Source: an uncultured Alphaproteobacteria bacterium
Lineage (GTDB): Bacteria; Electryoneota; RPQS01
Direction: 5' to 3'
Assembly (NCBI GenBank): GCA_964530625.1
Contig: CAZHAK010000012.1
Coordinates: forward strand, 8,654 to 72,653
DNA length: 64,000 bases
The notes under the pieces are model-generated. The model was not told the origin of the DNA. It made no database searches and saw only the letters and a program-made list of their open reading frames with translations. Positions 1 through 64,000 of this stretch are shown one piece after another. Numbering within the stretch: the first letter of the stretch is position 1; the number at the start of each line of letters is the position of its first letter. Position numbers and translations under genes: made by a program.

Positions 1-158
1 TCGAAGGAGTAGATAAAATCGAACGTCGCTCTTTCTTTACCCTTGATCACGGTGTAGGGCGTGACCACCCGTTTTGGCTCTACACGCGGCGCCCCGATTT
101 CCAAACAATCTATCACGATCAGTGCGTCCAGAGAATGTTTTCGAGTCGATTCCGCCAT
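1..158 (-). CDS. hypothetical protein, N-terminal 52 codons only (gene continues off the left edge)
   Basis: The ATG at 156-158 lies 2 nt after the stop of the upstream gene (161-163), with GAGGAAG upstream. The frame is open to the window edge (MAESTRKHSLDALIVIDCLEIGAPRVEPKRVV...). It is absent from the ORF track because it is truncated. Confidence 0.4.
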   Translation of the reverse strand, partial: MAESTRKHSLDALIVIDCLEIGAPRVEPKRVVTPYTVIKGKERATFDFIYSF

Positions 159-160
159 GC

Positions 161-1246
161 CTACTTCCTCAACTTCTCTTTTGCCGTAATCACAGCCTCA
201 ACAATTTTGTCGGGGCCATGCACGAGCACATCCGCCGTCGGCAATCCGTATTCTTTTTCAAGCTGCGCGCAGACGGAGTCAATCTTATCCGCAGGCAAGT
301 CTTCATGATTCACGGTAATAGCGATAACCGGCTTGCTCGAAATGATTTGTATCGCTTCAATCTGGCGTTTTAAGTCGTGCAGGACGTATCCCGGAAAGCC
401 GTCGTACTCTTTGCGCATCGGCGCGTGCTGCAAGACAACGACGTCCGGTCTGCCTGCTGCTAAAATTTCAAAGCCACCGGGGTAGGCAGGATTCAACAAA
501 CTTCCCTGACCTTCGATAACAATGAACTCAGGGTGCTGCTCATTCCAAGCGCTCCAAACCGCATGCTCAATTTCTCCCGCTACAAAATCATTCACCAAAG
601 AATCCATGATACAACCATAGCGCGCGCCTTGCAGCCAGGTGGTTTGGCCCGTGCCGATCAATTCGGCTGATCGCTCACGATCTGCAAGACCGAAGACAAT
701 CCGCCACGCGGTCGTCCGCTTACCGACTGCCGAGTCTGTGCCTAAGACCGCGATCTTAAACGAATCCACTTGCTCGATCTTTCCTTCAAAGAAATGCAGC
801 GCATCCACCGAGGGGGGCTTGCGCACGTCGGTCAATGTCACTCCGCGCGCAATCGCCAAATCCATCATAATCGGATCTTCCGTGAGATAATCGTGCAGGC
901 CGCAAACCACGTTCAGTTTCATTTCAATCGCCTGCCGCACGGCTTCGCGCGCTTCGCCCGACAACCGTCCACCGTCGGGAGCAAGTCCCACAATAAGATG
1001 CGTCGGTGGTTTTCCGGCATCACGCGCCGCCGCCGCCGCATCATAGGTTGATCCATAGATCATGATGCCGGATTTCTTTCCGTCCAAGACTTCGAGGGCG
1101 TCTTGCCCAGCGTATTTTGAATCTACAACTGAGTGAACCTCAAACCGGCGAGTGAAGCGAGTCAGCCCGTGAGCAGTCTTGCCGTTCGTCGTATTGAAGG
1201 CTCCTTCGCAGTAGACTATAGCCGTTCCGTCGTAATTAAATATCAT
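161..1246 (-). CDS. DUF1611-family protein (DgcN-like family)
   Basis: 361-aa ORF whose overall sequence I recognise as DUF1611. It has a P-loop-like 'GTDSAVGKRTT'. Its start overlaps the upstream stop in an ATGA overlap. Confidence 0.7.
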   Translation of the reverse strand: MIFNYDGTAIVYCEGAFNTTNGKTAHGLTRFTRRFEVHSVVDSKYAGQDALEVLDGKKSGIMIYGSTYDAAAAARDAGKPPTHLIVGLAPDGGRLSGEAREAVRQAIEMKLNVVCGLHDYLTEDPIMMDLAIARGVTLTDVRKPPSVDALHFFEGKIEQVDSFKIAVLGTDSAVGKRTTAWRIVFGLADRERSAELIGTGQTTWLQGARYGCIMDSLVNDFVAGEIEHAVWSAWNEQHPEFIVIEGQGSLLNPAYPGGFEILAAGRPDVVVLQHAPMRKEYDGFPGYVLHDLKRQIEAIQIISSKPVIAITVNHEDLPADKIDSVCAQLEKEYGLPTADVLVHGPDKIVEAVITAKEKLRK

Positions 1247-2409
1247 GCCTTTCTCCCGGTTAACAATACCACATATCTCTCCGGCGGCAGGTGTCCGCCG
1301 GGCACGTTAGCCAGCGCGATTAGACCCGCAGTGGACGCAGGCAGGACGCTCAATCCTTCCTGCTCTTTAAGTTTTTTTGCAAAGGACATCATGGCGCGGT
1401 CTGTCGCGTTGGCCGCCCAGCCGTTGGTGGAGTACATGGCGTCGAGCGCGATGTCGCCGTCAATCGAGTGCCAGTTCACGAGTGGTTCATTCACCGGAGT
1501 TTCGCGAATTTTTTCCGGTGACAAATCTTCGCATGTCTTCGCTCCACGCAAGAACGCTTGCACGACCGGATTCATCCCATGCGAGGAACCGCCCACCATA
1601 CGCGGAACGTGCGACGTTTTGCCGCGACGGTACAAACTCAAGAATCCTTTGTAAATTCCCGCGAGCGTCGTCGCATTGGAAACCGGAACGGCCATCGCCG
1701 CCGGAGCGTCGCGCAATGCGTCGTAAATTTCAAACGCGATTTCACCGTAAGCTTTTAGCTGCAGAGCGGTGTTGGCGCCGCCCGGGTTCGCGTCGTAATA
1801 TTCATTCTTCTCGGCCAACTCGCTTGAGGCCCGCACCGCACCTTCATAGTCGGTATCAATGCGCACGATCTCCGCATTGAATCGCAGCATTTCAGGTATG
1901 CGTCCGGAGTGGAACTTTGCGGGCACATGGATCACGCAACGCAGTCCAGCCGTGCTGGCCGCAAAAGCCATGGCGGCTCCATAGTTGCCGCACGTCGCCA
2001 CGGTAATCGTATCGTAACCGCGGCGGATCGCATCCATCGCCTGCGCGAAGGCAATTCTGTCCTTCTGCGTTCCCGTCGGATTCCCGCCTTCGAACTTCAA
2101 GAATATCTGCCGGACGCCGATTTCCTTTTCGATATTGCGCGCACGATGAAGCGACGTGTCACCGACTTCGGAATCGAAAATATCCTCAAAGGCTTCCAAT
2201 CTCTCGTCAACTGACCTTGACAGGTCAGACGCAATCTTGTGCGCTGACGCAATTTCCGGATCAAAGGTCAGATTGGAGGAAGTGGCTCCGTCCAACAGGG
2301 GGCGAATCTCTGCCGCCTGAACTAGGGCGTGTGAAGCGCTTGTAACTTTCTCGCTGTCGCCACCGTCGTTGATTTTCATCGTATCTTTGCCCCTCTCTGC
2401 GGTCGCCAT
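1243..2409 (-). CDS. PLP-dependent enzyme, threonine-synthase-like (Trp-synthase beta superfamily)
   Basis: Carries the PLP-lysine motif 'FEGGNPTGTQKDR'. I placed the start at ATG 2409, which has AAGGAGG immediately upstream; the track ORF extends to 2448. Confidence 0.75.
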   Translation of the reverse strand: MATAERGKDTMKINDGGDSEKVTSASHALVQAAEIRPLLDGATSSNLTFDPEIASAHKIASDLSRSVDERLEAFEDIFDSEVGDTSLHRARNIEKEIGVRQIFLKFEGGNPTGTQKDRIAFAQAMDAIRRGYDTITVATCGNYGAAMAFAASTAGLRCVIHVPAKFHSGRIPEMLRFNAEIVRIDTDYEGAVRASSELAEKNEYYDANPGGANTALQLKAYGEIAFEIYDALRDAPAAMAVPVSNATTLAGIYKGFLSLYRRGKTSHVPRMVGGSSHGMNPVVQAFLRGAKTCEDLSPEKIRETPVNEPLVNWHSIDGDIALDAMYSTNGWAANATDRAMMSFAKKLKEQEGLSVLPASTAGLIALANVPGGHLPPERYVVLLTGRKA

Positions 2410-2923
2410 ATGGCCTCCTTTTGACCAATTCTCTGTTCGCCTACCCAATCACTTGAAATATATAGAAATTGTGTGACTCTTGCACGGAAGAACCGCCAGA
2501 ATTGCTTCTATTTCGACTGTTCACTGTTCAGGAAATACCTGATATTAAACGAGTAAACAATGGTCAGAACCTTACGGAACAAAGACCTGCACAAGTAAGG
2601 GGTTTGTATTCAGAACACGAGAACAAGATCAACAGAACAGCAAAGCACTTTCATTGACAACCTGCTTCACACTCGTTTTGCTATCCCTGTATTGGTTAGC
2701 CACTTCAACAAATCTCGCACTGTCTAGAGCCTGTATTTCAGGAGGCTGCGGACCTGCAGTTTAGACAGGGAAAGCGCCTGTCCAAAATTAAAGTTTTACC
2801 GCTAATTTGACGATACCCCTAATGAAGGCGATTGATAAGTCTCACTGGTGATTGATGTAAACTTTGATTTTCCATAGGCTTATCCTTCGAACGGTACGTA
2901 TCGTTTAGAAAAGGAGAATCCAA

Positions 2924-3133
2924 ATGGATGCTTCAGGAATTTCAACCGGTTCCAACATTGCTTCGATTGTGCAAAAGGCGACGAGCGAAGCTCCGGCCAC
3001 TGCTCCAAAGCAGGCCGAGGCTCCTCAGCAGTCCTATTTGTCGCAGCTTGAGCGACTGGGCGCCGATCATCCGCTGACCAAGTTCCTTGGAGGATTTTGG
3101 TCGCAACAGCAGCAAGTGGATGTGACGGTCTAA
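2924..3133 (+). CDS. small hypothetical protein (69 aa)
   Basis: An AAAGGAGA SD lies 7 nt before the ATG, and a strong intrinsic terminator follows about 30 nt after the stop. Composition is A/Q/S-rich, with no family recognised. Confidence 0.5.
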   Translation: MDASGISTGSNIASIVQKATSEAPATAPKQAEAPQQSYLSQLERLGADHPLTKFLGGFWSQQQQVDVTV

Positions 3134-3161
3134 CACGGTTTCCTCTCAACCCCGAGAGACG

Positions 3162-3195
3162 AAAAGCCCCGCGAGAACTTGCGGGGCTTTTCAGT
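3162..3195 (+). terminator. rho-independent terminator
   Basis: Hairpin aaaagccccgc / gcggggctttt with an 8-nt loop, followed by a T-run. Confidence 0.75.
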
Positions 3196-3421
3196 TTCAC
3201 AAAAGAAATGTTTTTAAAGGCAATGTTGTCAAATAATTGTTTTTTATGTTTTTGGAATCAATAACACTGGACAAGCACACTACCTCCTGTCGGAAACGCA
3301 CTTGACACTCAGTGACCGCAAACGTACCTTGACAAGGGTACTTGGCTCTTCTTTGATCTTAATGAGTTTGGACTCGGTGCAAGTTTCTTTTTTTGGATCG
3401 CAGGAAGCACTTGCTTCCAAC

Positions 3422-3434
3422 AAAAAAAAAAAAA
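3422..3434. repeat. A13 homopolymer tract
   Basis: Thirteen consecutive A residues, 66 nt upstream of the ATG at 3501. It is preceded by the hairpin ggaagca/tgcttcc and a T7 run at 3388-3394. Confidence 0.9.
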
Positions 3435-3500
3435 GTAACTTAGGCTGTCTGCGGTCGCCAGACATTTTTGGGTGGGATATTCAAATCAAGGAGAACGGCC

Positions 3501-3908
3501 ATGAAGTTTAACAGCGCAAAGAAACTCGCATATGTCGGTTTGATTGTAGTAGCCACAGTTTGGATTCTGCAAGACGGGTTCGCCCTAAACATCGTCCACA
3601 CCCACACCGCAAAAGGGTGGCTAAATCAAGAATTTGAAGTTACGACTCCTCAGACCGTTATCATGGAAGGTAAGGCACCTTCAAGCGGCACGCTTCGCGT
3701 CATGCTTGACCGTTTAGGTATGGTTAGAGTGGCTGAGTTTGATATTCAGAATGGGCAATGTAGATCGGACAACATAGGCGAACTAAGTTCTCATCTCTAT
3801 GATTTTTCTTCAAGAGTGACGAACTATGGTTCAGGCACAGGAAAGTCATGCTTGCGAAGCCCGACCGTTTATTCGCAGTGCAGCTGTGGTGGTGGGCAAG
3901 GTAGCTAA
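3501..3908 (+). CDS. hypothetical membrane-anchored/secreted protein (135 aa)
   Basis: AAGGAGA SD 7 nt upstream of ATG 3501. The N-terminus has a hydrophobic helix (LAYVGLIVVATVWIL) and the C-terminus is Cys/Gly-rich. The track ORF starts at 3468. Confidence 0.6.
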   Translation: MKFNSAKKLAYVGLIVVATVWILQDGFALNIVHTHTAKGWLNQEFEVTTPQTVIMEGKAPSSGTLRVMLDRLGMVRVAEFDIQNGQCRSDNIGELSSHLYDFSSRVTNYGSGTGKSCLRSPTVYSQCSCGGGQGS

Positions 3909-3949
3909 TCACATGATGGGGCGTTTGCGACCCCGCCCCTAGAATTCTA

Positions 3950-5608
3950 ATGATAATCATCGCATCAATCTTAATCGCCTTGGTTGTAACTCAATCAGCT
4001 CGCCCAACAATTATAGTTGTAGAAGCTGGAGAGAGCATCCAAATCGCATTAGCTTCATCAATCACTGGCGATACAGTCCTTGTTCAACCCGGCGATTATC
4101 ATGAGAGCCTTCGACTTCCAAACCACTCAGTTACACTTGCGGGGAGCTATCTATTTTCATCGGACACGATGGATATTCGCGAAACGACGCTCTTTCCTGA
4201 CAGCGTGTCACTGGACACGAATAGCTGCATAGTAGTTACTTCCGGCAATCAGATATGCCATCGCGTTGTTGGCCTAACCCTTAAAGGCGGAAAGGGTACT
4301 CAAACAAATATTTTTAATAATCAAAAGAGCGGCGGCGGGGTTTATGCCAGAAATTCTTGTGTTACAATCGAATTCTGTAGAATCCTGGATTGTAAGACAA
4401 CATTCGGCGGTGGAATTGCCGCGATTGGACCAAGCTTTGAGGTTCGCTCCGGATTTGTCGAAGTCAACAATTGTTTCATTCGAGGCTGTACAGCGCAGGA
4501 AAATGGGGGCGGTTTTTTTGCGCTGAGTTGTAGCCTCGCATTTGATCACTGTGAATTAGTTAAAGATTCCTGCTTAAATTTCTGCGGAGGAATAGAGGCA
4601 AGTCAAAGCTACATACATGGAACAAACACCACCGTTGATTCGGCCTACGGTTCTTCTAGCTCTTTGGATATTAGCACCAGTGAAGTTTACTTAAATCAAT
4701 GCAGTTTTTTACACGGCACATGTATTCCCCATCCCTTATCGAACAGCTTTTTTCACATAGGGAGTAGCTCAGGTAGAGTCGCAGCATGCACGTTCAGTGA
4801 GAATTTAACGGAGTACCCAGGAGGTTCTATCATAGGCGATCCCGCACCAGAAGTAGTTGGGTGCGTTTTTGAAAGAATCACGGCAACGATTTACACAGCG
4901 ACAGTCTTGATCGGGTACGACGATAACACTCAGTTCGCATACAACATTATTCGCGATAACGTAAACATTGCGGGAGGCGCGATCCAGCCGTTTCAGAGAA
5001 CGACCGCACGCATTCATCACAACCTTATCACGGGCAATCGGTCACTGCAAGAGAATCGTCCGTCCGCGATTTTGTGCGTCTCAAACTGCAACCCAACGAT
5101 TGACTCCAATCGAATTGAAGGCAATCATGGCAGTTCAGTCGGATTCATTATTGAGTTAGGTGAACATCACTGGGACTTATCGCGGAACTGGTGGGGGCAC
5201 GAGAGCGGCCCTTACGACGCGGTACGCAATGCGGGCGGACAGGGCGACACCATTCAAACAGATTCCGTTGTCTTTGAACCTTGGCTTCTGACTCCGCCTG
5301 AAACGTCAGTTGGCATAGGGCCCATACATCCGAAACAGCCGTTAGCGAGTACTTGGGAGATTCTGGCAGTCTATCCGAATCCGTTCAACAATTCTTTCAC
5401 AGTTTCCATTGCAGGTTTTGCACGCAGCGATTTTGAGGTGAAACTCGTAGACCTACTTGGCCGCCAGGTCGCTTCCATCCATAGCGGCTCACTAACCGGG
5501 ACATCTCTTCGTTACGATGCCGCCACGCAGCTTGCAACTGGACTATACTTTCTCGTCGCACAGGACAGCCGATCCGTTAGCGTTAAGAAAGTAGTCTTTC
5601 TAAAGTAA
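3950..5608 (+). CDS. right-handed parallel beta-helix repeat protein with T9SS C-terminal sorting domain
   Basis: Has an N-terminal signal-like helix and repeated G/N/C-rich beta-helix turns. The C-terminus 'VYPNPFNNSFTVSI...GLYFLVAQ...KKVVFLK' is typical of a Por secretion tail. Confidence 0.8.
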   Translation: MIIIASILIALVVTQSARPTIIVVEAGESIQIALASSITGDTVLVQPGDYHESLRLPNHSVTLAGSYLFSSDTMDIRETTLFPDSVSLDTNSCIVVTSGNQICHRVVGLTLKGGKGTQTNIFNNQKSGGGVYARNSCVTIEFCRILDCKTTFGGGIAAIGPSFEVRSGFVEVNNCFIRGCTAQENGGGFFALSCSLAFDHCELVKDSCLNFCGGIEASQSYIHGTNTTVDSAYGSSSSLDISTSEVYLNQCSFLHGTCIPHPLSNSFFHIGSSSGRVAACTFSENLTEYPGGSIIGDPAPEVVGCVFERITATIYTATVLIGYDDNTQFAYNIIRDNVNIAGGAIQPFQRTTARIHHNLITGNRSLQENRPSAILCVSNCNPTIDSNRIEGNHGSSVGFIIELGEHHWDLSRNWWGHESGPYDAVRNAGGQGDTIQTDSVVFEPWLLTPPETSVGIGPIHPKQPLASTWEILAVYPNPFNNSFTVSIAGFARSDFEVKLVDLLGRQVASIHSGSLTGTSLRYDAATQLATGLYFLVAQDSRSVSVKKVVFLK

Positions 5609-5624
5609 GCATTTGCACAATCAT

Positions 5625-5655
5625 AAAAGCCCCGCGATAGCTCGCGGGGCTTTTT
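5625..5655. terminator. bidirectional rho-independent terminator
   Basis: Hairpin aaaagccccgcga / tcgcggggctttt flanked by A-run and T-run. It sits between the convergent genes ending at 5608 and at 5673 (rplQ). Confidence 0.8.
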
Positions 5656-5672
5656 AATCTAAGCTTTGTCTC

Positions 5673-6104
5673 TTATGCCGCGGCCTTCTTACTCTTCTTG
5701 GCCTTCTTCTCGTCGGCGGCGGGTGTGGCTGCTGCGGCTTGGACGCCTTCGTAGCCTACCAGCTCGATAATCGCGATGGGAGCGGCGTCACCGCGGCGGA
5801 CACCCATCTTAATGATGCGTGTGTATCCACCCGGACGATCGGCGTTCTTGGGGCCGATTTCGCTGAACAGCATTTGCAGGATCGCAGGCTTCGTGCAGAA
5901 GCGCGCAACCAAACGGCGCGACGCGACCGAATCCGCCTTAGCCTTGGTGATTAGGCGTTCGGCAAAGGGGCGAAGCTCTTTCGCTTTGGCTATGGTCGTC
6001 TTGATCCGCTTGTGCTCAAAGAGGTCTTGCGCCATGTTGATCATCAACGCCTTTTTATGGCTGGACGTTCGCGAAAGCTGGCGTCCTTTATTTAAGTGTC
6101 TCAT
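5673..6104 (-). CDS. rplQ: 50S ribosomal protein L17
   Basis: Sequence 'MRHLNKGRQLSRTSSHKKAL...' and position after rpoA. Has a K/A-rich C-terminal tail. Confidence 0.97.
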   Translation of the reverse strand: MRHLNKGRQLSRTSSHKKALMINMAQDLFEHKRIKTTIAKAKELRPFAERLITKAKADSVASRRLVARFCTKPAILQMLFSEIGPKNADRPGGYTRIIKMGVRRGDAAPIAIIELVGYEGVQAAAATPAADEKKAKKSKKAAA

Positions 6105-7093
6105 TTCTTATCGAAGTCCACAGAGAGATATTTTTCCACGTCCATGCCGAAATGCAGTGACTTGGTCTTCAGAATTTCATTCAGTTCGACGAGTGACTTC
6201 CGGCCAAAATTTTTGAAGCGCAGCATCTCGTTTTCGTCACGGCGCACGAGATCCGCAATCGTGCGAATCTTGGCTTCCTTCAAACAGTTCGCGCTGCGAA
6301 CGGACAGTTCGAGATCCTCGACCGGCTTGCGCAAGAGCTTACGAATTTGCAGAGTCTCTTCGTCGATATCTTCATCGTCGTCCTTTTCGGGCTTCATGTC
6401 GAAGCTGATGAAGAGCGCAATATGGTCACGTAAGACGCGACCAGCGTTTGAGAGAGCGTCTTCCGGAGTCACTGAACCGTCGGTCCAGATTTCCAGAATC
6501 AGTTTTTCGTAGTCCGTGCGCTGACCGACACGAGTATTCTCGATAGTGTAGGTCACATTGCGGATCGGCGAATAAATTGCGTCCAAGGGAATTGTGCCGA
6601 TGGGTGCGTCCGACGGGCGGTTTTCTTCCGCCGGAACGTAGCCGCGGCCCTTCTTGATGGCCAATTCCATCTTGAGTTCAGACTCGCTGTTCAACGTCGC
6701 AATCAGATGATCGGGATTCAGAATCTCGAAATCATTGTTGCCGATTTGCAAATCGCGCGCGGTAAACTCTTTGGGACCTTTCAGCTGGACATAAATTTTG
6801 TCCGGCTTCTTGTTCAAGAGTTTGAAGCGCACACCCTTCAGGTTCAGGATCATCTCGGTAACGTCTTCAGACACACCGGGAATCGTCGAGAACTCGTGCA
6901 GGACTCCGTCCACTTTAATCGTGACAATTGCCGCGCCCTGCAGAGTTGAAATCAGGACACGACGCAGGCTATTACCAATGGTGACTCCATAGCCACGTTC
7001 AAGGGGTTGGACAATGAATTTGCCATAGGTATCCGTATGGGTAGATTCATCAATCTCCACCGCTTCCGGCATTTGGAAGTTCAAACCGTTCAT
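6101..7093 (-). CDS. rpoA: DNA-directed RNA polymerase subunit alpha
   Basis: Contains 'VQPLERGYGVTIGNSLRRVLIS'. I placed the start at ATG 7093 (GAGGAG upstream), which aligns with canonical N-termini; the track ORF extends to 7210. Confidence 0.95.
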   Translation of the reverse strand: MNGLNFQMPEAVEIDESTHTDTYGKFIVQPLERGYGVTIGNSLRRVLISTLQGAAIVTIKVDGVLHEFSTIPGVSEDVTEMILNLKGVRFKLLNKKPDKIYVQLKGPKEFTARDLQIGNNDFEILNPDHLIATLNSESELKMELAIKKGRGYVPAEENRPSDAPIGTIPLDAIYSPIRNVTYTIENTRVGQRTDYEKLILEIWTDGSVTPEDALSNAGRVLRDHIALFISFDMKPEKDDDEDIDEETLQIRKLLRKPVEDLELSVRSANCLKEAKIRTIADLVRRDENEMLRFKNFGRKSLVELNEILKTKSLHFGMDVEKYLSVDFDKK

Positions 7094-7112
7094 GGGTCTC
7101 CTCGAGGTGAAA

Positions 7113-7742
7113 TTAACGCGAGTAGAGTTCGACAACCAACTGCTCGTTGGCTTCGAACGGGATGTCGTTGCGCGCGGGCGATCCCAGGAAGACACCTTCC
7201 ATTTTTGCACGATCGACTTCCAGATTCGGCATCATTTTGCCGTGCGCGGCGAGCTGCATCGAAGAATGGATCACTTCCAATTTACGGGAGCGTTCACGGA
7301 CTTTGATACGGTCATTCGCCTTGAGGATGTAAGACGGGATATTGACCTTTTTGCCATTAACCATGAAGTGCGCGTGCACAACGAGTTGGCGCGCTTGGCG
7401 GCGCGTAGAGGCGAAACCCAGACGATAGATGATATTGTCCAAACGGCTTTCGAGCATTCCCATCAGGTTTTCACCGGTGACACCCTTTTGACGCTGCGCG
7501 ACGGTGAAGAAGCGATGAAACTGACGCTCGAGCAGGCCGTAAGACTCACGGATCTTTTGTTTTTCGAGGAGCTGTCGTCCGTATTCGGAAACCTTACTAC
7601 GACGACCTCGACCGTGCATACCCGGCGGGTAGCCCTTTTTGTCAAACGCCGACTTGCCACTACGAACGCGCAGGCCTTTGAGGTACAATTGCGCGCCGAC
7701 TCGACGACATATTTTATCCGTTGGACCGCGATTTCTTGCCAT
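7113..7742 (-). CDS. rpsD: 30S ribosomal protein S4
   Basis: Sequence and synteny in the order rpsM-rpsK-rpsD-rpoA. Confidence 0.97.
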   Translation of the reverse strand: MARNRGPTDKICRRVGAQLYLKGLRVRSGKSAFDKKGYPPGMHGRGRRSKVSEYGRQLLEKQKIRESYGLLERQFHRFFTVAQRQKGVTGENLMGMLESRLDNIIYRLGFASTRRQARQLVVHAHFMVNGKKVNIPSYILKANDRIKVRERSRKLEVIHSSMQLAAHGKMMPNLEVDRAKMEGVFLGSPARNDIPFEANEQLVVELYSR

Positions 7743-7789
7743 AGACTTACAGGATATTTAGGTGATCAAAAATTACAAAGACGAGAGGA

Positions 7790-8179
7790 TTACACGCGGC
7801 GCGCTTTTTCAGGGCGGCAACCGTTATGGGGTAACGGAGTGACGTCGCGAATCGTCTGAATAGTCAAACCCGACGCCGCGATAGCACGCACGGCTCCATC
7901 ACGCCCGCCGCCGGGGCCGCGCACTTCGATAGAGACTTTTTTCAGACCCAGCGCCATCGCGGCTTTAGCGGCATTGTCGGCGGCCAGCTGCGCGGCGAAC
8001 GGAGTGTTCTTGCGCGAGCCTTTCAAGCCCATCTTGCCTGCGGAAGCCCAGGAAATGGTATTGCCGTAGTTATCGGTAATCGTGATAAGCGTATTGTTGA
8101 AGGAAGATTTGACGTGTACTACGCCAGTATCTTCCACCCGTTCTTTTTTCCGCTTACCTTTTTTCTTGGAAGTTGCCAA
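7790..8179 (-). CDS. rpsK: 30S ribosomal protein S11
   Basis: Contains '[15 protein letters not shown]' and 'PHNGCRP'. The likely start is TTG at 8179, with GGAG 8 nt upstream; the track ORF extends to 8206. Confidence 0.93.
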
Positions 8180-8229
8180 GTTATTACTCCGTGAAGAAAC
8201 GATCAACTGCGCGAGCGCAGCAAAATTTA

Positions 8230-8601
8230 TTACTTACCTTTTTTCTTGATCATCAAGTTTTTCTTGCGGCCCTTACGCGTGCGGGAATTATTTTTCGTAT
8301 TCTGTCCGCGAACGGGAAGTCCTTTACGATGGCGCAGACCGCGATAGCAACCTACGTCCATCAAACGCTTGATGTTCATTTGAATCTCGGAACGCAACGG
8401 CCCTTCGAGCTTGTAGTCGGCGATCGTCGCGCGAATCGCAGCGAGTTCGTCGTCATTCAGTTCATTGGTACGCTTGTTCCAATCAATTTCGCACTTCGTC
8501 AAAATCTTCTGAGACGTGGGGCGACCGACGCCAAAAATGTAGGTCAGGGCGACTTCGATGCGCTTATCGCGCGGGATATCTACGCCGGCAAAACGAGCCA
8601 T
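8230..8601 (-). CDS. rpsM: 30S ribosomal protein S13
   Basis: N-terminus '[26 protein letters not shown]'. Confidence 0.97.
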
Positions 8602-8630
8602 TGCTTAATTACCTGTGTTACGGCGCGGGG

Positions 8631-8747
8631 CTAACCCTGGCGCTGTTTGTGTTTTTTGGTTCTGGAGCACACGATAAAGACACGGCCGCGACGACGGACG
8701 ATCTTACAGTGTTCACAAATTTTCTTAACGGAAGTACGGACTTTCAT
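8631..8747 (-). CDS. rpmJ: 50S ribosomal protein L36
   Basis: My manual translation gives [38 protein letters not shown] (38 aa). It is below the ORF-track size cutoff. The position between infA and rpsM is canonical. Confidence 0.93.
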
Positions 8748-8773
8748 GGTCGGTATCGCAATACTTTCTGAGA

Positions 8774-8992
8774 TTACTTATAGCGGTACGTGATGCGTCC
8801 GCGGCTGAGGTCATAAGGAGACAGTTCCACGGTGACTTTGTCGCCGGGCAGGATCTTAATAAAATGCATGCGCATTTTGCCCGAGATGTGACAGAGAACT
8901 TTGTGTCCATTCTCCAGAACTACGCGAAACGTAGCGTTGGGCAGACACTCCTCGATCACGCCGTCAACCTTAATGGACTGTTCTTTGGAAAT
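8774..8992 (-). CDS. infA: translation initiation factor IF-1 (probable ATT start)
   Basis: Contains '[25 protein letters not shown]'. Homology continues upstream of the track start (GTG 8959) as [10 protein letters not shown]. The frame is closed by the map stop at 9008-9010, and the only plausible start is ATT at 8990-8992, with GAGG 5 nt upstream. Confidence 0.85.
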
Positions 8993-9007
8993 AGGAACCT
9001 CTAATAC

Positions 9008-9766
9008 TTAAACTACGGTCAAAATATCTGCGTCGCCATCCGTGATGACAATTGTATGCTCAAAATGTGCGGCGGGTTGACGGTCGCGCGTCAGCACGTC
9101 CCAATCACCAATCATATCCACTTCCGGTCCGCCCATTGCGATCATAGGCTCAATGGCGATCACCATGTTCTTGCGAAGTAGAGGGCCTTTACCGGGAGCT
9201 CCGTAGTTTGGCACTTGCGGATCTTCCCAAAGACTTTTTCCGATACCGTGTCCCACTAATTCCCGAATCACCGAGAACCCGTGCGATTCCGCGTGTGATT
9301 GGACGGCGTGTCCGATGTTAGACAATCTCCTGCCAGCGCGAGCTTGTTCGATCCCTTTAGCGAGACATTCTTCGGTGACACGAATCAGTTCGGCTTCCCG
9401 TTCACTGATCTTGCCGATGGCGAATGTTCTCGCGCTGTCGGCATAGTACCCTTCATAGATCACGCCCAGGTCAAGTCCGATAATCTGTCCTTCTTCAATC
9501 ACGCGGCCCCTGGGCATACCGTGGACGACTTCTTCGTTGATCGAAAAACAAACGGAGTATGGGAATTTGACGCCATCGCCGTTCGGATGATTCTTGAAGG
9601 CGGGAATGGCTTTCTGTGAACGAATCGTCTCTTCGACAATTTTGTCCACGTCGTCGGCATTCGAGCCCGCGACCATAAGCGGCGCGGCGGCTTCAAACGC
9701 ACTGGCGAGGATTTGCCCTGCTTTGCGCATCAGGCGAATCTCCGCATCCGACTTTATGTGAATCAT
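9008..9766 (-). CDS. map: type I methionine aminopeptidase
   Basis: The sequence pattern is that of type I MetAP ('VCFSINEEVVHG...', 'GHGIGKSLWEDPQVPN', 'IEPMI') and the position after adk fits. Confidence 0.95.
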   Translation of the reverse strand: MIHIKSDAEIRLMRKAGQILASAFEAAAPLMVAGSNADDVDKIVEETIRSQKAIPAFKNHPNGDGVKFPYSVCFSINEEVVHGMPRGRVIEEGQIIGLDLGVIYEGYYADSARTFAIGKISEREAELIRVTEECLAKGIEQARAGRRLSNIGHAVQSHAESHGFSVIRELVGHGIGKSLWEDPQVPNYGAPGKGPLLRKNMVIAIEPMIAMGGPEVDMIGDWDVLTRDRQPAAHFEHTIVITDGDADILTVV

Positions 9767-10437
9767 TCGCTGATTCCGTCCAACTCAATCAAAACACGCG
9801 CGAACACTTCATTCGCGGTGCCCGTACCCGAAACCGTTTTCAAAGCGCGTTTGCGCTTGTAATAGTCCAGCAACGGCGCAGTTTTTTCGCGATAGATATT
9901 GAGGCGCGTTTTCACCGTTTCGGGTTGGTCGTCGTCGCGCTGAACGACTTGTGGAGTCTTGCCTTCAGGACACTTGTGCGCAGCAATCGCGGCTGAATCC
10001 GAAGTCAAATTGTAGGTCGCGCCGCAACTCAAACAGACTCTGCGGGAAGCTAACCGTTCAATAATCTCTTCATCCGGAACATCAATGGAAATCACGACGG
10101 GAGCAGGCAGATCAAACTCGGTAAGCAGAGTCTCGAGCGCGTCGGCTTGCGGGACAGTGCGTGGAAATCCATCGAAGATTGCTCCGCGAGCTGTGTCAGG
10201 TTTTTTCAAGCGCGACCGAACCAATTCAATCAACAGATCATCAGCGACCAATTCGCCTCGGCCCATGATATCCTGTACCTGTTTTCCCAACTCCGATTGC
10301 GCTTGAATCTCTGCACGGAGAATATCTCCGGTGGAGATTTGCGGTAACTTGAGCGCCTCAACGAGCTTTTTGGCTTGGGTTCCCTTCCCTACTCCAACCG
10401 CACCTAACAGAATAATCGAATAGCGGCTTACCGTCAT
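9763..10437 (-). CDS. adk: adenylate kinase
   Basis: P-loop 'GAVGVGKGTQ', a lid with CxxC, and the position after secY. Confidence 0.95.
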   Translation of the reverse strand: MTVSRYSIILLGAVGVGKGTQAKKLVEALKLPQISTGDILRAEIQAQSELGKQVQDIMGRGELVADDLLIELVRSRLKKPDTARGAIFDGFPRTVPQADALETLLTEFDLPAPVVISIDVPDEEIIERLASRRVCLSCGATYNLTSDSAAIAAHKCPEGKTPQVVQRDDDQPETVKTRLNIYREKTAPLLDYYKRKRALKTVSGTGTANEVFARVLIELDGISE

Positions 10438-10452
10438 CTCAGCACCAAAAGT

Positions 10453-11781
10453 TTACATTCTGCGGCGGCCACGGATTCGCCCGGATTTCATAATCCCGTC
10501 ATAGTGTCGCATGACCAAATGCGATTCAATTTGTTGCAGCGTATCGAGTGCGACGCCGACGATAATCAGCAAGCCAGTGCCGCCAAAGAACTGGGCGACG
10601 TTGTAGGACACACCGAATTGTCGAATAAAGATCGTCGGAAGCGTGGCGATGATTCCCAGGAAGATAGCGCCGGGCAGAGTGACTTTAGACAGAATGTTGT
10701 CAATAAAGTCGGACGTCTGCTTGCCGGGTCGAATACCGGGAATAAATCCGCCATTCTTCTTCATATTGTCTGCCAGATCAACGGGATTCAGAATAATCGC
10801 CGTGTAGAAATACGTGAAGAAGACGATCAGCAGGAACGTCATGGTCGAATAGACAAAGCTCTCGACGCCGAAGGCCTGTGTAAGATAGTCGCGGAATCCG
10901 CCTTCCGGCAGGAACGTCGCCACCGAGGATGGCACGAACATGATCGACTGGGCGAAGATGATGGGCATCACACCGGCGGAATTGACACGCAGCGGAATGT
11001 GCGTTGAGACACCACCGTACTGTTTGCGGCCCACGTTGCGCTTCGCGTACTGAACCGGAATCTTGCGCACGCCCTGGGTAAGAATGACGACCGAGGCCGT
11101 GATCACGAACAACAGTACCAAGAACACGACTTCCATCGCGATGTGACGCTGTCCGGTAGCAACCATCGTGAACTCTTCCAAGATCGCCGACGGCAGAGTA
11201 TTGATAATCCCCACCATGATGATCAACGATATACCGTTACCGATACCGCGTTCGGTAATCTGCTCACCGAGCCACATAATAAAAGTGGTTCCAGCGGCCA
11301 GCGTAATCATGGTCAAGAGATTAAAACCAATACCCGGGTCCGGCACGACGGGCACACCGGACGGCGATACCAAACGGGTCAAGAAAATCGAAACACCACC
11401 AGCCTGCATGGCGGACAACAGAACGGTACCGTAGCGGGTAAGCTGAGTAATTTTCTTGCGGCCCTCTTCGCCTTCTTTTTGCAGCTTCTGGAAATACGGT
11501 ACGACCGAACCCATAAGCTGGAAAATAATCGAGGCGGAGATGTACGGCATAATACCGAGGGCGAAAACGGTGGCGCGTTCAAAGGCACCGCCGACAAACA
11601 TATCATAGAGGCCAAACAGCGTCGTGCGGTTGGCGGCCATGAACTCGCCCATCGCGCTGGCGTTAATTCCGGCCAGCGGCACGTGACCACCGATGCGGTA
11701 CACGAGCAAAATGAGCAACGTAAACAGAATACGATCACGCAGCTCAGGGATTTTGAAGATGTTCGCGAAACGGTCGAGCAT
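10453..11781 (-). CDS. secY: preprotein translocase subunit SecY
   Basis: 442-aa polytopic membrane protein with canonical SecY sequence and position. Confidence 0.97.
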   Translation of the reverse strand: MLDRFANIFKIPELRDRILFTLLILLVYRIGGHVPLAGINASAMGEFMAANRTTLFGLYDMFVGGAFERATVFALGIMPYISASIIFQLMGSVVPYFQKLQKEGEEGRKKITQLTRYGTVLLSAMQAGGVSIFLTRLVSPSGVPVVPDPGIGFNLLTMITLAAGTTFIMWLGEQITERGIGNGISLIIMVGIINTLPSAILEEFTMVATGQRHIAMEVVFLVLLFVITASVVILTQGVRKIPVQYAKRNVGRKQYGGVSTHIPLRVNSAGVMPIIFAQSIMFVPSSVATFLPEGGFRDYLTQAFGVESFVYSTMTFLLIVFFTYFYTAIILNPVDLADNMKKNGGFIPGIRPGKQTSDFIDNILSKVTLPGAIFLGIIATLPTIFIRQFGVSYNVAQFFGGTGLLIIVGVALDTLQQIESHLVMRHYDGIMKSGRIRGRRRM

Positions 11782-12218
11782 TAGGCGGCAACCACACTAC
11801 CACCAGCGGCGGTAATTTTCTCAGCGGCAGCCTTCGACACCGTGCACATGGAAATCTGATACGCGCGATCGGCATCACCCATCGCGAGGATTTTCACGGC
11901 GGATTCGGCGTAGCGAATCAAACCGGCATTCTTCAATATCTCCGGGGTCACCGTGGTGTCTGACAATCTTTTCAGGTCACGCAGGTTGACGACTTCATTG
12001 CCTTCAGCCCAAACATTCGTAAAACCGCGCTTCGGTAAGCGGCGATGCAACGGCATCTGACCACCTTCAAAGCCGCGCTTATGTACGGAGCCTGAGCGCG
12101 AATAATATCCCTTTTCACCACGTCCGGAAGTCCCCCCCACGCCGGAACCGGGACCGCGTCCGAGGCGCTTTTTTGTCTGAGTGGAGCCGGGAGCGGGAGT
12201 GAGTTTATTCATACCCAT
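11781..12218 (-). CDS. rplO: 50S ribosomal protein L15
   Basis: Contains 'KLTPAPGSTQTKKRLGRGPGSG'. I placed the start at ATG 12218, which overlaps the rpmD stop as TAATG; ATG 12212 is also possible. The track ORF extends to 12251. Confidence 0.93.
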   Translation of the reverse strand: MGMNKLTPAPGSTQTKKRLGRGPGSGVGGTSGRGEKGYYSRSGSVHKRGFEGGQMPLHRRLPKRGFTNVWAEGNEVVNLRDLKRLSDTTVTPEILKNAGLIRYAESAVKILAMGDADRAYQISMCTVSKAAAEKITAAGGSVVAA

Positions 12219-12415
12219 TAGCTGCTGGCTCCTTCGTTGACTTGCTTCCATTCGACCATGTGCGAAACTTTCGCGATCATGCCACGAATAGCGGCGTTAT
12301 CGGGCAGGATTCTCGTTTCATTCAAACGATGAAATCCGAGAGCTTCGATGGTGCGCCGATGAAAGTAGGGTCGAGACGCGACGCTACGGATAAGTTTAAT
12401 TTCGAGCTTTGCCAT
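12218..12415 (-). CDS. rpmD: 50S ribosomal protein L30
   Basis: Sequence 'MAKLEIKLIRSVASRP...TIEALG' and its position. Confidence 0.95.
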   Translation of the reverse strand: MAKLEIKLIRSVASRPYFHRRTIEALGFHRLNETRILPDNAAIRGMIAKVSHMVEWKQVNEGASS

Positions 12416-12463
12416 GGTGCTATGAGATAAGTGAGCGCGCGACAGTCACGCGATCAGACTTAT

Positions 12464-13009
12464 TTAGAGAGTGAAGACTTCTTTTGTAGTGATACCTCGA
12501 CGCGCTGCCACCATGCGGGCGTCGTTCATTCCTTCCAGCGCGCGGAAGACCGCTTTGACGACATTGTGCGGGTTATTCGTGCCCATCACCTTCGTCAAGA
12601 CATCGCGCACGCCGAGACACTCCATAACCATACGAACCGAACCACCGGCGATGACGCCCGTACCGGCAGAAGCGGGACGCAAAAACACTTTGCCCGCTCC
12701 AAATTTTCCGTGCGTGGCATGCGGAAGTGTTTGACCTAAAAGCGGGTAGCGCTTCAGACTGCGCTTGGCCACTTCAGTGCCTTTGCGGATGGCGTCGGCG
12801 ACTTCATTCGCTTTGCCGAGACCGAAGCCTGCACGTCCATGTCCATCGCCGACGATGACGATAGCATTGAACGAGAAGTTACGACCGCCCTTAACGACTT
12901 TGGCGACGCGATTGACTGCGACGAGTTTTTCGAGCAGGGATTCTCCGCCGGCATATTCAGCCGAGCGGTCTTCGCGGTCACGGCCGCGGCGGGGATTATT
13001 GCCGTTCAT
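12464..13009 (-). CDS. rpsE: 30S ribosomal protein S5
   Basis: Contains '[24 protein letters not shown]'. Has a basic N-terminal extension. Confidence 0.97.
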
Positions 13010-13024
13010 CTGCGCTTACTGTGT

Positions 13025-13396
13025 TTAGAATTTGAGGCCGCCTTTACGCGCGCCTTCGGCCACTGCTTTCACGCGGCCATGATACGGGAAGCCGTTGCGA
13101 TCGAACACAATGGTTTCGATAGATTTTTCGCGAGCTTTTTTCGCGCACAAATCGCCGACCAATTCGGCCACTTGCGTGGGGTTTTTACCGTCGGTTTGCC
13201 CTTTCAAATCGGGCGACAGTGACGACACACCGAATAGGGTCTGGCCCGACACGTCGTCCACGAGCTGCGCATACATATGCGCGACACTTCGATAGATAAC
13301 CATGCGCGGGCGAACGGCGGTACCGTTAACGACCTTGCGGATGTGCATCTTGCGGCGCACTCTGGCGCGCTTGCGTATGGCAATTTTTCTTGACAC
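13025..13396 (-). CDS. rplR: 50S ribosomal protein L18
   Basis: Sequence and synteny. Confidence 0.96.
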
Positions 13397-13428
13397 GAAT
13401 GGAACGCTATCTACAATTTAATAAATGC

Positions 13429-13965
13429 TTACTTACCGGTCTTACCGGCCTTACGATGAATGTGTTCGCCGGTGTACATGATGCCCTTGCCTTTGTACGG
13501 TTCAGGCTTGCGGACTGAACGAATCGTCGCGGCAATCTGTCCGACCATCTCACGGTCTACACCGCTGACCATAATGGTAGTCGGGCCAGTGACGTCGGCT
13601 TTGACGTCAGGCGGAATCACGACAAAGACGGGATGACTAAAACCGACGTTAAGGAGAATGCCGCGCTTTTTGGCTTCGACTTTGAAACCGACGCCGACAA
13701 TCTGCAACTCTTTTTTGAAACCATCGGTAACGCCGACGACCATGTTGTTTAACAAAGCGCGCGACAGGCCGTGCAGTTGGCGATGAGCTTTTCCGTCTGT
13801 CGGGCGGTGACATGTGAGTGTTCCGTCATCCAACTTGATGGCAATATCCTCATGGAACGTGCGTGAAAGCTCTCCCTTAGGTCCTTTAACGGTGACCTCG
13901 GGCCCGTTGAGCTTTACCTCGACGCCTTTAGGTAGTGTGATGGGTGCGCGACCGACGCGTGACAC
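13429..13965 (-). CDS. rplF: 50S ribosomal protein L6
   Basis: N-terminus 'MSRVGRAPITLPKGVEVKL' and synteny. Confidence 0.97.
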   Translation of the reverse strand: MSRVGRAPITLPKGVEVKLNGPEVTVKGPKGELSRTFHEDIAIKLDDGTLTCHRPTDGKAHRQLHGLSRALLNNMVVGVTDGFKKELQIVGVGFKVEAKKRGILLNVGFSHPVFVVIPPDVKADVTGPTTIMVSGVDREMVGQIAATIRSVRKPEPYKGKGIMYTGEHIHRKAGKTGK

Positions 13966-13988
13966 GATGTAACTCCGTGGAAATTAGT

Positions 13989-14384
13989 TTACCAGACTTC
14001 AGCCAGGACTTCACCTCCGACTCCGGCGCGTCGCGCCTGATTGCCGGTCAGTAGCCCTTTGGGTGTCGTCAGAATCGCGATGCCGAGTCCATTCAGCACG
14101 CGGGGGATTTCGAATTGATTAACATATCGGCGCAAGCCGGGAGTCGAGATACGACGCAAGCCTTGGATAGCGGGTTGTCCATTGCTATACTTCAGATAGA
14201 CTCTAATGAATCCTTGGGGGCCCTCATCAACTTGCACAAAGTCACGGATATAGTAGGCCTCGAGCAGAACGCGCGCGAGATCGTGTTTCATTTTGGAGAA
14301 GGGAATGTCAACGTACGTTTTACGCGCGTTGATCGCGTTACGCACGCGAGTCAGGAAATCAGCAATAGGATCGGTTGTCGGCAT
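13989..14384 (-). CDS. rpsH: 30S ribosomal protein S8
   Basis: N-terminus 'DPIADFLTRVRNA' and synteny. Confidence 0.97.
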   Translation of the reverse strand: MPTTDPIADFLTRVRNAINARKTYVDIPFSKMKHDLARVLLEAYYIRDFVQVDEGPQGFIRVYLKYSNGQPAIQGLRRISTPGLRRYVNQFEIPRVLNGLGIAILTTPKGLLTGNQARRAGVGGEVLAEVW

Positions 14385-14399
14385 GGTTGTGTTTCGTGC

Positions 14400-14585
14400 T
14401 TACCAACTTGACTTAACAACACCCGGAATATCACCGGCGTGGGCGAGATCTCTGAAGCAGAGCCTGCAGAGGCCAAACTTTTTATAGACAGCGCGCGGAC
14501 GACCGCATCGGCGGCAGCGTGTGTAGGCTCGCACCTTGAACTTCGGGGTTTTCTTCGCTTTCGCGATCATGCAGGCTTTAGCCAT
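14400..14585 (-). CDS. rpsZ: 30S ribosomal protein S14, type Z (zinc-binding)
   Basis: 61 aa with 'CRRCGRP...CRLCFR' (CxxC...CxxC). Confidence 0.96.
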
Positions 14586-14606
14586 AGTATCGTCGTTTTG
14601 AAAGGG

Positions 14607-15314
14607 TTATGCCGCTGCGGCGACTTTTTTGTCTTCACGCTTACGGAACGGAAGGCCGAGCTGTTTCAGCAGTTCGTAGGCTTCTTTGTCCGATTTTGCG
14701 CTGGTCACAAAGGTGATGTCCATGCCGCGAATCTTCTCAACCTTATCGAGGTCAATTTCAGGGAAGATGATTTGTTCACGCAGACCGAGCGAGAAATTGC
14801 CGCGACCGTCGAAACCACGATCTGGCAAACCACGAAAGTCACGGATGCGAGGAGTCGCCATTGAAACAAAGCGATCCAGAAACTCCCACATGGCAGTGCG
14901 GCGCAGTGTCACGAAGACGCCGACAGGCATACCTTCACGGAGTTTGAAATTCGAGACGGATTTGCGTGCTTTGGCGACCGTCGGCTTTTGGCCCGTGATC
15001 ATCGCGACTTCCTTGACGATGCCCTCAACCACACGCGGGTTCAGAGTCGCATCACCGCAGCCAACGTTGAGAGTAATCTTCTGCAACCGCGGGAGCTCCA
15101 TCGGATTTTTGTAACCGAACGTCTTGGTCAGGCCGGGCACGACATTTTCATTGTAGTGCGTGACAAGACGCGGCACGTAACCTTTCGGGAGCGCGGGGCG
15201 CTCACCTGCGACGTTTAGTCCACCGCCCTTGCTGCTGCCGGCTTTGGCGGGTTTGCCTTGCGGTGCGCCGCCACTTTTCGGTTTCGCTTTGGGTTTTGCT
15301 TTTTCAGCGCTCAT
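14607..15314 (-). CDS. rplE: 50S ribosomal protein L5 with ~45-aa K/P/A-rich N-terminal extension
   Basis: The core begins near '[15 protein letters not shown]...[11 protein letters not shown]'. The start ATG overlaps the rplX stop as TAATG, and there is no internal start before the core. Confidence 0.95.
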
Positions 15315-15637
15315 TATTCGGGAATCATTTCGTTAGACACGCGCGCAATACGGACACGCTTGTTGCCCTCGGCGCTTTTCAAAACAGTATGGCCCACGCG
15401 GGTCGGCTTGCCGCTCTTGGGATCAATCAGCATCACGTTAGAAACGTGGACGGTGCCTTCACGCTTGACGATGCCGCCCTGCTGATTTTGCTGACTAGGC
15501 TTGGTGTGGCGCATGATAAAATTCACGCCTTCGACCACGATGCGAAGTTTGTCGGGAAAGACCTTCAGGACTTTACCGCGTTTTCCGCGATCGTTGCCCG
15601 CGGTGACTTGCACCATATCATTCTTACGGATTTTCAT
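15314..15637 (-). CDS. rplX: 50S ribosomal protein L24
   Basis: N-terminus '[24 protein letters not shown]'. Confidence 0.97.
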
Positions 15638-15646
15638 AGCGGTTCC

Positions 15647-16015
15647 TTAGATCACCTCGGGCGCGAGGGACACGATCTTCATAAATTGTTTGTCGCGCAA
15701 CTCGCGCGCGACAGGTCCGAAGATACGCGTTCCAATCGGCTCGTTATCTTTATTGATCAGCACGGCGGCGTTTTCATCGAAGCGGATGTAGGATCCGTCC
15801 GACCGGCGCACTTCCTTGGCTGTGCGCACGATAACAGCGCGCGACTTGGAGCCCTTTTTTATGTTCGAATTCGGAATCGCCGTGCGCACCGAGACCATGA
15901 TAATATCGCCGACGGAGGCCGAGCGTCGTCCGGTGCCGCCATAGATCCGGAAGCAACGGACTTTTTTGGCGCCTGTGTTATCAGCAACATTGAGAACGGT
16001 ATATTCCTGAATCAT
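15647..16015 (-). CDS. rplN: 50S ribosomal protein L14
   Basis: N-terminus '[19 protein letters not shown]'. Confidence 0.98.
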
Positions 16016-16018
16016 GGT

Positions 16019-16312
16019 TTACTTCTTCTTCTCAATGATTTCAATCAGGCGCCAGTTTTTACGCTTGGAAAGCGGTCGCGTTTCCATAATGCGCACTTTG
16101 TCGCCGATATTGCATTCGTTCTGACTGTCTTCAGCCATGAACTTTTGGGAAAGCTTAATATACTTGCCGAACAACGGATGCTTGACGCGGCGTTCAACTT
16201 TGACGACGATAGTCTTTTGCATTTTGTTCGAGACCACGAAACCGACGCGTGACTTACGCAGGCCGCGAGAATCGTCTTTGGAAATCTCTTTTAGGACAGC
16301 GACGTCGCTCAT
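16019..16312 (-). CDS. rpsQ: 30S ribosomal protein S17
   Basis: Sequence and synteny. Confidence 0.96.
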
Positions 16313-16521
16313 TTCACGCTACCTTTGCTCTGGCGGATGCCAAGTTCATGCTCACGAAGGAGGGTACGCAAACGCGCAATATCCCGGCGAACGCCGCGGA
16401 CGCGGACAGTATTCGGCAATTGTCCGGCGTCAAGCTGAAAGCGCAAGGCTTCCAGATTATCTTCGGATTCGATGAGCCGGTTTTCCAACTCGGCGGGAGC
16501 GAGCTCTTTAAGCTCAGTCAT
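16309..16521 (-). CDS. rpmC: 50S ribosomal protein L29
   Basis: Starting at '[16 protein letters not shown]...' aligns with canonical L29 N-termini. The track ORF start at 16551 is an alternative. Confidence 0.9.
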
Positions 16522-16557
16522 TTTTTGGGGTCTTGCGTTTCCGGATGCCATACTTGC

Positions 16558-16977
16558 TTACGAGTGAACGGTTTCGCGTTCAACAAACTTGGTTTTAATG
16601 GGCAGCTTCTGCGCTGCAAGACGAAGAGCTTCACGCGCGAGTTCGCGTGTAACTCCTTCGAGTTCAAATAGGATGCGGCCCGGTCGAATGACGGCACAGT
16701 AAAAATCAGTTGCGCCCTTGCCCTTGCCTTGACGGACTTCAAGCGGCTTTTTCGATACGGGCTTGTCGGGGAAGACACGAATCCAGACTTTGCCACCACG
16801 TTTAATGTGGCGTGTCATGGCCACACGGGCAGCTTCGATTTGGCGCGCGGTCATCCAGCAATCATCCATGGCTTTCAAGCCAAATTCACCGAAGGCGACG
16901 TCGCACCCGCAGTAGTCGTAGCCTTTGCGGCGGCGGCGCTGCTGTTTACGGAATTTAAGTCTTTTGGGCGTAAGCAT
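16558..16977 (-). CDS. rplP: 50S ribosomal protein L16
   Basis: N-terminus '[19 protein letters not shown]'. Confidence 0.98.
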
Positions 16978-16989
16978 GGGTTAATAAAA

Positions 16990-17736
16990 TCAGTTGGAGT
17001 GACGGCGATCACGTCCGCGTCCACGATCCCGGTGATCGCGATCTCCGCGGCTGAAGCCCTCAGGTCCTGAGTCGGGACGTTCAATAGCGTCCGGTCCGTT
17101 GACTTTGCCTTTGCCGATGACTTCACCGCGGCAAATCCAGACTTTGACGCCGATCGTGCCGTAGGTGGTGCGGGCAACAGACAGTGCGTAATCAATATCG
17201 GCACGCAGCGTATGCAGCGGCGTGCGGCCTTCTTTATATCCTTCGGTACGCGACATTTCGGCACCGCCCAAGCGACCGGACACGAGAACCTTGATTCCCT
17301 CGGCGCCCATGCGCATCGTGGTTTGAATCGCTTTTTTCATAGCACGGCGGAACGAAACGCGTCCTTCAAGCTGCTGGGCAATCATATCGGCGACGAGCTT
17401 GGCTTCAAGTTCAGGACGCTTGATTTCATAGATATTCACTTGGACGTCGCGCTTTGTCAGCTTTTTGAGTTCAGCTTTAAGCTTATCCACTTCCGACCCT
17501 TTGCGGCCGATAACAATACCGGGGCGCGCTGTGCGAATCGTGAGTGTGAGCATCTTCGGTGTGCGCTCGAAAGTGATACCCGCAACTGAAGCGCCTTTGA
17601 GACGCTGCATCAGGTATTTGCGGAGATAAAGGTCTTCTTCGAGCTTATCGGCAAAGTTACGCTCATCGAACCAATGACTGTTCCATGTGCGGATGATGCC
17701 TGTGCGAAGGCCGATCGGATGAACTTTCTGACCCAC
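16990..17736 (-). CDS. rpsC: 30S ribosomal protein S3 (R/D/G-rich C-terminal tail)
   Basis: N-terminus '[14 protein letters not shown]...', with the tail '[19 protein letters not shown]'. Confidence 0.97.
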
Positions 17737-17738
17737 AG

Positions 17739-18233
17739 TTACTCAGACTTACTTTTAGGGGTGGATTTTTTCTTCGCCGCGGTTTTCTTGGCGGCGGCTT
17801 TTTTCGCAGGCTTCTTGGCAGCCTTCTTAACGGGCGCGGCCTTAACCGCTTCCGTCTCGGGCTCTTCACTCGCGCCGGCGGTTGCGACAACCGGAGTAGA
17901 CACGATCACAGTCAGGTGTGACATCCGCTTCTTAATCGGCGTAGCGCGACCCTGCGCGCGCGGCATGAAGCGATGCATGGTTGGACCTTCGTCGGCAAAG
18001 ATCGTGCGGACATGCAGGGAATCAATCTCCGCTGAGGTTGCGTCATGCAATTGCGCGTAGTTCGCGACGGCGGATTGAATGGCCTTTAACGTCGGCTCGG
18101 ACGCCGAGCGCGGTGTGAACTTCAAGATATTAATTGCATCGCTGATGTTCTTTCCGCGCACAAGATCAGCCACCAGGCGCATCTTGCGGGGAGTCACGCG
18201 AACAAAGCGGGCAACGCAACGTGCTTCTTCCAT
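17739..18233 (-). CDS. rplV: 50S ribosomal protein L22 with ~50-aa A/K/P-rich C-terminal tail
   Basis: The core is about 113 aa ('[20 protein letters not shown]'). It is followed by the tail '[36 protein letters not shown]'. Confidence 0.96.
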
Positions 18234-18242
18234 CGTCCTACC

Positions 18243-18530
18243 TTACTTCTTCCGGGCGGTAGCTTCCGCCTTCTTTTCCGTGTGTCCCTTAAAGGTGCGG
18301 GTCAGCGCGAATTCGCCGAGCTTATGTCCGACCATGTTCTCCGTGATGTATACCGGGAGGAACTTGCGACCGTTATGCACGGCCAGCGTATGCCCCACGA
18401 AATCCGGGGAGATGACACTGCGACGCGACCAGGTCTTCAGCACCTTCTTTTCATTCTTGTCGTTCATCTGTTGTATACGCATATCTAAACGCGCATCGAT
18501 GTACGGACCTTTTTTAAGCGAACGGGCCAT
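18243..18530 (-). CDS. rpsS: 30S ribosomal protein S19
   Basis: N-terminus '[12 protein letters not shown]' and '[16 protein letters not shown]'. Confidence 0.98.
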
Positions 18531-18542
18531 TGCGGATAATAA

Positions 18543-19388
18543 TTATGAGAGTTGCGTCTTGTCGCGACGGCGACGGACGATCAGTTTATTCGATTTTTTG
18601 CGCGGGTTACGCGTCTTCAAACCTTTGGTAATCTTTCCCCACGGAGTCGTCGGATGACGTCCACCGGAGCTTCTACCTTCACCACCACCCATCGGATGGT
18701 CAACGGGATTCTTCGTCACGCCGCGGTTGTGACCACGACGCCCCAGCCAGCGAGTACGGCCAGCCTTGCCCGACACGACGCTTTCGTGATCAAGATTACC
18801 GACCTGACCGATGGTGGCCATACACATAGCGGGGACGCGTCGCACTTCACCCGAAGGGAGCTTGATTAGCGCGTAATTTTCGTCAACTGCCATCAATTGA
18901 CAAGCGGCTCCAGCGCTGCGGGAAATCTGTCCGCCCTTACCCACACGCATTTCCACGTTATGGATAAAGGTCGCCAGCGGAATCTTTGCAAGTGGAAGCG
19001 CATTGCCGACGCGGATGTCGGCTTCCTTGCGTGACGACATAACTTTGTCGCCAACTTTCAGCCCGTCGGGCGCAATAATATAACGTTTCTCGCCATCCGC
19101 ATAAAACAGCAAAGCGATATTTGCAGAACGGTTGGGGTCGTACTCCAAGCGCTCAACTTTCGCAGGGATGTCGTATTTGTTGCGACGGAAATCAACGATG
19201 CGGTAACGGCGTTTGTGCCCGCCACCGGTATTGATATTGGTTGCCCGTCCGAGATTGTTGCGGCCGCCCGTCTTGGACAGGGGAGCAAGCAAGCTCTTCT
19301 CGGGATCACCCTGCCACAAGTCTGTCCGCACGAGAACGGTGCGGTAGCGTTGGGACGGGGTCAGGGGGCGAAACTTCTTCAGCGGCAT
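18543..19388 (-). CDS. rplB: 50S ribosomal protein L2
   Basis: Contains '[21 protein letters not shown]'. Confidence 0.98.
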
Positions 19389-19403
19389 GGTAAATGGAAA
19401 CTC

Positions 19404-19694
19404 TTAGACGTTTTGCGCCAGCTCGATGGTGTCACCCTTTTTCAGGGTGACGATCGCTTTCTTCCAATTGGGGCGACGGCCTTCAAAGCGGCCCAGTCGC
19501 TTGGTCTTCCCGCGCACGTTCATGGTTTGAACGGCGAGGACGGACACTTCGTACTTCTTTTCGACAGCGCGCTTGATTTCGATCTTGTTGGCTTTCGGGT
19601 CAACTTCAAAGAAGTACTGATTGAAAGCATCTTGCGCGGCGGTAATTTTTTCCGTCAGCAACGGCTTGCGGAGGACGCTTCGCTTATGCAGCAT
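19404..19694 (-). CDS. rplW: 50S ribosomal protein L23
   Basis: Sequence and synteny. Confidence 0.95.
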   Translation of the reverse strand: MLHKRSVLRKPLLTEKITAAQDAFNQYFFEVDPKANKIEIKRAVEKKYEVSVLAVQTMNVRGKTKRLGRFEGRRPNWKKAIVTLKKGDTIELAQNV

Positions 19695-20319
19695 GATTCA
19701 ACCCTTTCAACAAAGCGGGCACCGCACTCTTTTGAATCAGGATAGTTGAGCAATTCAACAAGTCGCGTGTGGACGCGGCTTCAGCGCGAGTAGCACCTGC
19801 ACCCGGCAGATTGCGCACGCTGCGAAGGATGTTGGGATTGAAATCGGGAGTCAGAATCAAGACCTTTTGATCGGCCAAATCCATTTTCGCGATCATGTTC
19901 GCCATGTCCTTCGTTTTTGGTGTATCCATGGCAAAATCTTCCAGTACGCGAATACGATCTTCGCGTGCTTTCATAATAAGAGCGCTCCGACGGGCGAGCA
20001 CCTTGACTTTTTGCGGAACACCGACGGAATACGTGTGCGGCATCGGTCCAAAGATCGTACCACCACCCGGATTGAGCGGGGAACGGGTTGAACCTTGACG
20101 AGCGACACCTCTACCCTTTTGCTTAAAGGGCTTGCGACCACCACCGCGAACATAGCTGCGGCTCTTAGTCTTATGCGTGCCCTGACGACCGGCGGCTTCT
20201 TCGGCGCGCACGGCAAGCCAGATCGCGTGTTCATTGGGCTCTTGTGAAAGCAGGCTATCCGGTAACTCAACCGTCTCGCTGCCCACTGAACCGTCCTTTT
20301 TGTAAACTTTTAGATTCAT
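19684..20319 (-). CDS. rplD: 50S ribosomal protein L4
   Basis: Sequence and synteny. Confidence 0.96.
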   Translation of the reverse strand: MNLKVYKKDGSVGSETVELPDSLLSQEPNEHAIWLAVRAEEAAGRQGTHKTKSRSYVRGGGRKPFKQKGRGVARQGSTRSPLNPGGGTIFGPMPHTYSVGVPQKVKVLARRSALIMKAREDRIRVLEDFAMDTPKTKDMANMIAKMDLADQKVLILTPDFNPNILRSVRNLPGAGATRAEAASTRDLLNCSTILIQKSAVPALLKGLNHAA

Positions 20320-20942
20320 CAGGTCAACTTCCCAACGATTACGATGCCATGATTCGGGCCGGGAATAGCTCCGCGGATCATGATCAAATTGGCATCCGCA
20401 TCCACGCGAATGACCTTCAGATTCTTGACAGTGACACGATCCGCACCCATTCGGCCCGGCATTCTCACGCCCGGCAGAGTACGACCCGGAAAGGTGTTAG
20501 AACCAATGGAACCACCGTGACGAAAGAACTCGTGCGTACCGTGCGTCATTGGCGGACGATGAAACTTATGGCGCTTGATCACGCCGGCAAAACCGCGGCC
20601 CTTAGAGGTGCCGACGACCTGCACTTTTTCACCCACGGTAAAGAGATCGCAACTGATAGAGTCGCCGACTTTCTTGCCTTCGACGGCCATATCCCGGAAC
20701 TCGCGTTCGTAGGTAGGCGCCGTGATCCCAAGATGCTTGTAATGTCCTTTTTGCGGCATGCGCACGAGTTTATCGCGCTTCTGACCGTAGCCGAGACACA
20801 TGGCGGTATAGCCGTGCTTATCGACGGTGCGGACGTTAGTGATTTGGTTGGGTCCGAGTTCAATGACGGTTACCGGAATAACGGCGCCCTTTTCATCAAA
20901 CACACGGGACATACCCACTTTTTTGCCAATCAGGCCTGTCAT
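20319..20942 (-). CDS. rplC: 50S ribosomal protein L3
   Basis: N-terminus '[17 protein letters not shown]'. Confidence 0.97.
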
Positions 20943-21250
20943 GTCTTGATCTCGATGTCAACACCCGCCGGAAGCTCGATACGAATCAACGCGTCGATGG
21001 TCTTAGGCGAGGAATTATGGATGTCGATGAGACGCTTATGAATTCTCGTCTCAAACTGTTCACGTGATTTTTTATCCGCGTGCGGCGACCGATTTACGGT
21101 GAAAAGGCTGCGTCGCGTGGGCAAAGGAATCGGACCGGAGATAACCGCGCCCGTTTGTTTTGCCGTTTGGATAATTTTTTCGGTTGATTTGTCGATCAAG
21201 TTATGATCGTAACTTTTCAGCCGAATCCGAATGGAGGATTGTTGTGCCAT
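20939..21250 (-). CDS. rpsJ: 30S ribosomal protein S10
   Basis: Contains '[16 protein letters not shown]'. Confidence 0.98.
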
Positions 21251-21285
21251 GCCTGAGGTGGGGTTTTATGCGGATCGGCGGTAGG

Positions 21286-23391
21286 TCAGCGCTTCTCGAG
21301 AATCTTTTCCGAGATGGACTTGGGCACTTCCATGAAGTGGTCAAACTGCATGGAGAAGATTGCGCGGCCCTGAGTCAACGAACGCAGGCTGGTCGCATAA
21401 CCGAACATTTCCGAAAGGGGAACCATAGCGTTGACGACCTGTCCGTCGGCACGGGGATGCATATCCTGAATCCGGCCACGGCGCGAGTTGATATCGCCGA
21501 CGACATTACCTAAATACGAATCGGGGGTAACAACTTCGACCTTCATGATCGGCTCCATCAGCGCGGGGTTGCCTTTCTTGACGGCTTCTTTCAAAGCCAT
21601 GCCACCGCAAATCTTGAAGGCCATTTCATTTGAGTCAACTTCGTGGTAGGAACCGTCCACAAGTTCAACCTTAACATCCATGATCGGGTAGCCCGCGAGT
21701 GGGCCGTTGCTCATAGCTTCTTCCATACCTTTGTGCAAGGCAGGAACGTATTCCTTGGGAATCGCGCCGCCGACGATCTTATTTTCAAAAATCAAACCGC
21801 TGCCCGGAGGACCGGGCTCAACGTTGATCACGCAATGGGCGAACTGACCACGGCCGCCCGACTGCTTGACAAACTTATGGTTAACCGTACTGGCCTGGCG
21901 GATACACTCTTTGTACGAAACTTGCGGAGCGCCGACGATAGCCTCTACTTTGAATTCGCGCAACAGGCGATCCACCAGGATTTCCAGATGCAACTCACCC
22001 ATACCTGCGATAATTGTCTGACCAGTTTCCTCGTTGAACTTCACAATGAAAGTGGGATCTTCTTCAGCCAAACGACCAAGGGATTCAGAAATTCTATCCT
22101 GATCGGCACGGGTCTTCGGTTCAATCGCAATTTCAATTACAGGCGTCGGGAAGTCCATCTTTTCGAGCAGAATCGGCGACTTCGGATCACACAGGGTATC
22201 CCCTGTGCGCACGTCTTTCAATCCGACGACGGCACAAATATCACCTGCGGACACCGCTTGCATTTCTTCGCGCTTATCAGCGAACATGCGGACGATTCGC
22301 GAGATGCGCTCGCGCTTGTCACGGGTCGAGTTGTAGATAGCGGAACCAGCGTCCAGTTTGCCGGCGTACACACGAACAAAAGTCAAACGGCCCACATAAG
22401 GATCCGTCATTATTTTGAACGCCAACGCTGAGAAAGGTTCATTAACATCCGGTTGACGAAGCAGTTCTTCTTCCGTGTTGGGATTGATACCCTTCACAGC
22501 GCCGATGTCAAGCGGCGACGGCAGAAGATCTACAATGGAATCGAGCAGCTTTTGCACGCCCTTGTTCTTGAATGAGGCTCCGCACAAGACGGGGAAACAC
22601 TTCAAAGAAATTGTCGCTTTGCGCAACGCCGCCATGATCTCTTCAGCTAAAAGAGGTTCCCCGGCGAGGAACTTCTCAAGCAAATGATCATCAAACTCAG
22701 CCACCGATTCGAGCAGCTTTTCACGCCAGTGATTGGCAATGTCAAACATGTCTTTCGGGACATCAAATTCCTCGAAATGCAGGCCGTGGGAATCTTCCAC
22801 CCAAACAATTGACTTGAAAGAAACAAGATCAATAATCCCTTGGAACATATCCGCCGAGCCCATAGGAATAGTGACGGGAACCGGGTTCGCATGAAGCTGT
22901 GTCTTGATCATTTCGACCGCGCGGAAGAAATCTGCTCCGGCGCGATCCATCTTGTTCACAAAACAGATGCGAGGAACTTTGTAGCGGTTAGCCTGACGCC
23001 AAACCGTTTCCGACTGCGGCTCGACACCACCAACGGCGCAGAACAATGCGACGGCTCCGTCCAAGACGCGCAGACTGCGCTCGACTTCGACAGTAAAGTC
23101 CACGTGGCCGGGAGTATCAATGATATTGATCCGGTGATCGCGCCATTCGCACGTGGTCGCCGCGGACGTAATCGTGATCCCGCGCTCTTTTTCCTGCTCC
23201 ATCCAGTCCATAGTCGCGCCGCCTTCATGGACTTCACCCATGCGGTGGAGACGGCCTGTATAGTACAGGATACGCTCCGTCGTAGTCGTCTTCCCGGCGT
23301 CAATATGGGCCATAATGCCGATATTGCGCGTGCGAGTCAGATCAACAGAGGATTCTACTTTATTCTTGGTTTCTGTAGCAGTCGAGGACAC
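21286..23391 (-). CDS. fusA: elongation factor G
   Basis: Has the G-domain motifs 'AHIDAGKTT', 'DTPGH' and 'NKMD'; 701 aa. Confidence 0.98.
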
Positions 23392-23434
23392 TATTGGTTC
23401 ACCGTTGTCAATTCAAATTCACAGATTGCAAATA

Positions 23435-23905
23435 TTACCATCTAAAATGGGCGAAGGCCTTGTTGGCTTCGGCCATTTTGTGCGTATCTTCTTTTTTCTT
23501 GACGGAGTTGCCTTCGCCTTTGGCGGCGGCAATCAATTCTCCAGCAAGCTTTTCAGCCATCGTCTTTTCACCTCGTGACTTCGAATAAGAAATCAGCCAG
23601 CGGATGGCAAGCGCCTGGCGACGGGAGGGGTTCACTTCAACAGGCACCTGATAGGTCGCACCACCGACTCGGCGACTCTTGACCTCGACGACCGGGGCAA
23701 CGTTTTTCATCGCCTTGACGAAAATTTCCAGCGGGTCGCTCTTAGCCTTGGTTTGAATAATATCAAACGCACCATAGAACATACGCTCGGCGATAGACCG
23801 CTTGCCGCGACGCAACAAACCATTGATGAAACACGCGACCTGCAACGATCCAAATTTGGGATCAGCAGGGACTTCGCGGTCGAATATTCTTTTACGACGT
23901 GGCAT
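23435..23905 (-). CDS. rpsG: 30S ribosomal protein S7
   Basis: Sequence and position between rpsL and fusA. Confidence 0.98.
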
Positions 23906-23925
23906 AGTTCAATTACGCTTTTCGA

Positions 23926-24321
23926 CTACTTCTTGCCTTTGCCAGCGGCAACGGTTTTCTTTTTCGTGCCATATTTCGAGCGGCCTTGTTTACGGCCATC
24001 CACACCCGCAGTATCCAAAATTCCACGAATAATGTGATAACGCACGCCCGGTAGATCCTTGACGCGTCCTCCGCGAATCATCACGAGCGAGTGTTCTTGC
24101 AAGTTGTGACCTTCGCCGGGGATATAGGCGGTCACAACAATCCCGTTCGTGAGCTTCACACGTGCGACCTTGCGAAGAGCCGAATTTGGCTTTTTCGGGG
24201 TGGTCGTGTAGACACGAGTGCAGACACCACGGCGCTGCGGGCAGTTCATTAAAGCCGGTGAAGACGACTTAAACTTGATTGCTTCGCGGCCTGAACGGAT
24301 GAGTTGTTGTATTGTGGGCAC
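23926..24321 (-). CDS. rpsL: 30S ribosomal protein S12 (GTG start; basic C-terminal tail)
   Basis: N-terminus 'MPTIQQLIR...' and '[10 protein letters not shown]'. Confidence 0.98.
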
Positions 24322-24353
24322 GTTTCGAGGAAAATTTGATGCGTAGATTGGCT

Positions 24354-24382
24354 AATGTAATAAACCGCGCTTGGAAAGTCAA
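24354..24382 (-). promoter_or_regulatory. sigma70-like promoter candidate for rpsL-rpsG-fusA
   Basis: On the minus strand reads TTGACT-N17-TACATT, just downstream of the rpoC terminator and about 35 nt upstream of the rpsL start. Confidence 0.45.
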
Positions 24383-24390
24383 GTCTTTGG

Positions 24391-24428
24391 AAAACAGACC
24401 CCGGGCGGCCTGAAAGCCGCCTGGGGTC
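24391..24428 (-). terminator. rho-independent terminator after rpoC
   Basis: A 13-bp GC-rich stem (gaccccaggcggc / gccgcccggggtc on the minus strand) followed by TGTTTT. Confidence 0.75.
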
Positions 24429-24468
24429 CGGACAAACATTTAATAGCAGAAAAAACAGTAGCTTCTGA

Positions 24469-27400
24469 TTATTCCTGCGGAATTGGTGGCGTTGAATCCT
24501 GAGTTGCCGCCTCGCCTAAGTCCTCCTCCAAGCCTCCAGCTCTATGCTCAAGACTGTGCATAAGTTCGGACATTTCGATGCGGAAATCCCGGGCCAATTC
24601 CTCCTCTTCTTCCTCGGGTCTGACAATCTCAATCTTGGAGTATTTGTTCAGTCCGGTTCCAGCAGGAATCAGGTGACCTAAGATCACGTTTTCCTTAAGA
24701 CCGGCCAAGGTATCCACTTTATTTGCAATGGCGGCGTCAGTCAGCACGCTGGTCGTCTGCTGGAAACTGGCGGCGGAAATAAAGCTGTCCGTGGACAAGC
24801 TGGCCTGGGTGATGCCCAGCAACACGGGTGAGTAGGTCGCTGGCCGCGCGGCACGGGACTTACCGGTATCACCACCGTCGGCTTTGATCGCCCGGTTAGC
24901 ACGATTGAATTCCGTCTTCTCCAGAATCTGGCCGAGCTTAAAGTCGGACGCTCCGACGTCCTCGACAACCACTTTGGCTACAAGCAGCTCATTTTCGCGT
25001 GTGAATTTGATGCGGTCAACGTGGTCACCTTCAAGATGGCGGGTGTCGCCTGGATCGTCAATCCGCACTTTCTGGAGCATCTGCCGCACGATCACTTCAA
25101 TGTGCTTATCGTTGATCGACACGCCCTGCGAGCGATAGACTTCCTGGATCTCTTTCGCGAGATATTCCTGTACACGATTCGGTCCTTGAATAGCGAGAAT
25201 ATCATGCGGCGCGACAGATCCTTCCGTAATTTTTTCGCCTGCGGACACGCGGTCATGGTCATGCACGAGAATGTGCTTGCCATAGGGCACCGCATAGTTT
25301 TTCGAGACTGAACCGTCTTCCGAAGTCACCGTCACGACACGCACGCCGCGCTTCAAACCGCCGAAGCGAACGACGCCGTCAATTTCAGTCACAATCGCCG
25401 GGTCTTTCGGCTTACGAGCTTCAAAGAGTTCGGTTACACGCGGCAGACCACCGGTGATGTCACGAATTGCTTGCGATTTACGCGGCATCTTGGCTAACGG
25501 ATCACCTATCTTAACGGACATCCCTTCTTCGACCAACAAGTGAGCGCCGATTGGCAGCACATGATTGGCCAGACGATTGCCCTCTTCATCAACGATCAGA
25601 ATGTGCGGGTTCATTTTACGATCACGGGACTCTATGATCATCTTATGTTTCATACCCGTGGCCTCGTCCACGTCCTCGTGGAAAGTCAGATCCTGCTTAA
25701 TATCAATGAAGTGCAGCTTGCCGGATCTGGACGCCAGAATCGAATCCGCATAAGGATCCCACTCGAACAGCAAGTGTCCAGCCTTGACGACTTCTCCTTC
25801 TTCAACATAAACATGAGCGCCGTACGGCAGTTTGTAGCGGGCGACCTGACGGTTATTGTCGTCGAGTAGTTTGATGGTCGCGCTGCGGCGGATTGAAATA
25901 CGTGTGCCGTCTTCCCGCTGAATGAAGTCCACGTTTTCAAAGACCACACGGCCCGGCTTCTTGGCGATTCGCTGAGACTCTGATACATCGCGGGACGCAG
26001 CACCTCCGATATGAAACGTACGAAGTGTCAGCTGCGTGCCCGGCTCGCCGACCGACTGAGCGGCCATCACACCGACGGCTTCACCCATATCCACCATGCG
26101 GCCCGTGGCCAAATTAATGCCGTAACAACGGGCACAGATACCGCGCGTACTTTCACAGGTCAGCACGGACCGTATCCGCAGATGAGTAATCCCGGCCTTC
26201 GCGAGATGGTTTGCTTCCTCTTCACGAACAAGAGTGTTCACATCAAGAATTTTTTCGTTCGTCACGGGATCAAACACGTCGTCGGCCAAAACACGGCCCA
26301 TGACTCGTTCGTGCAATTGCTCGGTGACTTCCTCGCCTTCCTGCACTTCTTCGAGCAAAATGCCGCGCAAAGTGCCACAATCGAACTCGCGCACGATGAC
26401 ATCCTGCGCTACGTCCACGAGACGACGGGTGAGATACCCTGCGTCCGCCGTCTTGAGCGCGGTATCGGCCAACCCTTTACGCGCGCCGTGAGTTGAAATA
26501 AAGTACTCGAGCACGGTCAAACCTTCTTTGAAGTTTGCCGTAATCGGGCTTTCGATAATTTCACCCTTCTGGCCAGTCAAAGACTTCTGCGGCTTAGCCA
26601 TCAACCCACGCATCCCCGCCAATTGGCGAATCTGTTCCTTGGAACCACGAGCACCCGAGTCGGCCATCATAAAGACCGAATTGAAACCGTCTTTCGAGTC
26701 ACGCAGTTTCGCGAACATCACCTCGGCAATATCAGTACTCGTGTGGGTCCAGATGTCGATGATTTTGTTGTAGCGCTCGCCGTCAGTGATAATACCGTCT
26801 TCGTACTGGCCCTGCACTTCATCAACCTTTTTATAGGCCGCTTGGATCAGGCGATCTTTTTCCGGTGGGATTTCGATGTCTACCAAGCCGATGGAGATGC
26901 CCGAGCCCGTGGCACTTTCAAATCCGAGCTTCTTCAAGTTATCAAGGAAGACGGACGTGTCAGCGATACCCACGGTCTGCACGCAGTAGTAGATAATTTC
27001 TTCAATGCGCTTCTTGGCCAGCATCTCATTGAAATAGCGCTTGGAAGTGACGCCGATCGGTAGAATCTGATTGAAGATCACGCGGCCGACGGTGGTTTCA
27101 ATCAAGCGCTCGCCGATACGCATCAGAATCACAGTGTGCAGGCCGATCCGCCCGTCATTGTGCGCCGCGATAATTTCCGACGGTCCAGAAAACACCTTTC
27201 CTTGAAACGGCTCGCCAAGCTTGCGCTTGGTCAAGTAATAGAGACCAAGCACCATGTCCTGATGGGGAACGGTGATCGGGCGTCCGTTGGCGGGATGCAA
27301 AATGTTGTTGCACGCGAGCATCAGCAAGCGCGCTTCAATCTGCGCTTCAAACGACAACGGTACGTGAACCGCCATCTGGTCACCGTCAAAGTCAGCGTTA

Positions 27401-28800
27401 AAAGCCTGACACACGAGCGGATGCAAACGAATCGCCTTGCCTTCGATCAGCAGCGGCTGAAACGCTTGGATTCCCAATCTGTGCAAGGTCGGTGCGCGAT
27501 TCAAAAGAACCGGATGGTCCTGAATAATTTCTTCCAGAATCGCCCAAACTTCGTCCGTCTTGCGCTCAACTAATCGCTTAGCAGATTTGACTGTTTTTGC
27601 ATATTCGTATTCGATCAGCTTGCGGATGATGAAGGGCTTGAAGAGCTCGACCGCCATTTCTTTCGGGAGGCCACACTCGTGCAATTTCAATTCAGGCCCG
27701 ACGACAATCACCGAACGGCCAGAATAGTCGACGCGCTTCCCGAGCAGGTTCTGCCGGAAGCGGCCTTGTTTACCCTTCAAGTTGTCGGACAAGCTCTTAA
27801 GCGGGCGATTACCATCCGACCTCACGGCCACGGACTTACGTCCGTTGTCAAAGAGCGAATCCACAGCTTCCTGCAACATGCGCTTTTCGTTGCGCAAAAT
27901 TACCTCAGGTGCGCGAATCTCTATCAATCGTTTCAAGCGATTGTTGCGGATAATCACGCGGCGATAGAGGTCATTTAAGTCAGAGGTTGCGAAGCGACCG
28001 CCTTCGAGCGGCACCAAGGGACGCAAGTCCGGCGGCACGACCGGCACGACGGACATGACCATCCAGTCGGGCTGATTGAGTTTGCCGTTTTCCGCTTGCT
28101 TGAACGACTCGATTACGCGTAATTTCTTAATCGCGTCGACTTTGCGCTGAGCGCTGGTTTCGACTTTGATTTGCGCGCGCAGTTCGATCGACAACTGATC
28201 CACGTCTTCAGATCCAAGCAGATCACGAATCGCGTCACCGCCCATTTTGGCGATGAAACGTTCTTCCGGCGGCAGGGCGTCCTGCGGTCCGAGTGCTTGC
28301 AATGTTTCAAGGTACTCGTTTTCTGACAACAAGTCCTTACGGCGCAAGTCTGCGCGGCCCGGTTGAATCACGCAATACGACTCGTAGTAGATGACCTGCT
28401 CAAGTTCGCGGGTGCTCATGTTCAGCACATACGAAATCTTCGACGGCAAACTACGGAAGTACCAGATGTGCACGACAGGCACGGCCAGCGAAATATGACC
28501 CATGCGCTTGCGGCGAACATCCTTCTTCGTGACCTCCACACCGCAACGATCGCACACGATGCCCTTGTAGCGAATGCCGCGATACTTACCGCAATGACAT
28601 TCCCAATCCTTGACGGGACCAAAAATTTTCTCGCAGAACAGACCGTCTTTTTCCGGTTTGTAACTACGATAGTTGATGGTCTCAGGCTTTGTGACTTCAC
28701 CGTGCGACCATGACAGAATCATGTCAGGCGAAGCAAGGCTGACAGAAATTTCGGAGTACCTGCGGGGTTCGTGCTCTGCAGCAGCAGCGAAATGCAGCAT
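24469..28800 (-). CDS. rpoC: DNA-directed RNA polymerase subunit beta'
   Basis: 1443 aa with the catalytic motif 'NADFDGDQM'. Confidence 0.98.
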
Positions 28801-28885
28801 TCATGGCTCCTTATTCTTATGATCGCGTTACCGCGACCGAAATTAACAACACATAAAAAACGAACGAAGCGAGCAGCGCAGAACG

Positions 28886-31800
28886 TTACTCGCGCAGATC
28901 CACGTCAATACCCAATCCGCGAAGTTCGTTCACAAGAACGTGGAACGATTCCGGAATACCTGGCGCGGGCAGATTGTCGCCTTTGACGATAGCTTCGTAG
29001 GTCCTCGCGCGACCGTTGATATCGTCCGACTTAATCGTAAGAATCTCTTGCAGGATGTGCGCGGCTCCGTAAGCTTCGAGCGCCCAGACTTCCATTTCTC
29101 CGAATCTCTGACCACCGAATTGCGCCTTGCCACCGAGCGGCTGCTGCGTAATCAAACTGTACGGTCCAATTGAACGCGCGTGGATTTTGTCGTCCACCAA
29201 ATGCGAAAGCTTCAGAACGTACATAAAGCCGACAGCGGTCTCCTCTTGGAAACGCACACCCGTGCGACCGTCAAAGAGATATGTCTTGCCATGCCGCGGC
29301 AGGCCAGCTCGATCCAGCCACTCTTCCACATCGGCGGTTTTCGCTCCGTCAAACACAGGCGTCGCGAAGTGTACACCGAGTCGGTGGGCAGCCCAGCCGA
29401 GAGTAGTTTCAAAAAGCTGGCCGATGTTCATACGAGAGGGAACCGACAGCGGATTCAGAATAATGTCAACAGGAGTTCCGTCCGACAGAAATGGCATGTC
29501 CTCAACGGGCACAACTTTACCGACGACGCCCTTGTTACCGTGGCGGCCTGCCATCTTATCGCCGACAGAGAGCTTACGTTTCTGTGCGACGTACACGCGC
29601 ACAAGTTGGACGATTCCGGGAGGAAGCTCGTCGCCGACTTCAATGCGGTAGCGCTCGTTTTTCAATTCAGTTTCATGCTCGAACAGGCGCTCGCGGAATT
29701 TGTCGAAGGACTGCGCGATCATCTCGTTTATGCCTTCGTTGCTGGTCCACTCAAAGCCGGATTCAATCCGATCCACATCCAAAGTTTGCAGCAGCGATTC
29801 CGTGAAGTTCGCGCCTTCGGAAACCATGATCTCAGTTTGATCACGGTCACGTATTTCGCGCGCTTTATGTCCACGCAACATCGAGTACAGCTCTTCCGCC
29901 AATTGCTTGCGCAGTCGTTGGCGTTCGCGCTCGTACTTTGCTTCCAAATCCTCGACGTGCTTCTTGTCTTCCTTGCGCGTTTTGGCGTCTTTCTTCTTGC
30001 GGCTGAACAGCTTGGTGTTAATCACAATACCGTACATACCAGTGTGCGCCTTGAGACTCGCGTCCTTAACATCGCCTGCCTTGTCTCCGAAGATGGCTTT
30101 AAGAAGCTTGTCTTCGGGAGTCAAATCGGTTTCGCCCTTCGGAGTCACCTTACCGACCAGTATATCTCCGGGCCTGACAATCGCGCCGATCCGAATCACG
30201 CCGATTTCGTCAATATTCCTGACCGCGTCTTCCGACACGTTGGGAATTTCACGAGTGAGTTCTTCTTCGCCGCGCTTGGTTTCGCGAACCTGAAGCTCAA
30301 GCTCTTCAATATTGATGGATGTGTAGACGTCGTCATACACAATGCGCTCGGAAACGATAATCGAGTCTTCAAAGTTGTAACCATGCCAGGGCATGAAGGC
30401 CACGAGAATATTACGACCCAAAGCAAGCTCACCGCGATCTGTGCCGCAACCATCAGCCAAAGTGGTTCCTGCTTTCACTTCATCGCCTTCCACCACGGAA
30501 GGCTTTTGATTGATGCAGGTATCCTGATTGGTGCGAACAAACTTTTTCAGTTTGTAGGTAATGGATTCAGGTTGCGAGACAGAGTTGCCTTCTTCATCAA
30601 CGGCCGGATTCGGACGGAAGATAATTTTGGTGCTGTCCACATACTCGACCACACCGTCACTTGGGGCCATAATCATGGTCCGTGAATCCACGGCAGCTTT
30701 GCGCTCCATGCCCGTGCCCACATAGGGAGCCTCAGGACGCAACAGCGGCACAGCCTGGCGCTGCATGTTCGATCCCATCAACGCACGGTTGGCGTCATCA
30801 TGCTCAAGGAATGGAATCAGCGCGGCAGCCACGGACACAATTTGCGAAGGCGCAACGTCCATGTATTCGATATTGTCCGGATGCGCCACGGGGAAATCGG
30901 CACGGTTTCGGCATTTCACGCGGTCCGTTTGGAATTCACCCTTTTGATTGATAGGCGTATTTGCCTGAGCAATCGTGACGCGATCCTCTTCGTCGGCGGA
31001 CAGGAACTTAATGGACTTGGTCACCTTGCTGCTCTTTACCGAGCGATATGGCGTTTCGACAAATCCCATTTCGTTGATCCGCGCGAACGTACACAAGGAC
31101 GAAATCAATCCGATATTCGGACCTTCAGGAGTTTCAATCGGGCAAAGACGGCCATAGTGAGTGTAATGGACGTCACGCACTTCAAAGCCTGCGCGCTCGC
31201 GCGTTAAACCGCCGGGGCCAAGCGCGGACAAGCGGCGTTTGTGCGTCAACTCGGTCAGCGGATTGACCATATCAAGAAACTGCGAAAGCTGATTGGTTCC
31301 GAAGAAACTGTTAATAACCGACGTAATCGTGCGGACGTTAATCAAGTCCTGCGGCGTCATGGCGTTCGCGTCGCGCAAATTCATGCGCTCCTTAATCGTG
31401 CGGGCCATACGTGACAGCGCCACGCTGAACTGGTTGGCGAGCTGTTCACCGACTGTACGCACGCGGCGATTGCCAAGGTGGTCGATATCGTCCGGCGCGG
31501 CACGACCCACGCGCAGTTTCAGCACGTGCTTCATAATCGCGACGATGTCTTCCGGCGTCAGCACGGCGCACTCGGGTGGCACGTTCAAGTCAAGCTTGTT
31601 GTTCAAACGATAGCGGCCTACGGCGCCGAGGTCGTAGCGTTTTTCATCAAAGAGCAAGCGCTCGAGGAACTTACGCGCGGTCTCGATATCCGGTGCGTCG
31701 CCGCTGCGTAATTCGCGGTAGATGACTTCCAACGCGTGATCCGTGGAACTCGACTTGTCCTTGTTCAAGGTGTTGATCAGGATGTCGTAAGACGTATCCT

Positions 31801-32665
31801 TCTTTTTCGGCTTGGACAAATCAACACTTTGCACACCGGCTTCGACCATCTTCGTCAGCAACTCGTCGGTCAACTCCGCTCCGGCGGTGGCGACCACTTC
31901 ACCGGTGGAAGAATTGACGGCGTCGGACACGAGCCTGCGTCCGACTTCCTTATTCAAATCCTTACGATTAGTCGGCACGGTTTCAACAAACCCGAACAGG
32001 TCAAGGATGTCGCGATTGGTTTGACTGCCCATCGCGCGCAAAAGCGTCGTGGCCGGGAATTTCTTGCGACGGTCAACATAGACGTTCAGTACGTCGTTGA
32101 TGTCGGTGGAAATTTCAATCCACGATCCGCGAAACGGAATGATGCGCGCGGAATAAATCTTCTTACCGTTGGGGTGCGTGTCTTCACCGAAGAACACACC
32201 GGGGCTGCGGTGAAGCTGCGACACAATCACCCGTTCGGCGCCGTTGATGATAAACGTGCCCGACGACGTCATTAGCGGCAGGTTGCCGAGATAGACGTCA
32301 CTTTCGATCGTTTGATCAAAAGAGCCGGCTTCGCTGGTTTCGTCGCGAGACGACAAACGCAGCTTCGCCTTCAGCGCAGCTTGAAACGTCACGCCGCGCT
32401 CGCGGCATTCGTCTTCTTCATATTTCGGACGTTCAACCGAATAATCAACATACTCGAGAATATGCGTCTCGCGATTGTCGATGATCGGAAAAATATTCCG
32501 GAACACCGCCTCAAGACCGTAAGCCCTGCGACGGTTAGGTGGCACATCAACCTGCAAAAAATCGCGGAAGCTCTTAAGCTGGACTTCGAGCAAGTCCGGC
32601 ATTTCATGAACTTCAGGAATCTTCGAGAAGTTGATGCGTTGAATGGTTCTCTGTGGATCGCGCAC
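28886..32665 (-). CDS. rpoB: DNA-directed RNA polymerase subunit beta
   Basis: 1259 aa with conserved beta-subunit blocks such as 'GDKMAGRHGNKGVV'. Confidence 0.98.
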   Translation of the reverse strand: MRDPQRTIQRINFSKIPEVHEMPDLLEVQLKSFRDFLQVDVPPNRRRAYGLEAVFRNIFPIIDNRETHILEYVDYSVERPKYEEDECRERGVTFQAALKAKLRLSSRDETSEAGSFDQTIESDVYLGNLPLMTSSGTFIINGAERVIVSQLHRSPGVFFGEDTHPNGKKIYSARIIPFRGSWIEISTDINDVLNVYVDRRKKFPATTLLRAMGSQTNRDILDLFGFVETVPTNRKDLNKEVGRRLVSDAVNSSTGEVVATAGAELTDELLTKMVEAGVQSVDLSKPKKKDTSYDILINTLNKDKSSSTDHALEVIYRELRSGDAPDIETARKFLERLLFDEKRYDLGAVGRYRLNNKLDLNVPPECAVLTPEDIVAIMKHVLKLRVGRAAPDDIDHLGNRRVRTVGEQLANQFSVALSRMARTIKERMNLRDANAMTPQDLINVRTITSVINSFFGTNQLSQFLDMVNPLTELTHKRRLSALGPGGLTRERAGFEVRDVHYTHYGRLCPIETPEGPNIGLISSLCTFARINEMGFVETPYRSVKSSKVTKSIKFLSADEEDRVTIAQANTPINQKGEFQTDRVKCRNRADFPVAHPDNIEYMDVAPSQIVSVAAALIPFLEHDDANRALMGSNMQRQAVPLLRPEAPYVGTGMERKAAVDSRTMIMAPSDGVVEYVDSTKIIFRPNPAVDEEGNSVSQPESITYKLKKFVRTNQDTCINQKPSVVEGDEVKAGTTLADGCGTDRGELALGRNILVAFMPWHGYNFEDSIIVSERIVYDDVYTSINIEELELQVRETKRGEEELTREIPNVSEDAVRNIDEIGVIRIGAIVRPGDILVGKVTPKGETDLTPEDKLLKAIFGDKAGDVKDASLKAHTGMYGIVINTKLFSRKKKDAKTRKEDKKHVEDLEAKYERERQRLRKQLAEELYSMLRGHKAREIRDRDQTEIMVSEGANFTESLLQTLDVDRIESGFEWTSNEGINEMIAQSFDKFRERLFEHETELKNERYRIEVGDELPPGIVQLVRVYVAQKRKLSVGDKMAGRHGNKGVVGKVVPVEDMPFLSDGTPVDIILNPLSVPSRMNIGQLFETTLGWAAHRLGVHFATPVFDGAKTADVEEWLDRAGLPRHGKTYLFDGRTGVRFQEETAVGFMYVLKLSHLVDDKIHARSIGPYSLITQQPLGGKAQFGGQRFGEMEVWALEAYGAAHILQEILTIKSDDINGRARTYEAIVKGDNLPAPGIPESFHVLVNELRGLGIDVDLRE

Positions 32666-32866
32666 AAAAGGCTCCCTTAGAATACCAGCAATGAATCTCG
32701 ATTTAGCCTTGTTCAGTGATTTCGCAAATCGGGATGATTCAACACATTGAACCCGAAACTACGCGTAAAAACAAGGAAGTTTTGAGCTATACAAACAAGC
32801 TCTTAATAAACGCAAATTGCCAAGTCTGACTTCAGCGCATTGGCTGCGCGGAAGGGACTCGGCAAC

Positions 32867-32885
32867 CCGAGACGAAAACTCGGGA
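32867..32885 (-). promoter_or_regulatory. stem-loop in the 249-nt rplL-rpoB spacer (possible attenuator)
   Basis: Hairpin cccgag-N7-ctcggg, 30 nt after the rplL stop, with no clear U-tract. The only support beyond the hairpin is analogy to the E. coli rplL-rpoB attenuator. Confidence 0.25.
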
Positions 32886-32914
32886 AAGCGCGGCGAAAGC
32901 AAGCGGCAAACGCC

Positions 32915-33283
32915 TTACTTAATTTCGACTTTGGCTCCCTGCTCTTCGAGCTTGGCCTTAACTTTGTCGGCTTCGTCTTTTGGCAGCGCTTCCTTGACGG
33001 TCTTCGGTGCGCCATCCACGAGGTCTTTCGCTTCCTTCAGGCCCAAGCCGGTCAATTCACGCACGACCTTAATGACCTGAATCTTCTGCGCGCCGGCTTC
33101 CATAAGCACGACGTCAAACTCGGTCTTCTCTTCTGCGGCGGCGGCCGGAGCGGCTCCACCCATCGGCATACCCATCATCATAGGGGCCGCGGCGGTAACG
33201 CCAAACTTGTCTTCCAATGCCTTCTTCAGCTCGACGAGCTCAAGGACGGTCATTTTTTCGATTGCTTCGATAATTTGTTGCAC
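32915..33283 (-). CDS. rplL: 50S ribosomal protein L7/L12
   Basis: Contains '[17 protein letters not shown]' and the A-rich hinge. Confidence 0.98.
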
Positions 33284-33333
33284 GGTTGGTCTCCGTTATG
33301 GTTTGTTAAATTCTCTTGTGAAAAGGAAATGCG

Positions 33334-33879
33334 TCAGTCTTGCTTCTTGGTCGCGATTTGGTCCACAACGGACACAAAATCACGCAAAACAGCATTGACC
33401 ACATTGTAGAAGCCCTGCACGGGGCTGAAGACGGCTGCAACCAAGCCAGAGAGCGCTTCTTCGCGTGTCGGGAGGTCTTTGATTGCGGTAAGTTCGGAAG
33501 CGGGCAGGACTTTCCCGTCAAAGATAACACTTTTGACAACGAGCCTGTCGCTCGTTTTCATAAACTTATCTAAGATACGCGCGGGCATGGCGGCATCTTC
33601 ATAGCCAATGGCGATGGCAGTAGGGCCTTCAAGGTACTTCACCGCGTCATCAAATCCCTTGTCCTTCAGCACCATACGTGAGAAGGTGTTTTTGACGATA
33701 ATGAAGTCCACTTGGTTCTTAAAACACTCGCGGCGCAACTCAGTCATTTTCTCGACCGAGAGTCCGAGGTTATCCGCCAGATACACTCCTGAAGCGCGAT
33801 CCATTTTCTCACGGAAGTCCGCGACGATGGCTGCCTTTTCGGGGCGTATGGTACGGTTTTGAAGTTCAGCTAAAGACAT
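33334..33879 (-). CDS. rplJ: 50S ribosomal protein L10
   Basis: Sequence and synteny. Confidence 0.96.
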   Translation of the reverse strand: MSLAELQNRTIRPEKAAIVADFREKMDRASGVYLADNLGLSVEKMTELRRECFKNQVDFIIVKNTFSRMVLKDKGFDDAVKYLEGPTAIAIGYEDAAMPARILDKFMKTSDRLVVKSVIFDGKVLPASELTAIKDLPTREEALSGLVAAVFSPVQGFYNVVNAVLRDFVSVVDQIATKKQD

Positions 33880-33897
33880 ATCTCGTTCCTGTAGGGC

Positions 33898-34599
33898 TTA
33901 GTGGAGTTTCGCGCTCTCAACTTCGGAACGCTGAATCCGGATGCCCGGTCCCATCGTCGAAGTTAGAAACACGGACTTGACATATTGCCCTTTGGCCGTG
34001 GCGGGCTTGTTGCGCATGACGTTCCGGAAAAATTCTTCAATATTTTCCAGTAACTGCGTAGAAGTAAAATTCAAACGGCCGACTCCCAGATGCAAGATGC
34101 CGTACTTGTCCACACGGAACTCGACTTTACCGCCCTTGACGTCGCGTACGGCGTTGCCAATGTTAGGCGTAACAGTTCCAGCTTTGGGGTTCGGCATCAA
34201 TCCGCGCGGACCCAAAATCTTACCCAGCTTACCAAGGTCGGCCATGACCTCAGGCGTCGCCACAAGCACGTCAAAATCCGTCCAGCCGCCTCTGATGCGT
34301 TCGAGGATATCCTCGAAACCTGCATGGTCGGCACCGGCTTCCTGTGCTTCGGTGATCTTGGTTTTAGAAACTGCGACCACACGCACCGTCTTACCGGTAC
34401 CGTGCGGAAGCGTTACTGTTCCGCGAACTATCTGATCGGCTTTTTTGGGATCCACTCCCAATCGCACCGCGACTTCAACGGTTTCGTTGAACTTTGCGGC
34501 TGCGGTTTTCTTGAGCGACTCAATCGCGTCCGACAGAGGCAGTTCGGTATTGCGGTTGACTTGCTCGCGATTGCGCTTTACACGCTTTGAATAGGGCAA
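33898..34599 (-). CDS. rplA: 50S ribosomal protein L1
   Basis: Sequence and synteny. Confidence 0.97.
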   Translation of the reverse strand: MPYSKRVKRNREQVNRNTELPLSDAIESLKKTAAAKFNETVEVAVRLGVDPKKADQIVRGTVTLPHGTGKTVRVVAVSKTKITEAQEAGADHAGFEDILERIRGGWTDFDVLVATPEVMADLGKLGKILGPRGLMPNPKAGTVTPNIGNAVRDVKGGKVEFRVDKYGILHLGVGRLNFTSTQLLENIEEFFRNVMRNKPATAKGQYVKSVFLTSTMGPGIRIQRSEVESAKLH

Positions 34600-34660
34600 T
34601 GCTGCTCCTTGGTGGTTCTTTCGTGCGGCGTTGGCACTCCCACCCGTTTATTAGAAAAGT

Positions 34661-35086
34661 TTACTGACCGACGTTCACGCCCATGGAGCGGCAGGTGCCT
34701 TCGACCATTCGCATGGCCATTTCCACGGTGTTGGCATTCAAATCTTTCATTTTGATTTCGGCAATCTCGCGAATCGCGGCTTGCGAAATCGTTCCAACCT
34801 TGTTGCGGTTGGGTTCGCCCGATCCCTTGTCCAGCTTGGTCGCTTTCTTAATCAAGATCGCGGCGGGAGGGGTCTTCGTGATAAAGCTGTAGCTCTTGTC
34901 CTTATAAACCGTAATGACAACGGGAATAATCATTCCCTTGTCTTTTTCGGTGCGGGCATTGAACTGCTTGCAGAAGTCCATGATGTTGACCTGCTTCTGA
35001 CCAAGCGCAGGTCCAATCGGCGGCGCGGGGGTTGCGGCTCCGGCAGGAATTTGCAGGCGAATGTATCCGGTAATTTGCTTTGCCAT
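34661..35086 (-). CDS. rplK: 50S ribosomal protein L11
   Basis: N-terminus '[30 protein letters not shown]'. Confidence 0.98.
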
Positions 35087-35145
35087 GATGTATCTCTGTT
35101 CTTATCTCGCCCCGGTTTTCCGGGGGGAATTAAGGGGGTAAAATT

Positions 35146-35721
35146 TTAGCTTGTGCCTAACTCGGTCGAAATTTGCAGGAAATCCAACTCAATCGGAGTG
35201 GAACGGCCAAAAATTGAGACCATGACCTTGGCTTTGCGCTTCGGCATATTGATCTCTCTTACCAATCCTGTGAAATCCTTAAACGGTCCGTCTATTACCT
35301 TGATCGTGTCGTTGACGCCAAACGGCAACTCGATCAACTCCATGTTATCGGCTTTGTCCTGCTGGCCTAAAATGCGGTCAACTTCGTGACGGCGCAGGGG
35401 AACCGGACGGTTCTTCGGGCCGACGAAATTAATCACTTGCGGCGTATTCAAAATCAAATGCTCAGTGTTCTTGTTCAAGATCATTTCCACAAGCATATAG
35501 CCGGGGAAGAACGTGCGCGTCTTGGCTTTCTTCTTGCCGTCGCGCATTTCAATCACGTCTTCCTTGGGAATCAGGACTTGCGTGATCTGATCGGCAACAC
35601 CCAGCCGTTTGGATTCTTCTTCCAAGAATCCTTTGATTTTCTCTTCCTGTCCGGTGAACACGTGAAGGACATACCAGCCCAGTTCACCATCACGGATCGG
35701 TGCGTCAGTTGGATGAAGCAT
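35146..35721 (-). CDS. nusG: transcription termination/antitermination factor NusG
   Basis: NGN domain 'WYVLHVFTGQEEK' and KOW domain 'VIDGPFKDFTGLV'. Confidence 0.96.
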   Translation of the reverse strand: MLHPTDAPIRDGELGWYVLHVFTGQEEKIKGFLEEESKRLGVADQITQVLIPKEDVIEMRDGKKKAKTRTFFPGYMLVEMILNKNTEHLILNTPQVINFVGPKNRPVPLRRHEVDRILGQQDKADNMELIELPFGVNDTIKVIDGPFKDFTGLVREINMPKRKAKVMVSIFGRSTPIELDFLQISTELGTS

Positions 35722-35735
35722 TTAGCTTGAACTAC

Positions 35736-36641
35736 TCACAATGAACGTTTAACTCCAATATATAGCTCAGAAGAACCCGGTCCTCCAAGCAGACCGCTGG
35801 TGTAACTGAGCGTCCCCCGGGTGGCTCCGCGCAAAAGTCCGAACGCCGTGCGCGAATCCGATAGGATACAATGATAGAAGGCATCAAATGCCACGGCGCC
35901 GAGGCTCCTTGGATCGAAACCTGCTCGAATCAAGAGATCAAGCATCACCGGCGGCTCAAAATGATAAAGATGTCTGGGTGAATCCCAGGCGACCCATTGG
36001 TCTCCGTACGCCTTCGCATCAATGGAGAGCGGATTGGGCACCGCGATAGCAATTTTCCCGCGCGGAGACAGCAGCTTTCTGGCAATCTCCAATGTCTCGC
36101 GCAACTTATGGACATGTTCCAATACATGCCACATCGTAATCAATTTATACGGTCCGGCATGAGCCGGGACAGCATCAATTCCGCCTGTCCAAACTCTCAA
36201 GCCAAGTTTGTCGCGCGCATGCTGCGCCGCTCTTTCACTTGGCTCGCAGCCGTCTGCTTCAAATCCTCTTCGCTTCAATTCCACTACAAACTCACCGGTC
36301 GCACAACCGACGTCAAGACATCGGTCAGCAGGCTTTAATCCAACCACAACTCTGGCGGCCTTGCGCCGGATAGACAGCGGACGAAATTTGCGATAGAGCT
36401 TTGCCGATACCGTCTGCGGTCCGTCACCTGCCGAAGCAAAAGGATCGTATCCCGGAGTGTCATAGAACGCGCCGATGGATGCTTCATCGGGCCGCGGATT
36501 CAGATAAATCAGTTTACACATCTGACACCGCACAAGAGCGTACGTGCGATTGTCGAGCACTCGAAACCTGTCTTCTACGGTACGCTCTGGTTTATGTTCC
36601 GGGCAGGAGCAAACCGGGCAGACAATCGTCTCAAAATTCAC
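35736..36641 (-). CDS. class I SAM-dependent methyltransferase with N-terminal Cys4 zinc-ribbon
   Basis: Has 'CPVCSC...CQMCKL' followed by the SAM motif I 'LDVGCATGEF'. It uses a GTG start 12 nt after the secE stop, and its own stop is 14 nt before the nusG start. Confidence 0.8.
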   Translation of the reverse strand: MNFETIVCPVCSCPEHKPERTVEDRFRVLDNRTYALVRCQMCKLIYLNPRPDEASIGAFYDTPGYDPFASAGDGPQTVSAKLYRKFRPLSIRRKAARVVVGLKPADRCLDVGCATGEFVVELKRRGFEADGCEPSERAAQHARDKLGLRVWTGGIDAVPAHAGPYKLITMWHVLEHVHKLRETLEIARKLLSPRGKIAIAVPNPLSIDAKAYGDQWVAWDSPRHLYHFEPPVMLDLLIRAGFDPRSLGAVAFDAFYHCILSDSRTAFGLLRGATRGTLSYTSGLLGGPGSSELYIGVKRSL

Positions 36642-36653
36642 GCCGAATGAAAA

Positions 36654-36836
36654 CTACAGCAGTTGCTGAAGTCCCAGACTAAGGATGCGATCTACCACGA
36701 AGACGGCAAGTCCCAGTATGAGAGTGAGTCCGAGCACGATCCACGTGCTTTCCGCGACTTCCGGTCGGGTCGGCCATGTGACTTTCGTCATTTCCGACTT
36801 GACATCGGTGACGTAGTTGATAGTTTTCTTAATCAT
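36654..36836 (-). CDS. secE: preprotein translocase subunit SecE
   Basis: 60 aa with 'EMTKVTWPTRPEV' plus a single TM helix, in the position tRNA-Trp/secE/nusG. Confidence 0.93.
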   Translation of the reverse strand: MIKKTINYVTDVKSEMTKVTWPTRPEVAESTWIVLGLTLILGLAVFVVDRILSLGLQQLL

Positions 36837-36868
36837 GATGTTTCAGTTGTGAGGCTGTCCTCAGTCTT

Positions 36869-36941
36869 GCACGGCAGGAGGGACTCGAACCCCCAACAAC
36901 CGGTTTTGGAGACCGGGACTCTACCAATTGAGCTACTGCCG
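36869..36941 (-). tRNA. tRNA-Trp (anticodon CCA)
   Basis: Folded by hand into a cloverleaf: acceptor ACGGCAG/CTGCCGT, anticodon loop CTCCAAA, T-loop TTCGAGT. Ends are accurate to about +/-2 nt. Confidence 0.9.
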
Positions 36942-36985
36942 TGTACCGCTGCCGCGACGAGGCTTCGGCACGGCGGCTTAAATGG

Positions 36986-37023
36986 GAACAGAAGGCCGGA
37001 GCCATAAAAGGTGGCTCCGGCCT
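36986..37023 (-). terminator. rho-independent terminator after tuf
   Basis: 12-bp stem aggccggagcca / tggctccggcct, followed by a T-rich run on the minus strand. Confidence 0.65.
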
Positions 37024-37040
37024 ATCCGGAAAGAGTGTAC

Positions 37041-38231
37041 TTACTCGATGATCTTAGTTACACGTCCCGCGCCGACGGTCTTGCCGCCTTCACGAATAGC
37101 GAAACGCAAACCTTCGTCCATCGCGATGTCGGTAATCAAGTCAACGGTGATTGCCGTGTTGTCGCCGGGCATAATCATCTCGGTGCCTTCACTCAACGTA
37201 ACCGAACCGGTAACGTCGGTCGTGCGGAAGAAGAACTGCGGGCGGTAATTATTGAAGAACGGCGTGTGTCGGCCACCTTCGTCTTTGGACAGGACGTAAA
37301 CCTGCGCTTCGAACTTCTTGTGCGGCTTGATCGAACCGGGCTTACAGAGCACCATTCCACGCTCGAGATCGTCTTTTTCCACACCGCGCAAAAGCAATCC
37401 TGCGTTGTCGCCAGCGAAGCCTTCATCGAGGAGCTTACGGAACATTTCTACACCCGTTACAACCGTCTTCTTGTGCTGTCCCAACCCGACGATTTCAACT
37501 TCCTCACCAACCTTAACCTTGCCGCGCTCAATACGGCCCGTACCGACGGTACCGCGACCGGTAATCGAGAACACGTCTTCGATCGGCATCAGGAAAGGCT
37601 TATCGAGCGCACGTACCGGTTCCGGAATGAACTCATCCACGGCGTCCATCAATTCCATGATGCACTTGGTCTTTTCGGGATCCTGCAAGTTTGACAGCGC
37701 TTCCAACGCGCTGCCGCGGATCACCGGAAGCGTGTCGCCGGGATATTCGTACGAGGACAGCAATTCACGAACTTCAAGCTCAACCAAGTCGAGCAATTCA
37801 GGATCGTCAACTTGGTCGCACTTGTTCAGGAACACGACCAGCGCGGGCACGTTCACCTGACGAGCGAGCAGAACGTGCTCACGCGTCTGGGGCATGGGGC
37901 CGTCCGCGGCGGACACGACGAGAATCGCGCCGTCCATTTGGGCAGCACCGGTGACCATGTTCTTAATATAGTCGGCGTGGCCCGGGCAGTCCACGTGCGC
38001 GTAGTGGCGCTTTTCAGTTTCGTACTCAGCGTGGTGGACGTTAATCGTGACGCCGCGCTCTTTTTCTTCGGGCGCGTTGTCGATATCGTCATAGTTACGG
38101 GCTTGTGCCAATCCCTTAGCGGCGAGCACTTGCGTGATAGCGGCGGTGAGAGTGGTTTTGCCATGGTCGACGTGACCAATAGTGCCGATGTTAACATGCG
38201 GCTTGTTGCGTTCAAATTTGGCTTTTGCCAT
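37041..38231 (-). CDS. tuf: elongation factor Tu
   Basis: Contains '[10 protein letters not shown]', 'DCPGHADY' and 'NKCD'; 396 aa. Confidence 0.99.
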
Positions 38232-38320
38232 TGCCGGACAACCTCCTTAGGGGTTCAGCAGTTCTATGTTTATTGTATTCAAAGATTCACAGGAATTACC
38301 CGAGAAGCCGGATAACACGT

Positions 38321-38396
<76 letters not shown>

Positions 38397-38439
38397 AAGA
38401 ACAGGAGTGCGCGTTTGGTGGGCGCAACCACGTCATCAG

Positions 38440-38512
38440 AGCGGGCGACGAGACTCGAACCCGCGACCCTCAGCTTGGAAGGCTGATGCTCTACCAACTG
38501 AGCTACGCCCGC
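38440..38512 (-). tRNA. tRNA-Gly (anticodon TCC)
   Basis: Manual fold: acceptor GCGGGCG/CGCCCGC, anticodon loop CTTCCAA, T-loop GGTTCGAGTC. Confidence 0.9.
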
Positions 38513-38624
38513 ATAAGAAACGAAATGAAGAAGCAGCCTAAAAAGGGTGCACCCCTCTTGGGTGACCACCTCTAAGGCCACTAAGAACAAAGACTAACGT
38601 GGTCTATTTCGAGAAGATACCCGG

Positions 38625-38707
38625 TGGTGGCAGATGGATTTGAACCACCGTAGGCGTTTGCCAGCAGATTTACAGTCTGCCCCCTTTAGCCACTCGGGCA
38701 TGCCACC
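38625..38707 (-). tRNA. tRNA-Tyr (anticodon GTA), long variable arm
   Basis: Manual fold: acceptor GGTGGCA/TGCCACC, anticodon loop CTGTAAA, long extra arm, T-loop GGTTCAAATCC. Confidence 0.9.
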
Positions 38708-38748
38708 AAGCAAGTCTTTGGGATTTTAGCTACAACCGAATGTAATAG

Positions 38749-38821
38749 AGCTGGCGACAGGACTTGAACCCGCAACCTGTTGATTACAAATCAACTGCTC
38801 TACCAGTTGAGCTACGCCAGC
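38749..38821 (-). tRNA. tRNA-Thr (anticodon TGT)
   Basis: Manual fold: acceptor GCTGGCG/CGCCAGC, anticodon loop TTTGTAA, T-loop GGTTCAAGTCC. Confidence 0.9.
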
Positions 38822-38851
38822 AGTTAGGTACCGCCGAAAACCGCAGACCCA

Positions 38852-38880
38852 AAGTTAAGAACTTGTGAAATTGCAGTCAA
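38852..38880 (-). promoter_or_regulatory. sigma70-like promoter candidate for the tRNA-tuf operon
   Basis: On the minus strand reads TTGACT-N17-TAACTT, about 30 nt upstream of tRNA-Thr(TGT). Confidence 0.4.
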
Positions 38881-38957
38881 GCGGCGAGCGAGTGGATTTG
38901 GGGCGAAATGGCGGTTTTTTCGGCGTTTTGACACACATAGTGCCAGATACGCCTCTC

Positions 38958-40361
38958 CTATTTCCTCCTCCAAATAGTCTTCCCCGCCCTATCCTCAATG
39001 ATGATGCCTCTCTCAGATAGGGCATCGCGGGCGCGGTCGGCTTCGGGCCAATTTTTGGATTGACGGGCGTGGTTGCGGGCTTCAATTAAGGCTTCAATCT
39101 CAGCAGCTTCGGGGTCATCAGGCTCCTGATCCAAATCAAGGAAGCCTAAAACAGAGTCAAAACGGCGCATCGCGCCAATGGCAAGCTCCTGCTCGGAATT
39201 GCCAATTTTAGCTTGCTGACAAAGGGTGTTCGCGTCACGCACAAAGTTGAAAACTGCAGCCAGCGCTTCGGGGTAATTTAGATCATCATCAAGGGCGTCC
39301 CTGAACTCGTGCTCGCGTTGCGCAACCATGTCTTTCAGTTCCGCCATTCCCCCTTTGCCTGTCGCGTGCTCCAGATTCAAACTGCACGATTCAAATCTCG
39401 CCAATGCTTGTTTGATACTCTCAAGTCCACTGGCCTGAAAATTGGTGCGCTGACGGTAGTGACCGGACAACAATCCGTAGCGGATTTCGCGCGGCTTCCA
39501 ACCCTTGTCAATCATATCCTGCACTGTGAAAAAATTCCCCAGTGACTTGGACATTTTTTGACCGTCCACAAGCAAATGCTCGGAATGCATCCAGTAGCGG
39601 GCTAACGGCTCGTGCGTCACGCCTTCTGTCTGCGCGATTTCATTCTGGTGATGCGGAAAGATCAGGTCAACTCCGCCCAAATGAATATCAAAATTTTTGC
39701 CAAGATATTTCAACGACATCGCCGAGCACTCAAGATGCCATCCGGGCCGGCCCTTGCCTAAACTCGTCTCCCAAGCGACCGGGCCATCCTGCTCTTCCCA
39801 ATTCTTCCACAGAGCAAAATCGCGCACATCTTCTTTCTCGTATTCGTCACTTGCGACACGCTCGCCCACGCGCATTTCTTCCATGTTCAAGCGAGCGAGT
39901 TGTCCGTAACTCGAAAACGAGTCAATTTTGAAGTAGACGGAGCCATCCGCGACATAAGCATGTTTGGCGGCAATCAAGTCTTCCACCATCTTGACCATTT
40001 CCGGGATATGATCCGTCGCGCGGGGATAAATATCCGCGTCGGTAATTCCGATAGCCTTACGGTCGGCATGAAACGACTCGATATATCGATCCGTATATTC
40101 ACGCAGGGAAACGTTCTCGCAATTCGCGCCTTTGATCGTCTTATCGTCAATGTCCGTAAGGTTCATCACCCACGTCACCTCGTATCCGGAATAGGCCAAA
40201 TAACGGCGCAATAAATCCGAAATCAAAAACGTGCGGAAATTCCCGATATGCGCTTTCGCATAAACCGTGGGCCCGCAGGTGTACATAGCCACTTTGCCGG
40301 GATCTCGCGGCACGAACGGTTCAACTTTTCGAGTGAGTGTGTTGTAAAGTTTCAGTGACAT
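38958..40361 (-). CDS. cysS: cysteine--tRNA ligase
   Basis: Class I motifs: HIGH-like 'AHIGNFRT' and 'KMSKSLGN'; 467 aa. Confidence 0.96.
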   Translation of the reverse strand: MSLKLYNTLTRKVEPFVPRDPGKVAMYTCGPTVYAKAHIGNFRTFLISDLLRRYLAYSGYEVTWVMNLTDIDDKTIKGANCENVSLREYTDRYIESFHADRKAIGITDADIYPRATDHIPEMVKMVEDLIAAKHAYVADGSVYFKIDSFSSYGQLARLNMEEMRVGERVASDEYEKEDVRDFALWKNWEEQDGPVAWETSLGKGRPGWHLECSAMSLKYLGKNFDIHLGGVDLIFPHHQNEIAQTEGVTHEPLARYWMHSEHLLVDGQKMSKSLGNFFTVQDMIDKGWKPREIRYGLLSGHYRQRTNFQASGLESIKQALARFESCSLNLEHATGKGGMAELKDMVAQREHEFRDALDDDLNYPEALAAVFNFVRDANTLCQQAKIGNSEQELAIGAMRRFDSVLGFLDLDQEPDDPEAAEIEALIEARNHARQSKNWPEADRARDALSERGIIIEDRAGKTIWRRK

Positions 40362-40387
40362 TTATCGTAAAGGAGTAGTCTAAACTG

Positions 40388-41038
40388 TTAAGCGCTCGTT
40401 CCGCCGAGTTTGGCGCGGCTGTAATGCACAAAGCGAACAGCATACTGAATTCCTGAAGCCAAAATAAACGCGCTGGCAATCCAAACAAGCGTCTTCGGAT
40501 TGAACTCCGAGGTCATTTTCGGCCAATTCAGGGTGTAGCTGATCAATGCGACCGCGATGACAAACATCGTTAGTTTGCCGACGTAATTGGATGTAACAAT
40601 TAAGCCGCGCTTGCGAAACACATAAAAAGAGCCCCAAATAATCACCACATCGCGCGAAAGTATCAGCACCAAAAACCAAAGCGGCAGCGGGTTCTCGCGA
40701 GACGGCAAAGCCAGAAAAACAGCCAGCGCACCCAACCAAATCTTATCCGCCAGCGGATCGAGCACTCGTCCCCAATCCGTTTCGACATGAAACCAACGGG
40801 CGATCAATCCGTCCACCATGTCGCTGACCAGCGCCGTAGCCATCAACACCAGAGCCCAGAAGTTTCCGTTCTCTTTGGGCCCAAGTTTCAGAAAGTAGAA
40901 GAGCGGAATCAGCAAGAAAACTCTGGCGATGCTCATAAGATTTGGCACCGTCAGGAATTTTCGAGGCCGTGGTTTCGGTTCGAACACGAAACTCGTCTGT
41001 TTAGGCAACAGTTTGTCGGTGCGGTTTATCTCTGCCAC
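40388..41038 (-). CDS. CDP-alcohol phosphatidyltransferase family protein
   Basis: Carries the motif 'DMVDGLIARWF...DPLADK'. The likely start is GTG 41038, with GGAG 5 nt upstream and 2 nt after the purF stop; the track ORF extends to 41086 and overlaps purF. Confidence 0.85.
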   Translation of the reverse strand: MAEINRTDKLLPKQTSFVFEPKPRPRKFLTVPNLMSIARVFLLIPLFYFLKLGPKENGNFWALVLMATALVSDMVDGLIARWFHVETDWGRVLDPLADKIWLGALAVFLALPSRENPLPLWFLVLILSRDVVIIWGSFYVFRKRGLIVTSNYVGKLTMFVIAVALISYTLNWPKMTSEFNPKTLVWIASAFILASGIQYAVRFVHYSRAKLGGTSA

Positions 41039-41040
41039 GG

Positions 41041-42507
41041 TTACTCCATGGTTCGCAGAACCCGTTCCAGTTCCGCGCGTGCCCACTCTTTATCTGGTTC
41101 ACTTAACTCAGCAAGCTGCGCAGGATCTTTTAGCGGCACGGCATATTGTCCGGAGAAGCAGGCCGTGCAATAGTTTGATGGTTCGTCTCTAGTCGCGGCC
41201 AGCATCCCTTCGTGTGACAAATACCGTAATGAATTCACACCCAAATAGCTTTCGATTTCGGCGGGACTTGCAAACGCGGCAATCAGTTCGCGCCGAGTCG
41301 GGAAATCCATTCCGTAGAAACACGGCCAGCGCACAGGCGGCGACGCGATCCGCACATGCACTTCCGTCGCACCAGCGGCTCTGATCACTCCCACGAGTTT
41401 CTTCAAAGTCGTTCCGCGCACAATAGAGTCATCCACCAGCACCACGCGGCGGCCTTCCAGCACTCCGCGCACGGGATTATATTTAATCCGCGAGTTGTAC
41501 GAGCGCATAAACTGCGATGGATTGATAAAGGTGCGGCCAATATAGTGATTTCGAATCAAGCCGATTTCAAATTTCAAATCGCTCGTGCGGGCATACCCGA
41601 TGGCCGAAGTGTTGGACGAATCAGGAACAGAGATGACAACATCGGCGTCAGCAGGATGCTCCTCCGCCAAAATCTTGCCCAGTTTTCTGCGCACTTTATC
41701 CACGGACGTGCCGTAGATATGGCTGTCCGGTCGCGCGAAATAAATCAATTCAAAAATACACATGTGCAGATCGGGCGCGGCATACTGCACCGACTCCAAT
41801 CCACGTGTCGAGATGTTCACGATTTCGCCCGCGTTGACGTCGCGCTCATAGGTCGCGCCAATAATGTCAAACGCACACGTCTCGGAAGCGAACACATATC
41901 CCTCACCCATGCGACCCATGGCCAGCGGCCTGAAGCCGTGCGGATCGCGGGCGGCCAAAACACCGTCTCTGGTAATCAATACGACTGAGAACGCGCCTTC
42001 CAGCTCCTTGACCGCCTCGGCCAGGCGGGTCGCGGCAGTCGGAGCTTTGGATCGCGCGATCAGATGCACAAACAACTCGGAGTCCGAGGAGGTCTGAAAG
42101 ATCGCTCCCTCGTCCTCCAGTTTCTTGCGCAAAGCGCGCTCGTTGGTGATATTGCCGTTGTGGGCAACCGCCAGCGGGCCGTCCTTGGTGTTTACCACGA
42201 GAGGCTGAACATTAGTCAAAGACGAGGAGCCGGTCGTGGAGTACCTCACATGCCCGACGGCCCAACTGCCTTCAAGCTCCTTGAACCTCCCTTGGTCTCG
42301 AAACACGTCAGCCAGCAACCCCATGCCTCTATGAGCAAACAGGTTTTGGCCGTCGGAACTGACAATTCCCGCAGATTCCTGACCCCGGTGCTGAAGGGCG
42401 TACAGGCCCAAATAGGTCAGTTCAGCGGCACGGGGGTGGCCATGAAGGGCCATAACCCCACACTTGTCGCGGGGCTTGTCGTCGAGGAAATCTATGAGAT
42501 GTGACAT
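41041..42507 (-). CDS. purF: amidophosphoribosyltransferase
   Basis: N-terminal nucleophile 'KCGVMALHG', PRTase motif 'VVLVDDSIVRGTT', and C-terminal Cys residues for the Fe-S cluster. Confidence 0.96.
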   Translation of the reverse strand: MSHLIDFLDDKPRDKCGVMALHGHPRAAELTYLGLYALQHRGQESAGIVSSDGQNLFAHRGMGLLADVFRDQGRFKELEGSWAVGHVRYSTTGSSSLTNVQPLVVNTKDGPLAVAHNGNITNERALRKKLEDEGAIFQTSSDSELFVHLIARSKAPTAATRLAEAVKELEGAFSVVLITRDGVLAARDPHGFRPLAMGRMGEGYVFASETCAFDIIGATYERDVNAGEIVNISTRGLESVQYAAPDLHMCIFELIYFARPDSHIYGTSVDKVRRKLGKILAEEHPADADVVISVPDSSNTSAIGYARTSDLKFEIGLIRNHYIGRTFINPSQFMRSYNSRIKYNPVRGVLEGRRVVLVDDSIVRGTTLKKLVGVIRAAGATEVHVRIASPPVRWPCFYGMDFPTRRELIAAFASPAEIESYLGVNSLRYLSHEGMLAATRDEPSNYCTACFSGQYAVPLKDPAQLAELSEPDKEWARAELERVLRTME

Positions 42508-42666
42508 AAGACCCGTAATATAACCCGCTTAGATTGGCTTGTCAACTTCTGACCCGTCTTTTTTCATTGCCCCTGCTTCTTGATAGTCCGGTCAGGGTTT
42601 TATATCTTAGAAATCTTGAACTAAGCGAAACCGTCGGAGGGTTCCGGCGGACCACCTCGGGCCAAT

Positions 42667-43725
42667 TTGGAGCTAATTTTTGTGAAGGTACTGATAACGG
42701 GCGGCGCGGGATTCCTCGGACTACACACCGCGCTGTGTTTTGCGGAGCATGGCTGGGACCTGATTTTAACGGACATAGCACCCTTTGAGACGTCGGAATA
42801 TCCGGCGGGAACGGTTTTTCTTGAGCACGATGTGCGGGACAAAGCCGGGCTGGACAAAATCTTGTCGGAATACAAAGTGGACGTGATTGTCCATGGCGCG
42901 GCAGCTCTGCCTCTCTGGAAGCCGAAGGACATTTTTGAGATAAACGTGGAAGGCACGCGCCGCGTACTGGAATCGGCCAAACAAGCAGGGATAGACCGCG
43001 TCGTGTTTGTCTCGTCAACGGCGGTCTACGGCATTCCCGATCATCACCCCTTGTACGAAACGGACAGAGTGCATGGCGTAGGTCCGTATGGCGAGAGCAA
43101 GATTCAAGCGGAAGACGTTTGTTTCAAGTTTCGCTCAGCCGACTTCTGTGTGCCGGTGATTCGTCCCAAGACGTTTATCGGCACCCATCGTCTGGGAGTC
43201 TTTCAGATTCTTTATGATTGGGTCGAAAGCGGCAAGCGCATTCCGATGATCGGCAAGGGCAACAACCGCTATCAGCTTTTGGAAGTAGACGATCTTGCTG
43301 AGGCGATTTATTTAGGCGCAACGGTTGAGGCGGCTCGCGCGAATGATACATTCAACATCGGCGCGGAAGAATTCAAGACCGTCAGAGAAGACATGGGCGC
43401 AATGTGCCACTATGCGGGTAACGGTGCGCGTCCGTGGGGCACTCCCGCAGGGCCGGTCAAGCTCGCGCTGATGATTTTTGAAGTGATGGGACTTTCGCCT
43501 CTTTATAAATGGGTCTATGGCACGGCGGACCAGGACAGCTTCGTCTCAATTGACAAAGCCAAGCGCGAGCTGGGCTGGAGGCCGAAATACTCGAACGCGC
43601 AGGCCTTGATTCGCAGCTATCAATGGTATTTGGATAACAAGCACACGATTCCCGAAGGCAGCGGCATCACGCACCGCATCGCCTGGAATCAAGGCATCCT
43701 GAAATTCTTCAAACGGTTTATGTGA
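42667..43725 (+). CDS. NAD-dependent epimerase/dehydratase (extended SDR)
   Basis: Contains 'ITGGAGFLG' and the 'YGESK' catalytic YxxxK. The start may instead be GTG 42682 (GGAG upstream). Confidence 0.88.
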   Translation: MELIFVKVLITGGAGFLGLHTALCFAEHGWDLILTDIAPFETSEYPAGTVFLEHDVRDKAGLDKILSEYKVDVIVHGAAALPLWKPKDIFEINVEGTRRVLESAKQAGIDRVVFVSSTAVYGIPDHHPLYETDRVHGVGPYGESKIQAEDVCFKFRSADFCVPVIRPKTFIGTHRLGVFQILYDWVESGKRIPMIGKGNNRYQLLEVDDLAEAIYLGATVEAARANDTFNIGAEEFKTVREDMGAMCHYAGNGARPWGTPAGPVKLALMIFEVMGLSPLYKWVYGTADQDSFVSIDKAKRELGWRPKYSNAQALIRSYQWYLDNKHTIPEGSGITHRIAWNQGILKFFKRFM

Positions 43726-43746
43726 TCTGCTGACGGGAGGTTGGGA

Positions 43747-46404
43747 ATGAAACTGTCCGCCACAATTGCACTTTCGATAGTTTGCCTGTTCTGTTTACAG
43801 TCAACGATGCTCGCCACTCCCTATTGGACGGAGGCCCAGCTTGACTCAGCGCAAGCCGCGTCCGGTACTGCGTCATTGATTCGCCACGGTGAGACCGGCA
43901 ACCGCTCGCACAGCAGATCGCTTGACGATATTGCTTACTTCGTGAAGTATCGGCAGCTTTGTGATTTTCTGGCTTCGATGCAGGTCACGACACCCGGCGC
44001 GAACTTAGGCGGGATGCGCGAGGGCGAGGTCGGCAGCGACTTCAATATCATTCAGACCGACAACACACAAGAAGCCATTCGCGTTTGGTCGCAATATTCT
44101 ATATGGACGGGCGACACCGCTCGCTATGCGCAGAACATTCGCAACGCCTGGACATATTGCACGGTCTGGCCCGCGTGGCGCGAAGAAGGCGGCGGCTACT
44201 ACGCGATGCACAACTGCGGCTGGGGATTTGAAGCGGCCTACAAATACCGCGAAGCCTACGGCGACACGAGCAAAAACTGGTACGCCGACAGTTGCGCGTG
44301 GTGGGTGAACGGTAATCCGCTAAGTCTGACTTCGATTCTGAATATCGCCGCGCAAGGCTTGGGCATCGGCGGTATGTATCCTCACGCGGTCTATCGTGGC
44401 CGCACGGATTGGCAGGACTTCACATTGGGCCGCGCGCGCATTATTCGCAATTGGTTTCAAGCAAATCCGTCGCGCTTAAATACCGAAACAAGTTGGGCAC
44501 TCTGCGCAGGCACTGCGATTTGGGGAGTCTGCAATTCACTGTGGATAGCCTATCCCGACAGCGGCGCGACGTGGATAAACCAATACGGCACGAATCTCGA
44601 AACATGGGAGTCGCCCTCATCATGGTACAACGCATTTAATACGTGGTACTCGAACGCGACGTTCAGGTTCTGGGAAATCAGTGGCGACTCACTCTATTGG
44701 CATCGCGGGGTTTTCTACGCCGACTCGCTGGTGGGTTTTGACGTGGACAACGACGGCGGCATTCCGCCGGGCACCTGCTGTATCAGCAACGGCAACGACC
44801 ATACTTGGGTCAGTGCCTACATGGGTTGGATGGGACTCGAACGGATAATTTCGTCTGCGCCGATTTCGTTTGTGGATGCGGTCGGATTTTCCAGTCCCTC
44901 AGAGGACGCTGCGTATCTTGCGGGCGATCCGCTTCCGGTTACTGCGCTGGTCGCGAATCAGGGTACGGAAGCATTGCAGGGCCGTGTCTGGGTGTGGGGA
45001 TTGAATTACTCGGACAGCGCAGATTTCACTGCTGGAGCGGGTGACGTCGTGGAGGTACCGATGAGCAATCTTTGGACGCTTGCAGACAACTCCACACTTC
45101 CTGAATCGCCTATGCTATTTTCAAGGGTGCGGGTTATCTTAGAAGGCGACACTTTGCAGGCATTAGATTCTGCGGGCTTTGATATTCGGCGCGGTGGCAT
45201 CGTGCAGGGAACTATCTCGGGCGAGTTTGACATCGCAACGTCCCCCGCCTGCTTGATTGAGTTCTATTCGGATTCCTACCCGGACTCGCTCTGGCACTCG
45301 GTAAATGTCGGCGCGGGCGAGATGTACTCCAATGGCGCTCGTCGCCTGTTGTCGGGCGGCAATCGAATGGTCGTCTACGGGCCAGCTCGCTACTTGATTG
45401 AAGAGATCGCGTTTTACCCATTAACTCCGGAAGAGAATCCGGATGATCTCGATGTGTACCTGACATCATCGGACGTTCTTCTGGTGGATGACGATCTTGG
45501 ACAAAGCTACGAGAATTATATTCTGTCAGCGCTTGATGCCAATGACAGAAATGTGCGCGTCTGGGATCGCCAGTCAACGGTGCTCGGCGATCTGTCTAAT
45601 GTGCCGTGGTTGATTTGGATGACGGGCAACGACGCGGTGACGACTCTTGATGCGCAAGACCATAATACGTTAACGGGCTTTATGCTGGCAGGCGGCGGAG
45701 TGTTATTGACGGGGCAGAACATCACGGATGATCCTCAGAACGAAGACTTCTTACGCGACATAATGCGATGCGAGGAAGATCGCTCGGATACGGACGTGCT
45801 GCGCGCCTATGGCTTAGGCGACGACCCTGACGTGGATGGACAATTCTTGTTGCTGTTAGGCTCACAAGGGGCGCAGAATCAAACAAGCCCCTCCTCTATC
45901 ACTTTGTTAAATGGAGCCACAGCGATCTTTGTCAATGATACGATCACGGAGGAAGTGTGCGGAGTATCAGGACTGCATGGATCTGGCAAGTTTATTTTCC
46001 TGAGCTTCGGACTTGAAGGAGCGTCAGGACAAGCTGGCAGTACGTCGCGCTCCGTGTTTTTATCTGCTGCAGAAGACTGGTTGACAGCACCGCTGCAAGC
46101 AACCATTGATCCACCCGTCGTGTGGAACTTCGAGTTGCTGCCGAGTTTTCCCAATCCTTTCAACGGCCAAGTGCAGATTCGCTGGCTCGCTCCAGATAAT
46201 TCTTCCCGAACTACTCTCCAAGTTTACAATCTTTTGGGCAGGCATGTGACAACCTTGTTTGACGGGTTCGGGAAAATTGGACAAAACTTGGTCACATGGA
46301 ACGGCGCAACATCAAGTGGTGTTCCGGTATCCAGCGGAACGTACTTGGTTCGCTTGACGACGCCGGACGCGACGCTGTCACACTCCATCCGCTTCATCCG
46401 CTGA
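43747..46404 (+). CDS. large secreted protein of unknown function with T9SS C-terminal sorting domain
   Basis: GGGAGG SD before ATG 43747 and a signal peptide 'MKLSATIALSIVCLFCLQS'. The N-terminal region is W/Y-rich. The C-terminus 'FPNPFNGQVQIRW...GTYLVRLTT...IRFIR' is a Por tail. Confidence 0.85.
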   Translation: MKLSATIALSIVCLFCLQSTMLATPYWTEAQLDSAQAASGTASLIRHGETGNRSHSRSLDDIAYFVKYRQLCDFLASMQVTTPGANLGGMREGEVGSDFNIIQTDNTQEAIRVWSQYSIWTGDTARYAQNIRNAWTYCTVWPAWREEGGGYYAMHNCGWGFEAAYKYREAYGDTSKNWYADSCAWWVNGNPLSLTSILNIAAQGLGIGGMYPHAVYRGRTDWQDFTLGRARIIRNWFQANPSRLNTETSWALCAGTAIWGVCNSLWIAYPDSGATWINQYGTNLETWESPSSWYNAFNTWYSNATFRFWEISGDSLYWHRGVFYADSLVGFDVDNDGGIPPGTCCISNGNDHTWVSAYMGWMGLERIISSAPISFVDAVGFSSPSEDAAYLAGDPLPVTALVANQGTEALQGRVWVWGLNYSDSADFTAGAGDVVEVPMSNLWTLADNSTLPESPMLFSRVRVILEGDTLQALDSAGFDIRRGGIVQGTISGEFDIATSPACLIEFYSDSYPDSLWHSVNVGAGEMYSNGARRLLSGGNRMVVYGPARYLIEEIAFYPLTPEENPDDLDVYLTSSDVLLVDDDLGQSYENYILSALDANDRNVRVWDRQSTVLGDLSNVPWLIWMTGNDAVTTLDAQDHNTLTGFMLAGGGVLLTGQNITDDPQNEDFLRDIMRCEEDRSDTDVLRAYGLGDDPDVDGQFLLLLGSQGAQNQTSPSSITLLNGATAIFVNDTITEEVCGVSGLHGSGKFIFLSFGLEGASGQAGSTSRSVFLSAAEDWLTAPLQATIDPPVVWNFELLPSFPNPFNGQVQIRWLAPDNSSRTTLQVYNLLGRHVTTLFDGFGKIGQNLVTWNGATSSGVPVSSGTYLVRLTTPDATLSHSIRFIR

Positions 46405-46408
46405 ACCC

Positions 46409-47740
46409 GTGAGCGGCTTCTTTTCGTTTCGCCGCAAGAATCCGGGGCAGGTCTTCGCGTGGGCGACCTACGATTTCGGCAACTCAGCCTTCGCGACGAC
46501 AATCCTTGCCGTAATCTTCAACAAATATTACGCGGGCGTCATCGCTGGCGGCGCGGAGGGAGTTGCGGTGATGGGAACACAGGTTCCCGGCACGACGGTC
46601 TTTAGTTTTTTTGTTTCGGCCAGTATGATTCTGGTCGCGTTGCTGGGGCCGCTACTCTCTGCTCTTTCTGATTTGGGTCACCTGAAACGGCGCATGCTCC
46701 TGCTGCATACAGCGATTGGAGTTGCCGCGACGATGATGCTCGCGACACTCGGCGAAGGCGATTGGCTGATCGGCGGAGTATGGTTTACCATCGCACAATT
46801 TGGTTTTGCCGGAGCCGCGATTTTTTACAACGCGATGCTGCTGGACATCGCGGATCCACAGGATTACGCGAAAGTCTCAAGCATCGGCTGGGCGTGGGGA
46901 TATTTAGGCGGCGGGATGCTGTTGGCTGTGAATCTTGTCATGCTTCAGTATCCGCACTTGCTGGGCCTTCCCGCGGGCTTTTTCACGGTTCAGCACTGTT
47001 TCTTAAGCGCGGCGGTTTGGTGGGCGGTGTTTACAATCCCCATCGCGCTCTCCGTGCGCGGGCAACCGTCTGCGAAAACCGTGAGGATCAAGCAAGCCTT
47101 CCGCGCGTTACTCCGCAGCCTAAGAAGCCTGCGCAAACTTCCGACATTCTCGCGCTTCTTCTTTGCATACTTGCTTTACAATGACGGGATCGAAACCGTA
47201 ATTATCATGGCGTCCATCTTCGGAGATCAGGAGTTACATATGGAAACAGGAGAGCTTGTGCTCTTCTTCCTAATGGTGCAGGGTGTCGCCTTTGTGGGAT
47301 CACTTATTTTTGGAGTGATCGCCAACCGTTGGAACAATCGCGACGCGGTTTTGTTGGGTGTGGGAATCTGGAGTCTAGTTGCGCTCTGGGGTTGGCAGTT
47401 GGGCTGGATGGGCGATGCCTTGCAAGAATACTGGTTTTTGGGAATTCTCGCGGGTCTCGTGTTGGGTGGTACTCAAGCGGCTTCGCGTTCGCTGCAAGCC
47501 ACTCTGATTCCACCCAGTCAATCTGCGGAGTTTTTTAGCTTCTTTGCGGTTTCCGGAAAGTTTGCAAGTGCGGTCGGACCGGCTATCTTCGGAATTGCCG
47601 TTTGGATCACCGGCAGCTTGCGAATCGGGATGTTGTCACTACTGATATTTTTCGTACTCGGCGCATGGCTGCTTTGGGGAGTTTCCGAAGAGCAGGGCCG
47701 TCGGGAAGCACTCGACTTTCAATCAAATAGAGATGAATAA
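46409..47740 (+). CDS. MFS transporter, UMF1/Atg22-like family
   Basis: N-terminus 'WATYDFGNSAFATTILAVIFNKYY' and about 12 hydrophobic segments. GTG start 4 nt after the preceding stop. Confidence 0.85.
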   Translation: MSGFFSFRRKNPGQVFAWATYDFGNSAFATTILAVIFNKYYAGVIAGGAEGVAVMGTQVPGTTVFSFFVSASMILVALLGPLLSALSDLGHLKRRMLLLHTAIGVAATMMLATLGEGDWLIGGVWFTIAQFGFAGAAIFYNAMLLDIADPQDYAKVSSIGWAWGYLGGGMLLAVNLVMLQYPHLLGLPAGFFTVQHCFLSAAVWWAVFTIPIALSVRGQPSAKTVRIKQAFRALLRSLRSLRKLPTFSRFFFAYLLYNDGIETVIIMASIFGDQELHMETGELVLFFLMVQGVAFVGSLIFGVIANRWNNRDAVLLGVGIWSLVALWGWQLGWMGDALQEYWFLGILAGLVLGGTQAASRSLQATLIPPSQSAEFFSFFAVSGKFASAVGPAIFGIAVWITGSLRIGMLSLLIFFVLGAWLLWGVSEEQGRREALDFQSNRDE

Positions 47741-47773
47741 ACCAAGTTTAAAGACTTCAAGACGGGAGATTAC

Positions 47774-48397
47774 ATGAACGTTGCGCGACTCTTTTTTGCA
47801 CTGCTGCTCACATTCAATCTATCCGCACATGCCGAGGAGATGCCCGAACTTGCGACCCTTTTGGCGCTCTTCAGCGCGAGCGCGACAGAGAACGGCACCA
47901 TCCGCTTGAATTGGACCCTCGACCAGCAATCTCCTGCCGTGATAAAATTTCGCGTTTATCGCGGCTATGAAGAACTGGGAAACTTCTCCGTCTTATCCGA
48001 GATTCCGTTTCACGCGGAACAGGGCGCGGCGGACTATCTGTTGAACGACACGTCGGCGATTCCGGGTGTGACCTACTACTACAAGCTCGCGGCACAAGGT
48101 CAACTGAACGAATCCATCTTCCCTGTCGTGATTTCGGCAGGAGTACCATTAGGCGACAAGAACGCGGGTCAGGACGACGAAGCTCCCGCGATCATTCTTC
48201 CCGGTGAGACGGTAAGACTGTACGTGCGCAAATCCGGGCACGTCAAGCTCGAACGCACAGCCCCCGAACAAAAGACACTGATTGATGGCGAGTTAGCATC
48301 GGGAGTCTATGAAGTCGAAGCGGGCCCGGCTGCTCAATCGCTGAAAGTTTGGGCGGGGCAAGCCTACGAGTTTTCGTTAAGCTGGCCGATACAATAA
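47774..48397 (+). CDS. secreted hypothetical protein with FN3-like domain
   Basis: Signal peptide 'MNVARLFFALLLTFNLSAHA' and an FN3-like stretch 'IRLNWT...FRVYRG...GVTYYYKL'. Confidence 0.75.
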   Translation: MNVARLFFALLLTFNLSAHAEEMPELATLLALFSASATENGTIRLNWTLDQQSPAVIKFRVYRGYEELGNFSVLSEIPFHAEQGAADYLLNDTSAIPGVTYYYKLAAQGQLNESIFPVVISAGVPLGDKNAGQDDEAPAIILPGETVRLYVRKSGHVKLERTAPEQKTLIDGELASGVYEVEAGPAAQSLKVWAGQAYEFSLSWPIQ

Positions 48398-48414
48398 GCA
48401 GTGTTACGGCTAGC

Positions 48415-48445
48415 AAAAGAGCCACTCCCGTGAGTGGCTCTTCAG
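48415..48445. terminator. bidirectional rho-independent terminator
   Basis: Hairpin agagccactc / gagtggctct with a 4-nt loop, between the convergent genes ending at 48397 and 48467. Confidence 0.7.
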
Positions 48446-48466
48446 CTTATTGAATCTCTATGTCCG

Positions 48467-49315
48467 TTACACTCTCGCGTCCGCGATACACTGTATCAAC
48501 TGCGAGTGAAACTCCTGTGACGCTCCGAGAATGTTTCCCGACTCAAGAAAGTTTTCGTCGCCGTCAAAGTCACTGCACACTCCGCCTGCTTCTCGAACGA
48601 TCAAAGCACCCGCCGCAATGTCCCACGGCGACAGACGGTGCTCCCAAAAACCGTCAAAGATCCCCTGCGCAGTCCAGCATAAGTCCAGCGCGGCGGCGCC
48701 CGCTCTGCGAATGGCGCGGCATCTTGGAAAAATGACCGCGAACTCTTTCAGATAAAGTGTAAGCTCGTCCGAGTGCCGGCGCGGAAATCCCGTCGCCAAG
48801 ACCGCGTCGCCAAGTTTAATTTTGCGTGTAACAGCCAAGCGCTGTGTATTCAAGTAGCTGCCCTTGCCCTTTGCGCCCCAAAACAGCTCGCCCGTTACAG
48901 GATTGTACACGACTCCGCACAGCAGTTCCTGCACACCATCGTCGCGCACTTCAACTAACCCCAGACTGACGGCAAAGACCGGGAACCTCTGTACAAAATT
49001 GGTCGTACCATCGAGAGGGTCAAGATACCAGATCAGTCCGTTCCCTTGGCGGGATGTGCCTTCTTCACAAATTATTCCCGCTTCAGGCATTTCCTTTTGC
49101 AGGAATTCCGACACAACCGCTTCCGATTCAATATCTGCGCGCGTCACAAGATCCCCTCTGCCCTTCTCGCGCACGTCTTTCCCGCTCAGATCTTGCCAGT
49201 AGTTCATCAGCACGTCTCCGGCCTTCAGGCAGGCCAAAATGGCAAGCGACGCCCGCTCGTCGGTTCCAAGGGCCAACTTGCGTGCGTCGCGGAAGAATTC
49301 AGTTGAAGTGTTCAC
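48467..49315 (-). CDS. suhB: inositol monophosphatase family protein
   Basis: Contains 'WYLDPLDGTTNF' and 'WDIAAG'. Confidence 0.9.
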   Translation of the reverse strand: MNTSTEFFRDARKLALGTDERASLAILACLKAGDVLMNYWQDLSGKDVREKGRGDLVTRADIESEAVVSEFLQKEMPEAGIICEEGTSRQGNGLIWYLDPLDGTTNFVQRFPVFAVSLGLVEVRDDGVQELLCGVVYNPVTGELFWGAKGKGSYLNTQRLAVTRKIKLGDAVLATGFPRRHSDELTLYLKEFAVIFPRCRAIRRAGAAALDLCWTAQGIFDGFWEHRLSPWDIAAGALIVREAGGVCSDFDGDENFLESGNILGASQEFHSQLIQCIADARV

Positions 49316-49376
49316 GGCCTGTTCATCTCGTATCGTTGTTTGCGTGTCTTTACGATACGATTTCGCAAGCTGACAA

Positions 49377-50129
49377 TCAAGTCTGGGGAGCGTTTCGGGA
49401 GAGCGTCACGGTCAGCACGATGCGCCCGGTTTCCTGCTGGACCTCGTAAGTCGCGCCGTTCTCCCCTAGTCGCGCCAGATACATGTGCAATCCGTCTGTC
49501 TGCAACGGCTCTTCTTCAGTCTCAAAGTATTTCGCCTCCATCACAAGCACGCCAGTGCTGTTGGCAAAATTCGTGGTGACGTTCAATTCAACCAGTCCGC
49601 GCGAAAAGTCATGCGCCGCCAGCGCGCGCAGCACAAACTCGTCAATCACCGCCGCTATATGTTTATACACGGTATAAACCGTGTAGGCATCGCTGGCCAG
49701 ATCAAAGCGCTTGCGCACTTTGTGCTTATAGGTCAAGTTCGCGTCCAGAAACTGCAATTCGTTGCTGACCATCTCAAACAAGGACATCGGACCGGGCGTT
49801 TCCTGTGCGCAACGATGAAAGCGTCTGATAATTACCTGCAAGAGCTCTGTCAAATGACGGGCATTGCGCGACATAATATCGAGATTCGAACAGCTTTTTT
49901 GATGCTGCACTTTCAGGGCTTCGGCAGATTGCGACGCGCCATGCTCAAGCTCTTTAAGCAGCCGTTCCTGCTCGCCTACGCGCATTTCGAGCAGCTGCGT
50001 GGCGCCAATCACTCCGGAGAGTGGGGTCGCGAGATTGTGAACGATACCCGGCAGCAAGCTTCCGAGAAACTCGAGTTCAAGGCTGTCGAAGTGAGCGCTT
50101 GGCTGCTGTTTTGACGTAGAGTCTGTCAT
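49377..50129 (-). CDS. histidine-kinase-like protein (HisKA-like H-box, degenerate ATPase domain)
   Basis: Has an H-box-like 'IVHNLATPLSGVIGATQLL'. I see no TM or sensor domain, and no recognisable N/G1/G2 ATP-binding boxes. Confidence 0.6.
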   Translation of the reverse strand: MTDSTSKQQPSAHFDSLELEFLGSLLPGIVHNLATPLSGVIGATQLLEMRVGEQERLLKELEHGASQSAEALKVQHQKSCSNLDIMSRNARHLTELLQVIIRRFHRCAQETPGPMSLFEMVSNELQFLDANLTYKHKVRKRFDLASDAYTVYTVYKHIAAVIDEFVLRALAAHDFSRGLVELNVTTNFANSTGVLVMEAKYFETEEEPLQTDGLHMYLARLGENGATYEVQQETGRIVLTVTLSRNAPQT

Positions 50130-50496
50130 ATGTTTCGGCTTGCTTTTCCTGAAGAAAGTCTGTAAGTTACAAGGGTCAGTGCTGAATCTTGCCGGTCTGA
50201 ACGTGCGTAAACCCGTGAATAATGTTCTGATGCATGTTCAGTATTTGCAAATACAGTTCCCAAGTTATACTGAGCCTCCACTTCTTAGTTGGCAGGCGCA
50301 CATTGTTGCGGCCGAATAGCACCGCTTGCCGCAACTTGCCAAAGAGAGTCCCCATAGCGACTGAATCAAACATCATTCATGCATAAAGCGGCGCACCGCG
50401 TCGTCCCCCGACTCGGAATGTTTTGAAGTATCGCAACGTGAAGTTGCCGGATCATCACACTACGATTGAAAAACATTACCTACCAGTACCATTTCA

Positions 50497-51906
50497 TTGA
50501 CTCGTTTATTTGAACCACGCCGCCACGTCGTCGCCACGTTTTCCGAACAGACAGCGCTGTTTATCTCGCTGATTCGTTGGACAATTTTGGCCCTTGTCGT
50601 GGGAACGGTTGTGGGCGCGTCAACATACGGCTTCATAAAACTGCTCGAGTGGTCGTCTGAAACGGCAGCACAGTTTCCCTATTACTTTTTGGCGATACCG
50701 ATAGCGTTTGTTTTGTCCGCTCTCCTGGTGCACTATCTTGCACCGGACGCGGAGGGCCACGGCACAGAACGGATCATTGACGCGGTGCACAAAAACAGTG
50801 GCCGCATGCGGTTGCGCGTGGTGCCCGTTAAAGTGCTCACAACGGTCATAACCATTGCTGGCGGCGGTAGCGCAGGCAAGGAGGGTCCGGCGGCACAAAT
50901 CGGCGCGGCGCTCGCGTCGGGATTTGCATCGCTCATGAAGCTTAATGACCGCGACCGCAAAAAAATTGTGGTGTGTGGTATTTCGGCGGGCTTTGCCTCA
51001 GTTTTCGGAACACCTGTAGCCGGAGCGATCTTTGGAATAGAAGTGCTGTTTCTGGGTCACTTGATGTACGATGTTTTAGTGCCTTCGTTCATCGCCGGAA
51101 TAACAGCCTATCAGGTTGCCTCCTGGTTGGGACTGCAATACTGGTCGCACGCGATTGTTGAGATTCCTCCTTTGGGTCAGGGCTATGTCATTCAACTGGT
51201 CTTGACCGGTGTCGTGTTCGGCCTCGTGACGGTGTTATTCATCGAGTTCGTGAGATTTTTGAAACGCGCGATGCCGATCTTATGGCCAAACTTCATCGCG
51301 CGCGCGTTTGTCGGAGGCATGGTAGTCGTAGGGATCGCCGTCGTGTTCGGTTTCGAGGTCACGGGCTTGGGCACGGAACATATCGAACACATTTTCGAAG
51401 GGGAACCGGTTACTCCCTTCCTGTGGCTGGGCAAGATTCTCGCAACAGCCGTGACCCTTGAAGCCGGCGGGTCCGGCGGGATAGTCACGCCCATTTTCTT
51501 TGTCGGCGCGGCCGCAGGCAGTTTCTGGGCGGGAATAATTGGTGCCAATGCCGTCACGATGGCCGCACTGGGCACAACCTCCATACTCGCCGGCGCGGCC
51601 AACACACCGATTGCCGCCTCTATGCTGGCGATTGAAATGTTTGGCGCGGATATCGGCCCTTATGCGGCGGGATGCGCAATGGTCTCATTCATCATGACGG
51701 GTCATCGCAGCATCTACCCCAGTCAAGTGCTTTCGGCATCCAAGAGCGATTCATTGGTGGCTCAGTTGAACGAGCCGCTTGCACCCCACACGCGCTCGAC
51801 CTTGAGTACGGAAGGTCAGGAAGAGTTTGATCGAGTTTATTCCTTCCCGATGCGGGTCTGGAGATTCCTTACAATCGGCATCTGGCAATGGAAGCCGCGC
51901 AAATAA
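50497..51906 (+). CDS. voltage-gated chloride channel (ClC) family protein
   Basis: Contains 'GGGSAGKEGP' and 'GGSGGIVTPIFFVG' in a polytopic protein. The start codon is uncertain; the track uses TTG. Confidence 0.9.
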   Translation: MTRLFEPRRHVVATFSEQTALFISLIRWTILALVVGTVVGASTYGFIKLLEWSSETAAQFPYYFLAIPIAFVLSALLVHYLAPDAEGHGTERIIDAVHKNSGRMRLRVVPVKVLTTVITIAGGGSAGKEGPAAQIGAALASGFASLMKLNDRDRKKIVVCGISAGFASVFGTPVAGAIFGIEVLFLGHLMYDVLVPSFIAGITAYQVASWLGLQYWSHAIVEIPPLGQGYVIQLVLTGVVFGLVTVLFIEFVRFLKRAMPILWPNFIARAFVGGMVVVGIAVVFGFEVTGLGTEHIEHIFEGEPVTPFLWLGKILATAVTLEAGGSGGIVTPIFFVGAAAGSFWAGIIGANAVTMAALGTTSILAGAANTPIAASMLAIEMFGADIGPYAAGCAMVSFIMTGHRSIYPSQVLSASKSDSLVAQLNEPLAPHTRSTLSTEGQEEFDRVYSFPMRVWRFLTIGIWQWKPRK

Positions 51907-51907
51907 A

Positions 51908-51935
51908 AGAAGGCCGCCTGTTTGAGCGGCCTTCT
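51908..51935. terminator. bidirectional rho-independent terminator
   Basis: Hairpin agaaggccgc / gcggccttct between the convergent genes ending at 51906 and 51956. Confidence 0.7.
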
Positions 51936-51955
51936 TCACATGTAAACCGGAAACA

Positions 51956-54900
51956 CTAAGTCACGAGCTCTTTCAACTCAACGTGGCCAACCAAGACTTC
52001 TACCGGGTGACCCCAATCGCGAATGCGGGGATCTCTGGTCAACAAAACTACTTGTCGCTTCGCGGCAATCTGTTCGATTAACTGCCGCGATATGTTCAGA
52101 TGATGATCATCCAATTGTGATAACACATCATCCCAGAAAATCGGAGCACGCTCCGCCACGGAAGTCGCGGAAAGCAGTCCGGCGATTAAACATAGCGCCA
52201 CAAGTTCCGAGACGCCGCGCGACTGCGATTTCAACGCTCGTCGTTGCCCATCGTCCATCACCATGATCCATTCGCTCCCACTCCACGCCACCGACGCGAA
52301 TTTTTCTCCGATTGCCTCAAACACCACGCCTTGAATTATCGCCAGCACCGACTCGCTCGCCTGATCACGCTGTTCAGCCAATTCCGTGGTCAGCACATAG
52401 CACATTGAGCGCGCCGCTTGCATGCTCTTCTCGATTTCCTCAATTTTCGCTTGCGCAGACGCACGCTCGTTCTGCAGTTGCTGATCGGACGGAAAGTTTT
52501 GAACTTGAGCCTGCAAGCCGGGCAGATCAAGCTTTCCAACCTCGTCAGAAAGTCGGTCGGCAAGCTCCAAAGAAGCGTGAGCTTGTGCCGTTAACTCCCG
52601 CATTTGTTCACGGTACTTGACCAACCCTTCTTCCCGTGAGCCGATGGTCGCAAAGAGCGGGTCCAGTTCCTGAATGCGTGCGGTAACCTGAGCCAATTCC
52701 TCTTCGATCATACTTGTTCGCGCGGACAACTCTTGCGGAGACCGCTCAGCACTGAGTTTCGCTTTAGCTTCGCGCAGTCCGGCCTGAAGTGAGTCGCTCT
52801 CTCGAATCGCGGCCAGAATTTCATTTGCTCCAAGCTTCGAAAATGCGCCGCCCACGGATTCATCCAGCGACTCCATTCCTGAAATCACGTCGCGCAATTG
52901 CTGTCGCACGGCCTCCATATCCGGAGTCTTCGCTAGTTCCGATTCGACGCGACTGATTGAAGTCGTCAATTCCTGACGGCGCTTTTTGCGCTCGTTCAGA
53001 GTTTCTATTTCATTGCGCTCAAGAGTTGCAATCTCTTCGCGTAACCGCTGAGACTCAAGTTCCATCTCCGCGCTGCGTGCATGAGTTTCGTCCTCTCTGT
53101 CAAACGAGGTCAGTGCAGCATTCGCCTTCGTCAGATTGGCCGTCAAAGTCCGATAATCGGTCACCCGTCTGCGAATGTCTTCGCGCTCGAGTTTTCGCAA
53201 TACGGCGGGCACAGGGTCATCCGCCGGAGCGTCAACTATTCTTTCGCACATATTCGCCAGAGTCTGTTTGCGTTCGGTCAACCTGACAAATTCATTCCAA
53301 CGCGCTAGCGCGGACTCACGATCAGAAAACATTGTGAACATCTGCAAATCTCTACGCAATGCTTCCCGTTCCGAAAGCGCCGACTGCTGCAGATGCTGCA
53401 ACGTCTCTATCTTGCGGACATGGTCATCCGCGTCTTCCTCGTAGTTTGGCGAAGTCAACCGGCCGATGGCATACCCGGCTCCTCCTCCAATCACCGCGCC
53501 GAAGAAACCAACGTCCCAGCCCAAAGTTAGACCACTCGGCACACCTGCCACGGCCGCACCCAGCACAGACATAATCACTTTCGTACCGGCTCCAGAGCCT
53601 TTGATCTGCAACTCGACGACTTTGCGGCGCAAGTCGGCCAACTCGGTTTCGCGAGCAGTCACCGCCTCCTGCAGGGCGAAGAGCTTTTCTATCCGCGCCG
53701 GTGTATCCGTTGAAAGTGTGAAAAATTCTGCAAACTCTTTGATCAGTCTCTCGTTAACACGCTCAAGTTCCGCTTGTTGCTTCCCCGTATCGACTTGTTG
53801 CCTGTCGTCAGAGTCGTTCTCGTCTGAGTCAATATACCGCTCGAGCGCCAGCCATTCGTCCGGACCCAGCGCGGCAAGCTCTCCATATTTTTCCGTGCGT
53901 TGCTTTTCCAAACCGTCGCGCTGTCTGAGTAAATCAATCCTCGTGCGTGATAGATCTTTTGAGATACCCTCCAATTCTGCAAGCCTCACATACAACGGTT
54001 GCGTCACCGGCCCCGGCGACTCGCTTGCGGACATCTCTGAAATTTCCTTCTGAAGTCGACTGATGGTCTCTGAGAGCTCGGCAGATTTTCCTTCGTTCGC
54101 TCTTAGCTGCGCCGCAAGAGTATTGCGCGCTTCAGATAACCTCAGATAGTCTTGTGCAAGCTGCTCCGCGTTGTCGCCCAGCTCCCGTGTGATAGAGTGT
54201 ACCGCTTCGAGCCGCTCCTGCAATTGCGCGAATTGACTCCGCGCGGATTCAACGCTGTTCCATGAACTCCGAAGTTCAGCCGCCCAAAGCTCTAAATGAA
54301 CACACCGTTCAGCCAGCTCGATCTTGCTGTCAAGATCTTTCTTCTCCTCGGACGAAACATTCGCCGCCAATTCCGCATCCGTGATCCGCTCTTGCAACTC
54401 GCCGCTCTTCTCTTCCGCGACACGTAGTTTTTCGCGCAGCGCATGGGAGTTCAATAACTGCTGCTCGATCCGCGAGACATCAGCGTGCAAGTTCAGGAGT
54501 CGCGATTGCCCATCACCTTCCGTCAATGATTTAAGTCGGCGTTGCCATACATCAAATTCTCGCTGTAGCGGCACACTAGTCATCTCCGCTGCCCAGTCCA
54601 AAAGTTCTTGCTCAGGTGCCTTCCACTCTCCGTTCAAAACAAAATTCGGCAACGCTTCAGGCATCGTTTCAACCGGCAGGAACAGATCCGTAAACGGGCT
54701 GTATTGTCCCAAACTATCCGCTTGTTCCGAATGTTGCCTTACCTGACCGCTCTCAGTATCCAATGACCACTCGCGCTTGATCGGCCCCAGCTGTCCGACC
54801 ACCGTCACGCGCAGAAGCCCCGCCTTGAACAAACTATGCCGCAAGCTCTCAGTATGGTTGGGCAATGTCGCCGCCATCACTGCCGAACACAAGAGCGTCT

Positions 54901-55057
54901 TTCCGCCGCCGTTTCCCGCAGCAAAAACATTCAGGCCATCGCCTCGTAATTTCCACGTTACCTGCTCAGCCCCAAGCAGGCTCGGCTTGCCGGACAATTG
55001 AACGAACTGGAGAGAGAAAATGGGAGGGTGTCCTGACTGTCGCGGCATTCGGTTCAC
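51956..55057 (-). CDS. Rad50/SbcC/SMC-like coiled-coil ABC-type ATPase with central glycine-zipper hydrophobic hairpin
   Basis: Walker A 'AAGNGGGKT' lies near the N-terminus. About 850 aa of E/L/R/Q-rich coiled-coil-like sequence follow. The C-terminus has 'SRGVSEL' and 'IFWDDVLSQLD'. Residues 487-534 are hydrophobic and Gly-rich. Confidence 0.8.
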   Translation of the reverse strand: MNRMPRQSGHPPIFSLQFVQLSGKPSLLGAEQVTWKLRGDGLNVFAAGNGGGKTLLCSAVMAATLPNHTESLRHSLFKAGLLRVTVVGQLGPIKREWSLDTESGQVRQHSEQADSLGQYSPFTDLFLPVETMPEALPNFVLNGEWKAPEQELLDWAAEMTSVPLQREFDVWQRRLKSLTEGDGQSRLLNLHADVSRIEQQLLNSHALREKLRVAEEKSGELQERITDAELAANVSSEEKKDLDSKIELAERCVHLELWAAELRSSWNSVESARSQFAQLQERLEAVHSITRELGDNAEQLAQDYLRLSEARNTLAAQLRANEGKSAELSETISRLQKEISEMSASESPGPVTQPLYVRLAELEGISKDLSRTRIDLLRQRDGLEKQRTEKYGELAALGPDEWLALERYIDSDENDSDDRQQVDTGKQQAELERVNERLIKEFAEFFTLSTDTPARIEKLFALQEAVTARETELADLRRKVVELQIKGSGAGTKVIMSVLGAAVAGVPSGLTLGWDVGFFGAVIGGGAGYAIGRLTSPNYEEDADDHVRKIETLQHLQQSALSEREALRRDLQMFTMFSDRESALARWNEFVRLTERKQTLANMCERIVDAPADDPVPAVLRKLEREDIRRRVTDYRTLTANLTKANAALTSFDREDETHARSAEMELESQRLREEIATLERNEIETLNERKKRRQELTTSISRVESELAKTPDMEAVRQQLRDVISGMESLDESVGGAFSKLGANEILAAIRESDSLQAGLREAKAKLSAERSPQELSARTSMIEEELAQVTARIQELDPLFATIGSREEGLVKYREQMRELTAQAHASLELADRLSDEVGKLDLPGLQAQVQNFPSDQQLQNERASAQAKIEEIEKSMQAARSMCYVLTTELAEQRDQASESVLAIIQGVVFEAIGEKFASVAWSGSEWIMVMDDGQRRALKSQSRGVSELVALCLIAGLLSATSVAERAPIFWDDVLSQLDDHHLNISRQLIEQIAAKRQVVLLTRDPRIRDWGHPVEVLVGHVELKELVT

Positions 55058-55354
55058 GTATGGGAGTTGCCTTGAGGGTGTGCATAACTGATATTAACTA
55101 TAGCAAGCAATATACATTTGCTCGCCCGTAAAGACAAGTATTCTAAGTATCTTCGAAACAAGTCACGACAGAAGTGTGCAAAACTTGCAAAATACGGCCA
55201 ATTGTTTTTTCACGACTTGAATGGTTCGATTGCCAAGCACCATTCCGCCTGCCTCTCTTCAGCGCAGTATCAAAATCATTCAGAATAGTAGTTAGTCTCA
55301 AGAAAATTTCGTAAAATTAGAGCGGTTCCGGCTAATGAAACCTTATTGACCCAT

Positions 55355-56140
55355 ATGCGACTGGCACTGACTCTGATTCTTGGTATTTTCACATTGGGGG
55401 AGGCCGCAATCGCCGCAGACTTCGTGCGGCTGAAAAGCGGCCGCCTGATAGAGGGCGCGGTCATCCGACAAGATACAATCGCCGTCTATCTCGCCCCGTG
55501 GGATCAGCGCGCCCTCAGGCAGCCAGAGCTTCAAGTTTTCGCCCGCGACGAAGTGGAATCAATCTGGCTCGGCGGCAAACCCGCCAAAGGTGTTAGACGC
55601 AAATACACTCCGCGGCCTGGACTTGTTGAATTAGGCGGCGGATTGGGACTGCAAACATGGGCCTCCACCTTGCATCAGCGCCGACATCTTATCCAGTTTT
55701 CGACGCTGGTAGGAACTTCTATCAGTGACTATCTCGGCATGGAGTTAGTCGGTGAGATGACGGCGCCATTTGGTAAATCCGCCGATCCCGGTTTTGATTC
55801 GCTGCAATTCTCATATCAGCTTGCGCTTCACCTTGTAGGCACGCTGAAAACCAAAAGCCCGTTCACTCCGTTCGCGTATGTAGGCGCAGGAATCGGCCGC
55901 GACGTCTCGACCGCTGGCGTAACCTTGACCAAACACGCGGATGACAGGAATCTGGTGGAAGTCGGCATCGGGGCCAAACTCGGTTTCGGCGGTGTCGGGC
56001 TCCGCACAGAGATTCGCCATGCATACTATGAATGGAACAAGACTATTTACATCGGCTCGTCCAACGGGCGCGACTACTACACGACACGGCAATCCGCGGA
56101 CGCGACCAGCATGCGTGTCTCGCTGTTCACATACTTTTGA
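55355..56140 (+). CDS. outer-membrane beta-barrel protein
   Basis: Signal peptide 'MRLALTLILGIFTLGEAAIA', alternating amphipathic strands, and a C-terminal '...VSLFTYF' aromatic terminus. Confidence 0.75.
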   Translation: MRLALTLILGIFTLGEAAIAADFVRLKSGRLIEGAVIRQDTIAVYLAPWDQRALRQPELQVFARDEVESIWLGGKPAKGVRRKYTPRPGLVELGGGLGLQTWASTLHQRRHLIQFSTLVGTSISDYLGMELVGEMTAPFGKSADPGFDSLQFSYQLALHLVGTLKTKSPFTPFAYVGAGIGRDVSTAGVTLTKHADDRNLVEVGIGAKLGFGGVGLRTEIRHAYYEWNKTIYIGSSNGRDYYTTRQSADATSMRVSLFTYF

Positions 56141-56154
56141 TCTTGGAGATCACC

Positions 56155-59073
56155 ATGCGCCCGCAAAAGATTCTTAGCATCATATACATCGCGCTGATTT
56201 CAACGACCGCGTTCGCCGCTCAGGATTACTCCGTGGAGTTGCTGACGAAGGCTCTCGTAAAGAGCGAACAGCTTGAGTCGGGCACACTTGCCGACTGGAA
56301 GCGCGTGCGTTCAGAAGGCTTTGACGGATACGGAGTATACTGGGGAATTCCCGTCACTCTCGATGCGAAATCTTCCGGACAATCACTTGCAGAGTCCATC
56401 GCCTCAGAGCTTGACCTTGCCGATGAGTATACACTGCTTGCCTCACACGTATCTCCCACTCGCGAGTACGAGATATTCAGAGAACTCCGTAACGGACTAC
56501 CTGTGATTGGCGGCAGACTTGATATTGCCCTGAACAAAGCAGGACAGCTTACACGAGTCACTCACACGAGCTTCTCGAAGTGGAACACAAGCGGCATGCA
56601 TGCTCTGAGTCCGTTTGTCGCGGCAACGTATCTAACAGCGAACCTCGAACCAGCGAATTGGCAAGTGGTCAATGAAGAATCCTTCGCCTGCTGGTACCCG
56701 GATGCCGACGCGAGAAATTTGCGCGCAGCCTACTGGCTGAAAGTTGCAGGATCCCAGCCGCACCAAAGGTATTTTGGAATTGTAGACGCCCAGTCCGGCA
56801 AAATTTTGCTGGAATGGCCGGGCATCGCACACGAGGTGCTTACGTTGAATGTAGACCAGCCCTATTGGCAGCCCTACGATCATAGTCAGGTCTTGGAAGC
56901 GCCTTGCCAGCATCAATCAGTCAGAATAAACGGCTCAACCTTTACGACCAACGCATCCGGCGCTGTATCCGCTGAAGCCGGGTCTCAAGCGAACGTGGAC
57001 GCCTACCTGCAAGGATCATTTGTGGAAGTCGGAGAGCACGAAGAATCAAACGTCCCGTGGCAGAGCGCAACTTACTCCGCGCCCTTCGTCAACAATGAAT
57101 TTTTTTGGGATCAAGATCACACCAGCCGCCCGGCCCTTAATCTCTACTACCACACGATGTTTATTCACGACTGGTACAAGATTCTTGATCCTCCCTATGA
57201 CGCATTGGACTATCCGGTGCCCGCTGTTGCAAACTATGGCAACAGTTACGACAACGCGTTTTGGAACGGCTACGGAACTTACTACGGTTCAGGTATGACC
57301 TACGGGAATTTTGCGATGTACTCCGATGTGATCTACCACGAATACACACACGGAGTGACCGATGGAATCTATCCCGACGGTACGTTGCCCTACACGGGGC
57401 AGTCGGGCGCCATGAATGAAGCGTGGTCGGATTACTTTGCCTGCACGATCAATGGGGATCATTTAATGGGTGAGTGGCTGACGGGAAATGCCACCAGTTA
57501 TTTTCGCAATCTTCTCAGCACGACCATTTATCCACAAAATTGGGTCGGACAAGTGCATGGCGACAGCCCGTTTATCTCCGCGCCGCTGTGGACTATCCGC
57601 AATGAATTAGGCGTCGGCTACGGTGATTCCCTCGCTCACTTCGCTCGCTATGCGCTGGCGGAAACTTTCTTCGACTACTTCTTGGCTGTGCTGGAAACCG
57701 ATGACACGGACGGGAATCTCGCCAATGGCACACCGAATGACTACGTGATTTACGACGCCTTCGGCAGACACGGCATCGGACCGGGCGTAAAGCCCAATTT
57801 GGTCATTCGTAACTTTGTTATTGACGATTCGGACGGCAACGGCAACGGTTTTGCGGAAGCGGGTGAAAATGTGACCATGACGTTTTCCATTGTCAATGAC
57901 GTGACGCTCTTCCCGCCATTTGTCACGAACGCGGTGCTTCATACTGTTACGGACGACAACACAATCTCTCTCGGAGACACGGAGTTTTCGTTAGGCACGA
58001 TTGGCCCGCGCGACTCGATTCAAATCGGGCCGAACGCTGTGACCGTTTCATCAGGCGCTACGGAACATTGGGCGGTAGTTCGTCTTGACGTGACCTCAGA
58101 TCAATTTTCAGAAGAGTTCGAAACCCCGTTGGAATTCGTGATCGGTGTTCCAAAAGTGCACGTCGTCACGCGCGCGCTTGCAACGGATGTTGACCAATAT
58201 GTCACAGGCTCACTGCGTACCATGGACAAGATATTTGTGCACAAGCGTTTAAACTCATCGCAAGGCCTGGATCTGTCCGCACTGCCTGATACAGGCATGG
58301 TTGTTTGGTTGTCCGGCGACGCAACGAACTCCGGTTTGTCTGAGCAAGACATCACCACACTGACCGCTCATGTCGGCGGCGGTGGTCGCCTGGTGCTGTC
58401 CGGGAAAAATATTCTGGGTGGAATCACGGGCAGCGATTTTGCTCGCAATACTCTGGGCGTGGACGCTGTGGGCCGTTCCCGCTTGAGGATGACAACAAGA
58501 ATGAATATGCCCTTTGCCGAAGGCGACGTGTATCTATTGACAGGATCAGGCGGTGCGGCTAATCAAGATAGCATGACGATGCTGGACGTTATGACCAACT
58601 CAACTCCCGTGCTCAGGTTTGGTCCATCAGGTAATGACATTTCCGCTGTCGCCGGACCGATTGGCGGACGAACTCTCGTCTTCGGTTTTGGCATAGAAGG
58701 GATTGTCGACAATTCCCCGATCGGAAATCAATCGCGTGCTGTCTTCCTCTCGCGGCTGCTCGACTGGGCGGGCCACCCGACACCAGCCGATGATCACATA
58801 GCCCCCGTTTGGCGACCCAATGATTTCGCGCTGCAAGCAGCTTATCCGAATCCATTCAACAGCACAGTGCGACTGGATTACAACATCGGCAACGCAAAAA
58901 ACGCGCGTCTAGTCTTTTTCGATGTCTTAGGCAGAGAAGTTCATCGAGACAATTTGCCCGCTCAGTCAAACGTTTATTCGTGGCAGCCGAGCCTTGCCTC
59001 AGGCGTGTACTTCGCCATTCTGCAATCGGATTTTCAAACATCCGCGCCGCAGAAGTTAATGCTGCTTCGTTAA
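56155..59073 (+). CDS. M4 (thermolysin-like) zinc metalloprotease with T9SS C-terminal sorting domain
   Basis: GGAG SD before ATG 56155 and a signal peptide. Has 'HEYTHGVTDG' (57337-57351) plus 'GAMNEAWSD', matching the thermolysin HExxH...NEaxSD pattern. The C-terminus 'YPNPFNSTVRLDY...GVYFAIL' is a Por tail. Confidence 0.88.
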   Translation: MRPQKILSIIYIALISTTAFAAQDYSVELLTKALVKSEQLESGTLADWKRVRSEGFDGYGVYWGIPVTLDAKSSGQSLAESIASELDLADEYTLLASHVSPTREYEIFRELRNGLPVIGGRLDIALNKAGQLTRVTHTSFSKWNTSGMHALSPFVAATYLTANLEPANWQVVNEESFACWYPDADARNLRAAYWLKVAGSQPHQRYFGIVDAQSGKILLEWPGIAHEVLTLNVDQPYWQPYDHSQVLEAPCQHQSVRINGSTFTTNASGAVSAEAGSQANVDAYLQGSFVEVGEHEESNVPWQSATYSAPFVNNEFFWDQDHTSRPALNLYYHTMFIHDWYKILDPPYDALDYPVPAVANYGNSYDNAFWNGYGTYYGSGMTYGNFAMYSDVIYHEYTHGVTDGIYPDGTLPYTGQSGAMNEAWSDYFACTINGDHLMGEWLTGNATSYFRNLLSTTIYPQNWVGQVHGDSPFISAPLWTIRNELGVGYGDSLAHFARYALAETFFDYFLAVLETDDTDGNLANGTPNDYVIYDAFGRHGIGPGVKPNLVIRNFVIDDSDGNGNGFAEAGENVTMTFSIVNDVTLFPPFVTNAVLHTVTDDNTISLGDTEFSLGTIGPRDSIQIGPNAVTVSSGATEHWAVVRLDVTSDQFSEEFETPLEFVIGVPKVHVVTRALATDVDQYVTGSLRTMDKIFVHKRLNSSQGLDLSALPDTGMVVWLSGDATNSGLSEQDITTLTAHVGGGGRLVLSGKNILGGITGSDFARNTLGVDAVGRSRLRMTTRMNMPFAEGDVYLLTGSGGAANQDSMTMLDVMTNSTPVLRFGPSGNDISAVAGPIGGRTLVFGFGIEGIVDNSPIGNQSRAVFLSRLLDWAGHPTPADDHIAPVWRPNDFALQAAYPNPFNSTVRLDYNIGNAKNARLVFFDVLGREVHRDNLPAQSNVYSWQPSLASGVYFAILQSDFQTSAPQKLMLLR

Positions 59074-59093
59074 ACTTACTTTCGATAAACAAG

Positions 59094-59117
59094 AAACGGG
59101 ACGCCAGCGCGTCCCGT
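59094..59117. terminator. rho-independent terminator between convergent genes
   Basis: Hairpin aacgggacgc / gcgtcccgtt with a 4-nt loop. Confidence 0.65.
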
Positions 59118-59135
59118 TGTCATTTCTCTTAGGCT

Positions 59136-59960
59136 CTATTTCTTCTTCTGACATCCCGGACAGTAGTAGGTCGAGCGCTGTGCTTGCACGATCTTTTTAA
59201 TCCTTTTGCCGCATCTCAAACACTCCTCATCTTCGCGATCATAGACACGGAACTCTTTCGCGTACGCGCCGTACTTTCCGTCCGGACTCATAAAGTCGCG
59301 CAAGGTCGAGCCGCCTTTCGTCAAAGCCGTCCGAAGCACCTCAGGCACAGCTTCGCACAATCGCTCACACTGCCGGACGGACAATAGTTTGGCACTCTTG
59401 CGCGGATCAATTCCACTAACCCAACAAACTTCGCTCGCATAAATATTCCCGATCCCCGCCCAGAGCGACTGATCCAACAGTACAACCTTAATCGCTTGCG
59501 TGCGAGTCGTCAACGCAGCTTTTAACTCGGAGCCGGTGATTCTTTCCTCCAATGGCTCCCATCCCAGACGGCGCAGCTCTTTAACACCCGACGCGCTCCT
59601 GTGATACCGAATCGTCCCCAGCGTCCGCACGTCACGAAAATAGAGCGATTCAGTTCTGTCATCCAAAGCGAAACCCGCTCGCAGATGCTCATGCGGAGAC
59701 TCTTCCGTTGCTGCGACATACAACCTGCCCGTCATGCGCAGATGCACCAGAAGCAATCCGCGCTCGAGTGTCAGCAAAATGTATTTACCCCGCCGCGTGA
59801 CGGACACAATATTCTGATCCTTGACGACGCGATTAAGTTCTTGAGCGGTCATCGTGCCAAGCTGACGCGGAATAGTAGCCCACGCTCCCCTTAGGACTCT
59901 GCCCACAACAGCAGGGCGAAGCTCGCGCACGACCGTTTCAACTTCAGGCAGTTCAGGCAT
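59136..59960 (-). CDS. mutM: formamidopyrimidine-DNA glycosylase
   Basis: N-terminus 'MPELPEVETV' and a C-terminal zinc finger 'CLRCG...CPGCQ'. Confidence 0.95.
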   Translation of the reverse strand: MPELPEVETVVRELRPAVVGRVLRGAWATIPRQLGTMTAQELNRVVKDQNIVSVTRRGKYILLTLERGLLLVHLRMTGRLYVAATEESPHEHLRAGFALDDRTESLYFRDVRTLGTIRYHRSASGVKELRRLGWEPLEERITGSELKAALTTRTQAIKVVLLDQSLWAGIGNIYASEVCWVSGIDPRKSAKLLSVRQCERLCEAVPEVLRTALTKGGSTLRDFMSPDGKYGAYAKEFRVYDREDEECLRCGKRIKKIVQAQRSTYYCPGCQKKK

Positions 59961-61173
59961 CAGGATGCTCTTTCAGAAAGTCTCCAACTAAGTAGAATGA
60001 TCCGCAAATCACCGAGCGTGAAGTTTCCGGCAAGGCTAAGATTTCTTCATATGCAGTAGCTCGCTCCACAACTCGCACCCGAAAGCCCAATTCCGCCCCG
60101 ATATTCGCCAACGCATCTGCGGTATATGTCCGCGGCGTCGGCGCGGACGTCACCCACAATTCATCAATGACTCCCGTCAACTGCCGAAGCGACTCGCGTG
60201 CGTCCTTGTCCTTCATCATGGCCACAAGTGCAATTCGCTTTGCAATCTTCGTTTCAAGTCGCAGCGACTCGGCAAGCGCCGCAAACGATGCCGGATTGTG
60301 ACACACGTCAAGCATGACGTTAGGATGACTCACAAGATCTTGTTGACGACCCATAACCTTAAGACCCGAAAGACTGTTCCGCACGTCATCATCCGAAAGT
60401 CCGCTGTCCAAACTCCTAACAGCAGCAACCGCCACGCTCAAATTATGGTTCTGAAATTCACCGGGCATAGGAATCATAAAATCTTCAATCAAAGCAAAGT
60501 CGCGCCCTTCAAGAAATAACTTTGCCTCTTTCCGTGCCACTGCGTGCTCGATCTCAACTGCAGCCTCTTCTGCCTGCCAAACACTGAAGCAATTCATTCC
60601 CTGTTTTATTATTCCGCTCTTGTCTGCCGCGATAGCCCCAAGCGTCTTACCCAGAATATGCGTGTGATCAAAATCAATCCTGGTTAAAATCGCCGTAGTC
60701 TTTATCAAAACGTTCGTTGCGTCAAAACTTCCCCCCAATCCCGTCTCGACGACATGCGCGGTCGTGCCGAGTCGTTGCGCGCACCACAAGTAAAAAGCGA
60801 ATATCGTTTCAAAATAAGTCAGTTTAGTTGCTGCATCGCGCACTGCAGCAATTCCTTCACACCACAATTCGTCCGGCAAATCCCTTCCGTCAAGCTGCAC
60901 TCGCTCTTTTGGCGACACCAAATGCGGACTCGTGAAAGTCAGTGCTGAGTGATTCGTCGTCAAGAGCGCCTGACACATCGCGGCCACCGATCCTTTCCCG
61001 ACGGTTCCGGCGATGTGAAGGCAATGCGAAAGTTCAAGTGGAAGTTTAAGTTGACGGGCGGCTTCAAACACCAGCTCAAGTTTAGGCCGGTCGCGGCTAC
61101 CGCCGAGCGGAAACTCGACTTCATAGTTAATCAATGAGTCGAGGTATACCAGAACCTCTTTGAAACTATTCAC
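59953..61173 (-). CDS. folC: bifunctional folylpolyglutamate synthase/dihydrofolate synthase (Mur ligase family)
   Basis: P-loop 'HIAGTVGKGS' with Mur-ligase middle and C-terminal domains. Overlaps mutM by 8 nt. Confidence 0.9.
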   Translation of the reverse strand: MNSFKEVLVYLDSLINYEVEFPLGGSRDRPKLELVFEAARQLKLPLELSHCLHIAGTVGKGSVAAMCQALLTTNHSALTFTSPHLVSPKERVQLDGRDLPDELWCEGIAAVRDAATKLTYFETIFAFYLWCAQRLGTTAHVVETGLGGSFDATNVLIKTTAILTRIDFDHTHILGKTLGAIAADKSGIIKQGMNCFSVWQAEEAAVEIEHAVARKEAKLFLEGRDFALIEDFMIPMPGEFQNHNLSVAVAAVRSLDSGLSDDDVRNSLSGLKVMGRQQDLVSHPNVMLDVCHNPASFAALAESLRLETKIAKRIALVAMMKDKDARESLRQLTGVIDELWVTSAPTPRTYTADALANIGAELGFRVRVVERATAYEEILALPETSRSVICGSFYLVGDFLKEHPDA

Positions 61174-61599
61174 GAAAGTAAGAGTAGAATGGGCTAAGGG
61201 AAGACGTTATCTATACAAAGATACGCAGATGCCTTCTGACGCGCAAGGTGTGTGAAGAAATACAAACGGACGGAGTAATTCCGCGTTGCGCCGGAGCAAC
61301 CTGCAAGGAATCGTGCAGAATGCACGGAGAGGAGTGAGAGGAGGCTTAAGAGCTCGTGCGTGGTTTTTTTGCCCCAGCCGTTAAGCCGGTTTCCGCAGAC
61401 GAAGTCATCCAGCCCTTTACGCTATGCCATAACATCGTAAAGAAGTTTTTACGATGGGAGCTTGTTGAATTCTCAGAGGTTTTGCCGCATGTGGACCCGT
61501 AAAAGGGCACATGATTTTGGTCCGTCCACTGATCGAATTCGGGTTGCGGTTTCATAATAAATGGGTTGTATAAAAATTCTTTTGGTTGGTCTGCTCCCC

Positions 61600-61628
61600 T
61601 TGCGCCGGGGCAATAGGAGCAGTATATT
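61600..61628 (+). promoter_or_regulatory. promoter candidate for the 92-aa gene
   Basis: TTGCGC-N17-TATATT, about 90 nt upstream of ATG 61717. Confidence 0.3.
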
Positions 61629-61716
61629 TACTACAGTTCGATGAAGAAGCTGCGGCCACGCGGGTGTCCGCTAGATTAGATGATTTTCTTATTATTGATA
61701 CAGCAAGGAGCAGCCG

Positions 61717-61995
61717 ATGTCCACATTTGAAGAAACTATGGAAAACAGCCGGGTCTTTCTGACTTACAGTTTGGCAATGACGATGCTCGGAAAATCCGCG
61801 CAGATTCTGGCCGAGCGCGGCGCAGATGCCAAAGCGATGAGCTTTGTGACCACGGGAATCGAGCTTCTGGCCAAGCAGCTCCGGGACTATGCGGATAGCA
61901 AGGATCTCGATGACGGTGCTGAGAAAGAACTCGACAGCCTGTGCAAGATGCTGGATATCCAGCGGGCCAACGGCGGAGCCGCTCCCTCCGCGTAA
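61717..61995 (+). CDS. small helical hypothetical protein (92 aa)
   Basis: AAGGAG SD 6 nt before the ATG and a terminator hairpin 14 nt after the stop. I prefer it to the antisense 151-aa ORF, which has low-complexity R/G/S-rich content. Confidence 0.65.
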   Translation: MSTFEETMENSRVFLTYSLAMTMLGKSAQILAERGADAKAMSFVTTGIELLAKQLRDYADSKDLDDGAEKELDSLCKMLDIQRANGGAAPSA

Positions 61996-62008
61996 TGGGC
62001 AAACCAAC

Positions 62009-62050
62009 TTGGTGTAAAAGAAGCCGGTGACACTGAATGTGCACCGGCTT
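62009..62050 (+). terminator. rho-independent terminator
   Basis: 11-bp stem agaagccggtg / caccggcttct followed by a T-rich tail. Confidence 0.65.
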
Positions 62051-62179
62051 CTCTATTCTTATTGCGTTCCGTCAAGCGGGATTACGCGAAGCAAGTTCCC
62101 GCCGGAACGTCAAGCAAAATCGAAAATCTCAAGCACACGCGTCAGCTCATCCAGTCCAGCGGCACGCTGGCGCTGGTGG

Positions 62180-62428
62180 TCAATCCTTCTTCATCTTGCG
62201 CAATTTACGCTCCAGCAGAAGCAGTACCTTTTGCGCGACCTTATTGGGGGTGGTGCGGCCGTTCTCCCAGCGGTTTACCGTGGCGAACGTCACACCGATT
62301 TCGTGCGCAAAATTCTCCTGAGTCATGTTTAGGTCTTCGCGCAGTTGTTTTATCCGTGCTCCGTCGAAATCGTCCGGGTGCGGGCGTGAGGAGCGAATCA
62401 TGTTACGGGCGATGGTCGTGGCGTCCAT
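62180..62428 (-). CDS. XRE-family helix-turn-helix transcriptional regulator (82 aa)
   Basis: 'LNMTQENFAHEIGVTFATVNRWENG' is a typical HTH_3 motif. GGAG lies 9 nt upstream of the ATG. Confidence 0.88.
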   Translation of the reverse strand: MDATTIARNMIRSSRPHPDDFDGARIKQLREDLNMTQENFAHEIGVTFATVNRWENGRTTPNKVAQKVLLLLERKLRKMKKD

Positions 62429-62458
62429 TATGGAAATCTCCGGTTAACTTGAGTAGTT

Positions 62459-62470
62459 GTGTTATAACAC
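62459..62470. promoter_or_regulatory. perfect 12-bp palindrome, candidate operator
   Basis: GTGTTATAACAC, about 30 nt upstream of the XRE gene start codon. Confidence 0.4.
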
Positions 62471-62627
62471 TTAGCAAGCCTTATGCCACAACGATTAGCT
62501 CCAATAATTTAGCGTCCTACTTCTTCTATATTGCCGCGAAGCAACTGTTTCTTACGTGTAAACGGGGGATAAGGAGTCGGCAAAAATAGCCCTGGGCAAG
62601 AAACTTTTGTTACCCACGGAGTGCCGC

Positions 62628-62656
62628 TTGACTTTCTCCCACCCCAAAGCTACCTT
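62628..62656 (+). promoter_or_regulatory. sigma70-like promoter candidate driving the long leader/baeRF-like gene
   Basis: TTGACT-N17-TACCTT, the same TTGACT-N17-TAnnTT pattern as the rpsL and tRNA promoter candidates. Confidence 0.35.
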
Positions 62657-62659
62657 ATC

Positions 62660-63045
62660 TATGTGATATCCCGACCCCAACCATTGTTTCTACCCCTCTT
62701 CCCATTTCGACCGGTCATCCGGGGGCAGAATCCAGGCTTCCTCGTAGCTGTCCACAGAATTGTGAGGGATAGGGGAGTTTACTACCCTGTTGCAGCCGCA
62801 CCCGCCGCGGTTGCCCCAACGCACCCATCACAGGGTCGAGCCTCCGGCTCGACAAACCACCGAGAATTATCTCACCCGGAACGAGTTCGCGGTCGCGCCT
62901 TCCGGGGCCTCCTCTCCCCCACTGTTTCAACTACTTCCTAAGTTGCGACAGGATAGCTGGCCTGTTCATTGAGTGGTAAGTCTCTTGATGACCAGTGATT
63001 ATGGGGAAATTAACGTGACTCAACCACAAAACACAAGGCAAAAAA
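62660..63045 (+). ncRNA. candidate structured non-coding leader/ncRNA (identity unknown)
   Basis: No credible ORF in any frame. The plus strand is strongly C-rich. Hairpins lie at 62711-62722, 62792-62814 (it needs a G:U pair that exists only on the plus strand), 62835-62853 and 62875-62906. Confidence 0.35.
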
Positions 63046-64000
63046 ATGATACAGAGGAAGACTCTACTCACGAAAGAATCATTGGCAGAGTTGGCCTCGG
63101 CAAACGAGCCGCCGTGTCTTTCGCTTTACCAGCCGACCCATCGGCACAGTCCCGCAAATCAGCAGGATGTAATACGCTTTCGCAATCTCGTCCGGGAGCT
63201 TGAGAAATCCCTCCGACAGAAGTACTCGGACCTCGAAACCCGAAATATTCTGGAGCCGCTTCAAGCCCTCACCCTCGAAACTGACTTTTGGAACCATACA
63301 CTGGACGGATTGGCCGTGCTAAGAGGGCCAAGTGTTTTTCACGTATACAGGCTTCAGCGACCAGTCCCCGAGCTAGCTATCGTTGCCGACAGTTTTCACA
63401 CCAAACCTTTGCGAAGGTTTTTGCAAACGGTCGGTCGCTTCCAGGTTCTGGGTTTGAGCCAAAGCGAGATCCAGCTTTTTGAGGGAAACCGCAACGACCT
63501 TGATGAGATTGAATTGGCACCAGGTGTTCCGAGGACATCCACTGAGGCCCTCGGTGAAACACTGAACAAGTCACATCTGACCGTCTCGTCTTATGGCGGA
63601 ATCGGCCAGGGGAGCACACCGATGCATCACGGCCACCGCGGAAGACAGGAAGCGGTCAAGGCCGATACGGAGAAGTTTTTTCGAGCCATCGATCGCGCGG
63701 TGCTTGAGCACCATTCCCGACCGTCCGGTCTGCCCTTGATCCTCGCGGCATTACCGGAGCATCATCATCTTTTCCAAAGTGTCAGCCATAACCAGTTTCT
63801 GTGGCCGGAGGGAATCGATATCAATCCGCTTGACCTGCCGATCGACGAATTTCGAGCACGAGCCTGGCAAGTCGTCGAGCCGCGATATCAGACACAACTA
63901 GTAGAACTTGCCGACGAGTTTGCCGTTGCGAAGTCTAAGGGGCTCGGCAGTGACGACATAGCGCAAGCAGCTCAGGCGGCCTCCGAGGGGCGTGTCGCGA
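63046..64000 (+). CDS. bacterial eRF1/Pelota-like (baeRF-type) protein, C-terminus beyond window
   Basis: My manual translation is open from the in-frame stop at 63016-63018 to the window end, starting MIQRKTLLTKESLAELASANEPPCLSLYQPTHRHSPANQQDVIRFRNLVRELEK. It is not in the ORF track because it has no stop. I assign the family from memory of the baeRF sequence pattern. Confidence 0.7.
   Translation, partial: MIQRKTLLTKESLAELASANEPPCLSLYQPTHRHSPANQQDVIRFRNLVRELEKSLRQKYSDLETRNILEPLQALTLETDFWNHTLDGLAVLRGPSVFHVYRLQRPVPELAIVADSFHTKPLRRFLQTVGRFQVLGLSQSEIQLFEGNRNDLDEIELAPGVPRTSTEALGETLNKSHLTVSSYGGIGQGSTPMHHGHRGRQEAVKADTEKFFRAIDRAVLEHHSRPSGLPLILAALPEHHHLFQSVSHNQFLWPEGIDINPLDLPIDEFRARAWQVVEPRYQTQLVELADEFAVAKSKGLGSDDIAQAAQAASEGRVA

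Follow-up and report, generated by a model that had tools for sequence, protein, structure and literature searches.

Locus and T9SS cargo proteins

The 64-kb stretch of DNA analysed in this work (the window) carries the rpoB/rpoC, EF-G/EF-Tu, secY and rpoA region of a bacterial chromosome. Two of its genes encode the proteins named A and B here, which have in common a module of about 220 residues followed by a T9SS C-terminal domain (CTD), and a further T9SS cargo in the window serves as a control. The features are listed below by coordinates and strand.

43741..46404, + strand: protein A, 887 aa (ORF; Pfam and NCBIfam match its tail only)
45439..46098, + strand: module copy A, aa ~567-786 (family HMM)
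46147..46401, + strand: T9SS type A C-terminal sorting domain of protein A, aa 803-887 (PF18962, PF13860, TIGR04183, tail HMM)
56155..59073, + strand: protein B, thermolysin-like (M4) metalloprotease, 972 aa (listed ORF 56032-59073, 1013 aa)
58120..58785, + strand: module copy B, aa 697-918 of the 1013-aa ORF (family HMM, E=3.7e-50)
58831..59070, + strand: T9SS type A C-terminal sorting domain of protein B (PF18962 at 2e-06, TIGR04183, tail HMM)
3950..5608, + strand: beta-helix T9SS cargo, the control, with tail and without module (Por_Secre_tail 6.6e-10, Beta_helix)

Protein A is arranged in the order of signal peptide, uncharacterised N-terminal region of ~540 aa, module, and T9SS CTD, and no recognisable peptidase domain was found in it by Pfam. 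Protein B contains a Peptidase_M4 match at aa 349-444 (5.2e-10, Pfam). Its true start is likely Met42 of the listed ORF, which would give the signal peptide MRPQKILSIIYIALISTTAFA; this start is supported by the upstream ORF, which ends at 56140, and by the closest database representative (P0002), which is exactly 972 aa long. Against a TIGR04183 cut-off of 23 bits the tails of A and B score 33.4 and 32.9 bits, and they match the tail HMM at E=1.4e-23 and E=1.3e-15, respectively. With signal-peptide-like N-termini and TIGR04183/PF18962 tails, both proteins are predicted to be T9SS type A cargo, and no T9SS machinery genes were seen within the window.

When the N-terminal region of protein A was queried, a database copy (P0168) was found to be identical over aa 25-563; its gene lies on the JGI metagenome contig Ga0130016_10000024 (341 kb, sample 3300009868), and it was called from Met23 as an 865-aa protein, by which the signal peptide would be lost. 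Orthologues of A are syntenic in three MAGs, one of them labelled Calditrichaeota, in the conserved order cysS, purF, epimerase, A, MFS transporter, orf, and inositol monophosphatase. Further homologues are labelled KSB1, LCP-89, Eisenbacteria or plain "bacterium", and the precomputed Pfam annotation of 92 homologues of A shows tail families only.

The two module copies are homologous

A preliminary description of this DNA, made by reading the sequence, had reported a colinear region shared by protein A and the M4 protease, placed immediately upstream of the Por tail in both and lacking in the beta-helix cargo. In BLASTP of the full proteins, A 564-861 and B 694-992 form a single colinear alignment with 29% identity (E=4e-25). 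After the sorting tails were cut off (nt 45430-46110 versus 58111-58800), 67 of 230 positions were still identical (29%), at E=8e-22 with compositional adjustment, and the two pairs of matching blocks quoted in that description fall opposite each other in the tail-free alignment. The bounds given there (45463-46086 and 58156-58773) differ from those of the family HMM by ~40 nt at most, the T9SS CTD begins ~15 aa past the module, and the beta-helix cargo is matched by the tail HMM and not by the module HMM. The window holds no third copy, the next-best match of either module in tblastn against the whole window being at E>=0.087. The homology of the ~220-residue module common to proteins A and B is thus confirmed. 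A chance or compositional resemblance between two proteins that are both acidic and merely 29% identical is already refuted by the pairwise E-value, by family HMM matches of E=1e-50 to 1e-68 on the window copies, and by thousands of homologues with a confident common fold.

A large, unnamed domain family

A profile built from the two sequences was run in an exhaustive HMM search against 1.84 billion cluster representatives, and detected 2,023 proteins at E<=1e-3, of which 904 reach E<=1e-10 and 33 reach E<=1e-30. No Pfam-A or NCBIfam family matches either window copy of the module, and named members bear only labels like "T9SS type A sorting domain-containing protein" or "hypothetical protein". 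Word-indexed protein searches with module A alone or with a 46-sequence alignment returned no match, which reflects a limit of sensitivity and not absence of homologues; profile search of PDB sequences gave no significant match (best E=0.028), and no description of the domain was found in the literature on T9SS in connection with GATase, in that on glutamine amidotransferase-like domains or in that on DUF4159. The earlier statement that the module could not be assigned to a named family agrees with these results. With high confidence in its identity, we consider the module a member of a large family of domains that as yet has no name and lies within a known superfamily.

Fold and superfamily placement

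AlphaFold prediction from an alignment of 46 diverse modules gave a confident model (pLDDT 92.8, pTM 0.90) with strand/helix alternation and a C-terminal beta-meander; it superseded a model from a two-sequence alignment, which was unusable (pLDDT 49.6). Membership in the class I glutamine amidotransferase-like superfamily (Pfam clan Glutaminase_I) was judged by a three-layer alpha/beta/alpha architecture that superposes on known members and has a largely parallel central sheet, and the predicted structure places the module in this superfamily at the fold level. A flavodoxin- or GATase1-like alpha/beta fold had been guessed from the strand/helix pattern, and the GATase1-like guess was right. 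The nearest structural neighbours of the model are all non-catalytic domains, and its closest relatives by predicted structure are oligomerisation or scaffolding domains.

Pfam matches among the 46 members are weak and recurrent, and confined to GATase1-like families: DUF4159 (14 members), ThuA (8), DUF4350 (8), GLMA_2nd (7), ABC_transp_aux of the GldG family (5), and IFT52_GIFT (4). The DUF4159 matches (PF13709, gathering threshold 25.9 bits) are sub-threshold in these 14 members, with a best E=1.7e-4; the cut-off is passed only by multi-copy proteins through a summed score, over profile positions ~44-88 only. For ThuA (PF06283, gathering threshold 33.4 bits) the best E-value is 1.1e-5, and one member, P0038, reaches 20.2 bits. 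The window copies match neither family. The module belongs to a non-catalytic branch beside ThuA, DUF4159, the GH42-type accessory domain, and the GIFT domains.

Carrier proteins

When 115 full-length representatives were scanned against Pfam, a recognisable peptidase domain was present in about half of them, from at least ten families: S8 (18), M4 (8), M1 (7), M14 (6), C25 (5), M6 (5), C1 (3), C11 (2), M10 (2), and M28 (1). Chagasin-type inhibitor, Ig-like, CARDB, CarboxypepD_reg and Omp28 domains were also found in this set, and no glycosidase family is among the families listed. Carriers are in the main secreted peptidases, mostly from uncultivated bacteria. Giant proteins of 1,300-6,000 aa combine C25, C11 or C1 peptidases with two to five modules. 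Modules up to 55% identical were found on N-terminal regions without detectable mutual similarity, and we conclude that the domain has been shuffled.

The PPC domain (PF04151) is a promiscuous accessory domain that shows the same pattern of distribution, being found towards the C-terminus of secreted peptidases from many families. A strong link to such peptidases, again C-terminal to the catalytic domain, would suit a cleavable pre-peptidase C-terminal domain or intramolecular chaperone that aids folding or latency in export and is removed on maturation. We regard this role as unlikely, since one domain could hardly chaperone or inhibit S8, M4, C25, C1, M14 and M1 folds alike, cleavage together with the tail would deprive the enzyme of its anchor, tandem copies fit a pro-domain poorly, and protein A has no recognisable peptidase domain. 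The PPC domain is a functional analogue only: it is a beta-sandwich of unrelated fold, and the proteins scanned here gave no PPC match in Pfam.

The module is very acidic, with a median net charge of -22. The idea that it neutralises a basic tail was dropped because the N-terminal parts are acidic as well (-7.2 versus -8.6 per 100 aa).

Position relative to surface anchors

Domain architectures were surveyed in the 150 best-scoring of the 2,023 representatives, a set biased towards relatives of the window copies. A T9SS-type tail was detected by the tail HMM in 102 of the 150, and in 98 of these 102 the module ends within 40 aa of the tail, with a median gap of 11 aa. In about nine representatives a dockerin directly follows the module (Pfam Dockerin_1 in 5 of 55), and in P0040, an S8 peptidase of a Promethearchaeota archaeon, three tandem modules precede a hydrophobic helix and a basic tail. 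In nearly all cases no other folded domain stands between the module and the surface anchor, be it a T9SS CTD, a dockerin or a transmembrane helix.

The preliminary description had suggested that the module might act as an accessory T9SS carrier, anchoring or maturation module, and had asked whether a T9SS CTD always follows. The dockerin-bearing members and the archaeal transmembrane anchor of P0040 answer the latter in the negative; of the former, the close apposition to the CTD was borne out, and the restriction to T9SS proved too narrow. A T9SS-specific accessory module, which would help the CTD engage the translocon, PorV or the PorU sortase, or carry the attachment to surface glycolipid, draws on the 98 tail-abutting members with their short gap, on the prevalence of tails among the 150, and on the two window copies, which conform to the rule. 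We nevertheless find this role distinctly unlikely. Besides the alternative anchors in other carriers, including one in an archaeon, 20 of the 150 proteins hold two to five module copies, many of them internal; 13 short homologues (471-562 aa) of the N-terminal domain of A, like the beta-helix cargo in the window, have the tail without the module; and among proteins with unrelated N-termini the similarities of module and tail are almost uncorrelated (r=0.09), which argues that the two do not travel together. The last value likewise gives no support to shuffling of module and tail as one cassette. On these grounds the module is not T9SS-specific.

Conserved residues and loss of the catalytic triad

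Conservation was computed over 159 aligned modules, which share ~30% pairwise identity. The conserved positions, in the numbering of copy A, are:

D20 85%, D21 92%, D22 92% (DDD, after strand 1)
Y27 74%, E28 70%
W63 96%, T65 91%, G66 99% (W-x-T-G, after strand 3)
[ST]94 96%, G95 97%, Q96 93% ([ST]-G-Q, after strand 4; position 94 is Thr in 47% of members)
N150 96%, Q151 83% (G-A-x-N-Q, in the 143-155 loop)
F193 96%, G194 84%, E196 98% (F-G-x-E, after the last strand)
R207 84%

In copy A every element of the family signature is present (LLVDDD, W-x-T-G, T-G-Q-N-I, G-A-x-N-Q, F-G-L-E, and R207). Copy B is a degenerate variant with T-R-A instead of DDD and K instead of Q96, which retains W63, G66, G95, N150, Q151, F193, E196 and R207. 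As deduced from the strand-end positions, the conserved polar residues would cluster along the sheet edge that in this fold bears the active or binding site.

Active class I amidotransferases of the TrpG, HisH and GuaA type have a Cys-His-Glu triad, which was sought as a Cys at the nucleophile elbow that follows strand 4 and as His-x-Glu past the last strand. At the elbow position the module reads [ST]94-G95-Q96. Neither Cys nor His reaches 60% in any column of the 159 aligned modules, and H113 is present in 52% and missing from both window copies; the amidotransferase triad is therefore absent. Of its residues only the Glu appears to be kept, as E196, with positions equated by secondary-structure order and without superposition. 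Equated in the same manner, the F-H-P-E motif of true amidotransferases resembles the F-G-x-E of the module with the His lost. A Ser/Thr-His-Glu triad was rejected on the same distribution of H113.

The GATase1-like fold hosts several hydrolase families (C26, C56 and S51), and the polar residues at the canonical active-site location are 92-98% conserved despite the low overall identity. It could be imagined from this that [ST]94, Q96, N150, E196 and the DDD motif form a new active site on a GATase1-like scaffold, for instance that of an amidase, a peptidase of MEROPS clan PC or a glycan-modifying enzyme. Taken together, such activities seem very unlikely to us, given the lack of a conserved Cys or His, the frequent Thr at position 94, the non-catalytic character of all nearest structural neighbours, and the retention of copy B although its DDD and Q96 have been lost.

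Comparison with known systems

Human site-1 protease has a GIFT subdomain of this fold between its S8/P-like part and its transmembrane anchor. The subdomain packs against the protease and stabilises the loops with the oxyanion-hole residue, and its acidic pocket contains a putative Ca2+ (PMC11231238). The GIFT subdomain of site-1 protease (MBTPS1, PDB 8uw8) is ~380 aa long, in contrast to ~220 aa for the module, which has its own motif set and accompanies many peptidase families rather than one. The sequence match to GIFT domains (IFT52, OST48/WBP1, GldG) is marginal, the four IFT52_GIFT matches all being at E>=0.011 and the GldG-family match occurring in five of the 46 members.

The GH42-type trimerisation domain (GH42, GH35 GlmA/IaSGT, GH5 Op5Man5, GH164) is carried by glycosidases and lies inside a cytoplasmic enzyme, whereas the module stands beside a surface anchor and has no listed glycosidase carrier; GH42-type domains are not described as having its conserved polar signature. 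A Glyco_hydro_42M domain is defined as one that follows a GH42, GH35 or GH5 barrel and forms the oligomer interface, and by this definition the module is not one. With DUF4159, ThuA and DUF4350 (PF14258), ~45 of ~200 profile positions align, and these families occur in membrane Bat-like proteins and sugar-metabolism operons, whereas the module occurs in secreted peptidases.

Proposed function

We propose, with a probability of roughly 0.6, that the module serves surface-tethered hydrolases as a platform next to the anchor, and that it is an evolutionarily mobile domain without catalytic activity. The proposal builds on the scaffolding-type structural relatives and on the precedent of the GIFT subdomain in site-1 protease. 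Homology, fold, triad loss, domain architectures and the positional rule are shown by the analysis, and our confidence in family, fold, triad loss and architecture is high; the platform or binding function and the ligand are read from fold, conservation and architecture, and for the function our confidence is moderate to low. Once the T9SS tail has been removed, the module would become the C-terminal, membrane-proximal domain of A and B, where it might hold and orient the catalytic part above the surface via protein-protein contacts, either by oligomerisation or by packing on the enzyme. The conserved acidic and polar pocket would probably bind a cation or a small ligand. The DDD motif is missing from copy B and from some tandem copies, and any ligand binding would thus not be universal.

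A point against the platform reading lies in the range of the carriers, as at least ten unrelated catalytic folds cannot all be packed on in the manner of site-1 protease.

A more specific version is doubtful and is put forward only tentatively: the pocket formed by DDD, W-x-T-G, [ST]-G-Q, N-Q and E would bind a cell-envelope component or Ca2+ and thereby hold surface-tethered proteases in a defined active orientation, and the module would represent a new anchor-proximal family, equivalent in prokaryotes to the GIFT subdomain that licenses human site-1 protease and perhaps its evolutionary origin. In this version the family would span at least 2,000 sequence clusters, in uncultivated bacteria of the FCB group and at least one Asgard archaeon.

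Significance

What is new here is an unnamed family with a distinctive motif signature and a regular architecture; the superfamily was already known, and so were non-catalytic GATase1-like or GIFT-like accessory domains of extracytoplasmic hydrolases. On present evidence the family is useful for annotation and introduces no new principle. Its definition would fill an annotation gap of ~220 residues in thousands of proteins, and would provide a marker of surface-tethered hydrolases that is independent of the anchoring system. For T9SS research the family carries a caution, in that regular placement beside a CTD is not in itself evidence of a part in secretion. In the uncultivated lineages of sediment and wastewater encountered here, among them Calditrichota, KSB1, Eisenbacteria and LCP-89, protein degradation is driven by extracellular peptidases. 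The GIFT/GATase1-like accessory domains of site-1 protease, OST48 and IFT52 are poorly understood, and the module would offer a simple bacterial model for them.

Gene starts of proteins A and B and two further reading frames

Two reading frames lie on the upstream side of the M4 (thermolysin-like) protease gene (protein B):

51956-55057, minus strand, 1,033-aa ORF with only a weak SMC_N match
55346-56140, plus strand, 264-aa ORF adjoining the M4 protease gene

The SMC_N match of the 1,033-aa ORF (E=6e-4) is below threshold, and the product may be an SbcC/SMC-like ATPase. The 264-aa ORF has a signal-peptide-like N-terminus and ends in ...SLFTYF; a Pfam search gave no match. Its product resembles a small beta-barrel protein of the outer membrane. 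The mechanically called ORF of the M4 protease, which starts at 56032, overlaps this upstream gene and is 41 codons too long at its 5' end (56032-56155). Translation from Met42 at 56155 yields a typical signal peptide and a product of 972 aa, the same length as P0002, the closest representative of the protease in the database. In protein A, the database call (865 aa, starting at Met23) loses the signal peptide.

N-terminal region of protein A

43813-45429, plus strand, N-terminal region of protein A (aa 25-563, ~540 aa)

This region is rich in Trp and Tyr and had no matches in Pfam, NCBIfam or PDB sequences. It defines a conserved family of ~90 clusters, found in MAGs of Calditrichota, KSB1, LCP-89 and Eisenbacteria, whose long forms (~880-906 aa) carry the module and whose short forms (~471-562 aa) lack it.

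Module array in an archaeal S8 peptidase

In P0040, an S8 peptidase of a Promethearchaeota archaeon (MFX1512375.1; region aa 478-1373), the module occurs three times in tandem, and a transmembrane anchor is located at the C-terminus. The parts are arranged in the same order as in human site-1 protease (S8, GIFT, TM), which could reflect either common descent or convergence.

Gene order and divergence at the protein A locus

38958-49315, gene order cysS, purF, NAD-epimerase, protein A, ATG22-like MFS transporter, orf, inositol monophosphatase

The order from cysS to inositol monophosphatase is kept in three MAGs (loci L001, L002 and L003). In L003 the protein A orthologue is made up of two reading frames on contig JADJCU010000003 (L003, 9095-9161), and the N-terminal one of these pieces (389 aa) has a database entry of its own, P0180. 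Identity to protein A of the window is 72% in the N-half and 44% in the C-half. The split stems from a frameshift or from misassembly, and possibly the C-terminal half has been replaced as well. Across the three MAGs, the neighbours of protein A are mostly ~60-90% identical to their counterparts in the window (72-90% for the flanking purF, epimerase and MFS genes), whereas protein A itself shows only 56-58% identity to its orthologues; it thus evolves at a much higher rate than most of the housekeeping genes around it.

Follow-up and report, generated by a model that had tools for sequence, protein, structure and literature searches.

SMC-like ATPases are understood through their apex, which is a hinge or a zinc hook, and through their partners, which are a kleisin or a nuclease. 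To our knowledge, all characterised relatives of this ATPase class, such as Rad50, SbcC, SMC and RecN, act on DNA. SbcE (YhaN) of Bacillus subtilis possesses a hydrophobic, insoluble central domain, which was described in 2009 (PMC2811018). [quoted passage not shown] The window, the whole 64-kb stretch of DNA analysed here, harbours a gene for an SMC/Rad50-like ATPase of which SbcE is the lone experimentally studied relative, at a very large distance. Judged from its sequence, this ATPase is a very divergent, nuclease-less YhaN/SbcE relative and not a new kind of machine.

Similar to SbcE and the other proteins of Pfam AAA_27, the window protein combines a split head of the Rad50/SbcC kind and arms about 300 aa long with a hydrophobic midpoint domain in place of a CxxC hook or hinge, and shares the LSRG signature and the DD..LD form of Walker B and D-loop. 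The homology runs from end to end. With hhalign, the profile of the 28-sequence ATPase family aligned to a profile of 17 AAA_27 proteins that possess a TM hairpin, at a probability of 100% (E 4.2e-51) over 941 columns, hairpin on hairpin. The next-best matches after the family itself were Pfam AAA_27 proteins labelled "YhaN" in databases, and relatives in the AAA_27 set carry names such as 'uncharacterized protein YhaN' or 'YhaN AAA domain-containing protein' (JGI, UniRef). The kinship with YhaN/AAA_27, a guess in an earlier note on this DNA, is therefore real, by hhalign and by the common LSRG and DD..LD motifs. The AAA_27 HMM search (PF13514) proposed there had a divided outcome. The window protein itself gave no match at E <= 1 (whole protein) or E <= 10 (N-terminal 157 aa), whereas more distant relatives (P0043, P0047, P0053, P0055 and P0057) do match, with 29-74 bits, and the profile-profile homology covers the whole length.

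The ABC-type ATPase head fold and the long antiparallel coiled-coil arms are also found in Rad50/SbcC, but the window protein has neither the CxxC zinc hook nor a linked nuclease, and its apex is hydrophobic. NCBIfam models for sbcc_Staph (21 bits, cut-off 920) and Rad50 (13 bits, cut-off 700) matched far below their curated cut-offs. In Foldseek, the best local matches of the full-length model to Pyrococcus Rad50 heads showed an rmsd of 3-5 Å and 18-22% identity. Foldseek with the full-length model retrieved Smc5/6, condensin, Rad50, MukB and JetC (E 1e-12 to 1e-8). The best global matches were Smc5/6 (1e-12), condensin (6e-11), and JetC and MukB (1e-8), in agreement with the head-arm-apex architecture common to SMC, MukB and JetC. 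However, the window protein lacks a hinge, kleisin and KITE/hawk genes are not nearby, and its arms are shorter than those of MukB or JetC.

Gene, ATPase head and arms

The ORF reported in the earlier note is present at 51956..55057 (-), with a GTG start and 1033 aa (the coordinates include the stop codon). The ATG at 55048 is the likelier start by sequence comparison, giving 1030 aa, since homologues begin at the equivalent Met and keep F14, L16, H17 and Q20, all of which lie upstream of the TTG from which the public annotation starts the gene (P0001, 1013 aa). The coding sequence is thus probably 51956..55048 (-), with the GTG at 55057 (1033 aa) as the alternative. All features described below lie on the same (-) strand.

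The N-terminal half of the ABC-type head (aa 4-165, 54563..55048) contains the Walker A, together with an insert that is conserved and specific to the family, LPHFxxNGxW...WA..M..VPLEREL..W..RL. The Walker A, or P-loop, AGNGGGKT is located exactly where it had been placed, at 54896..54919, and its N, G and K do not vary among the 28 aligned family sequences. The form in the window family is GNGSGKS/T, whereas AAA_27 proteins possess GxNEAGKST. The Rad50 Q-loop motif is 'QGE', with Gln where the window ATPase has Asn. The candidate equivalent is NGEW (aa 142-145, 54623..54634), of which N142 and G143 are invariant within the close clade, and by its sequence it is probably the Q-loop, with Asn replacing the Rad50 Gln.

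The C-terminal half of the head (aa 916-1033, 51959..52312) was assigned by SMC_N and Foldseek matches. SMC_N matches aa 946-1008 with an E of 1e-3, below the curated cut-off, and Rad50 C-lobes match this half with TM scores of 0.55-0.64. The signature (C-loop) QSRGV, at 52211..52225, has the 'SRG' form common to AAA_27/YhaN-type proteins (LSRGT), and a distant clade of the window protein's family has LSGG. Both motifs the earlier note had read in this half hold in the alignments: its ABC signature, 'SRGVSELVAL', aligns with the LSRG/LSGG signature of the relatives, and its Walker B and D-loop, PIFWDDVLSQLD, align onto theirs. Walker B (IFWDD) and D-loop (SQLD), at 52109..52144, display the 'DD...LD' form seen in AAA_27/YhaN-type proteins, where Walker B is typically hhhhDD and the D-loop x-F/L-D. 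The H-loop position, LLTRD (52031..52045), carries Arg in place of His in all 28 aligned family members, in contrast to LTCH or LTHD in the AAA_27 relatives. This Arg suggests a slow or altered hydrolysis step, and together with the Asn at the putative Q-loop it might impair the ATPase cycle.

The N-terminal coiled-coil arm (aa 166-486, 321 aa, 53600..54562) and the C-terminal coiled-coil arm (aa 539-915, 377 aa, 52313..53443) were delimited by alignment, AlphaFold2 (AF2) model and composition. The long E/L/R/Q-rich arms that had been claimed are borne out, with E, L, R, Q, A and K making up 57-59% of the residues and both arms forming long helices in the full-length AF2 model (mean pLDDT 70.9), which takes no account of the membrane. 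Conserved blocks are present in the N-terminal arm, including AERxxxLExWxxELR..W..VE (aa 249-285) and LSRxRIDLLRxRDG (aa 369-382), as well as in the C-terminal arm, including VLRKLEREDIRRRV (aa 619-632) and DPLF..G...GL.KYR.Q (aa 799-818).

The apical hairpin

Conservation, hydropathy and a fragment model define an apical hairpin at aa 487-535 (53453..53599), and the GxxxG-rich hydrophobic midpoint that had been reported at aa 487-534 (nt 53456-53599) was found as stated. The hairpin consists of a GSG hinge, helix 1 (aa 490-512, nt 53522-53590), a G-W-D turn, helix 2 (aa 514-535, nt 53453-53518), which is the glycine zipper GFFGAVIGGGAGYAIG, and an SPN hinge. GxxxGxxxG matches four times in the whole protein, every time inside the hairpin, and two of the protein's three charge-free stretches of at least 15 residues are located there. 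The hairpin has no charge but the conserved turn Asp, with a Trp at the turn and basic residues flanking both ends. In the fragment model (mean pLDDT 85.5), helices of 23 and 22 residues are joined by a one-residue turn. The pLDDT at this turn is low in the full-length AF2 model.

A survey of homologues, suggested in the earlier note as a check on the central Gly-zipper segment, found the hairpin retained in all of them. It is kept in ten out of ten close homologues, among which 14 of its 48 columns show no variation, and its mean conservation in this set (0.73) compares with 0.62-0.65 for the arms and 0.68-0.73 for the heads. Across the family it occupies the same midpoint in 28/28 members, following the pattern basic flank, TM1, [G/S/A]-W-D-[IV]-G-[LF]-F, TM2, basic residue. 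Distant family clades possess a clearly hydrophobic two-helix TM hairpin at the homologous position, with Kyte-Doolittle (KD) values up to 2.5 per helix and best 19-aa windows of 2.75-2.9, such as AVVAVVMALIGFAAGLVIADWAVGLFLALLTSGSFLLIFG. The glycine zipper in helix 2, with 37-42% Gly, belongs to the window protein's clade and distinguishes it from AAA_27 proteins.

The earlier note had presented the apex as an unusual feature, which it is not. An exhaustive search of a 1.84-billion-protein library found a mid-protein hydrophobic segment in 76 of 79 long relatives, and among long YhaN-type matches a central hydrophobic segment lies at 0.35-0.65 of the length in 58 of 87; that of SbcE/YhaN was reported in 2009 (PMC2811018). 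Since 76/79 long relatives share the segment and the alignment places hairpin on hairpin, a membrane-type apex is the norm of the superfamily.

The claim of a membrane-type apex stands for the distant clades, where the TM hairpin is unambiguous, but in the window clade the hydropathy is only borderline. There, the best 19-aa KD window of helix 1 is 1.84, borderline for membrane insertion, helix 2 has a mean KD of 1.24, and the Hessa energy summed over the hairpin on a simple scale is +3.4 kcal/mol; membrane propensity was judged here by these simple hydropathy measures (KD, Hessa sum). Because distant family members have an unambiguous two-helix TM hairpin at the equivalent place, the apex is, on sequence grounds, very probably a membrane hairpin, and it is predicted to be an inner-membrane anchor with both ends cytoplasmic. 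The borderline hydropathy and positive summed energy, the Gly content of helix 2 and the low turn pLDDT in the full-length model would also fit a soluble central segment, in which a cytoplasmic glycine-rich dimerisation knob takes the place of hinge or hook. We regard such a knob as improbable, given the strong hydrophobicity of the other clades of the orthologue group (best 19-aa KD 2.75-2.9), the lack of any charge but the turn Asp, the Trp at the turn, the basic flanks, and the helices of 22-23 residues, which fit a bilayer.

The absence of a zinc hook and of a hinge, also claimed earlier, holds for the whole protein, in which there is no CxxC (its five Cys, at 57, 252, 604, 886 and 956, are unpaired) and no profile match to SMC_hinge. 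The central 101 aa did not match the Pfam glycine-zipper families Gly-zipper_Omp, Gly-zipper_YMGG, Gly-zipper_OmpA and Transgly_assoc at E <= 10; the Pfam scan at this threshold returned VTT_dom (0.015) and RTX (0.12) alone. With the central-fragment model, the top Foldseek matches were the ClyA-family toxins MakA, AhlB and SmhB, which are not significant (E >= 0.017). The likeness to these alpha-pore-forming toxins is a structural analogy only, of an antiparallel helical stalk with a membrane-entering hydrophobic hairpin. The toxins are secreted, have no ATPase head and are not homologous to the window ATPase.

Transcription unit, conserved block and linked genes

The convergent terminator and divergent promoter region claimed in the earlier note were both found. 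An intrinsic terminator at 51908..51937, with a 13-bp G+C-rich stem, a 6-nt loop and then UUUAUUU, is located 19 nt past the ATPase stop codon, between the ATPase gene and the convergent ClC gene (-25.4 kcal/mol, z -3.85); the consensus scan did not list it. The divergent intergenic region upstream of the ATPase gene measures 297 bp. It contains a sigma-70-like promoter, TTGTCT-17-TATATT (55109..55137), about 60 nt upstream of the ATG, which is kept in orthologous loci; a conserved TGCTATAGT block comes next. The region upstream of the gene holds nothing recognisable as an SOS/LexA-type operator. As the earlier note had proposed for the window, the gene is monocistronic and without an adjoining partner in every orthologous locus examined.

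Exhaustive profile search revealed about 31 clusters of the ATPase family. All family loci examined share a single chromosomal block, conserved within an uncultured lineage of FCB type (Fibrobacteres-Chlorobi-Bacteroidetes); this restriction and the monocistronic gene set the window family apart from AAA_27 proteins. The neighbours of the ATPase gene encode a ClC channel, an OMP-like protein, an M4 protease, Fpg and FolC. The syntenic block of folC-fpg, protease-OMP and ATPase gene persists down to 22% ATPase identity. The ATPase gene has been passed on vertically, within a housekeeping block whose conservation is deep.

In every clade, even in those with 22-25% identity, the genes for the OMP-like protein and the M4/Por_Secre_tail protease are divergent from the ATPase gene. 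This pairing, and the highly conserved blocks within the arms, which suggest partner-binding sites, would be expected of a membrane scaffold or remodelling ATPase without a DNA role, such as an organiser of envelope or secretion components that may be co-regulated with the divergent outer-membrane protein and the T9SS-secreted M4 protease. Nevertheless, the pairing belongs to a conserved stretch that is much larger and also includes folC, fpg, an MFS transporter and an epimerase, and may therefore be plain synteny. The periplasmic exposure would be only about three residues, so the ATPase could not reach the outer membrane, and SbcE, like the characterised relatives named above, acts on DNA (PMC2811018). 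A scaffold of this kind is therefore hard to favour, and we give it a low probability.

PADLOC detected weak matches to LmuB (E 3e-9, 34.6 bits, mostly coiled coil, and 8e-8), BnzA (2e-4) and PbeC (7e-4), and JetC and Lamassu chains were among the Foldseek matches. Both Lamassu LmuB and the window ATPase are SMC-like and lack a classical hinge. However, the LmuB profile match is weak and mainly in coiled coil, the matches as a whole fall mostly on coiled coil or the generic head, and effector, kleisin and partner genes, including LmuA/LmuC-type ones, are absent near the window gene. The window gene is a single gene with a fixed core-genome position, in a housekeeping block over a deep lineage and not in a defence island, with no sign of mobility and a uniform G+C content over the region. 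The envelope-associated defence role considered in the earlier note is therefore disfavoured, because of the vertical inheritance in a housekeeping block and the weak PADLOC matches, and an anti-phage protein akin to Lamassu LmuB, Wadjet JetC or PbeC is highly improbable here.

In AAA_27 proteins, a Metallophos (Mre11/SbcD-like phosphoesterase) gene lies directly upstream of the ATPase gene in five out of five sampled loci, whereas the window family has no such adjoining gene. The 64-kb window contains no Mre11/SbcD/YhaO-like gene. A phosphoesterase profile built from the five AAA_27-locus proteins gave no match in the window and ten family loci (best E 3-9), with positive controls at 1e-124 to 1e-199; the ten loci cover the whole family with about 8 kb on each side of the ATPase gene. 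The lack of an adjoining SbcD/Mre11 gene, as claimed earlier, thus extends to the ten family loci. A nuclease gene routinely paired with homologues, which the note had named as evidence against its reading if one lay elsewhere in this genome, accompanies the sampled AAA_27 relatives but none of the ten family loci.

It is rather unlikely, but to be taken seriously, that the protein takes part in ordinary double-strand-break processing of the SbcEF/SbcCD type, with a Mre11/YhaO-like phosphoesterase moved elsewhere in the genome. The pairing in the AAA_27 relatives, the interaction of SbcE with SbcF (PMC2811018) and the intact nucleotide-binding motifs of the head agree with this. On the other side, the gene is missing from the 64 kb and from about 8 kb on each side in ten orthologous loci, the unlinked state is ancient and stable, and the head is so divergent that the AAA_27 match and the H-loop His are gone. 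We favour the view that the linked Mre11-like nuclease gene was probably lost in the lineage-specific orthologue group of the window ATPase, as part of the best explanation of the locus.

Proposed mechanism and meaning for the family

The features shown above (architecture, homology, motif states, degree of conservation, synteny, and loci without a linked nuclease gene) lead us to infer a membrane-tethered, homodimeric YhaN/SbcE-superfamily ATPase that works as an ATP-gated DNA clamp, with a probability of roughly 0.6. In this model, the N- and C-terminal halves of the chain would fold back to form one ABC-type (Rad50/SbcC-like) head, and two antiparallel helical arms of about 320-380 residues (about 45-50 nm) would join it to the tip. 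The tip hairpin, with two helices of about 22 residues, would insert in the inner membrane with both ends cytoplasmic, leaving the G-W-D turn as the sole part at the periplasmic face. The glycine-zipper hairpin may pack against that of the partner in a four-helix bundle within the membrane, and this bundle, in place of a zinc hook or hinge, would hold the dimer together constitutively. On binding ATP, the two heads would close far from the membrane, most probably around DNA, so that the complex could hold or process DNA while tethered to the envelope. The orthologue group is transcribed alone from its own promoter, with no linked Mre11-like nuclease gene.

A third type of SMC-like apex, a two-helix membrane hairpin, is widespread, in most proteins labelled YhaN/AAA_27. 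The experimental work found in the literature on this hairpin apex is a single study of 2009, where it is not called a membrane anchor (PMC2811018). The distinctive features of the window family are the absence of a linked nuclease and the H-loop Arg, and in the window clade also the glycine-zipper helix 2. The family represents a natural stripped-down case, with YhaN-type architecture, a single gene, a deep lineage and an altered hydrolysis motif. If studied, it could reveal the anchor's own contribution apart from the nuclease, be it dimerisation, localisation or force-bearing DNA-envelope tethering. If an unlinked nuclease exists, the ATPase would simply be part of a divergent SbcEF-like repair complex. 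A bolder and doubtful proposal is that this nuclease-independent YhaN-type branch, in an uncultured phylum of FCB type, works on its own as an ATP-gated tether that links chromosome and inner membrane. Its zipper hairpins would join in the bilayer as a dimer or higher oligomer, in place of hinge or hook, and the H-loop Arg would turn the protein into a slow 'latch'. If true, this would be a bacterial SMC-like protein working from within the membrane without a partner subunit.

Architecture of the SMC-like protein and its apical hairpin

The SMC-like protein is a Rad50/SMC-like ATPase. Its ABC head is split, keeps the P-loop, Walker B and D-loop intact and has a signature of the YhaN type; its two long arms are antiparallel, and its apex is a conserved helical hairpin that is hydrophobic and homologous to clear transmembrane (TM) hairpins. 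All coordinates of the earlier note were exact, including those of Walker A (AGNGGGKT, 54896-54919) and of the hairpin (aa 487-534, 53456-53599). Its description of the arms also holds (321 and 377 residues, 57-59% E/L/R/Q/A/K), and so do the reported absences: the five cysteines are unpaired, leaving no CxxC motif, and the protein gave no match to a hinge domain.

In the AlphaFold2 full-length model (mean pLDDT 70.9), the arms are long helices with a few breaks. A Foldseek search with this model retrieved Smc5/6, condensin, Rad50, JetC and MukB (E 1e-12 to 1e-8), and the head halves of Pyrococcus Rad50 matched it locally with an rmsd of 3-5 A. Several blocks of the arms, all encoded on the minus strand, are as conserved as the heads: AERxxxLExWxxELR..W..VE (aa 249-285, about 54203-54313), LSRxRIDLLRxRDG (aa 369-382, about 53912-53953), VLRKLEREDIRRRV (aa 619-632, about 53162-53203) and DPLF..G...GL.KYR.Q (aa 799-818, about 52604-52663). 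Several of them fall on predicted helix breaks, and they may act as joints or an elbow, or may bind unknown partners. One homologue, P0011 (814 aa, on a 563-kb NCBI contig), aligns up to residue ~787 and then ends in a short unrelated tail, ...AKFGSHTARIGSKGG; it therefore lacks the C-terminal head, the gene in this MAG being frameshifted, a pseudogene or misassembled.

The midpoint of the protein is GxxxG-rich, as the earlier note had described. All four GxxxGxxxG matches of the whole protein lie within aa 505-532, and of its three stretches of 15 or more uncharged residues, two are aa 494-514 and 516-532, with only D515 between them. Conservation of the hairpin among homologues, a check the note had proposed, was found in an 11-sequence alignment of close homologues (38-52% identity), in which 14 of the 48 hairpin columns are invariant (G491, G500, A504, P507, G509, L512, G513, D515, G517, F519, G524-526 and G528). 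Mean conservation of the hairpin (0.73) equals that of the heads (0.68-0.73) and exceeds that of the arms (0.62-0.65).

The hydropathy of the window's clade, the close homologues with a Gly-rich helix 2, is borderline. The best 19-aa Kyte-Doolittle window of helix 1 is 1.84, the mean of helix 2 is 1.24, and the plain Hessa sum of the window hairpin is positive, simple sums of this kind being too crude to decide membrane insertion of the Gly-rich clade. The window sequence by itself would thus leave insertion of the hairpin undecided. When 1.84 billion representatives were searched exhaustively with a profile, 31 clusters of the family (the orthologue group of the window protein) emerged at E < 1e-30, the full-length ones of ~990-1080 aa. 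In clades that share just 16-25% identity with the window protein, the aligned segment forms an ordinary pair of hydrophobic helices, e.g. LVPTAVVAVVMALIGFAAGLVIADWAVGLFLALLTSGSFLLIFG, with a best 19-aa Kyte-Doolittle window of 2.75-2.9. The family-wide pattern consists of a basic flank, helix 1, a [G/S/A]-W-D-[I/V]-G-[L/F]-F turn, helix 2 and a basic residue, where G517, F519 and G526 are invariant and D515 nearly so. Because distant family clades hold a hydrophobic helix pair, the segment is, as far as sequence can settle it, a membrane hairpin, and we consider its insertion highly probable. A soluble glycine-rich knob, compatible with the borderline values of the window's clade, is improbable given the homologous TM hairpins in the family.

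Modelling of aa 420-620 from 16 sequences (mean pLDDT 85.5) predicts hairpin helices at aa 490-512 and 514-535 with a one-residue turn, separated from the arms by short GSG and SPN breaks. Modelled at 22-23 residues, these helices would match bilayer thickness. Helix 2 is 37-42% glycine in the window's clade, with the pattern GFF[GA][AG]V[IL]GGG[AVL]G[YF][GA]I[GA], versus 5-21% in other family clades. Tight packing of helices in membranes is a known effect of glycine zippers. No glycine-zipper family profile was matched when the whole protein and its parts were scanned, and a Foldseek search of the PDB with the central fragment (model m13b1838251a9) gave no significant match. Its top PDB matches were the ClyA-family alpha-pore-forming toxins MakA, AhlB and SmhB (E 0.017-0.3), in which a hydrophobic hairpin that inserts into membranes likewise caps a helical stalk, a likeness of analogy only.

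Relationship to YhaN/AAA_27 proteins and the absence of a linked nuclease

Scanned against Pfam, NCBIfam and PADLOC, the whole protein and its parts yielded only sub-threshold generic matches to SMC, Rad50, ASRP and LmuB. The AAA_23, AAA_27 and SbcC_Walker_B models that the earlier note had suggested were not matched by the window protein; Pfam SMC_N scored E 6e-4, under its cut-off, NCBIfam ASRP, SbcC and Rad50 were far under theirs, and PADLOC LmuB reached 34.6 bits, mainly on coiled coil. A PDB sequence search with the family profile found nothing under E 0.07.

Nonetheless, the relation to Bacillus YhaN that had been guessed from the sequence was borne out. Beyond the family, the next matches of the exhaustive profile search align to the C-terminal head only, and those scanned against Pfam are AAA_27 (PF13514) proteins (P0043, P0047, P0053, P0055 and P0057). 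A search with the AAA_27 alignment led to proteins named 'uncharacterized protein YhaN' or 'YhaN AAA domain-containing protein' in JGI, UniRef and NCBI, and a hydrophobic segment lies mid-protein in 58 of 87 long YhaN-named matches. Profile-profile comparison of the 28-sequence family with 17 TM-hairpin AAA_27 proteins gave a probability of 100% and E 4.2e-51 over 941 columns, spanning the first beta-strand to the last helix and placing hairpin on hairpin. Both groups share the unusual LSRG signature (canonical LSGG in the family's distant clade), the Walker B form hhhhDD and the D-loop x-L/F-D. However, where AAA_27 proteins have an H-loop His (LTCH or LTHD), 28 of 28 family members have Arg (LLTRD), and Walker A is GGNGSGK[ST] in the family but GxNEAGKST in AAA_27 proteins. 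We assign the architecture and family relationship of the SMC-like protein a rough probability of 0.85-0.9.

The apex is less unusual than the earlier note had supposed. One or two mid-protein hydrophobic segments, at 0.38-0.62 of the length, were present in 76 of the 79 next matches of at least 750 aa, and a membrane-type apex is therefore the norm in a large, named and almost unstudied superfamily. The one relevant paper found in a literature search on membrane-anchored SMC-, Rad50- or SbcC-like proteins, AAA_27, SbcE/SbcF and YhaN/YhaO describes a novel central domain of B. subtilis SbcE (YhaN) that is hydrophobic-rich, has a conserved proline and is insoluble (PMC2811018). What is new is a divergent orthologue group under the Pfam threshold, with no linked nuclease, with an H-loop Arg and with a glycine-zipper hairpin.

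In all five sampled AAA_27 loci, one of them from a Marinimicrobia MAG, a gene for a Metallophos (phosphoesterase domain) protein of 372-422 aa is located directly upstream on the same strand, often overlapping the ATPase start. No Mre11/YhaO-like gene was detected by tblastn with two query proteins, nor by hmmsearch with a profile of these five Metallophos proteins against six-frame ORFs from the 64-kb window and 10 family loci, where the best E values were 3-9 and the five positive controls scored 1e-124 to 1e-199. The 'orphan' description is thus correct at the locus level, the 64-kb window holding no Mre11/YhaO-like gene, and the orphan state is ancestral for the family. That the protein acts independently of a nuclease is a tentative reading. 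Its main rival, an unlinked nuclease partner encoded elsewhere and an ordinary SbcEF-like function, agrees with the pairing in AAA_27 loci, and we regard it as unlikely.

Transcription unit and genomic context

The 1033-aa ORF (51956..55057, minus strand) proposed earlier is real and starts with GTG. Its 5′ end reads GTG AAC CGA ATG, and the ATG at 55048 is likely the start of the gene (1030 aa), because the corresponding Met is where homologues start, and F14, L16, H17 and Q20 are conserved in them. The public gene call for an identical protein (P0001, 1013 aa) places the start too late. The convergent terminator, 19 nt past the stop codon, consists of a 13-bp stem and then UUUAUUU (-25.4 kcal/mol, z -3.85). 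The divergent promoter region, put at 290 bp in the note, measures 297 bp and contains TTGTCT-17-TATATT, then TGCTATAGT, a block conserved in orthologous loci. With this conserved promoter block upstream and a terminator downstream, the gene is monocistronic, as predicted. In a search of the aligned upstream regions for an SOS/LexA-type or other operator, no match to the LexA box types known to us came up. A perfect inverted repeat, CACAAC-ATTCAA-GTTGTG, followed by GAAAAAACAA, is present in the middle of the divergent intergenic region of the closest relatives (loci L002 and L001), with a degenerate copy in the window (55211-55228, minus-strand sequence CGAACCATTCAAGTCGTG). This CACAAC-N6-GTTGTG repeat is confined to the closest relatives and is not conserved in more distant loci; it could serve one of the divergent genes as an operator.

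The window belongs to the core chromosome and holds the tuf-to-rpoBC region with its usual tRNA cluster. In this housekeeping region (36869-38821 and 24469-38231), genes for tRNA-Thr, Tyr, Gly and Thr are located upstream of tuf and tRNA-Trp downstream, and two ORFs of 1259 and 1443 aa then fit rpoB and rpoC by size and position. G+C is uniform over the 20 kb profiled around the SMC-like gene (44000-64000). Its neighbours are a convergent ClC channel gene and a divergent OMP/protease pair, then fpg and folC. The pair encodes an OMP-like beta-barrel (264 aa, 55346-56140, plus strand) with a signal peptide, a C-terminal Phe and a weak OMP_b-brl match, and an M4/M36-like metalloprotease (~973 aa, 56152-59073, plus strand) with a T9SS sorting tail (Por_Secre_tail). 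The mechanical ORF of the protease begins at ATG 56032, overlapping the OMP gene end; a start at 56152, where the signal-peptide-like MRPQKILSIIYIALISTTAFA begins, appears more likely from the sequence. A second large T9SS cargo protein (887 aa, 43741-46404, plus strand) with C-terminal FlgD_ig and Por_Secre_tail is kept in the same block. T9SS tails in neighbouring genes fit the FCB group. A 250-aa HisKA-like protein (49377-50129, minus strand; phospho-acceptor match, E 9e-6) has no recognisable HATPase domain or TM segment. Relatives retain it (37-79% identity) immediately downstream of the SMC-like gene; the ClC gene lies between the two in the window, L003, L009 and one distant clade (L018), and L018 has two further genes there.

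The survey of homologue neighbourhoods suggested by the earlier note revealed the same block in every family locus with enough flank, including clades of 22-25% identity, in the order HTH, folC, fpg / protease, OMP / SMC-like gene / HisKA-like, inositol phosphatase, MFS, T9SS cargo, epimerase. Therefore, the family is a single orthologue group, inherited vertically within an uncultured lineage. Within the block, the SMC-like protein is the fastest-evolving member: against L016, identities are 80% for the epimerase, 62% for the MFS transporter, 58% for Fpg, 41% for the protease and 37% for the OMP, and tblastn aligns only the C-terminal 245 aa of the SMC-like protein (31%), whose L016 counterpart (P0025) is 22% identical overall in the family alignment. 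One family MAG is labelled 'Calditrichaeota bacterium ... AABM5'. Two MAG records, L007 (CAZPKG010000003.1) and L010 (CAZJAD010000008.1), titled 'uncultured Alphaproteobacteria bacterium', carry the same block including the T9SS cargo genes, which is also found in MAGs labelled 'Calditrichaeota ... AABM5' or 'bacterium'; their Alphaproteobacteria label looks wrong.

Every family clade, down to those at 22-25% identity, has the OMP/protease pair next to the SMC-like gene. Either simple synteny or co-regulation from the 297-bp region that they share may account for this; an envelope scaffold tied to the pair has the synteny as its one basis and is rather improbable. The earlier suggestion of envelope-associated defence did not stand, since the gene belongs to a conserved core block of uniform G+C and is neither mobile nor a defence gene. 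A defence island is ruled out by synteny and uniform composition, and this context makes a defence role very improbable.

Proposed mechanism and meaning for the family

The hairpin, with its basic flanks and G-W-D turn, would lie in the inner membrane with both arms cytoplasmic and about three residues exposed to the periplasm. Two hairpins would pack via their small-residue faces, and the pair would form a constitutive apex contact in the role of the hook or hinge of other SMC-like proteins. ATP would close the heads some 45-50 nm from the membrane. The H-loop Arg, together with an Asn at the probable Q-loop (NGEW), suggests a slowed or altered hydrolysis step. By analogy, the closed heads would most probably engage DNA, to our knowledge the substrate of all characterised relatives, and for a DNA-related role we see about even odds. 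The SMC-like family draws attention to membrane-anchored SMC-like proteins as a neglected class, and offers a minimal member for testing the role of the anchor.
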